Below are positions 1 through 35,466 of a stretch of DNA of 35,466 nt, one piece after another; positions within the stretch are counted from its first letter, which is position 1, and each line of letters starts with the position of its first letter. Under the pieces are notes generated by a model. The model was not told the DNA's origin. It saw nothing but the letters and a program-made list of their open reading frames with translations, and did not search any database. The stretch comes from Promethearchaeota archaeon (GTDB lineage Archaea; Asgardarchaeota; Lokiarchaeia; Sigyniarchaeales; SOKP01). Position numbers and translations under genes: made by a program. The stretch lies in contig JBHLME010000036.1 in NCBI GenBank assembly GCA_048938445.1, forward strand, positions 1 to 35,466, written 5' to 3'.

Positions 1-1
1 T

Positions 2-70
2 CGCTTTAAATTAAAACAACTATTAATTGAAGAAGGGTTTTCAGAAGATAATATAATGATAAAGGATTAA
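2..70 (+). CDS. C-terminal fragment of translation initiation factor aIF1/SUI1 (5' end outside window)
   Basis: Frame 2 reads RFKLKQLLIEEGFSEDNIMIKD-stop (TAA 68-70), resembling the SUI1 C-terminus pattern (QGDH)R..(V/L)K..L...GF....I. Only 22 residues are visible. Confidence 0.55.
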   Translation, partial: RFKLKQLLIEEGFSEDNIMIKD

Positions 71-289
71 AAAATCCAAACACATTCTCAGCCCATATAC
101 GCATTTCTCAATGGTTTTTATTATTAGTTCTTTTTTTATTAATTTAATCTTAATTAAAATTTTATCTCCTACTTATCAAAAATTAACTTGAGGAGAGAAA
201 AATCTATAATTTATTCAAACAAGATTTAATTTTTTTACTTATTTCTACTAATTATTATTAATTTCTATTAAAATCTTAGAGAGATCGAT

Positions 290-1435
290 ATAAAAATTAA
301 GCATGTTGTTATCAGTGGAGGAGGATTCGGAGGCTTTTATTTAGCATTAGAATTGGAAAAAAAAAAGCATTTTAAAACTATTTTAATAGATCCTACTGAT
401 TTCTTTGTTTACACTCCTCTAATACATGAAGTAAGCATAGGTGAAATTCCTGAAAGTGCCGTTAAAATCAATTACAAAAGTGTATTAAAGCACACAATAG
501 TTATTAAATCGAAGGTGAAATATATTGAATTTACAAATAATCAAGTTATCACTGATGATGATACAAAAATTAAATATAATTATTTAATAATTTGTCCCGG
601 ATCAAGAGCAGCTAATATAATAAAGGGATCTGAAGATAGTTTTTTTTTCCACAATTTAAATGATGCGATAAAAATAAAAAAAACCCTCATTGGGGGATTA
701 ACTGAGAAAAAAGCAAATATATCAATAGTAGGTGAAGGCTTAACAGGAATTGAACTAACTGGACAATTAGCAACTTATTTTAAAAAAATTAAAAAAGATA
801 TTACTCTTCATCATTTCTTATATTTCCCTAAGTATTTAATGAACAATCCTGGATTTGATGATATTATCAAGATTAGAATGCGTAAATTAAATGTGAATGT
901 ACATCCAGAGGAACGTGCTTTAGAAATTGATAATGATGTTGTTAGAACTTATAAAAATACATATCAATCGAGTCTGATTTTTACATGTACCGGAATACAA
1001 CCTAACATGATTGATTCGGATGTGAAATTTGAAAATGGTTATGAGGTTAATGAATATTGTCAATTAAAGAATTTTGATAATGTTTATGTTATTGGAGATG
1101 CTGCCAAGTTCATTTATCAGAACAACCCCGCTCCAGCTCTAGCCCAAATAGCGATTAAAGAAGCTAAATATGTCGCAAAAGATATTCTGCGTAGAATAAA
1201 ATCAGCAAAAAGAAAGAAATTCAAACCAAAAATTTTAGGTATGTTGATAACTATCGGTAAATATTATGCAATCGGTGAATTTCTAGGAAAATATAGAATT
1301 AAAGGGGCACCCACGTGGTTCATTAAGAGGTTTTATTATTTCTTAGAAATTTTTAAAATAACTAAAGATTGGAGGTTATTACTGATATTAATTAAATCAT
1401 CACTATTTGTAAATTACTATCTTTATGAAAAATAG
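290..1435 (+). CDS. NAD(P)/FAD-dependent oxidoreductase, type II NADH dehydrogenase (Ndh)-like; true start lies upstream of the track's 353 and is non-canonical
   Basis: In frame upstream of TTG353 lies KHVVISGGGFGGFYLA (FAD-binding GxGxxG). Second motif IVGEGLTGIELTG, VYVIGD and PALAQIA are typical of NDH-2. In-frame TAA at 269-271; start at ATC284, ATA290 or ATT296 is uncertain. Confidence 0.8.
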   Translation: MKIKHVVISGGGFGGFYLALELEKKKHFKTILIDPTDFFVYTPLIHEVSIGEIPESAVKINYKSVLKHTIVIKSKVKYIEFTNNQVITDDDTKIKYNYLIICPGSRAANIIKGSEDSFFFHNLNDAIKIKKTLIGGLTEKKANISIVGEGLTGIELTGQLATYFKKIKKDITLHHFLYFPKYLMNNPGFDDIIKIRMRKLNVNVHPEERALEIDNDVVRTYKNTYQSSLIFTCTGIQPNMIDSDVKFENGYEVNEYCQLKNFDNVYVIGDAAKFIYQNNPAPALAQIAIKEAKYVAKDILRRIKSAKRKKFKPKILGMLITIGKYYAIGEFLGKYRIKGAPTWFIKRFYYFLEIFKITKDWRLLLILIKSSLFVNYYLYEK

Positions 1436-1467
1436 AAATTAGGCCAAACAACCAATTTTTTTTAATT

Positions 1468-1848
1468 TTATCGATATGCGAATTTTTCTTTATAAAAATC
1501 TAATACTTCATCAACCGTTTTAGATAAAATTGGAGCATCTTCAGGTTTAGCAAGCCCTTTTATCGCTTCTTCGGTAAAAATATTTAAAATTTCCTTAATT
1601 GACTCGATTCTATCTTCTGGCTTTGATTCCATTAAATCCCTTAAGCTTCTTTTATGTTTTATTTGCCATATGCTCACGGCGCGCCACCCTAAACCCTTTG
1701 CAGCGAGTTCAGGCAAAGGGAGATTTTTAAGTAAAATACCAATAAAGTCCAGAAAAATCTGGTGTTGTTCTTGATCCATGCTTACTTTTTGAAAGATTTT
1801 TTCTGCATCTGATAAAGCCTTTGGTTTAAAACTATTTTTATCAAGCAC
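1468..1848 (-). CDS. hypothetical protein, 126 aa, predicted all-helical
   Basis: Non-overlapping ORF with GTG start and protein-like composition; no motif recognised. Confidence 0.7.
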   Translation of the reverse strand: MLDKNSFKPKALSDAEKIFQKVSMDQEQHQIFLDFIGILLKNLPLPELAAKGLGWRAVSIWQIKHKRSLRDLMESKPEDRIESIKEILNIFTEEAIKGLAKPEDAPILSKTVDEVLDFYKEKFAYR

Positions 1849-2129
1849 GAATTTTCACTATATTAGATAATAAATTATAATTAATATTAGATATACTAGA
1901 AAAAATTGTATATATAATTAATGTCTATTGTTTAAATGCGTAGATTTGACAAACAAATTATTGATATTTTTTAAATAATATTTTTCTTTTAGATAGTTGA
2001 AAATGAAAAGAATTGTTCTATTGTAATAATAAATATCAACAATCTAAAATTAAAACATATTGTAGTTAGAGACATAATTGAAATAGAATACTATGTGTTC
2101 AAAAATAAATAGTAAGGTAAGTATAATAT

Positions 2130-2546
2130 ATGATCAAATTTAATCAAATAAATATAAAAACTCCAAAAAGAGAAACTCTTTTAGATATTTCTAATGAAAT
2201 CAATTCTTTAGTGCGAAATTCAGGGATTAAAGAAGGTACATGTCGAATTTTTGTACCGCATACTACTGCGGGAATTACTATGAATGAAAATGCAGATCCT
2301 AATGTTCTAATAGATATAATCAATTATTTAAAAATTTTAATCCCTCAAAATGGAGGAAAGTATGCTTTTAAGCACATAGAGGGGAATTCAGATGCACATT
2401 TAAAATCAAGTCTAATTGGGACCTCATTAGAATTGATAATCCATGATGGAAAGATTGTTTTAGGCACTTGGCAAGGGATTATGTTCGCTGAATTTGATGG
2501 ACCGCGAAATCGAAAAGTGATTATTCAAATAATAGGTGAAAAATGA
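2130..2546 (+). CDS. yjbQ: YjbQ/UPF0047 family protein (secondary thiamine-phosphate synthase)
   Basis: Motifs PHTTAGITMNENADP, HIEGNSDAHLKSSLIG, LGTWQGIMFAEFDGPRNR. Confidence 0.93.
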   Translation: MIKFNQINIKTPKRETLLDISNEINSLVRNSGIKEGTCRIFVPHTTAGITMNENADPNVLIDIINYLKILIPQNGGKYAFKHIEGNSDAHLKSSLIGTSLELIIHDGKIVLGTWQGIMFAEFDGPRNRKVIIQIIGEK

Positions 2547-2658
2547 CAATTATTTCACTCTATCTTAAAAAATATAATAGAAAAAGAAATAAGGTCGTTT
2601 TAATTAATACAACTAATCTTGTCGAGTTAAATAAAAATTATAATATAATCTCCCGAGA

Positions 2659-3483
2659 ATGATCGACGGAATAAAAATATTTGATGGTCACATGCATTAT
2701 ATTGGCCGGTTTAAGCCAAGAGATGAATCTTTAGTTGAATTCATGGATAGGTATGGCATTGATAAAGCCGCAGTTACTACTTTAAATCAAGCAGCAAATC
2801 TTGACAGGATCCTAAAAAGTAATGGAAATATTGGAGAAAAAGAATATCTGGAGGATTTTCTGAGAAAAGAACAGTATGATCATGAAGACTTGAGGAAAAT
2901 TATATCAAAAAATCCGAATAAGTTGTTTGGCTTTTTTTGGTTTAATCCTAAAATTGCTAATGAAGATGATTGGAAATTACTGGAGAAATATATTAAAGAT
3001 TATCATTTTAAAGGAATTAAAACACAATGGTGCGTGGACTTGCTTGACGTTCCCGGAGATCTCCTTTATTTAGCGGAATTTTGTATTGATAATGATGCTC
3101 CCCTATTCATACATTCTGGAACAGGATTCTTTTATCAAAAACCAGTTCGAGCAAAAGACCACTATCAATTAGCTAGAAAGTATAGAGAATTAAAACTGAT
3201 TATTGGTCATGCTGCTCATACAATGGAACATTGTATCAATTGTTTGAATTACTTTTCCAAAATGGCTAATGTATATTTCGAAACATCTACGTCTATTCCT
3301 TATGGTATAATGACGCTCATAAAAGCAATGGGCTCTCAAAGAGTAATTTATGGTTCTGACAGTCCTACAGCAAATCCACCAGATATAGAAATTAATAAAA
3401 TATTATGTTTAAATTTAGATAAAAAAAGCTTAGAAAATGTGTTTTATAATAATATAATTCATTTACTTGGAATTGAAGAGTAA
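2659..3483 (+). CDS. amidohydrolase-2 family metal-dependent TIM-barrel enzyme
   Basis: DGHMH near the N-terminus, FKGIK, PLFIHSG, IIGHA, VYFETS, YGSDSP. Confidence 0.88.
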   Translation: MIDGIKIFDGHMHYIGRFKPRDESLVEFMDRYGIDKAAVTTLNQAANLDRILKSNGNIGEKEYLEDFLRKEQYDHEDLRKIISKNPNKLFGFFWFNPKIANEDDWKLLEKYIKDYHFKGIKTQWCVDLLDVPGDLLYLAEFCIDNDAPLFIHSGTGFFYQKPVRAKDHYQLARKYRELKLIIGHAAHTMEHCINCLNYFSKMANVYFETSTSIPYGIMTLIKAMGSQRVIYGSDSPTANPPDIEINKILCLNLDKKSLENVFYNNIIHLLGIEE

Positions 3484-3548
3484 AATTTGTCTTTATTAAG
3501 GATTTAATTTAAAATTATTTAATTGAAATAATTCCATCAAAGTTTTTC

Positions 3549-4727
3549 TCAAACAATTTTTAAATTTTTAATAATATCTTCTAAATCTTCAGTAAATCTA
3601 AATAAATGCTCTTTAGTAACGTGAGGCATTATGACAACTCTTATTAAATTAAACTCCGTGAATTTTCCAAGCATCCAATGTCTTTTTCGAAACTCATCAT
3701 CTAATTCACAAATACTCTCCCCATTTTCTGTTGTTATTCCAAGAACATTCATCACGGGATCTGCTGCTAATTTTACACCATCTATTTCATTAATTCGCTT
3801 GGTCAAATATTCCGTATTTTCCATGCATTGTTTGATAATTTTATTATAACCCTCTATCCCTAAATATTTTAAGATTGCCCAAAAAGCAATTACTGTCCCC
3901 CCGGGTCTTGTTCCGACGATATGAAAGTGTTTAAAACCGCCGCCTGCAAGATATGGAATTTCAAAACCAGCATGGTGCAGTATTGAGTGGTCATTTAAGA
4001 AGAAACCACCAGAAGGAATGATACCTAAACCCATTTTATGAGGATCAGCTGTTATTGAACATACAGATTTCACGCTAAAATCCCAAGGAGGGAGGTTATA
4101 CCCTAAGTTTTTTAAAAATGGTAAAACAAATCCACCGAAAGCCGCATCAACGTGAAAAAAGATCTCTTTATCTTCTATAATTTTTCCTATTTGATCTATA
4201 GGATCAATTAAACCTAATGATGTAGTTCCTGCCACACCAACCACACCACATGTATTTTTTGTTATCAAGGATTCAAAGTGTTCAATGTCTAGTTCGAAAT
4301 TATCTTTTAAGTTAGCCTTTACAACTTTAACTCCCATTAAGTCTGCTCCTTTTTCAAATGACATATGTGCTGAAGCAGGGACAATTATTTCAGGATTTAT
4401 TATGTCTGGTCTTGATTTTTTAGCGATTCTCATGGCAACGATATTCGCTTCAGAACCACCTGTAGTTATTGTCCCAATAATATTTTTTCCATTGAAAAGT
4501 TCGCCAATTTCTGCGATTAATTCATTTTCTAAATCAGCCGTAGATTTAAATAGCCCAGGATCCCCTAGGTTTTTATCTAAATATTTCATATATACTTCTT
4601 TTCCAAAATCTAAAGGTGAAGTACACATTGATCCCAAGATATAACCCATATCATAAGAATAATCACTTTTCAGTTTATTTTCAAGAATTTCTAATATTTC
4701 TTCTTTACCCATTCCTTTATTTTGCAT
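3549..4727 (-). CDS. mfnA: PLP-dependent L-tyrosine/L-aspartate decarboxylase (MfnA/archaeal ADC), probably the beta-alanine source for CoA
   Basis: ILGSMCT, NLGDPGLF, TTGGSEAN, HVDAAFGG, ADPHKMG (PLP lysine), GTRPG; adjacent to PPS. Confidence 0.9.
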   Translation of the reverse strand: MQNKGMGKEEILEILENKLKSDYSYDMGYILGSMCTSPLDFGKEVYMKYLDKNLGDPGLFKSTADLENELIAEIGELFNGKNIIGTITTGGSEANIVAMRIAKKSRPDIINPEIIVPASAHMSFEKGADLMGVKVVKANLKDNFELDIEHFESLITKNTCGVVGVAGTTSLGLIDPIDQIGKIIEDKEIFFHVDAAFGGFVLPFLKNLGYNLPPWDFSVKSVCSITADPHKMGLGIIPSGGFFLNDHSILHHAGFEIPYLAGGGFKHFHIVGTRPGGTVIAFWAILKYLGIEGYNKIIKQCMENTEYLTKRINEIDGVKLAADPVMNVLGITTENGESICELDDEFRKRHWMLGKFTEFNLIRVVIMPHVTKEHLFRFTEDLEDIIKNLKIV

Positions 4728-5000
4728 ATAATCAATTCGCGAGGTTGATTTTTTCTTCTTAATATAATACTTACATTTCGAGAATATCCTTCTCTTTCAT
4801 TAACTATACTGTAATTCAGAATATTATAAAAAATTAATATTTTTTGATCATTAACATGTCATTTTTTAATATTAATAACCTTTCTTTAAAAAAGAGGTTT
4901 AGTTCGGATTATTGAAAGTCAATTTTGAAAAATATAAAATAACACAATAATAAAATTAAAAATTACATTTTTTACATTAAATAAAAACCTGAATTTAAAG

Positions 5001-5810
5001 ATGAATAATAATGAACATATTGATGATCAAGTTCCCCAAGATCATCCAAGATATCAAAGTTTGACCTATCGACATAAAATCATTGAAGGAATGAAGGATT
5101 TAGTTGTCGCTGAAGCAGGATTAATTGCTCACGGAAGAGGAGAGTGCTTTGACTATATTTTAGGTGAAAAGACTAATGATATTGCGAAAAGAGCAATGAG
5201 AGCTGCTGTTGCATTGTTGCTAATTTCAAAAAATCCCATTATTAGCGTGAATGGTAACACTGCCGTGTTGGTACCTGATGAACTTGTAAAGCTTTCAAAA
5301 GAAGTCAATGCACCCCTCGAGATTAATTTATTTTATAGAAGAGAAGGAAGAGTAGAAGCAATTACAACTGTCTTAAAAAATGCTGGTGCTACGGACTTGC
5401 TTGGAACTGATGAATCTAAAATGGTGGAAATTAAGGAATTAAGTAGTAATAGAAGGTTAGTTGACCCAAATGGAATAAAAATAGCTGATACGGTATTTGT
5501 TCCATTAGAAGATGGTGATCGAACTGAAGCTCTCAAAAAAATGGATAGAAATGTTATTGCGGTCGATTTAAATCCAATTAGCAGGACGGCTATTTGGGCA
5601 GATATAACTATAATAGATAATATCATAAGAGTCTTACCTGAAATGATAAACATTACTAAAGAATTAAAGCAACTGAGTGAGAAAGAATTAAAAAAGATTG
5701 TTGATGAGTTTGATAATAAAAAAAATATTCAAGAAACTCTCGAATTGATAAAAGAATATATTGAAACTCAAAAAGAAGAAGCATTTAAAATCTTAGTAGA
5801 TAAGATTTAA
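5001..5810 (+). CDS. pps: phosphopantothenate synthetase (4-phosphopantoate--beta-alanine ligase, archaeal PPS)
   Basis: HPRYQSL, GLIAHGRGECFDYILGE, ISVNGN, EINLFYR, VPLEDGDRTEAL, DLNPISRT. Confidence 0.93.
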   Translation: MNNNEHIDDQVPQDHPRYQSLTYRHKIIEGMKDLVVAEAGLIAHGRGECFDYILGEKTNDIAKRAMRAAVALLLISKNPIISVNGNTAVLVPDELVKLSKEVNAPLEINLFYRREGRVEAITTVLKNAGATDLLGTDESKMVEIKELSSNRRLVDPNGIKIADTVFVPLEDGDRTEALKKMDRNVIAVDLNPISRTAIWADITIIDNIIRVLPEMINITKELKQLSEKELKKIVDEFDNKKNIQETLELIKEYIETQKEEAFKILVDKI

Positions 5811-6787
5811 TTTTTCCCTTGTTCTAATCCCTTTATTAATGTGGTTAGTATTTTATTAATTGGTACTTCAATATTCAACTCTTTTGAATATTCTACAATT
5901 TTCGCGTTAATGAACTCAATTTCTGTTTTTTTGCCTTTTAAGATATCTTGTAACATTGAGTTTTTATTTTGATAAGTTTTTTCGGCGACATTAAAAGTTA
6001 GAGCTACGTAATCTTTTTTTGTTAAAATAATATTTTTTTTATCTGCAACGATTAAAGCTTCTTTAATTGCCCCTGCCATTAAAGATTTTATCCCTTTAAA
6101 TTCCAATAATTCTCCATTTTTTAATCTCGTAAGTGCTCCAATGGCATTAATTCCTATATTTACAAAAATCTTCTCCCAGCACTCCCTTATAATGTCATCT
6201 ACAATTATAGTTTCTAAACCTGCATCATTAAGCAAATCTTTTAATAATTCCAAAAATATTCTTGCGTTATTTGATAAATTTTCATCATAAAATGGAAAAC
6301 CAATCTTAGTTATTCCAATACCCGTATGTTTAACCCTTCCCGGTTTCTCAACTAAAGCACCATTAGTAGTAACTCCACGTATGATCTTATCTTTCTTACA
6401 ATATTTTATCGCAACTTCTTCATTACCAATTCCATTTTGTAAAATTACCAAATATTTGCAATCATCGATTAATTCTTTATATTGAATCATTGTAACTTCA
6501 ATATCATAAGCTTTTGTCGTTAAGAATAAAAAATCAAATGACCATGTTTTTTTTTCTTTAAATCCTTCGATACTCATGAAAACATCCAAATTTTTTAACA
6601 ATATTTCTGAATCTGCTTTTAATAAGTGTAATCCATCATTTTTAAAAACATTAAATTGAGATTCTTTTACAAAAAAAACAACATTAGGAGAATATTTCTT
6701 TGATTTCAGTGAAGCTAAACATGCTCCAATTAGTGATCCAATCGATCCTGCTCCAATGATGCCAATATATATTTCTCTTTGACTCAA
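5807..6787 (-). CDS. panE: 2-dehydropantoate 2-reductase (ketopantoate reductase)
   Basis: IIGAGSIG, TTKAYD, LQNGIGNEE, WEKIFVN, NSMLQD..GKKTEIEFINA. Confidence 0.93.
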   Translation of the reverse strand: MSQREIYIGIIGAGSIGSLIGACLASLKSKKYSPNVVFFVKESQFNVFKNDGLHLLKADSEILLKNLDVFMSIEGFKEKKTWSFDFLFLTTKAYDIEVTMIQYKELIDDCKYLVILQNGIGNEEVAIKYCKKDKIIRGVTTNGALVEKPGRVKHTGIGITKIGFPFYDENLSNNARIFLELLKDLLNDAGLETIIVDDIIRECWEKIFVNIGINAIGALTRLKNGELLEFKGIKSLMAGAIKEALIVADKKNIILTKKDYVALTFNVAEKTYQNKNSMLQDILKGKKTEIEFINAKIVEYSKELNIEVPINKILTTLIKGLEQGKN

Positions 6788-6807
6788 TTCGTTGGAGCTC
6801 CTTCATT

Positions 6808-8148
6808 TTATTTTTGTTTTTCCCATTTCTTTAGATAAGTTACTTCAGAAAGAGTGGACCCTCTTTTTATTTCTTCTCTATACCTATTTTCCTTTTCAAG
6901 CACATCTATGGCTCTGTTTACCATCTCTTGAGCTTTCTTTTTGGGCACGACGACAACTCCAGAATCATCTCCAATAATCCAATCTCCAGGATCAACTTTT
7001 TGACCCGCACATTCAATACTAACATTCGTCTCTCCTAAACCACGGGGTTCCCCTGCTGTAGGAGTAAAATTTCTTGCATATGCGGGAAATTTCATTTTTC
7101 TTATATCATCTATATCTCTAATAGCTCCATCAATAACCACGCCAGATATGCCTTTGATTTTACAACTCCATGATGCCAACTCCCCCCATACCGCAATTTT
7201 GCCCTCACAAGCATCAATTACTATGACATCTCCTGGCTGAGCTTCTTCTATTGCTTCCACGGGTTTACTCCAATCTCCATCATACGTTCTAACGGTATAT
7301 GCAGGACCAACGAATTTCAAAGGATATTCTTCAGTTCCGATCCATACTGATTTTAAACCGCGCATTTCACCTGTTCTATGCATCGCATCTGAGACATTTG
7401 GAGCAGATACTTTCATAAAAGCCTCTCTAATATGAGTTTCATCATATTTTTTAAACAACTCTGTTGGGATAGGATTTGTGGTCCTGATGGCTTCTTTTAT
7501 TTTTTTTGCTGTCTCTTCGGGATTTTGAGATTTATAAAGTGATCCTCCAACTATGATGACATCCACACCTATTTCTTTTGCTCTTGCTGCAGTTTCACTA
7601 TTGATTCCTCCCGCAATTGCTAACCAAGTAGTAGGCTGTAATTTTTCCTTTAATATCCGAGCTACATCTAGTGTTTTTTCTCCACCATAAATGACTTGTT
7701 GGTCTACTCCAACATGGGAGCAAATCATGTCTACTCCCAATGCCTCTAATTCCAATGCACGCTGAACCAATCTATCCTGCGGAATATCAATAGTGTCGCA
7801 ACCTAACATGACTCCATATTTTTGAGCTGCTTCCACTGCTTCTGTCACTGAAGCATTATCACTTCCACCTAGCATTAATACAATTTTAGCACCAGATTTG
7901 GCAGCCATTTCAATTTCTACAGAACCTCCATCAGCAGTTTTCATATCAGCAACTAATATGATATCCGGGAATTTCTTATGCAATGCTCTAAGTACGTTCA
8001 TTCCTTCTGACTTTATTAAGGGTGTTCCGGCTTCAATCCAATCAACACCGCCTTTAATAGCTTCTTCTGCTATTTGCAATGCTCTATGTGTATTGACCAA
8101 ATCTAATGCAATTTGAAGGTAAGGGTTATCTTCTCTTTTCCTCAGCAA
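6808..8148 (-). CDS. fusion of 3-hexulose-6-phosphate synthase (N-terminal) and RraA/HMG-aldolase-like domain (C-terminal)
   Basis: HPS motifs LQIALD, IEAGTPLIKSEG, ADMKTADGG, HVGVDQQ, AGGIN. RraA motifs NVSDAM, GPAYTV, PGDVIVID, AVWGEL, IDGAIRDIDD, PGDWIIGDDSGVVVVP. Confidence 0.9.
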   Translation of the reverse strand: MLRKREDNPYLQIALDLVNTHRALQIAEEAIKGGVDWIEAGTPLIKSEGMNVLRALHKKFPDIILVADMKTADGGSVEIEMAAKSGAKIVLMLGGSDNASVTEAVEAAQKYGVMLGCDTIDIPQDRLVQRALELEALGVDMICSHVGVDQQVIYGGEKTLDVARILKEKLQPTTWLAIAGGINSETAARAKEIGVDVIIVGGSLYKSQNPEETAKKIKEAIRTTNPIPTELFKKYDETHIREAFMKVSAPNVSDAMHRTGEMRGLKSVWIGTEEYPLKFVGPAYTVRTYDGDWSKPVEAIEEAQPGDVIVIDACEGKIAVWGELASWSCKIKGISGVVIDGAIRDIDDIRKMKFPAYARNFTPTAGEPRGLGETNVSIECAGQKVDPGDWIIGDDSGVVVVPKKKAQEMVNRAIDVLEKENRYREEIKRGSTLSEVTYLKKWEKQK

Positions 8149-8257
8149 AATTAATCACGAAGTATCCAAATCTTTATGATTATAATTAATGATATAATTT
8201 TTGAAATACAAGGTATAAGATAATTTTTATCATTTTTTGGATCTTTAGAGGGTAAAA

Positions 8258-9202
8258 CTATTCAGTTTTAATAATTTGGAGGCCTTTGTGATTAATAGAA
8301 GTTTTAATGAGAGTTATCTCTGGTTTATATGTTTCAAAAACTTCATTAACTATGGAAGAATCTTTTTTTTTACAGATAGCATAAATCGAGCGTCCTAACT
8401 GGTTCATGCTGGCACCTATTATCTTTATTTTATTTAAGCGGTTCATTAATTCTTTAGTTTTTATTAAGTGTAAAATGTCTAATATTCCTGTTTCTTCAAC
8501 AAATTCTTTAGAAACCTTAGCAAATGTTTCTATACTAGGTGCTTGTATTAATTTTTTTAATGCATTTTTACCTGCTTCTTTAATTTTAACATTTAATACC
8601 GGATCTGTTAAAATTGATTTTGTATGGATCATTCCAAAAGAACCACATATAACTTCGATATCTCGTGGTATTTGAATCATCTCTTGAACACAAGGATAAC
8701 CTGGTTCTTTTAACATGCACAGTCCTCCCGCTAATTGCCCACAAACGGTGCCTAATCCTGTTTTATTTATAACCTCAGCAACATGAGCAATTCTACCTTT
8801 CTCTTTTTGGTCTAAGTTGAGTTTTAAAATCTCATTTAATCCATAAATCATTCCTAAAGCTCCTGATCCGCTAGCACCATAACCACAACCAACAGGTAAT
8901 TCAAAAGAATGATTCACATGAATTTCAACAGGATTCTTTATTAAATGTCTTATAGAATTAAAAATAAAATAACTAGTTTCAGCTTTTTGGTTTAACTCTT
9001 CATTATTAATTTTAATTATACATTTTGATTCTTGATTTTTCTCAAGTTCTTGAACTCTTATCTCCGTCGTACCAATAGCATTAATATTAAATCCTGCACC
9101 TCTTGAACCTATTTTTTCAGGTTCTTGACTTACCTGATCTACTATTTCAAAGAAACCAGATATCCTATGCGGAACTTTGACAACTATTTTTCCTTTTTTC
9201 AT
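8258..9202 (-). CDS. pok: pantoate kinase (archaeal PoK, GHMP kinase family)
   Basis: PHRISGFF, GSRGAG, LPVGCGYGASG (GHMP P-loop), AHVAEV..KTGLGTV, SMNQLG. Confidence 0.9.
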   Translation of the reverse strand: MKKGKIVVKVPHRISGFFEIVDQVSQEPEKIGSRGAGFNINAIGTTEIRVQELEKNQESKCIIKINNEELNQKAETSYFIFNSIRHLIKNPVEIHVNHSFELPVGCGYGASGSGALGMIYGLNEILKLNLDQKEKGRIAHVAEVINKTGLGTVCGQLAGGLCMLKEPGYPCVQEMIQIPRDIEVICGSFGMIHTKSILTDPVLNVKIKEAGKNALKKLIQAPSIETFAKVSKEFVEETGILDILHLIKTKELMNRLNKIKIIGASMNQLGRSIYAICKKKDSSIVNEVFETYKPEITLIKTSINHKGLQIIKTE

Positions 9203-9553
9203 CGGTTAATTAACACGATTTACCTTAAAGATTAATCTACCTTGTTTATAAGTGAATTCAATATAAAATAGCTTAAAGTTTTTGTGAAAATCTTTTATAT
9301 TGATTATTTCATAAAAAATTACCTTTTTCTTAAAAAAAAAAATTGTTTTTAATTAAGTATCATGTGAAATATGAAGCATAATTTTGTCGAAAATCATTAA
9401 GTTATGATATATTTAATTTTTATCAATACATAATTAAAAAATTATATTTTTATGTAGTATCCCGTTCATTATTTTCATTTTAATAATAAATTTAATATAT
9501 TAGTTTTATCTCTGATTATTTAAATTGAGGAAGAAAAATATTTCACTTTTAAT

Positions 9554-10135
9554 ATGAATCTTTCAGAAAAATATGAACTTTGGAATACAGAAGATGATTT
9601 GAATTGGGATGTTATTGAAATTTCAAAAGTTACTAATAAAATTATAAAAAATTTAGTAGAAAATCTCAAACGGGATTTATCTAATAATTTTTATATATCA
9701 TTTGAAAGCCTAATCAAAATTGGTAGAAAAAAAAATATAAAACCAATTGTTGAATCATACATTAAAACCATGATAAATGGTGATTGGCGTAAAGACCTCT
9801 TTAAATTCATCTTAAAATATATAAATAATAAAGATATAAAAAATCCTTTAATATTCCAATTATATAATCCAGATTTTATAAAGAGAGCAAGAGCTATAAT
9901 GCAAGTTCAACATGCAGGAGCATTAAATTATAGTAAAGTTATTTTATCATTAATGGATGATCCAGATGATTCTGTTAGATGGGCTGCTCTTAACTTTTTC
10001 ATTAGTCTTGATCAATTAAATAACTCGGAGTTTCAAAATAAATTAAAATCTCGAATAAATAAGGAGATAAATCAAACTATACAAAAAAAAATTTTTCAAA
10101 TATTATATGGAATTCAAATAAAAATGAAGAATTAA
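9554..10135 (+). CDS. HEAT/PBS-lyase-repeat protein
   Basis: LYNPDFIKRARAIMQV and LSLMDDPDDSVRWAALNFF match HEAT-repeat consensus. Confidence 0.7.
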   Translation: MNLSEKYELWNTEDDLNWDVIEISKVTNKIIKNLVENLKRDLSNNFYISFESLIKIGRKKNIKPIVESYIKTMINGDWRKDLFKFILKYINNKDIKNPLIFQLYNPDFIKRARAIMQVQHAGALNYSKVILSLMDDPDDSVRWAALNFFISLDQLNNSEFQNKLKSRINKEINQTIQKKIFQILYGIQIKMKN

Positions 10136-10164
10136 CAAAAAAAAGAGAAAAACCATAAAGATTC

Positions 10165-10347
10165 TTATTCTCTATGCCTGACATCTCGTGTTCTTGTTAA
10201 GTCCTTAAACTCCTGAGTTTTTTGTCTAATTATTTTTCGGCGTTCTACAATTCCTACTCTATTTTTTCGTAATAAATCTTCAAGTTTTTCTGTAAATTCT
10301 TCTAATGTTAAATTTTTATCCATTATAGAATCATAATCTATTCCCAT
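10165..10347 (-). CDS. small charged hypothetical protein (~60 aa; start uncertain, track extends it to 10431)
   Basis: MGIDYDSIMDKNLTLEEFTEKLEDLLRKNRVGIVERRKIIRQK... is amphipathic-helical; the upstream extension looks like AT-rich intergenic DNA. Confidence 0.55.
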   Translation of the reverse strand: MGIDYDSIMDKNLTLEEFTEKLEDLLRKNRVGIVERRKIIRQKTQEFKDLTRTRDVRHRE

Positions 10348-10512
10348 ATACATCACGTGACTTTTTTTAGTTATTAGAATTATGACTTGATTATGCATGT
10401 AAAATTTTTCTAAAAATATTATAAAATACAAGTTTTTATTATTTTGTTTTTACTAAAAAGAATCACTCATAAAAATTGCATTAATAAGGATTAGAATAAT
10501 TAGAATAATTAT

Positions 10513-11340
10513 ATGCTAAAAATTGCACTTAATCAAAATACTTGCAAAGAACTAGATCTAATAGAATTTATAAAATTTTCTAAGGATTTTCACGGAATAG
10601 AAATAAATTATGAAAAGATTAAGAAAGCTCTCTCAAATAAAATTAATATTCAAGAAATAATAGAACTTTTGGATGTATATGATTTGCTAACGGTGAGTAT
10701 TTTTAACCTAGAAGATTTTTCACTTTGTTCTGACAAATATTATAAATTAAATATCATTCCAAGTTTGCATTTAATGATTGATCACTTATATAAACTCGAA
10801 TCTAATCTCCTTGTGGTGAGTGCATCTCTCTTTAAGGAATCACAGGATCCAAAAACTATTCCAAAATGGAGAATTATTAATAAAACTAGAAAAAGACTTC
10901 TACACATTTCAAAAATTGCATCAAAAAATGATATAAACATTGGTTTTGAGTTTCTTAATTCACCTAAAAGCTCAATTTCAACCTTTTCAGATGCAAAGGA
11001 AGTAATGGACGATTTAGAAGCAATTGATAATTTAGGATATGTCATTGATGTCTTCCATTTTTTTAAATCTAATGAAAATTTTAAGAGGATAAATGATATT
11101 AGAGAAAAAATATTTCTCATTCAATTAAGTGATGTAAAATTCACGGATAAGGAAGAATTAGACTCTATCGAAGATAAAGATAGGACTATTCCCGGTGAAG
11201 GTGATTTTGAATTAAAAGAATTTATTAATTTCACTAGTAAAATTGGATATCGTAGTATGTATTCTATTGAATTATCAGAGAAATGTTGTATGGAAAACAT
11301 TTACGATGCAATAATGAAAAACTTAAAAAATTTAATTTAA
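10513..11340 (+). CDS. sugar-phosphate isomerase/epimerase family TIM-barrel protein (IolI/AP-endonuclease-2-like)
   Basis: GIE, IGFEFL, VIDVFHF, IQLSD, DRTIPGEGDF, YSIEL. Confidence 0.85.
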   Translation: MLKIALNQNTCKELDLIEFIKFSKDFHGIEINYEKIKKALSNKINIQEIIELLDVYDLLTVSIFNLEDFSLCSDKYYKLNIIPSLHLMIDHLYKLESNLLVVSASLFKESQDPKTIPKWRIINKTRKRLLHISKIASKNDINIGFEFLNSPKSSISTFSDAKEVMDDLEAIDNLGYVIDVFHFFKSNENFKRINDIREKIFLIQLSDVKFTDKEELDSIEDKDRTIPGEGDFELKEFINFTSKIGYRSMYSIELSEKCCMENIYDAIMKNLKNLI

Positions 11341-11569
11341 GTTTAGTTTAATTTTTCATATTAGAAATCTATATTAAAATATTATATATTTTAAAATTTT
11401 AAAAATAAGTAATTTACAAGATAATACTTAGTTAACGTATTATTACCTAATATTTTTAAATCAAATTAAATTATGATAAAATGATGTTTAGCGTCTCTTT
11501 CTATTCATTATTTGGAAAAATATAAACGATGATTTCATATTTCATGAATTAAGAGTAAGATATTTAATT

Positions 11570-12775
11570 ATGGCCGAAAATGGAGACTTTAAAGCACTTA
11601 GGGAGTTTTTAAAATTTAATGGCAAATCACCCAAAGAAATTCAAAGAACATTATCTAATGAAAATATTTTTTCATATAAAATATATATTCGTCTCCAACC
11701 TACATGTGTCTTAAAAAAAGTAAGGTTATTTATTATTTTTAGAGAATTAAGCGAGATTGGGCATATATCTTTTACCAATCCTGAATTTAATTTGCTAGAA
11801 GCAGGAGATTTTAAAAAAGAATTTGAAATATTTTTTATAAGCCCTAAAAAAGATAATGAGATATTAGAAATATTAGAGAGTATCTTAGAAATTGAAAATA
11901 AATATATTCAAAAAATAAGTAAGGAAGAGTTTTTAACTTTATATAAAAACTCTCTCCCGAAAGTTTTAAGAAAAGAACAAAAAAATGAGATAGGACATGT
12001 AAAATCAAAAAAAAAAATCATTAAAGAGATTCAATCTGTAAAAGAAAACTCAACACGTGTTTTAAGCACTAAAAAACACGAGGAAGAGACATATAAAACT
12101 GCTAAAGTTAAAACTATGCCCTCCATGGAAAAAATGATATTTTTGACTGATATGCAAAAAGATGGTTTACAAGAGATTGGAAATATTGGTGCAGGTAATG
12201 CCGCCAATGCTCTTGCGAGACTGATTAATAGAAGGGTAGATATAAACATTCCATTGGTCCAAATTATTGAATTAGATAAATATTTTAACAAAATTTCAAA
12301 AAAGAATCATAAACTATTTGTTTCCTGGAGCAATATTAAAGGTGATAACAGAGCATCTATACTAATAATTTTTGGAATATATGATATAATAAAATTGGTA
12401 TCTATCCTAATTGAGGGAATGAACAATAATGAAAAGAAAGTTTTAGAAAAAGATGTTGAAACTATTGAGGATTTTCCTGAACTTTATACAAGTGCATTTA
12501 GTGAGCTGGTTCATATCTTAACAAATCATTATACTATAGCATTAGGAAAATTATTAGATTTAAATTTAATGACAACACCTCCGGGAACTAGCATAGATGG
12601 TGGAGACCAATTAAATAAAATATTAAATGATGAAATTGGCTTATTTACAGGTTTATCGCTTTTAATTACAACAGATATAGTGATAAGAGATATAAAGATT
12701 ATTGGTACTTGTATATTCATCCCAGAACCAGAAACAATAGAAAATTTGTTAGAAGCTCTCTCTCAATTTCTATAG
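11570..12775 (+). CDS. CheA-P2-like domain fused through a Lys-rich linker to a CheC-family phosphatase domain
   Basis: P2-like YKIYIRLQPTCVLKKVRLFIIFRELSEIGHISFTNP...LEAGDF. CheC: DGLQEIGNIGAGNAANALARLINRRVDINIP, second repeat SAFSELVHIL, MTTPP, IFIPEPE. Confidence 0.82.
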   Translation: MAENGDFKALREFLKFNGKSPKEIQRTLSNENIFSYKIYIRLQPTCVLKKVRLFIIFRELSEIGHISFTNPEFNLLEAGDFKKEFEIFFISPKKDNEILEILESILEIENKYIQKISKEEFLTLYKNSLPKVLRKEQKNEIGHVKSKKKIIKEIQSVKENSTRVLSTKKHEEETYKTAKVKTMPSMEKMIFLTDMQKDGLQEIGNIGAGNAANALARLINRRVDINIPLVQIIELDKYFNKISKKNHKLFVSWSNIKGDNRASILIIFGIYDIIKLVSILIEGMNNNEKKVLEKDVETIEDFPELYTSAFSELVHILTNHYTIALGKLLDLNLMTTPPGTSIDGGDQLNKILNDEIGLFTGLSLLITTDIVIRDIKIIGTCIFIPEPETIENLLEALSQFL

Positions 12776-12995
12776 TCTGGTTCTTTTTCGAATCTAAATT
12801 ATTTTATATAAATTAATATTTTTGGATCAAAATAGTCAAAAAAATATTTAAGATGAGTAACTAAATTAATATTAAATTCAAATATGATTAAAATATTATA
12901 ATAATAATACTAATCTATAAATTACTTTAATTTACCAGAATTTCGCCATTAAATGTAATAAAATATAATAATCTCTCTAAAAAATGTTGTAAAAA

Positions 12996-13529
12996 ATGAC
13001 TACATACGATTATACTTTTAAAATCTTATTGCTCGGGGATGCTAGCGTGGGAAAAACAAGTTTTACCAAGAGATATTGTTATAACATATTTAATCCATCT
13101 GAACGCTTGACAATTGGGGTTGATTTTCACGTCAAGACTATCGAATTACAAGGAAATAAAATTAAACTTCAAATTTGGGACGTTGGAGGTGAAGAACGAT
13201 TTAGATTCTTGCTTCCTACCTATTGTCTTGGTGCAAACGCCGCTTTCCTTCTCTATGACATTACAAGACCAACCACTTTGAACAATATTCCTGAATGGAC
13301 ATCTATCGTGAGGGAAAAGGGTGGAAACATACCTATAATTCTTATAGGTGCAAAAATGGATCTTGCAGACACTCAGCGACAAGTCCCAACTGAATTAGGT
13401 GAACAAATAGCTCAGAAAAATAATCATACATCATTTTCGGAAATAAGTGCGAAAGAAAACCTTAATGTAAATGAAACTTTTCAAATCCTCTCCAAATTGA
13501 CATTAGATAGTATTGAAGGTAAAATATAA
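12996..13529 (+). CDS. Rab-like small GTPase (Ras superfamily, Asgard type)
   Basis: G1 GDASVGKTS, G2/RabF1 TIGVDF, RabF2 KLQIWD, G3 DVGG, RabF5 LLYDIT, G4 GAKMD, G5 ISAK; no prenylation tail. Confidence 0.93.
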   Translation: MTTYDYTFKILLLGDASVGKTSFTKRYCYNIFNPSERLTIGVDFHVKTIELQGNKIKLQIWDVGGEERFRFLLPTYCLGANAAFLLYDITRPTTLNNIPEWTSIVREKGGNIPIILIGAKMDLADTQRQVPTELGEQIAQKNNHTSFSEISAKENLNVNETFQILSKLTLDSIEGKI

Positions 13530-13559
13530 TTTCAATTAAAACAAAGAAAAAAATTAAAA

Positions 13560-14537
13560 ATGATAACGATGGAAAATGATTTTTTAAAAATATCAAGTGT
13601 TTTTTCATCATTAGACATCATCGAAAAAGGTATAGAGAAAATATATTTTTACCTTCTTAAAAATAAAAAAATTGAGAACCTAAAAGAAGTTAGTGCTGAA
13701 TTTGGGTTAACTTTAAAACGAGGGTATAAAATTTGCTCAGTATTGAGTGAATTGGAATTGGTTCAAATCTATGATAGACCAATGAAAGTCCTATTAACAA
13801 CTCCCATCGTTCCAGTGTGGCAAAAAATTGTTAATAAGAAAATTGAGGAATTACAGGCAGCATTTCAAGAAAAACGAAGAATATGTGAAAATGCTCTCGA
13901 AGATTTTTTAAATTCGTACGAATTAGTTGAAGAGGAAGTTCAAGAACCCGTAGAATTTATCAATTTTGATATAGGACAAATCTCTCAAATTCATTATCCT
14001 TTCTTGGCTGATAATAAAAGCAAGATCGCTATTGGTATCAAGTATAACAATCCGTTAGTAAATTTAATTCATGATACCATGGATAAAAAAGAAAAGCTTA
14101 CTGAGGATTTAATTCAACGATTCAACAGTAGCATAGAGAAAATTAAACCAAACTTACAAAAAATTGATGTTCAAGTAATTTTTAACTCAGAATTAGTAGA
14201 AACGCTAGTTAAAAGCAAGGAATTTGAAGCCATATCAAAATTACTTGAATCTACCTACCTTACTTTTAAAAATTTCCAGGTCAGAGTTAGCGATGAGAAT
14301 TTCAGTAACTTTTGCTTGATGGCTGAGAATGAATTGGTCCAGCCAAGTTTTTCGCCTACACATGACCTCATTGGCATCTATATATCACGTAATCAAAACA
14401 TTTTTCAGATTTTTGATGATAAATTTAATGAACTCTTTAGTACAGCAATAGCGTTAAATGAATATGTTGAAATGCATCCAGAATTAGGAATGACTTCTAT
14501 ATCTGAAATACAAGCGTTCACTTTATGCTTGATATAA
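13560..14537 (+). CDS. TrmB-like transcriptional regulator (N-terminal winged HTH, coiled coil, C-terminal effector-like domain)
   Basis: KIYFYLL...LKEVSAEFGLTLKRGYKICSVLSELELVQIYDRP followed by a heptad-rich helix, the TrmB architecture. Confidence 0.65.
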   Translation: MITMENDFLKISSVFSSLDIIEKGIEKIYFYLLKNKKIENLKEVSAEFGLTLKRGYKICSVLSELELVQIYDRPMKVLLTTPIVPVWQKIVNKKIEELQAAFQEKRRICENALEDFLNSYELVEEEVQEPVEFINFDIGQISQIHYPFLADNKSKIAIGIKYNNPLVNLIHDTMDKKEKLTEDLIQRFNSSIEKIKPNLQKIDVQVIFNSELVETLVKSKEFEAISKLLESTYLTFKNFQVRVSDENFSNFCLMAENELVQPSFSPTHDLIGIYISRNQNIFQIFDDKFNELFSTAIALNEYVEMHPELGMTSISEIQAFTLCLI

Positions 14538-14579
14538 AAAAATTTTAAAAAAGAAAGAAAAGAGATTAATTATTGAGAT

Positions 14580-16136
14580 TTATTTTTTTGCTGTTCTTTT
14601 TTGTTGAGCTTTTAGGGCTTTTCCATAGTTTTCAAGAAGTTTTCGGGGTGTAACTGGATTCTCCTGTCGCTCAATCCTACCCAAGTTCTTCTTTATGCCG
14701 AAAAGATATTTTGCAATATTTTTTAAATTTTTAGTGTCATATCTTCCCATCATGGCAATTGTTTCCATTTGCGGAGAGCCGCCCCCGTGTAGACCAGCTA
14801 CCTGCAATAAACCTCCAAATTCGCTACATCCTAAAACTTCTATTCCCTTGAAGCATTTCACTACATTTTCCGGTTTGACGCGCGGATTTCTCTGCATGTA
14901 TTTAAATGCTAATTCACCAACTTCTTCATTAAAAAATGTTTCCAAGAAGGGAAGAGTAGCCATCATTCCACCAGCTATGTCCGCTAATATCTGGTATTCA
15001 TGATATATTTGTTCTCCCGCATGTCTTCTACCCGCATTAGTTAAGATTTCATCAGGAACCTGAGTCCCCGAGGATGCTTTTTCAGAATGGAAAGCACTTG
15101 ACTCTCCAGCAGCATACACGAGTTCTGCCGTTCCTAATATGTGACTAATTTTATCTTGGATATGCTTGGCCTGCTCTATACCATTATATTCAGCGACTAA
15201 TGCAGAAGCACTTGCTAAAATCTCGGAAATTGCAGGCTTACAACCACAATATGAATGCCTATGATAATGAGCAAACATTAATGCTAAAAATCCTGCATAA
15301 GGTACTTGCCGTGGATCTGCTTGAGCATTTAAAAAAACTCTCTCTTTAGGAACAAAAACATCATCAAAAATAATGAATGTTTCGACATCTCCAATTTCCA
15401 TTGTTTTTGGAATGAACTCCTTAGGTATGTCTGGGATGTGAGTATAAGCGGGTCGTGCAAGTAATTTTACTCCTTCCCAATCACCTGGTATAGCGAATGA
15501 TACGCAATAATCCGCATCATCGGGAAACATGATCCTGCAAGGCACCACTATTATCTCATCTACATAGGGTGTATTTGTAATGCATTGTTTTGCTCCACGA
15601 ACTATTATTCCATCTTCTCGTGTCTCGACAACTCTTAAATAAGCATCTGGATATTCTTGTTGTGATGGTCGTTTAGATCGATCCCCCTTGGCATCCGTGC
15701 TGGCACAGGAAGCTGCTAGGTCCTTTTCTTGAAACATTTTCATGTAATTCAGAAAATTTTGATAAAACGTTGTTCCAAGTGCTTGGTCACATTCATAAGT
15801 TACGACTGAAACCGCGTTTAATGCGTCGATTCCCATACATCTCTGTATGCATCCTCCCACTCGATGACATAATGCTCGAGTCATTCGCTGTTTCTTTAGG
15901 AGATCATCTTTGTTTTGATGAATATGCGTGAATCTATTAATTTTATTACCCGTTAGATGTGATGTAGCCGTGCATATATCTTCCCAATCAGGATCTTGAG
16001 CTTTTTCATAAGTTTCTTTTATGATCTGGATCCCTCCCCTAATCCTTGGATCATCACGTCCTACCTTTTCATTTCCAATCCAGACATTAGGTTTCATGGC
16101 ATGGAGGGCTTTTACATATTCTTCAACCGTTCTCAT
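14580..16136 (-). CDS. abfD: 4-hydroxybutyryl-CoA dehydratase/vinylacetyl-CoA isomerase family, copy A
   Basis: [4Fe-4S] ligands CIQRCMG and HRHSYCGCK, TDAKGDRS, GAKQCIT, LHGGGSPQME. Confidence 0.88.
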   Translation of the reverse strand: MRTVEEYVKALHAMKPNVWIGNEKVGRDDPRIRGGIQIIKETYEKAQDPDWEDICTATSHLTGNKINRFTHIHQNKDDLLKKQRMTRALCHRVGGCIQRCMGIDALNAVSVVTYECDQALGTTFYQNFLNYMKMFQEKDLAASCASTDAKGDRSKRPSQQEYPDAYLRVVETREDGIIVRGAKQCITNTPYVDEIIVVPCRIMFPDDADYCVSFAIPGDWEGVKLLARPAYTHIPDIPKEFIPKTMEIGDVETFIIFDDVFVPKERVFLNAQADPRQVPYAGFLALMFAHYHRHSYCGCKPAISEILASASALVAEYNGIEQAKHIQDKISHILGTAELVYAAGESSAFHSEKASSGTQVPDEILTNAGRRHAGEQIYHEYQILADIAGGMMATLPFLETFFNEEVGELAFKYMQRNPRVKPENVVKCFKGIEVLGCSEFGGLLQVAGLHGGGSPQMETIAMMGRYDTKNLKNIAKYLFGIKKNLGRIERQENPVTPRKLLENYGKALKAQQKRTAKK

Positions 16137-16160
16137 AATAATACCATTTTTATAAATATT

Positions 16161-16205
16161 TTTTATTATTAATAGAAATAAATATTAGAACAGTTTTAAA
16201 ATTGC
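16161..16205 (-). promoter_or_regulatory. conserved upstream block (core promoter) of abfD copy A
   Basis: 41/45 identical to 17942-17986 at the same distance from the start codon; contains a TATA-like TTTTAAAA. Confidence 0.6.
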
Positions 16206-16238
16206 ACCCTAAATTTAAACTATTACTCCTAATATGAT

Positions 16239-16256
16239 TTTTTACATATGTAAAAA
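16239..16256. promoter_or_regulatory. perfect 18-bp palindrome TTTTTACATATGTAAAAA, candidate operator
   Basis: Read directly; about 100 bp upstream of abfD copy A. Confidence 0.4.
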
Positions 16257-16358
16257 CGGTATACTTTTATGATGTTAGAGGTAGAGAAGAATAAACTTTA
16301 CTTTGCTTGTCAAATTTTAAGTTTTTTTTTAAAAAAAAAAAGGTTTTTAATAAAGAAA

Positions 16359-17918
16359 TTAATCTTTACATTCTGATTTATCTTGCTTAGCCTTGAGAGA
16401 TTTTCCAAAATTTTCAAGAAGTTTTCTGGGCGTGACCGGACTCTCCTGCCGCTCAATTCTCTCTAAACTATCATTAATTCCAAATAGAAATTTTGCGATA
16501 TTCTTGAGCTTATTGAAATCATATCTCTTAATCATTGCTATTGACTCCATTTGCGGAGATCCACCACCATGTAAACCTGCTACCTGTGTTAACCCTCCAA
16601 ATTCGCTACATCCCAATGCTTCTATTCCCTTAAAACATTTCACTACATTTTCCGGTTTGACACGAGGATTTCTCTGCATGTATTTAAATGCATCCTTTCC
16701 TACTTCTTCATTGAAAAATGTCTCCATGAAAGGTAGTGTAGCCATCATTCCACCAGCTAAATCCGCTAAAATTTTATATTCATCATAAATTTGTTCTCCC
16801 GCATGTCTTCTACCTGCGTTAGTTAAAATTTCATCAGGAACTTGGGTACCTGAAGATGCTTTCTCAGAATGGAATGCGCTTGACTCTCCCGCAGCATAAA
16901 CGAGCTCTGCTGTTCCTAATATGTGGCTAATCTTTTCTTGAGCGTGTTTTGCTTGCTCTATACCATTATATTCAGCAACTAACGCGGAAGCACTTGCTAA
17001 AATCTCGGAAATTGCAGGTTTACAGCCACAATACGAATGCCTGTGAAAATGTGCAAACATTAAAGCCAAAAATCCCGCATAAGGTACTTGCCGTGGATCT
17101 GCTTGACCATTTAAAAAGACTCTTTCTTTAGGAATAAAGACATCATCAAAAATTATGAACGTTTCGACATCTCCGATTTCAAGGGTTCGTGGAATGTATT
17201 CTTTCGGGATATCGGGAATATGATGGTATGCTGGTCGTGCAAGCAATTTAACTCCATCCCAATCTGCGGGAATGGCGAAAGACACGCAGTAATCAGCATC
17301 ATCAGGGAACATCATCCTACAAGGAACTGCAACTATCTCATCAACATACGGAGTATTTGTTATGCATTGTTTTGCTCCCCGAACTACAATTCCATCTTCT
17401 CGCGTCTCGACAACTCTTAAGTAAGCGTCAGGATTTTCTTGTTCAGAAGGGCGTTTAGATCTATCCCCCTTTGCATCCGTGCTAGCACACGAAGCTGAAA
17501 GGTCCTTTTCTTGAAACATTTTCATATAATTGAGAAAATTTTGATAATATGTCGTTCCAAGCGCTTGATCACATTCATATGTTACTACAGAAATTGCATT
17601 TAGCGCATCAATACCCATACATCTCTGAACACAGCCTCCCACACGATGACATAATGCTCGAGTCATTCGCTGTTTCTTTAAGAGATCATCCTTACTCTGA
17701 TGGATATGCGTGAATCGATTTATTTTCTCACCCGTAATGTGTGATGTAGCCGTGCATATATCTTCCCACTCGGGATCATGTGCTTTATCATACGTTTCTT
17801 TTACGATTACAATGCCTCCTTTTATCCTAGGATCATCTCGTCCTACCTTTTCATTTCCAATCCAGATGTTAGGCTTCATTGCATGGAGGGCTTTTACATA
17901 TTCTTCATACGTTCTCAT
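16359..17918 (-). CDS. abfD: 4-hydroxybutyryl-CoA dehydratase/vinylacetyl-CoA isomerase family, copy B
   Basis: CVQRCMG, HRHSYCGCK, LHGGGSPQME; collinear and highly similar to copy A. Confidence 0.88.
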   Translation of the reverse strand: MRTYEEYVKALHAMKPNIWIGNEKVGRDDPRIKGGIVIVKETYDKAHDPEWEDICTATSHITGEKINRFTHIHQSKDDLLKKQRMTRALCHRVGGCVQRCMGIDALNAISVVTYECDQALGTTYYQNFLNYMKMFQEKDLSASCASTDAKGDRSKRPSEQENPDAYLRVVETREDGIVVRGAKQCITNTPYVDEIVAVPCRMMFPDDADYCVSFAIPADWDGVKLLARPAYHHIPDIPKEYIPRTLEIGDVETFIIFDDVFIPKERVFLNGQADPRQVPYAGFLALMFAHFHRHSYCGCKPAISEILASASALVAEYNGIEQAKHAQEKISHILGTAELVYAAGESSAFHSEKASSGTQVPDEILTNAGRRHAGEQIYDEYKILADLAGGMMATLPFMETFFNEEVGKDAFKYMQRNPRVKPENVVKCFKGIEALGCSEFGGLTQVAGLHGGGSPQMESIAMIKRYDFNKLKNIAKFLFGINDSLERIERQESPVTPRKLLENFGKSLKAKQDKSECKD

Positions 17919-17941
17919 GTTAATTCTCTTTTAAACATAGT

Positions 17942-17986
17942 TTTTATTATTGATAGAAATAAATATTAGAACAATTATAAAACTGC
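17942..17986 (-). promoter_or_regulatory. conserved upstream block (core promoter) of abfD copy B
   Basis: 41/45 identical to 16161-16205; TATA-like TTTTATAA on the minus strand. Confidence 0.6.
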
Positions 17987-18084
17987 TTTTTATATTAGTA
18001 AACCATATATTTACGGTAGTAATGGAAGTTAAAACTTGTTCCTTTAAATATAGGAAACACAATTTTTATCAAAAAAAAGACTAC

Positions 18085-19023
18085 TTATAAGGTACTTTTA
18101 TGACAATAATTAACGACCTCCTTGGGATTTTGAAAGAGAAGTATTAGTTGACTAAATTGTATGGGATTAAACCAGAGATTTAATTTATCTAATTGATGAA
18201 GACTTCCTAATCCTTTAATTTCTCTTATGAGATTATTAGAGAGATTTAGACTTTCCAAATTAATTAAGTTTTCGAGACCTTTAATTTCTTTAATTCTATT
18301 ATGACTAATATCTAATTCTATAAGGTTGGTGAGATCTTTCAAACCCTCAATTTTTTCTATAGAGATTATTCCTCTCTTACTCAAGTCTAACGTGTTATTA
18401 TCGACAATTCCACAGATTTTATCTCTATAAGAAACACATTGCACGCTCTTTTTTTCTACTTCCTCTAAAATAATATCAGTTTCATCTCGTGTAAAATGTT
18501 CCATAAAACCTTCATTGATTAAATATTTCATGACATTCAAGTGTCCACTCGTGAACCTCTTGACAATCTCATCTTTAAATACGTTCTTTGCTATTGGATC
18601 ACCTGCTTCGGATAACTTTTTAAGCAAGGGAAATGCTAAATTAGAATGGAGCAAGCGCGTGTCGTAATCATTTTCAACCCACGCTTGCAAATTTGAACAA
18701 TGTGCCCAAAATTCCGTGTCAGGTGTTATGTTTAAAAATCTCCCATCCAAAAATTCCAATGAATGATTCAGGATCTCTGAAGCCTCATCAATGGAATCAA
18801 TCTGTTCTTGAACCTCCATTTTATCAATAGGAATATCTAATAATAAAAACCTGCATTGCTGAAACCGCTTCCCATTTATATAAATGTATGTTTTATAGTC
18901 TTGAATGGGTATGAAAACGTTTTTTGCAACCCATCCTAATAGTGATCCAACAATTCCCTGCTGAGTAGTCAAGCTATTTTCAAGCTTTAAAGTGATGAAT
19001 TCGTTAATTTTATACTCTTTCAT
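18085..19023 (-). CDS. leucine-rich-repeat protein with Lokiarchaeia-type N-terminal domain
   Basis: SDS22-like repeats LxxLDISHNRIKEIKGL and LNLSNNLIREIKGL; N-terminal EFWAHCSNLQAWVENDYDTRLLHSNLAFPLLKKL block recognised from Loki LRR proteins. Confidence 0.85.
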   Translation of the reverse strand: MKEYKINEFITLKLENSLTTQQGIVGSLLGWVAKNVFIPIQDYKTYIYINGKRFQQCRFLLLDIPIDKMEVQEQIDSIDEASEILNHSLEFLDGRFLNITPDTEFWAHCSNLQAWVENDYDTRLLHSNLAFPLLKKLSEAGDPIAKNVFKDEIVKRFTSGHLNVMKYLINEGFMEHFTRDETDIILEEVEKKSVQCVSYRDKICGIVDNNTLDLSKRGIISIEKIEGLKDLTNLIELDISHNRIKEIKGLENLINLESLNLSNNLIREIKGLGSLHQLDKLNLWFNPIQFSQLILLFQNPKEVVNYCHKSTL

Positions 19024-19164
19024 TTAAAGTAATCAATAATGTCTTTAAAAATAATGTGTTTCTTGCTAATTAATTAAATTCTTTAATGATATAAAAACGT
19101 GATTGCATGAAAATATATGTAAGAAATTTAAAAAAAGAGGTATAGTTCATAAGTTCATATCATC

Positions 19165-20484
19165 CTAGTGCTCTAAATCTTTCTCCAACTCATTAGAATC
19201 AGTTTCATCCTTAATAATTAATGGTTGGAATATTGTTATTTTAGGCGGACTCATTGTTAAGAGAAGTTCGGCAATCTTTGGATACTTCGCAATAAAGATA
19301 AATTCCTCTTTTACAAGTGGTTTTTGTTTATGGACGTTAGCATACCGAATTAATTCTAAAATTTGACGTGCCTCATCTTCATTTTTAAATGTTAAATTGA
19401 AATTTTTAAAGACATGCTGAAAGCTCGAAATTCCGCTATATTCACCTGTAGTGATAAGACGCCCAGTTTCAACCAGAATTTGCTCTCCCCTGCCTAATTC
19501 CTTATAATCATACAGTTCGTAATTTTCTCTATTTTTCAAAACTCCATCTGCATGAATTCCAGATTCGTGAGCAAAAGCATTATCGCCTACACCAGGCTGA
19601 TTCACTGGAATGGGCACTCCGAATGCATGGGAAGCATAATTAGCAATTTGCCATGCCTTGTCCAATCTTAGATTTGGATCTCCCATCCCTAATTCTTCAA
19701 TTTCAGCGCCATATTTTAATGCAAGAACGGTACTGATCAAATCACAATTCCCCGCACGCTCACCCATACTATTCACGGTTGTGTTGATATATGCTTCTTG
19801 TCCCTCTTCAATGACTCCTTTGGCGCCCATGATGCTGTTTGCAACAGCCATTCCTAAATCATTATGACAATGTAGCTCTATTGGTAAATCGACAGCTTTT
19901 GTTAGATCTTTCAATCTAAAATGAATGCGAAAGGGAGTTTCATATCCTAATGTATCACAATATCGAATTCTATCTGCCCCAGCTTTTTTTGCGGCTAGTG
20001 AAAACTTAATGAGGTAATCCATGTCCGTTCGTGATGCATCCTCCGCATTGACCCCTATAGTTTTGATCCCCAAATTCCTTGCTCGCTTGACTGCTTTGAC
20101 CATTATGTCTATGACATCATCTTTTGTTTTTCGACCTTGGAACTTTCCTTCAATCATTTGATTAGAGGTTGAGATCGACAAGTTTAAATGCTCTACTCGT
20201 GTTAATTCTACAGCTTGTTCCACATCTTCTTCCACGGCTCGAATCCACCCTTCGAGGATCATGGGCTTGAGAACGCCCATTCTGGCAAGTTCTAAATTAG
20301 CATTAATATAGTTCGTTTCATGATGTGTAGTTGGAAAACCGAATTCTGACTGGAAGATTCCCATGCGATTCAAAAGTATGTTTAAAACAGTTTTTTCAAG
20401 CTTTGCTAAGCCTAGTCGACTCGTCTGCACTCCATCTCGATTAGTAACATCAATTATTTTTATCTTATTGTCCATCTCTATCAA
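19165..20484 (-). CDS. DRE-TIM metallolyase, homocitrate synthase/Re-citrate synthase family
   Basis: DVTNRDGVQT, NAEDASR, RYCDTLG, HCHNDLGMAVAN, GERAGN, FAHESGIHADG. Confidence 0.85.
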   Translation of the reverse strand: MIEMDNKIKIIDVTNRDGVQTSRLGLAKLEKTVLNILLNRMGIFQSEFGFPTTHHETNYINANLELARMGVLKPMILEGWIRAVEEDVEQAVELTRVEHLNLSISTSNQMIEGKFQGRKTKDDVIDIMVKAVKRARNLGIKTIGVNAEDASRTDMDYLIKFSLAAKKAGADRIRYCDTLGYETPFRIHFRLKDLTKAVDLPIELHCHNDLGMAVANSIMGAKGVIEEGQEAYINTTVNSMGERAGNCDLISTVLALKYGAEIEELGMGDPNLRLDKAWQIANYASHAFGVPIPVNQPGVGDNAFAHESGIHADGVLKNRENYELYDYKELGRGEQILVETGRLITTGEYSGISSFQHVFKNFNLTFKNEDEARQILELIRYANVHKQKPLVKEEFIFIAKYPKIAELLLTMSPPKITIFQPLIIKDETDSNELEKDLEH

Positions 20485-20627
20485 AATTCCTTTTTTATTA
20501 TCATATTAAATACTTGTTAACATTTCATTATTAAGCAACATGAATAAAAGTATTTTATTCTTTTAGTTTATTCGTATGAAAAAGTATGATTTTAATTAAA
20601 CCTAATGCATATCCTAGATCTTAGTGA

Positions 20628-21869
20628 TTATCTATAAATAATTTCAATATATTCTTTACTAAGATTTCCAACGTATTTTAACCGTGGTCTAATTAATTTA
20701 TTATCTCTTAACTGTTCTATCGCGTGAGCAACCCAGCCAACACTTCTTGCGGCGGCGAATAATGGTGTATAAAGTGCACTAGGTATTCCTAATGAGTGTA
20801 ATAATCCCGCAGAATAGAGATCTACATTTGGGAAAATTTGTTTTTCTTTAATCATGAAATCTGTTAAAATTTCCGTCATTTCAAAAATAAAATCGTCATG
20901 TTTATGATCATGACCCGTCTCTGTGATTTTATCGAGCCTTTCACCATTTATATATGCTTCATAGAATTTTTTGGCCAGTTGCCTCATGATTATGGCACGA
21001 GGATCCCAAGTTTTATAGACTCTGTGACCAAAACCCATGATTTTTTCTTTATTTGCTAATTTTTTCTGTGCCCAGGAAATGACATTATCATTTTTCTTTA
21101 CTTCATCTGTTAAATATCTAATAACTGCTTCATTTGCACCACCATGCAAGGGTCCTCTGAGTGTTCCAATTGCACTGGTAATTCCACTATAAAGATCGGA
21201 TAAAGTAGATACCGTCACCCTGCAAGAGAAGGTAGAGGCATTGTTAGAATGATCCGCATGACAAATTAAAACTTTATCGAATGCATCGATGAAATCTGCC
21301 GTAGGCATGTTCCCGGTCATCATGTAATAATAATTACCTGAATGTGATAATGTATCAGAAGGTTCAATCAAAGGTTGATTAGTTTGGATTCTGTGGGCAA
21401 ATGCGATGATAGTGGGCATTTTTGCAATGATTCGAATACCCTTTCGAATATTTGCCTCTTCAGAATAATCATAATCATCAGGATCATATAAAGATAATGC
21501 AGAAATGGCCGTCCGAAGTAATTCTATACGGGTAGTATTTCGGGGAAAACTTTGTAAGAGCCTAAGAACATTATCAGGAATGTTTCTCTCTTTTATTAAT
21601 AGCTGCTTGAATTCTTCTAATTGATTCTCTGCCGGAAGTTCTCCAAATATGAGAAGATAAGCAACTTCTTCAAAAGTTGAGTGTTTTACTAATTCTTGTA
21701 CCGCATATCCACGATAAAATAACTTCCCTTGTTCCCCATCTATATAAGATATTAATGATTCATCGACATATACACCAACGAGACCTTTAAAGACTTGGAC
21801 ATCCTCATATTTAACAGCACCATTAGTATCTTTATAATCTTCACTAATTTGTCTTGTATCTCCTTTCAT
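20628..21869 (-). CDS. gltA: Si-citrate synthase / 2-methylcitrate synthase family
   Basis: LFYRGY, FEEVAYLL, HADHSNNAST, GPLHGGANE, MGFGHRVYK..DPRA, FPNVD, LIRP. Confidence 0.92.
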   Translation of the reverse strand: MKGDTRQISEDYKDTNGAVKYEDVQVFKGLVGVYVDESLISYIDGEQGKLFYRGYAVQELVKHSTFEEVAYLLIFGELPAENQLEEFKQLLIKERNIPDNVLRLLQSFPRNTTRIELLRTAISALSLYDPDDYDYSEEANIRKGIRIIAKMPTIIAFAHRIQTNQPLIEPSDTLSHSGNYYYMMTGNMPTADFIDAFDKVLICHADHSNNASTFSCRVTVSTLSDLYSGITSAIGTLRGPLHGGANEAVIRYLTDEVKKNDNVISWAQKKLANKEKIMGFGHRVYKTWDPRAIIMRQLAKKFYEAYINGERLDKITETGHDHKHDDFIFEMTEILTDFMIKEKQIFPNVDLYSAGLLHSLGIPSALYTPLFAAARSVGWVAHAIEQLRDNKLIRPRLKYVGNLSKEYIEIIYR

Positions 21870-21949
21870 ATTTATTCACATGCCATAAAATATGTTAAAT
21901 TTTTATTTTTTTCCAAAATAAAAGTAATATATACATTTAATTAAATTGG

Positions 21950-21969
21950 AAATGAAAAATTTTTCATTT
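21950..21969. promoter_or_regulatory. perfect 20-bp palindrome AAATGAAAAATTTTTCATTT in the divergent gltA/radical SAM intergenic region
   Basis: Read directly; just upstream of a TATATA box (~21928-21933) of gltA. Confidence 0.4.
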
Positions 21970-22325
21970 TTTTTAATATTATCATATACATTATTACAAA
22001 TAAATATTGTTCTTTCTAAACAAAAATTCATTTTTTTCATTTTTTTTATTATTTTGTTTAATTTTGCTTAAACATGTATATTAATTTTATTACTGGCATT
22101 GAACAATCATGAAGATAAAATATTGATATAAAATTATCTTGCTAATTTTTTCATATTTATTTAAAACCAAATTAATTTTTCACAAAATCGTCCAAATTAT
22201 ATTATCATTTAAGTTTTAATTTTTTTATGATTAAATATATATTTGCTCACTTCTACTTTTTCTGTATTAGTGTTTATATGTTTGTCTGTTAAGAATTAAC
22301 ACTAAGCCGTTTATGAGGGTAAAAA

Positions 22326-23855
22326 ATGATTTGGAATAAAATATTATTAGTTGTTACTAATTATAAAACACCAGGTTATGACTTTTATGACTCAGCATTT
22401 CCTCCATTGGCATTAGAGTACATTGCAGCTCATGTAGAGGATTTGGTTGAAGTTAAAATACTTGATACTAAAGCCGGTAATTTAGGTTATAAAAAAATTA
22501 TTAAAGAATTTGAAAAGTATAAACCTGATTTAGTCGGATTTACCGTTCCTGTAACAAGTGCTATAACCACTGTTTTAGCTCACGCAAAACTAGCTAAGCA
22601 AGTTCTTAATTGTACTACCGTAATCGGTGGTTGGCATCCCACTCTAGCAGTAGAAGAAACGCTTTCATCACCTTGGATAGATATTCTGGTAAGAGGAGAA
22701 GGCGAAAATACATTTAGAGAGCTGATTGAAAAAGGAAGTCCCGAAGGGGTTAAAGGATTGTCTTATAAAGTAAATGGTGTAATGATTCACAACGAGGATC
22801 GTCCATTTATTAAGGATATTAACACTTTAAAATTTCCAGCAAGAAATTTAGTAAATAATTATAAATATAGAGCCTTTTATTTGAAATGTGATGCGATTGA
22901 AACCTCTCGTGGATGTCCTCAAGGATGTCGATTTTGCAGTACTCACGTGGTATATAAAAGAAAATGGAGGGCTCGTTCTGTTGAAAACATAATTCAAGAA
23001 CTAGAACTTATTTCTAAAAATCGACGGATTTCCGACGTCTTTTTCGTTGATGATAACATTCTTGTAAACATGAATCGTATAGGTAAAATGTGCATTGAAA
23101 TAATCAAGGCTAAAAGAGAAGGAAGAATCAAAAAAAGACTACGGTTCTTCTTTCAAGGAAGATTAGATTCCATGGCACGTCATCCAAAAATAGTAAAACT
23201 AATGGCTTTAGCAGGTTTCTGGCTCGTGTTAGTTGGAGTTGAAGCAACTGATAATAATCGATTAAAAAAAGTTGAAAAAGGATGTAAAATCGAACAAATT
23301 AGAAAAGGTATTGAAGTCCTGCATGAAAACGGAATTATCGTGATGGGAAATGTCATAATTGGAGCGAATTTAGACGATTCCATTGATGATGTATTTGTAA
23401 CCATAAAAAAAACGAGAGAATTAACTTTAGATATTCCCAGCTTTACTCTTTTAACGCCTTTTCCATCAACAGAATTTTATCGAGAAATGAAAGAACGCAA
23501 CCTGCTTTTAACAGAGGATTATTCAAAATTTAATTGGTTAAATCCTGTTATTAAAACAACTAATTTCAGTTCTTCAGTATTGAAAAAGCTACTTTTTCTT
23601 GGATTTTACTATATTGGATTTTATGGAGGATCTTGGTCAAATAAAATTACTGTTCTTAAAAGAATTGCACGAGCGAGAGGTTTTAGATTTTTCCTAAATC
23701 CCTATCGTATTTCTCGAGGAATAAATGCATATTTAAAGTGGTATCGAATGGTGAAGCGAAATATTTCGGATATAAAAAGAAAGGCTAAATATCAACTACG
23801 ACTCGGAAAATTAAATAAAATGTTAGAACTTAAAGAACAAATTATATCTATTTAA
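22326..23855 (+). CDS. cobalamin-binding radical SAM protein (class B-like)
   Basis: PPLALEYIAA, VIGGWHPT, VRGEGE, ETSRGCPQGCRFC (CxxxCxxC), FVDDN, GVEA, LTPFPST. Confidence 0.92.
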   Translation: MIWNKILLVVTNYKTPGYDFYDSAFPPLALEYIAAHVEDLVEVKILDTKAGNLGYKKIIKEFEKYKPDLVGFTVPVTSAITTVLAHAKLAKQVLNCTTVIGGWHPTLAVEETLSSPWIDILVRGEGENTFRELIEKGSPEGVKGLSYKVNGVMIHNEDRPFIKDINTLKFPARNLVNNYKYRAFYLKCDAIETSRGCPQGCRFCSTHVVYKRKWRARSVENIIQELELISKNRRISDVFFVDDNILVNMNRIGKMCIEIIKAKREGRIKKRLRFFFQGRLDSMARHPKIVKLMALAGFWLVLVGVEATDNNRLKKVEKGCKIEQIRKGIEVLHENGIIVMGNVIIGANLDDSIDDVFVTIKKTRELTLDIPSFTLLTPFPSTEFYREMKERNLLLTEDYSKFNWLNPVIKTTNFSSSVLKKLLFLGFYYIGFYGGSWSNKITVLKRIARARGFRFFLNPYRISRGINAYLKWYRMVKRNISDIKRKAKYQLRLGKLNKMLELKEQIISI

Positions 23856-23985
23856 TTAACCTATTTTTATGATTTATTGAATATGATCTTTGTTTTATAC
23901 TAATTTCTTTTGTAAAATCTTATTAATTATATGAATCTTTTATCTTTACTAATTAAAAGTATTCAACATATTTATAAAAAGAAAT

Positions 23986-24612
23986 TTATGGATTTAATTG
24001 TTGTTTGTTTCTCTTCTTCTTAATTATTATCTTTCTGGAAACTATTATTATAATGACTCCAATTACGATAGACACAGCTATGATAACACTTGTAATTATA
24101 GGGAGTATTATCTCCATTGGATTCGCGGGCAAAACTTCAAAATAATAACTTACATGAGTGTCTTCATAATTTAGATTTATTAAAGTTATATAAACAATCC
24201 TCATTCCCATAACTGGAAATAAAGGTTCTCTATAAATTCCCGAATCATTTGTCTTCCCTGAAGATACAATATAACGTGAAAATTCATCAATAACATGCTC
24301 TTCAAAAGCAAGTTCAAACCAAGAGTCCCATATAGCCTCTTTGGTAGCACGATCCGTAATAAAAAGGTATATATCAACATCATTATTGGTAGAAAAAGAC
24401 CAATTGATGCGACCTAAAGGTTCAGTTGTAAGACTTCTTAACGTCATCATACCTCGATCACCGAGATAAGAATCTGTATCAACAATTAATTTATCTGTAT
24501 AAATTTCATCATCTAAATAATACGTATTCGTTCCTCCAATTAGTAAAGATACAGAGAATATGAACAAAAAGGAAACATTGATCTTGTTAATTTTTCTGTT
24601 TATAAAACGCAT
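23986..24612 (-). CDS. predicted single-pass (type I) membrane/surface protein
   Basis: N-terminal basic plus hydrophobic signal, beta-rich middle, C-terminal TM helix IILPIITSVIIAVSIVIGVIIIIV followed by RKIIIKKKRNK. Confidence 0.75.
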   Translation of the reverse strand: MRFINRKINKINVSFLFIFSVSLLIGGTNTYYLDDEIYTDKLIVDTDSYLGDRGMMTLRSLTTEPLGRINWSFSTNNDVDIYLFITDRATKEAIWDSWFELAFEEHVIDEFSRYIVSSGKTNDSGIYREPLFPVMGMRIVYITLINLNYEDTHVSYYFEVLPANPMEIILPIITSVIIAVSIVIGVIIIIVSRKIIIKKKRNKQQLNP

Positions 24613-24852
24613 TTAACTTTTAAACTGAATCTTTAATTTGATTATGTTATTTAAATTATAAATTTATATTTATAAGTTATGTTTGATAGAATTCTACAAT
24701 TTTTATTTAACAGATTACTAATTTGAATCTAATTATTTAAGAAATAGTATCTCCATTAAAATTATTACAATCTTGGATTTTTTTTAATAACGAATTGATA
24801 TTTATTAATATATAGTATACATCTTGTTTTCATAAAATTACCTCACAGAATT

Positions 24853-25023
24853 GATTTAAATAGAATAAAGAATTCTTGAAATAAAGAAATAAATTAATTG
24901 AATCCAAAAAATCATGATTAAAGAAAGTTTAAGAATCTTCATGTTGATGCCTTTTAGAGAGAATTTGACAGACATCTATGAAAATCACATTAAAAAGCCT
25001 TTAGAGCAAGAAGTCCATATAGT
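24853..25023 (+). repeat. ~171-bp diverged direct repeat, copy 1 (copy 2 at 26897-27067)
   Basis: Ungapped alignment covering 61 bp of upstream DNA plus ~37 codons; ATG at the same offset in both copies. Confidence 0.9.
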
Positions 25024-25033
25024 CATATCTTAA
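24914..25033 (+). pseudogene. truncated 39-aa paralogue of the NDT/TIR-like gene at 26958
   Basis: MIKESLRIFMLMPFRENLTDIYENHIKKPLEQEVHIVIS-stop versus MIKESLRIFMLMPFRENLTDIYENYIKKPLEQEGHVVKR...; absent from the ORF track. Confidence 0.85.
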
Positions 25034-25062
25034 ATAGAGAATCATCTTCGGGATAAGTTATG

Positions 25063-26466
25063 TTATGTAGAATTATTCCTTTTAATGCGGAGTTTCTTTT
25101 TTCTCTCAACTCTTAGAGACGTATCGAATAACCATTGATAGATATTCCGATTTTTTAAATTTAAAATTGGTTTTGTTTCTGATATTCTAATTTCTTTAAT
25201 CTTTGAAAGGAGAAAGATAACACATAAAAACCTTGTAATCCCCGAGATAAAAAAAACAAACAAGTATGGATTAATTAAATTATAGGGGATCATTTGAATA
25301 AGAATGCTCCCGGTTAAGCCACCTAAGATGATACCAAATCCCAATAATAAATTATACATTGCTAAATATATTCCACGCTTCTCACGGGATATATTGTCAT
25401 ATATAAAATTTGAAGCTGCTAAATTAAATGCAGTCCATCCTATACCACTGAATAACTGAGGAAATAAAAGAATCTCAATTGGTCCTGCCGTGAACAACCA
25501 CATTAAAGGAAGAGATGGGAGGATAATTGCTCCTAATCGTAACAAACGCACGTTTCCAAAATAATCTGAAAACCTCCCAAGTAAGGGAAATATTGTTAAA
25601 GCAATAATGGATGGGAAGATATTAATAAATATAAATGTGATATAATTAAATTTCAATTCTTCTAGCATGTATACGGAGAAGAATGGTCCTGCAATCCATT
25701 GGGAAAATGTAATTAAGGAAACAAATAAGGTAAATTTCCCAAAATTATGATGAGGTATTTCTTTTATAAATCGTATTAAACTAACATGATGTGAATCCTC
25801 AAATTGAATAGGGGGATAATAATGTTGAGTAAATAATAAAAAAGACAAGATGCGAGTAGAGAATCCTATTAGGAAAATTAATATAAATCCTATTATCACT
25901 GCATTATTATTATTGAACCAATCTAATGAGAAAGAAAAAATTAAAGTTCCACTTAATGCAATCCCTGTAGTTATAAGATTTCGTTTCGCAAAATATCTCC
26001 CTCTCTTATTTTCGGGGACAATATCTCCCATCATTGAAAACCAAGGAGGAGTCATGAAACCTCCACTAAATGAATATAAAAGAAAGACTCCTATTAGAAT
26101 CCATGATAAAAAATTTATAAGAAGCTGATTTATATATAAAACAGCTATAATCAGAAATAATGGCCACATTGCTGCTTGACCCAATATTCCTTGTAATAAC
26201 ACACTTTTCCGTGATTTGCTCTCTATCTTTCTAGAACCAAATATTTGCCCAATTGGAGAGATTAAACCTATACAAGAATAAAGTACTCCGACCTGAAATG
26301 CAGTTGAGCCGAGACTTAATGCAAAAGGTACAATATAATTATCACCCAAATTACTTGATAAAACGCCAAATGAACCTTCGGCTATAGAAATGTTCATAGT
26401 TCTTTCTTTATGTCTTATTTCATCCAAATTTTCGTTTTTGGAATTTTGTTTTAATGTGTCATTCAT
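25063..26466 (-). CDS. MFS transporter
   Basis: About 12 hydrophobic segments; DIVPENKRGRYF, LGRFSDYFG and DNISREKRG loop motifs. Confidence 0.9.
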   Translation of the reverse strand: MNDTLKQNSKNENLDEIRHKERTMNISIAEGSFGVLSSNLGDNYIVPFALSLGSTAFQVGVLYSCIGLISPIGQIFGSRKIESKSRKSVLLQGILGQAAMWPLFLIIAVLYINQLLINFLSWILIGVFLLYSFSGGFMTPPWFSMMGDIVPENKRGRYFAKRNLITTGIALSGTLIFSFSLDWFNNNNAVIIGFILIFLIGFSTRILSFLLFTQHYYPPIQFEDSHHVSLIRFIKEIPHHNFGKFTLFVSLITFSQWIAGPFFSVYMLEELKFNYITFIFINIFPSIIALTIFPLLGRFSDYFGNVRLLRLGAIILPSLPLMWLFTAGPIEILLFPQLFSGIGWTAFNLAASNFIYDNISREKRGIYLAMYNLLLGFGIILGGLTGSILIQMIPYNLINPYLFVFFISGITRFLCVIFLLSKIKEIRISETKPILNLKNRNIYQWLFDTSLRVERKKKLRIKRNNST

Positions 26467-26896
26467 ATTAGTTCTAATTTTATAATGAAAAAAGTAGTAT
26501 CTTTTTTATTAAATATATAATATAGCAAGATTATTTTGTTTTTATAATTGGATATTCCTTTGAAATATTCCTTTATCGACTTTAAATCACTTTTTAATGT
26601 AGCTAGGGACACTATCTTTAATTTGAACTATGATAAAATATTTAATAGATAAACCACCTTTTCTTAAGGAAATTTAATTCCAGTTATTAAAACAATTCTT
26701 TTTAGTCTTTCAGTATTAAACAAGCTAGTCTTTTATGGATTTCTCCATATCCGATTACAGTGGATATTGGTGAAATAAAGTCATTGTATTTAATAGATTT
26801 ATTAATTAACAACTTGAAAGTAATATAATTCTTTATATCATTTTTAGATAGTTAAAAAAAATATAATGATTTATTACAAATTTATCTTACATTAAC

Positions 26897-27067
26897 GATT
26901 TAAAAAGAATAATGAATTCTTACACTAAAGAAATGAATAAATAGAATCCAAAATATCATGATTAAAGAAAGCTTGCGAATTTTTATGTTGATGCCTTTTA
27001 GAGAAAACTTGACAGATATCTATGAAAATTACATTAAAAAGCCTTTAGAACAGGAAGGGCATGTAGT
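26897..27067 (+). repeat. ~171-bp diverged direct repeat, copy 2 (upstream region and 5' end of the intact gene)
   Basis: Aligns without gaps to 24853-25023. Confidence 0.9.
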
Positions 27068-27620
27068 AAAGAGGGCCGACGATATTTTTAAATCCTCACC
27101 AATCATGGAAGATGTAATACACCAGATCAAGATCTCAGATGTCATTATTGCAGATCTAACGGGAAAAAATCCAAACGTTTTCTACGAGTTGGGTCGGGCA
27201 CACGAGGCAAATAAATTTGTCATTCAAATATCACAGCAAGACCACCTCCCTTTTGATACGAGGCACATCCGGACGATATTATATACTGATAATCCGGAAG
27301 GATATGGATTTTTAACTGAAAACTTGAAAAAATATGTTAAAACTATTCAAAAAGAACTTCAAATAAATGAAATAATAGATAAATTGGAAGAGAGCAAGGA
27401 ATACGTTGAAGCCATACTATATTCAAAATTAATATCCGAGTGGGAAGAAGAATTATCACCAAGACAAATTAATAAAGTCGCAGAGGCGGCATATGACAAT
27501 CCCCAAGTATTTGAGTCATATAGAGCAAGAGAATATTTACAACCTCTCTTTAAAAAATACATTAGCATCATTCCTAACAATATCATCAGGCATTTAGAAT
27601 ATAATGGGTATAAATTCTAA
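26958..27620 (+). CDS. nucleoside 2-deoxyribosyltransferase-like (NDT/TIR-like) domain plus C-terminal helical domain
   Basis: FMLMPF, RADD, SDVIIADLTGKNPNVFYELGRAH, LPFD.RH.R...Y. Confidence 0.82.
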   Translation: MIKESLRIFMLMPFRENLTDIYENYIKKPLEQEGHVVKRADDIFKSSPIMEDVIHQIKISDVIIADLTGKNPNVFYELGRAHEANKFVIQISQQDHLPFDTRHIRTILYTDNPEGYGFLTENLKKYVKTIQKELQINEIIDKLEESKEYVEAILYSKLISEWEEELSPRQINKVAEAAYDNPQVFESYRAREYLQPLFKKYISIIPNNIIRHLEYNGYKF

Positions 27621-27938
27621 AGATTAAAATGATAATATCCTCTGTGTAGGTATGTAATACGTGCATCTAATTTTCCAAATAGTGATATTCATCTTAAAAA
27701 AAATCCGAGTATCAAACCTAAAAGAAGACATTTGTTTCTTATCTTTAAAATAAAAAAAATTGAAAAAAAAGAGATAATATAGCTAAAATATTTCTTTAAA
27801 CTTACTTATTAATCTATTTATAAAAATATGATTGGACCTTAATGATAAAACTTTTAATTTAATCAAAATATTACAATTCATATTAAATAAGATAAAATCC
27901 AATTAACGTGATTTAAAGTGAAATAAGATAAATCTAAT

Positions 27939-28196
27939 ATGCCTAAATGGGTTGGAATGCCAATTAATCCAACTGGTGCGATAATTCTATATGTAATTGG
28001 CATTTTTTTATTATTGGGTCTATTGATTGCACTACCATGTGTTTTTATTATGACATTTGCACTACAAACGATGATATATTATTTTCCTACAATGCAAAAT
28101 TATGTACCTGTGTTCTTTTACGTTTCTCTCTTAATATAGCTAATATTTTTAATAATAGATATCCATACAATTGGAGTAGCCAAAAATGCAAAATAA
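27939..28196 (+). CDS. small two-TM membrane protein, interrupted by an in-frame TAG at 28137-28139 (66 aa, or 85 aa if read through)
   Basis: ...VFFYVSLLI-TAG-LIFLIIDIHTIGVAKNAK-TAA; the hydrophobic helix continues across the TAG. Confidence 0.55.
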
Positions 28197-28227
28197 ACCT
28201 TTTTTTTTTTACAATTATTTCATAAAA

Positions 28228-28776
28228 TCAAGAATTCCAGGTAATTTTAATTGAAGTTTTATTAGCACCATTCCAAGATTTTTCAATAAAGCTAGTAGTG
28301 ACTCTTGTACTTAGGTACATTTCAAAGAAACTAGCCATCCATCCTTTTGCGGAATTATAGAATACTTCAAAATCTTTATCAAAGTCATCAATTATTACGT
28401 GAATCTCATTCTCCGAGATAATTTCTCCATATTGCCTTCCAAAATTAAACCATAAGTTAAATAAACGGTTATAAGAATTTAATGCCATATTTAGATCTTT
28501 TTTATTCATGGGTGAATTGTATGTACGTTCTATCATCGTTTTACCATAATCATAACTCCATTTCTCAATTATTCTCAAATTACCTCTAGCTTCCACCTTA
28601 CAGACAGCGATTATGCAACGCTTAAAAGTATCAAATGGATACCAAGCAGCATCAAGGATTCGTTGACTAATTACTTGTTTATCTTCTTCTGAAATAAGGT
28701 CGTCATATATACCGGTTTTATTCGCTCTAATAGCGATTGCCCATGCTTTAAATAATGATCCTTTAATCTTTTTCAT
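28228..28776 (-). CDS. array copy 1 (subtype A), H-NOX/V4R-like 182 aa
   Basis: MKKIKGSLFKAWAIAIRANK, ILDAAWYP, LWFNFG, KSWNG, TWNS. Confidence 0.85.
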   Translation of the reverse strand: MKKIKGSLFKAWAIAIRANKTGIYDDLISEEDKQVISQRILDAAWYPFDTFKRCIIAVCKVEARGNLRIIEKWSYDYGKTMIERTYNSPMNKKDLNMALNSYNRLFNLWFNFGRQYGEIISENEIHVIIDDFDKDFEVFYNSAKGWMASFFEMYLSTRVTTSFIEKSWNGANKTSIKITWNS

Positions 28777-28854
28777 TTAAATCAACTTCTTAAATGTTAC
28801 ATTAAAGAGTTAAATTAATGTTATTAAAGTGATTAGAAATGACATTATTATATG

Positions 28855-28869
28855 TGTACAACACGTACA
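28855..28869. promoter_or_regulatory. palindrome TGTAC-N5-GTACA upstream of array copy 1
   Basis: Read directly; lies immediately upstream of a TATA-like TATAAT on the minus strand. Confidence 0.4.
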
Positions 28870-28958
28870 AACTGATAACAATAAAAACTAATTTTATAAT
28901 AGAAAAGGGGATTTTTTTCCAAAATTAATATGAAAAACAATATGTTAATGAAATATAA

Positions 28959-29507
28959 TTAAAAATTCCAGGTAATATTTACAACTGTTCTTGTATCACC
29001 ATTCCAAGACTTTTCTAAAAACTTTGTGGTTACTTTAGTGTCGAGGTAACCTTCAAAAAACGAACTCATCCATCCGCGAGCCACGTGATAAAAGGCTTCA
29101 AAATCGGGATCAAATTCTTCAATATAAATATTTAATTCGTTTTCAGATTCAATCTTTCCATATTGCTTCCCGAAATTAAACCATAACTTAAACAAATTAT
29201 TATAAGAGTCGACAGCATCACGTAATTGTCTTTTCATCATTGGACCCCGATAAAGGCGTTCAATAGTTTCTTTCCCTGCATTATATCCCATTTTATAAAC
29301 TATATTCATGTCTCCTTTCGCAAAAACCTTTACGATGGCATTAAAACTATTTTTAAAGGTCGTAAATGGATACCAAGCAGCATCAAGAATACGTGTATTA
29401 ATAATTTTAATGTCCTCTTCTGGAATGATTGTTTCATAAACACCACTTTTATTTGCCCTAACGCCCTTTACAAAGAATTTTAATAATGCTCCCTTAACTT
29501 TTTTCAT
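28959..29507 (-). CDS. array copy 2 (subtype B), 182 aa from ATG 29507
   Basis: MKKVKGALLKFFVKGVRANK; start reassigned from 29522 by alignment with the paralogues. Confidence 0.85.
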   Translation of the reverse strand: MKKVKGALLKFFVKGVRANKSGVYETIIPEEDIKIINTRILDAAWYPFTTFKNSFNAIVKVFAKGDMNIVYKMGYNAGKETIERLYRGPMMKRQLRDAVDSYNNLFKLWFNFGKQYGKIESENELNIYIEEFDPDFEAFYHVARGWMSSFFEGYLDTKVTTKFLEKSWNGDTRTVVNITWNF

Positions 29508-29624
29508 TGTTATCCCCAACATTAAATAATTACTATTAAAAGAATAAAAATTTGCACATATAAGATTATGGATATAAAAATATGAAAAAATTTCTTTACA
29601 CTAGACTGACTTGATTCTTATAGA

Positions 29625-30173
29625 TCAAGAATTCCACGTGATTCCAATACTCGTTTTATTAGCACCATTCCAGGATTTTTCTATAAAATAGGTATTCACC
29701 TTTTTACCAAGATAAATTTCAAAAAAACCATGCATCCAACCCTTAGCAGAATGATAAAATACTTTAAAGTCCTTATCAAAATCATCAATAATTATGTGAA
29801 TCTCATTCTCAGAGACTATTTCTCCATATTGTTTTCCAAAATTAAACCACAATCTAAATAGATTATTATATGAATTCATGGCTGCGTTAAGGTCTTTTTT
29901 ATTCAATGGATTTCTATAGGTTCGTTCCAAAGCACGTATCCCATAATCATAGCTCCATTTTTCAATAATTTTTTCATTATCTTGAGCTTCAACCTTGCAA
30001 ACTGCTCTTATACAGCGTTTAAACGTATCAAATGGATACCAGGCAGCATCTAAAATCCGTTGGCTAATTACTTGCATATCTTCTTCTGAAATGAGGGTAT
30101 TATATGCTCCACTTTTATTAGCTCTAATAGCAATTGCCCATGCTTTAAATAAAGAACCTTTTATTTTTTTCAA
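29625..30173 (-). CDS. array copy 3 (subtype A), 182 aa, TTG start
   Basis: Closest to copy 1; GAGGT SD-like motif upstream. Confidence 0.85.
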   Translation of the reverse strand: MKKIKGSLFKAWAIAIRANKSGAYNTLISEEDMQVISQRILDAAWYPFDTFKRCIRAVCKVEAQDNEKIIEKWSYDYGIRALERTYRNPLNKKDLNAAMNSYNNLFRLWFNFGKQYGEIVSENEIHIIIDDFDKDFKVFYHSAKGWMHGFFEIYLGKKVNTYFIEKSWNGANKTSIGITWNS

Positions 30174-30249
30174 GTAGAATACCTCTATTTTTACTTTTCT
30201 TTATTATTAAAATTAAGGTAGTCTAATAAAATTGATATAAAAAACTGAA

Positions 30250-30274
30250 TTTGTATGATTAAGTCACGTACAAA
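30250..30274. promoter_or_regulatory. imperfect palindrome TTTGTATGATTAAGTCACGTACAAA upstream of array copy 3
   Basis: Shares CACGTACAAA with the element upstream of copy 1, at a similar distance from the start. Confidence 0.4.
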
Positions 30275-30430
30275 AAAAAGAATTTTTTATCAAAATATAA
30301 TATTTTAAATGTTTTATTTTGTTTTTTGCATAATATAAAATTAGTCTATAAATATTGATTAATTTAAAAAAATAGAATTCTTGGAAATATTACACTAAAG
30401 CGATAATACCTTCGAATTTAATCTAAATAA

Positions 30431-30979
30431 TTAAGTATTCCAGGTGATTTTAACCACTGTTTTATCAGCATCTTCCCACGATTTTTCTATAAATCTCGTC
30501 ATAACTTTAGTATCTAAATATGCTTCAAAAAAACCATGCATCCAACCTTTTGCTATATGATAGAATAATTTAAAATCTTTATCGAAGTCCTCGATAAAGA
30601 TATCTACCTCATCATTTGATATAATTTCACCATGCTGATATCCAAAATTAAACCATAATTTAAACAGATTATTATAAGAACTGATAGCCGCTTCAAGCTC
30701 TTTTTTTCTCATTGGTTCTTTATAAACGCGCTCCAGAACACTTTTACCATAATCATAACCCCATTTTTCAATCACTTTTATATTTTCCTTAGCTTCGATC
30801 TTACAAACTGCATTATAACAATTTTTAAACGTTCCATAAGGATACCAAGCAGCATCAAGGATCCGCTGATTAACTATTTTTTTATCTTCTTCTGTTATGA
30901 AGTCATCATACCCACCGCTACGATTTGCTCTTATAGCGATAACCCAAGGTTTTAATAACGTTCCTTTAATCTTTTTCAT
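30431..30979 (-). CDS. array copy 4 (subtype C), 182 aa
   Basis: IAIRANRSG, YKEPMRK; closest to copy 7. Confidence 0.85.
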   Translation of the reverse strand: MKKIKGTLLKPWVIAIRANRSGGYDDFITEEDKKIVNQRILDAAWYPYGTFKNCYNAVCKIEAKENIKVIEKWGYDYGKSVLERVYKEPMRKKELEAAISSYNNLFKLWFNFGYQHGEIISNDEVDIFIEDFDKDFKLFYHIAKGWMHGFFEAYLDTKVMTRFIEKSWEDADKTVVKITWNT

Positions 30980-31053
30980 TTTTTTATCAACTTTTCATTT
31001 ATTAATATAAACTAAAAATTTCTTCAGCAATGATCCATACAAATTTGGAAAAT

Positions 31054-31599
31054 TCAAGAATTCCAGGTAAGATTGATAATTGTTTTTTCGTCTCCTTCCC
31101 AAGATTTCTTTAAAAATTTTGTAGATATCTTGGTGTCTAAGTATGCTTCGAAAAATGATCTTATCCACCCCATTCCTATATAATAATGTAAATCAAAGTC
31201 TGGTTGTTCTCCATCAAAAACTAAATTGAATTCATTTTCCGATATGATCTCCTCCGTAAGGTATCCAAAGTCAAACCACAACTTTATTAGAGATTGATAT
31301 GATTTAATTGCATGATTAAGACTTCTTTTTTTTTTTGTCCTACTATAAATACGTCCAATAGTTTTATTTGCAAACTCATAACCCCATTCCTCGACTTTTT
31401 CCGCATTTCCATTTACTTCTACCTTAGCAATTGCAGTAAAGATCTTTTTATAATACTCGAGGGGATACCATCCAACATCAAGAATCCTCTGTGAAACAAA
31501 TTTTTTCTCATCTTCAGTTAGGATACTATCATAAACTCCAGTTTTATTTGCTCTTACATTCATTACAAAAAATTTTAATAATGATCCTTTTACATTCAT
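31054..31599 (-). CDS. array copy 5 (subtype D), 181 aa
   Basis: FDLHYYIGMGWIR; closest to partial copy 11. Confidence 0.85.
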   Translation of the reverse strand: MNVKGSLLKFFVMNVRANKTGVYDSILTEDEKKFVSQRILDVGWYPLEYYKKIFTAIAKVEVNGNAEKVEEWGYEFANKTIGRIYSRTKKKRSLNHAIKSYQSLIKLWFDFGYLTEEIISENEFNLVFDGEQPDFDLHYYIGMGWIRSFFEAYLDTKISTKFLKKSWEGDEKTIINLTWNS

Positions 31600-31936
31600 G
31601 GTATTTCTTCTTCTAGAAATTTTTTATAATTTTATGGTAGTTGATTACTATTAAAAATTTTTTTAAAAAAAAATTATTTTATTATAATAACACGAAAATG
31701 AAGTAAATTTAAATTAACAGAAAGTTATATCAATGTATTTTTTAAAGGATTCCAAATAAAGTTAATAATTGTCTTTTTGAAGGAGGGCTACTACTATTTA
31801 AAATCATTGATTAAGTAGATTATAGAATATAATTTTATGCATGCTAATAAGTAAGTATTATTTTTAAAAAATAAATTTAAAAGGATTTACTATAAAAAAG
31901 AGCTAATTTATCCTTGAAATAAAAAAATATAAAACT

Positions 31937-32485
31937 TCAAGAATTCCACGAAAGATTTACCACCATTTTATCAGCACCTTCCCAAGGTTTTTCCAAAAAT
32001 TTGGCGGTGATAGTTGTACTTGTATAAATCTCAAAAAAACCCTGCATCCAACCCATTGCTATGTAATAGAATAATCTAAAATCTTTATCGAAATCTTCAA
32101 TAATTATATTTACTTCGTTTTCTGATTGTATTTCACCATATTGCTTTCCAAAATTAAACCACAGTTTAAAAAGCGTATTATATGAATTCACCGCTCCAGA
32201 TAAATCTCTTTTCATCAAAGGTTCTTTATACAAGCGTTCCAAGGTTTCTTTGCCTCGATTATACCCCCATTTTTGAATAACCTTCACATTATCTCTACCA
32301 TCCACCTTGCATACGGCATTAAAGCAATTTTTAAAGGCTTCATAAGAATACCATGCTCCATCAAGAATACGCTTGTTAACAATACCCATATCTTCTTCTG
32401 AAAGTAGATCATTATAAATTCCAGTTTTATTCGCTCTTATGCTTTTAACAAAAAACTTGAGCAATACTCCCTTTACCTTTCTCAT
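31937..32485 (-). CDS. array copy 6 (subtype B), 182 aa
   Basis: LLKFFVK and GYNxGKETxERLY shared with copy 2. Confidence 0.85.
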   Translation of the reverse strand: MRKVKGVLLKFFVKSIRANKTGIYNDLLSEEDMGIVNKRILDGAWYSYEAFKNCFNAVCKVDGRDNVKVIQKWGYNRGKETLERLYKEPLMKRDLSGAVNSYNTLFKLWFNFGKQYGEIQSENEVNIIIEDFDKDFRLFYYIAMGWMQGFFEIYTSTTITAKFLEKPWEGADKMVVNLSWNS

Positions 32486-32611
32486 ATTTGATCAAAAGTT
32501 TTTATTTTATTATATATTCAGCTAATACTTTTATAAACTGATCGATAAAAATAAGTAGAGATATATTTACAAGATAATAAAAATAGAATATAACATTCAG
32601 AAATCTAATAA

Positions 32612-33160
32612 TTAGGAATTCCAGGTGATTTTAACTACCGTTTTATCAGCACCTTCCCAAGATTTTTCTAAAAACTCCGTGGTTACCCTGGTGGAGAGAT
32701 ATTTATTAAAAAAGCCCCGCATCCATCCTATTGCGTTGTAATAGAACAATCTAAAATCTTTATCGAAGTCTTCAATGAATACGTGTATCTCATTATCAGA
32801 TATGATTTCGCCATGTTGCTTCCCAAAGTTGAACCATAATTTAAAAAGACCATTATAAGAATTCATTGCAGTTTCGAGATCCCTTTTTCTCATTGGTTCC
32901 TTATATATGCGATCCAATATATGATTACCATAATCATATCCCCATTGTTCGATGATTTTTATATTATCTTTGGCCTCAACCTTACAAACTGCATTAAAGC
33001 AATTTTTAAAAGTTTCATAAGGATACCAAGCAGCATCAAGAATTCGCTGGTTAATTATCTTCCAATCTTCATCGGTAATGAACTCCTCATAAACTCCGCT
33101 TCTATTTGCCCTTATAGCGATGACAAAATTTTTCAATAAAGATCCTTTTATATTTTTCAT
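32612..33160 (-). CDS. array copy 7 (subtype C), 182 aa
   Basis: IAIRANRSG, WGYDYG, YKEPMRK shared with copy 4. Confidence 0.85.
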   Translation of the reverse strand: MKNIKGSLLKNFVIAIRANRSGVYEEFITDEDWKIINQRILDAAWYPYETFKNCFNAVCKVEAKDNIKIIEQWGYDYGNHILDRIYKEPMRKRDLETAMNSYNGLFKLWFNFGKQHGEIISDNEIHVFIEDFDKDFRLFYYNAIGWMRGFFNKYLSTRVTTEFLEKSWEGADKTVVKITWNS

Positions 33161-33349
33161 TCCTACTGACCTTTCAATTATTCTTCATAAATAAAGTAAA
33201 ACTAATGATATTAAAATTTTAATTTATAGATAACCATTCGATCGCGTTACATACTAAAAATTATTATATTTAATCATCAGAGAACTTTGTTTAATATCAA
33301 ATAAAAATTAATGATTCTATAGATCGTTATACATGCGAACCTTAAAGAT

Positions 33350-33898
33350 TCAAGTATTCCAAGTAAGGTTTATTACTGTTTTTTCAGCGCTTTCCCAGGA
33401 CTTTTGTAAAAAATTTGTAATAACCTTTGTATCTAAATATGCTTCAAAAAAACACTTTATCCAACCACTTGCAACATAATAAAAAAATTTAAAATCACGG
33501 TCGAAGTCATTAAAAGTTATATTGATTTCATTATCTGAGACTATTTCTCCATTTTGATGCCCAAAGTTAAACCATAACTGAAAAAAATGGTCATATGCCG
33601 TAATAGCGAGTTTAACTCCTCTTTTTTTCATTCTATCCTTGTAAATGCGGTCTATTGTTTTTTGCGCACTTTCATAACCCCATTTTTGTATGACATTCAA
33701 ATCACCATTGGCATCAACTTTACAAACAGCATTTAGACAATCTTTAAAAGATTCAAAAGGATACCAAGCAGCATCAATAATTAACTGGTTAATCATTTTT
33801 TTACTTTCTTCAGTAATCAAGTTATCATAAACTCCGCTTTTATTAGCCCTTATAGTGATTGCCCATTCTTTAAATATTGATCCTTTTACTTGTTTCAT
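33350..33898 (-). CDS. array copy 8 (subtype E), 182 aa
   Basis: AQKTIDRxYKDRMKKR and YYVASGW shared with copy 10. Confidence 0.85.
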   Translation of the reverse strand: MKQVKGSIFKEWAITIRANKSGVYDNLITEESKKMINQLIIDAAWYPFESFKDCLNAVCKVDANGDLNVIQKWGYESAQKTIDRIYKDRMKKRGVKLAITAYDHFFQLWFNFGHQNGEIVSDNEINITFNDFDRDFKFFYYVASGWIKCFFEAYLDTKVITNFLQKSWESAEKTVINLTWNT

Positions 33899-33959
33899 AG
33901 TTTTTCATTTCTTTTTTTATTAAAATTTAAAGAATTTTAGAGATATCTCTTATGAATAA

Positions 33960-34508
33960 TCAAGATTTCCACGTAAGATTGTATACCGTTTTATCATCAC
34001 CTTCCCACACTTTCTGAGTGATTTTCGCAGATATTGAAGTATTTAAGTATTCTTCAAAAAATGCTTTTATCCACCCCAAGGTACTATGATAAAATAATTC
34101 GAAATCATTGTCGAAATCTGCAATACTTATATTTATTTCATTTTCTGATATTATTTCTCCTTTATGTATTCCAAAGTTAAACCATAACTTAATGAGATGT
34201 AGATATGAAGTTAAAGCATGTCTAATAGTTCTTTTCAATCTTAAACCTTTATACATGCCTTTTATAACCATTTTAGCTAAATCATAACTCGAATTTATAA
34301 TAATATCCATTTCTCCTTTAGCTTCTATCTTTCCAACCATAGCATATAAATTTTTATATACTTCATAGGGATACCATACCGCATCTAAAATCTCCTGGTT
34401 GACAAATTTTTTCTCTTCTTCTGTAAGAATACTATCAAAAGCTCCAGTCTTATTAGCTCTTATAATCTGAATCACATATTTAAATAATGATCCTTTTACT
34501 TGTTTCAT
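33960..34508 (-). CDS. array copy 9 (divergent subtype F), 182 aa
   Basis: Core motifs retained (IRANKTG, WYP, LWFNFG, GW, WEG); SSYDLA replaces the WGY motif. Confidence 0.85.
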   Translation of the reverse strand: MKQVKGSLFKYVIQIIRANKTGAFDSILTEEEKKFVNQEILDAVWYPYEVYKNLYAMVGKIEAKGEMDIIINSSYDLAKMVIKGMYKGLRLKRTIRHALTSYLHLIKLWFNFGIHKGEIISENEINISIADFDNDFELFYHSTLGWIKAFFEEYLNTSISAKITQKVWEGDDKTVYNLTWKS

Positions 34509-34585
34509 TCTTATCTACCTTCTACTTTCATTAAAATAAACATTAGAAAACTCTTTTGAAGAAGTTATAGCTAAAATTTGAATTA

Positions 34586-35134
34586 TCAAGAATTCCATGT
34601 AACATTAATAGTCGTTTTATCTGCTCCTTCCCATGATTTTTGTAAAAATTTAGTTTTTATCTTGGTTCCAAGATAAGCTTCAAAAAAGCTCTGTATCCAT
34701 CCACTTGCCACGTAATAAAATAAATCAAAATCATCGTCAAAATCCATGAATGATATATTTATTTCATTATCTGATATGATATTACTTTCTTGTTTTCCAA
34801 AATCAAACCACAACTTAAAAAGATGATCATACGTCGAGATGGCAAGTTTAAGGCTTCTTTTCTTCATTCTATCTTTATACATGCGATCTATTGTTTTTTG
34901 AGCGTGCTTATAACCCCATTTTATAATATTATTCAAGTCACCTTTAGCCTCTACTTTAGCTACCCTAGAGAATATCATTTTAAATTGTTCATAGGGATAC
35001 CATATAGCATCAAGAATGCGCTGGTTTACGATTTCTTTTTCTTCCTCTGTAAGCATATTATCATAGAGCCCGCTTTTATTCGCTCTTATGTTCATGATGA
35101 AATACTTGAATAAAGCACCTTTTATGTGTTTCAT
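34586..35134 (-). CDS. array copy 10 (subtype E), 182 aa
   Basis: AQKTIDRMYKDRMKKR, YDHLFKLWFDFG. Confidence 0.85.
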   Translation of the reverse strand: MKHIKGALFKYFIMNIRANKSGLYDNMLTEEEKEIVNQRILDAIWYPYEQFKMIFSRVAKVEAKGDLNNIIKWGYKHAQKTIDRMYKDRMKKRSLKLAISTYDHLFKLWFDFGKQESNIISDNEINISFMDFDDDFDLFYYVASGWIQSFFEAYLGTKIKTKFLQKSWEGADKTTINVTWNS

Positions 35135-35321
35135 AATTTATCTAATGTTTTTTTGATAATAATAAGATCGGGTAAGCATATTAAAATGCTTGTACATATA
35201 AATTTTTATTATGAATTTAAAATAAAGCCAGTAGTTTTAATCAGAGCAAATAGAAATGATTATAACTATTAACAAGAAATCTATACAATGACATAATGAA
35301 TAAATAAGAAATTTAATAAGA

Positions 35322-35466
35322 TCAAAAATTCCAGGTAAGTTTTAATATTGTATTTCCCGAACCTTCCCAAGATTTCTGCAAGAATTTTCCAGAAACCTTA
35401 GTGTCAAGATATGATCCATAGAACGCCCTTATCCACCCCATTAAAATATAATAATGTAAATCAAAT
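35322..35466 (-). CDS. array copy 11 (subtype D), C-terminal part only, truncated by the window edge
   Basis: Manual translation ...FDLHYYILMGWIRAFYGSYLDTKVSGKFLQKSWEGSGNTILKLTWNF-stop (TGA 35322-35324); not in the ORF track. Confidence 0.9.
   Translation of the reverse strand, partial: FDLHYYILMGWIRAFYGSYLDTKVSGKFLQKSWEGSGNTILKLTWNF

Follow-up and report, generated by a model that had tools for sequence, protein, structure and literature searches.

Coenzyme A is universal, and we know of no enzyme to which ketopantoate formation has been assigned in methanogens that lack PanB. A gene cluster from a Promethearchaeota archaeon (Asgardarchaeota; Lokiarchaeia; Sigyniarchaeales) raises the same question. 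It lies on contig JBHLME010000036.1 of assembly GCA_048938445.1, positions 1 to 35,466 of which (35,466 nucleotides) form the window analyzed here, and it encodes a fusion of an HPS (3-hexulose-6-phosphate synthase) domain with an RraA-like domain among pantothenate genes. Which protein makes ketopantoate in this organism? We consider it likely that the fusion does, acting as a bifunctional, pterin-independent synthase and a non-homologous substitute for PanB. This reading draws on a pathway gap in a genome that lacks PanB, on synteny that recurs, on a complementary phyletic pattern, and on conserved catalytic sites in both domains of the protein. Our literature search found no prior description of the fusion as a ketopantoate synthase.

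A pantothenate cluster with a single gap

The cluster comprises the following features.

3549..4727, minus strand: mfnA-type PLP decarboxylase, probable beta-alanine source (TIGR03812, 442.8 bits, cut-off 299.4)
5001..5810, plus strand: pps, 4-phosphopantoate--beta-alanine ligase, the archaeal phosphopantothenate synthetase (PF02006, 234 bits; NF010324, 356 bits, cut-off 227; NF041123, 300.7 bits, cut-off 300)
5807..6787, minus strand: panE, ketopantoate (2-dehydropantoate) reductase (PF02558 and PF08546; TIGR00745, 234.8 bits, cut-off 141)
6808..8148, minus strand: HPS-RraA fusion (P0001, 446 aa), candidate bifunctional ketopantoate synthase (NF005442, AlphaFold model, synteny, phyletic pattern)
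6850..7437, minus strand: C-terminal domain of the fusion, of the RraA-like / HMG-CHA-type class II aldolase kind, residues 238-433 (PF03737, 159.3 bits, cut-off 24.5; 3noj)
7471..8124, minus strand: N-terminal 3-hexulose-6-phosphate synthase domain of the fusion, residues 9-226 (PF00215, 112 bits; TIGR03128; 9lj9, 3ajx)
8258..9202, minus strand: pok, probable pantoate kinase of the GHMP kinase type (NF041122, 1e-37, 130 bits; NF040725, 3e-33; PF00288)

The open reading frames lie where a first-pass annotation of the window had placed them. The genes pok, the fusion, and panE share one orientation, with 109 bp between pok and the fusion and 20 bp between the fusion and panE, and are followed by pps, which is convergent with panE and overlaps its 3' end, and by mfnA. 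For pok, NF041122 and NF040725 are by far the best matches, yet both fall below their equivalog cut-offs; the next family after the pantoate kinases is homoserine kinase, at 5e-08. PMC6650551 lists the GDC of T. kodakarensis among the CoA genes, which suggests that the mfnA product supplies beta-alanine. These family assignments back the claim that the cluster covers every step from ketopantoate to 4'-phosphopantothenate as well as a source of beta-alanine. PanB activity is the sole gap in the cluster.

The annotation had noted that panB is missing from the window, and this absence extends to the whole genome. A search with PF02548 returned no PanB match at E<=0.01 across 4.63 Mb (four candidates scored; genome 96.5% complete, 8.2% contamination), while the same search was positive in 11 of 14 control genomes. 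The fusion itself has no match to any PanB family and does not belong to PF02548, and the relation that we claim between the two proteins is one of analogous function, not homology. Elsewhere the genome encodes a Fae-HPS (NF009833, 530.9 bits, cut-off 274), which covers pentose synthesis separately, so that the fusion is not required as the only HPS. The top candidate for a 6-phospho-3-hexuloisomerase, which would supply hexulose-6-phosphate, scores below threshold (119 versus 160 bits), and this counts against the proposed function.

Both domains of the fusion look catalytic

The fusion is a member of NF005442 (PRK07028, bifunctional HPS / RraA-like), scoring 609.1 bits against a cut-off of 593, with residues 8-446 aligned to profile positions 3-430. 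Both domains are found in one polypeptide (PF00215 at residues 9-217, PF03737 at residues 250-400), and the AlphaFold model has a pLDDT of 90.6 and a pTM of 0.77. The modeled HPS domain has a TIM-barrel fold with a TM-score of 0.93 to 3ajx, and its top sequence matches in the PDB are the HPS entries 9lj9 (162.6 bits) and 3ajx, although it narrowly misses the TIGR03128 equivalog-domain cut-off (182.4 versus 200 bits). The aldolase domain best matches the HMG/CHA aldolase 3noj (77 bits; TM-score 0.80, rmsd 3.1); it scores below the equivalog cut-offs for CHA aldolase/oxaloacetate decarboxylase (NF006731, 115 versus 179 bits; TIGR02798, 101.4 versus 304.5 bits).

As the annotation had observed, both domains keep their motifs. 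P0001 carries E39-A-G-T, D68-M-K70-T-A-D73, and H145-V-G-V-D149, corresponding to ExGT, DxKxxD, and HxGxD, which we take to be the catalytic motifs of HPS. Its aldolase domain carries W321-G-E-L and D340-G-A-I-R344-D345, and R344-D345 align with the R-D of the 3noj motif, an Arg-Asp pair that presumably binds the 2-oxo acid and Mg2+. Among 55 distinct fusion sequences from three phyla, E39, G41, T42, H145, G147, and D149 of the HPS domain are invariant, as are G322, E323, L324, R344, D345, G370, G372, and E373 of the aldolase domain; D68, K70, and D73 are present in 54 of the 55. From these residues and the modeled fold, both domains look catalytic.

In current databases the protein is named ‘hexulose-6-phosphate synthase/ribonuclease regulator’. 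The fusion shares Pfam PF03737 with RraA, the regulator of RNase E, and scores far under the RraA cut-offs (NF006875, 68.5 versus 136 bits; TIGR02998, 35.9 versus 241 bits); we rejected this identity, and the database name was very probably carried over and does not describe a function.

Fusion and PanB are nearly mutually exclusive

Counted by genome, which overstates the statistics because kin are not independent, PanB occurs in 2 of the 28 sampled Asgard genomes with the fusion versus 187 of the 223 without it (n=251). The sample of 201 Halobacteriota has the fusion in 131 genomes and PanB in 38, with no overlap (PanB in 0/131 with the fusion versus 38/70 without). Within the class Methanomicrobia, the fusion is found in 120 of 121 sampled genomes and PanB in none. 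For Chloroflexi, PanB is present in one of seven genomes with the fusion versus 59 of 69 order-mates without it. Among the controls, M. acetivorans has the fusion and no PanB, and M. jannaschii has neither; the absence of PanB from these two species and from all 121 Methanomicrobia fits the gap in PanB-less methanogens described at the outset. The pattern holds at fine taxonomic scale as well: in one Asgard genus (g7), one genome (G220) has the fusion only and two (G148, G154) have PanB only, and in Chloroflexi one genome (G002) has the fusion only, in the order where 59 of 69 fusion-less mates have PanB. The anti-correlation anticipated by the first-pass annotation is thus found in the Asgard, Halobacteriota, and Chloroflexi samples, and the two proteins come close to mutual exclusion.

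Both are encoded by three sampled genomes (G178, G217, and G644) and by the genome behind locus L013. In G178 (locus L005), L013, and G644 the two genes stand in the same cluster, and this co-occurrence looks like redundancy during displacement. Of the genomes without the fusion, 36 of 223 in the Asgard sample and 32 of 70 in the Halobacteriota sample lack PanB as well, which indicates that other routes, auxotrophy, or incompleteness exist. Part of the split between PanB and the fusion may also follow the type of one-carbon carrier (folate versus methanopterin) rather than direct replacement.

Linkage to pantothenate genes recurs in Asgard archaea and Chloroflexi

Fusions in distant Asgard families are 52-57% identical to that of the window, and several are embedded in pantothenate clusters. 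The order pok-pps-[fusion]-panE-mfnA, on one strand throughout, is found at L024 (family f3) and at L025, L026, and L028 (f14), and the fusion adjoins panE at L031, L034, L035, and L049 (f21) and L038 (f10). Homologs of pok adjoin pps at L024, L025, L028, and L054, the last from an Asgard genome with PanB and without the fusion, where the order is pok-pps-panB. Overall, a pan gene lies within 1.5 kb of the fusion in 11 of the 28 sampled Asgard fusion genomes and at none of the other 17 loci; when six further loci were extended, four had mfnA or panE 2.4-4.1 kb away. At none of 17 Methanomicrobia loci does a pan gene lie closer than about 6-7 kb, and in that class it is the presence/absence pattern that speaks for the fusion.

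Five of the seven Chloroflexi fusion loci place the gene inside a bacterial pantothenate operon, in the order DUF2520 oxidoreductase-PanD (TIGR00223)-[fusion]-PanC (TIGR00018), with partners non-homologous to the enzymes of the archaeal cluster. At L012, L014, and L016 the fusion lies between panD and panC, the exact place of panB in the sister genome G644, which reads DUF2520-panD-panB-panC-[fusion]. In two other genomes (G004, G278) no gene interrupts the order DUF2520-panD-panC, the fusion is encoded at another place, and PanB is absent. Linkage to pantothenate genes thus recurs in distant Asgard families and, independently, in the panD/panC operons of Chloroflexi. The statement that the fusion occupies the PanB slot is literally correct for Chloroflexi and the distant Asgard clusters; in the nearest relatives of the window genome (L005 and L013), PanB and the fusion are instead neighbors, with panB between the fusion and panE, from which it follows that panB, once next to the fusion, was lost from the window genome and that the fusion there does not stand on the former coordinates of panB. 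Together with the genome-wide absence of PanB and the anti-correlation, the recurring linkage supports the earlier interpretation that the fusion replaces PanB.

Proposed mechanism and alternative explanations

In reverse RuMP, the archaeal direction of HPS, hexulose-6-phosphate yields ribulose 5-phosphate and formaldehyde. We infer the reaction, substrates, direction, and channeling of the fusion as follows. The N-terminal HPS domain would split D-arabino-3-hexulose 6-phosphate into ribulose 5-phosphate and formaldehyde, while the C-terminal HMG/CHA-type domain would bind 3-methyl-2-oxobutanoate (2-oxoisovalerate) at its Mg2+/Arg-Asp site and form a metal-stabilized enolate, which would combine with formaldehyde to give ketopantoate. 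PanE would then reduce ketopantoate, and PoK, PPS, and MfnA-derived beta-alanine would lead to 4'-phosphopantothenate. Joining the domains may keep formaldehyde, which is toxic and scarce, local, as Fae-HPS would for tetrahydromethanopterin.

Synteny indicates membership of a pathway rather than a particular step, and the fusion could belong to the pantoate pathway without being the condensing enzyme, its HPS domain feeding formaldehyde or methylene-pterin to another hydroxymethyltransferase and its RraA-like domain serving as a regulator or in side chemistry such as oxaloacetate decarboxylation. To judge by PDB titles the RraA family includes non-catalytic regulators, and the clusters that hold the fusion beside PanB (G178, L013, G644) could mean cooperation. 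This is nevertheless unlikely: neither gene needs the other (187 Asgard and 38 Halobacteriota genomes have PanB but not the fusion, and 26 and 131, respectively, have the fusion but not PanB), no gene is left for condensation once all other steps are assigned in both cluster types, the R-D and G-E-L motifs invariant in 55 of 55 sequences argue for catalysis rather than mere regulation, and the RraA equivalog score is too low (68.5 versus 136 bits). It is quite unlikely, in turn, that ketopantoate is made by the aldolase domain while the HPS-like domain acts on another sugar phosphate or in assembly, with formaldehyde or methylene-pterin coming from elsewhere. The slightly low TIGR03128 score would agree with such a division, as would stand-alone RraA-like proteins, 43-46% identical to the aldolase domain, in four of five genomes of Asgard family f17 (PanB in none of the five). 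One Chloroflexi copy (L016) also carries D68R/K70E/D73N in its HPS motif, although these substitutions may be errors, since its assembly has an apparent frameshift in a neighboring gene. Against this stand the HPS catalytic motifs, invariant or present in 54 of 55 sequences, the nearest solved relatives, which are true HPS enzymes, and the parallel Fae-HPS fusion, which couples HPS with a formaldehyde consumer.

The fusion might also work outside CoA synthesis altogether, in reverse-RuMP or formaldehyde handling, with HPS making ribulose 5-phosphate and formaldehyde being quenched on pyruvate or another 2-oxo acid; pan linkage and PanB anti-correlation would in that case merely follow from lineage and one-carbon carrier type. 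Its near-universal presence in Methanomicrobia (120/121) without pan synteny (17 of 17 loci) and the 17 of 28 Asgard loci without adjacent pan genes are consistent with this, and since organisms that use methanopterin may not have the folate-type donor on which PanB depends, carrier type alone could give complementarity. We consider it very unlikely, however, because archaea and bacteria both show the linkage, with partner enzymes that are non-homologous between them and including positional replacement of panB in a bacterial operon, and complementarity holds inside one Asgard genus (g7) and one Chloroflexi order (G002 versus 59 of 69 fusion-less genomes with PanB). Moreover, the RuMP role is already filled by the Fae-HPS of the window genome, and panE is retained 20 bp from the fusion though no PanB makes its substrate.

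Relation to known enzymes

The fusion shares with PanB (PF02548, TIGR00222) its position in pantothenate gene clusters and, by prediction, its product and its 2-oxo acid, with no relationship in sequence or fold. The one-carbon donor differs: methylene-tetrahydrofolate for PanB, and, by prediction, formaldehyde from hexulose-6-phosphate for the fusion. According to PMC4814558, PanB is a class II aldolase that requires a metal and has alpha-ketoisovalerate as its substrate, which makes a Mg2+-dependent 2-oxo-acid aldolase a chemically apt analog, and the same metal-stabilized enolate chemistry is predicted for the fusion.

The best solved relative of residues 256-424 is the Pseudomonas putida HMG/CHA aldolase (3noj), which has an RraA-like fold. 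The R-D pair and the G-(D/E)-L motif align, but identity is about 25%, and family invariants of the fusion, such as A365-G-E-x-x-G-x-G-E373, differ from 3noj in the alignment. Unlike 3noj, the fusion is joined to HPS and found in a biosynthetic context rather than in aromatic degradation. Fae-HPS (NF009833) and HPS-PHI (PDB 9lj9) have an HPS domain of the same family, likewise joined to an enzyme that handles a reaction partner. In the fusion the partner domain is a 2-oxo-acid aldolase, and formaldehyde is accordingly predicted to enter a biosynthetic carbon skeleton, not methanopterin.

Implications

On balance, we favor the view that the physiological source of the one-carbon unit for CoA biosynthesis is hexulose-6-phosphate rather than a methylene-pterin in Methanomicrobia and Methanosarcina-type methanogens, in many Asgard archaea, and in some Chloroflexi. 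An HPS-aldolase would release formaldehyde, capture it on 2-oxoisovalerate, and so provide the first step of pantoate synthesis. On the same view, the gene passed from an Asgard-like archaeon into Chloroflexi and there supplanted panB at its own site within the bacterial pan operon. A widespread and misnamed protein thereby gains a specific candidate function. If this is true, the fusion would be a new analogous enzyme in a core vitamin pathway, would tie pentose and formaldehyde metabolism directly to CoA synthesis, and would put right how metabolic models of methanogens and Asgard archaea fill pathway gaps. Non-orthologous displacement would also be on clear display at every stage, from the resident gene by itself, through the two genes as neighbors, to the newcomer by itself.

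An HPS-RraA fusion in a phosphopantothenate cluster of a genome without detectable PanB

The window, contig C129, belongs to the metagenome-assembled genome (MAG) of an Asgard archaeon (Promethearchaeota; 4.63 Mb, 96.5% complete, 8.2% contamination) and has a G+C content of ~0.24-0.37. We found that it carries a fusion of HPS and RraA-like domains together with genes of the archaeal CoA pathway:

3549-4727, - strand: mfnA-type decarboxylase (TIGR03812, 442.8 bits; cut-off 299.4)
5001-5810, + strand: pps (PF02006; NF041123, 300.7 bits; cut-off 300)
5807-6787, - strand: panE (TIGR00745, 234.8 bits; cut-off 141)
6808-8148, - strand: HPS-RraA fusion, 446 aa (NF005442, 609.1 bits; cut-off 593)
8258-9202, - strand: GHMP kinase, pok (strong matches to pantoate kinases only, 1e-37 and 3e-33, below equivalog cut-offs)

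The open reading frames (ORFs) called in the first-pass annotation are all present at these coordinates, and Pfam and NCBIfam profile scores bear out their identities. The co-orientation of pok, the fusion and panE is likewise confirmed, with gaps of 109 bp between pok and the fusion and 20 bp between the fusion and panE.

That annotation had the fusion occupying the slot of PanB. PanB is indeed missing from the genome: there is no PF02548 match at E<=0.01, in a search that was positive in 11/14 control genomes. However, the two closest relatives (loci L005, from genome G178, and L013) have a panB gene separating the fusion from panE. Because these relatives carry panB where the window has 20 bp, the window's cluster already held the fusion and has then lost panB.

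The window's genome also encodes a Fae-HPS apart from the fusion (NF009833, 530.9 bits; cut-off 274), and its best candidate for 6-phospho-3-hexuloisomerase is sub-threshold (119 vs 160 bits). IlvD was not found in this genome by a search positive in 14/14 controls, and two class-IV, branched-chain-type aminotransferases are encoded (C111:28953-29681 and C71:16072-16800). Thus, 2-oxoisovalerate in this organism probably comes from valine, not from de novo synthesis.

Both halves of the fusion conserve catalytic residues

The best PDB matches to fusion residues 9-226 are true HPS enzymes (9lj9, 162.6 bits; 3ajx, 119 bits), while residues 256-424 best match the HMG/CHA class II aldolase 3noj (77 bits), with R344-D345 aligned to its R-D pair. 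An AlphaFold model built from a 24-sequence alignment (pLDDT 90.6, pTM 0.77) is similar to HPS 3ajx (TM 0.93) and to 3noj (TM 0.80) in Foldseek, and these predictions confirm the two expected folds. Foldseek found the two-domain HPS and aldolase architecture in no solved protein. The fusion scores below the NCBIfam cut-offs of the RraA (RNase E regulator) and CHA-aldolase equivalogs, and the database label "ribonuclease regulator" is uninformative.

Every catalytic motif quoted in the first-pass annotation occurs in the translation. After removal of two truncated copies and two duplicates, we aligned 55 distinct sequences of the fusion, drawn from Asgard archaea, Chloroflexi and Methanomicrobia. 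Within the HPS domain, E39, G41, T42, H145, G147 and D149 are invariant, and D68, K70 and D73 are kept in 54/55; in the aldolase domain, G322-E-L-A, R344, D345, G370, G372 and E373 are invariant. With motif residues this well kept, both halves look catalytically active.

The HPS motif carries D68R, K70E and D73N in one copy only, from Chloroflexi (L016, 8001-9338), where the adjoining DUF2520 gene is matched in two frames. These changes reflect either errors in the assembly or a variant whose HPS half is inactive.

The fusion and PanB seldom share a genome

An anti-correlation between the fusion and PanB, proposed as a check in the first-pass annotation, is seen in both Asgard archaea (PanB in 2/28 genomes with the fusion vs 187/223 without) and Halobacteriota (0/131 vs 38/70), in counts where related genomes are non-independent and many are incomplete MAGs. 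The fusion is rare across the Chloroflexi class (2/201), and the PanB profile was therefore taken on an order instead.

Occurrence of the fusion and of PanB in sampled genomes
Asgard phylum, 251 genomes: fusion in 28; PanB with fusion 2/28 (G178, G217); PanB without fusion 187/223
Halobacteriota phylum, 201 genomes: fusion in 131; PanB with fusion 0/131; PanB without fusion 38/70
Methanomicrobia class, 121 genomes (sample overlaps that of Halobacteriota): fusion in 120; PanB with fusion 0/120; PanB without fusion 0/1
Chloroflexi order of G002, 71 genomes: fusion in 2 (G002, G644); PanB with fusion 1/2 (G644); PanB without fusion 59/69

The 28 Asgard genomes comprise 26 NF005442 matches above cut-off among 251 sampled genomes, a near-full copy (G020) and one cut by a contig end (G069); a search with the RraA domain returned the same 28. 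PanB was found in none of the sampled members of 12/15 fusion-bearing Asgard genera. In genus g7, the fusion occurs only in G220 and PanB only in G148 and G154. Of the control genomes, M. acetivorans carries the fusion without PanB, and M. jannaschii has neither. Neither was found in 36 Asgard and 32 Halobacteriota genomes, and the split may partly track the C1 carrier, folate or methanopterin.

PanB was not found in the other five Chloroflexi fusion genomes. A PanB-like match in G004 (26-36 bits) was rejected because the protein belongs to the PEP-mutase family (PF13714, 191.6 bits), and those in G005 and G008 fell under the cut-off. Two Halobacteriota genomes, G671 and G768, have two fusion-family matches each, the second in G671 being partial (295 aa).

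Separate HPS and RraA-like proteins also occur in Asgard archaea. Family f18 has stand-alone HPS genes with no RraA gene beside them (L056-L058). In family f17, where neither PanB (0/5) nor the fusion was found, 4/5 genomes (G051, G068, G060, G041; loci L101-L104) have stand-alone RraA-like proteins in 236-254-aa frames, sharing 43-46% identity with the aldolase domain of the fusion, with no pan genes in the fetched flanks. The f17 protein may be a split or HPS-less form of the fusion's function; the contexts in both families neither favour nor weaken our main reading. Genera g39 and g9 have an HPS domain that is a close relative of the fusion's (~260-277 bits; e.g., G185:C1:24140-24787 and G223:C1:2107762-2108448) within ~600-860-aa open frames, some of which are interrupted by TGA or TAA in frame. 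These frames may be other HPS fusions or read-through of adjacent genes, and all of the genomes concerned have PanB.

Linkage to pantothenate genes recurs in Asgard archaea and Chloroflexi

Recurring synteny, which the first-pass annotation had named as support, is found in distant Asgard families and in Chloroflexi. Pantothenate-pathway genes lie beside the fusion (1.5-kb flanks) in 11/28 Asgard loci, among them those of nearest relatives (L044, from G178; L006; L013) and of distant families whose fusion is just 52-57% identical to the window's. The order pok-pps-[fusion]-panE-mfnA occurs on a single strand in families f3 (L024) and f14 (L025, L026, L028), and the fusion adjoins panE in f21 (L031, L034, L035, L049) and f10 (L038). 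A PanB-bearing genome without the fusion has the order pok-pps-panB (L054). When 6 of the 17 loci with no pan gene in these flanks were re-examined with wider ones, mfnA appeared 3.2-4.1 kb upstream in three and panE 2.4 kb downstream in one; 2/6 still showed no pan gene.

Among seven Chloroflexi fusion loci (54-60% identity), L012 has on one strand a Rossmann/DUF2520 oxidoreductase, PanD (TIGR00223), the fusion and PanC (TIGR00018); L011, L014 and L016 have this order or a near variant. The DUF2520 gene, which has no NCBIfam name, we take to encode a PanG-type ketopantoate reductase. G644 has DUF2520-panD-panB-panC-[fusion] (L090), while in G004 and G278 DUF2520-panD-panC has nothing intervening and the fusion is at another locus. 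These arrangements form a series: panB alone (most order-mates), panB and fusion in one operon, fusion replacing panB, and fusion elsewhere. PanD, PanC and DUF2520 are non-homologous to the archaeal MfnA, PoK/PPS and PanE; thus, the fusion's association with the pathway arose at least twice.

In a midpoint-rooted FastTree phylogeny (LG+gamma, 55 sequences), Chloroflexi copies nest within Asgard copies beside genus g10; those of Methanomicrobia make up a clade of their own. This nesting is provisional, and the topology suggests that the gene passed from an Asgard-like archaeon to Chloroflexi.

Other features of the window and its relatives

About ten tandem ORFs of like size (181-187 aa; 28228-35134, - strand) look like a paralogous gene array; the one ORF scanned (28228-28776) has no Pfam family. 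Two adjoining HpaB-family genes (PF11794 and PF03241; 518 and 519 aa; 14580-17918, - strand) are followed downstream by genes for an HMGL-like synthase at 19165-20484, a citrate synthase at 20628-21869 and a B12-binding radical SAM protein at 22326-23855. The window also encodes a Ras-family small GTPase (12996-13529, + strand) and a leucine-rich-repeat protein (18085-19023, - strand). In a related Asgard genome (L007), a Ras/Roc GTPase and a Gtr1/RagA-like GTPase (5963-7753 and 9557-10501) flank the fusion. Such proteins belong to the eukaryote-like signature set typical of Asgard archaea.

A candidate source of ketopantoate

PMC4814558 describes PanB as a metal-dependent aldolase of class II by which alpha-ketoisovalerate is enolised, and the same class of chemistry is predicted for the fusion's C-terminal domain. 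The PanB step is the only one left without an assigned gene in either type of cluster; the rest of phosphopantothenate or pantothenate synthesis is accounted for. We therefore propose that the C-terminal domain would provide PanB-like chemistry and the N-terminal domain a source of formaldehyde. The HPS domain would cleave hexulose-6-P to ribulose-5-P and formaldehyde, the aldolase domain would join formaldehyde to 3-methyl-2-oxobutanoate, giving ketopantoate, and PanE would then reduce it; the reaction itself is a prediction, as are its direction, its donor and channelling of any kind. We consider it likely that the fusion supplies ketopantoate, and the full mechanism, with hexulose-6-P as donor, moderately probable.

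An accessory C1-supply or regulatory role is unlikely; panB does accompany the fusion in a few genomes, and is missing from most of those that carry it. It is quite improbable that ketopantoate is formed by the aldolase with no contribution from the HPS half, whose motifs are kept alongside those of the aldolase. An unrelated RuMP or formaldehyde enzyme is very improbable: the lack of neighbouring pan genes in Methanomicrobia (0/17 loci) speaks for it, and the recurrence of pan genes beside the fusion in Asgard archaea and Chloroflexi speaks against it. In our preferred reading, the fusion is predicted to be a PanB analogue, in which a 2-oxo-acid aldolase of class II acts on a new pair of substrates and is joined to the enzyme that donates its C1 unit.

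The protein family is already known and named (NF005442); the predicted function in pantoate synthesis is new. A full-text search, with subscription journals and supplementary tables and files outside its scope, found no literature linking HPS-RraA to pantoate synthesis, and the excerpted texts of PMC7264889, PMC11237513, PMC6650551, PMC7883664 and PMC4814558 make no mention of it. An earlier mention is possible, for example in supplementary tables of comparative-genomics papers.

The fusion candidate reduces the gap in archaeal CoA biosynthesis, which to our knowledge has long been open, to a single-protein experiment.
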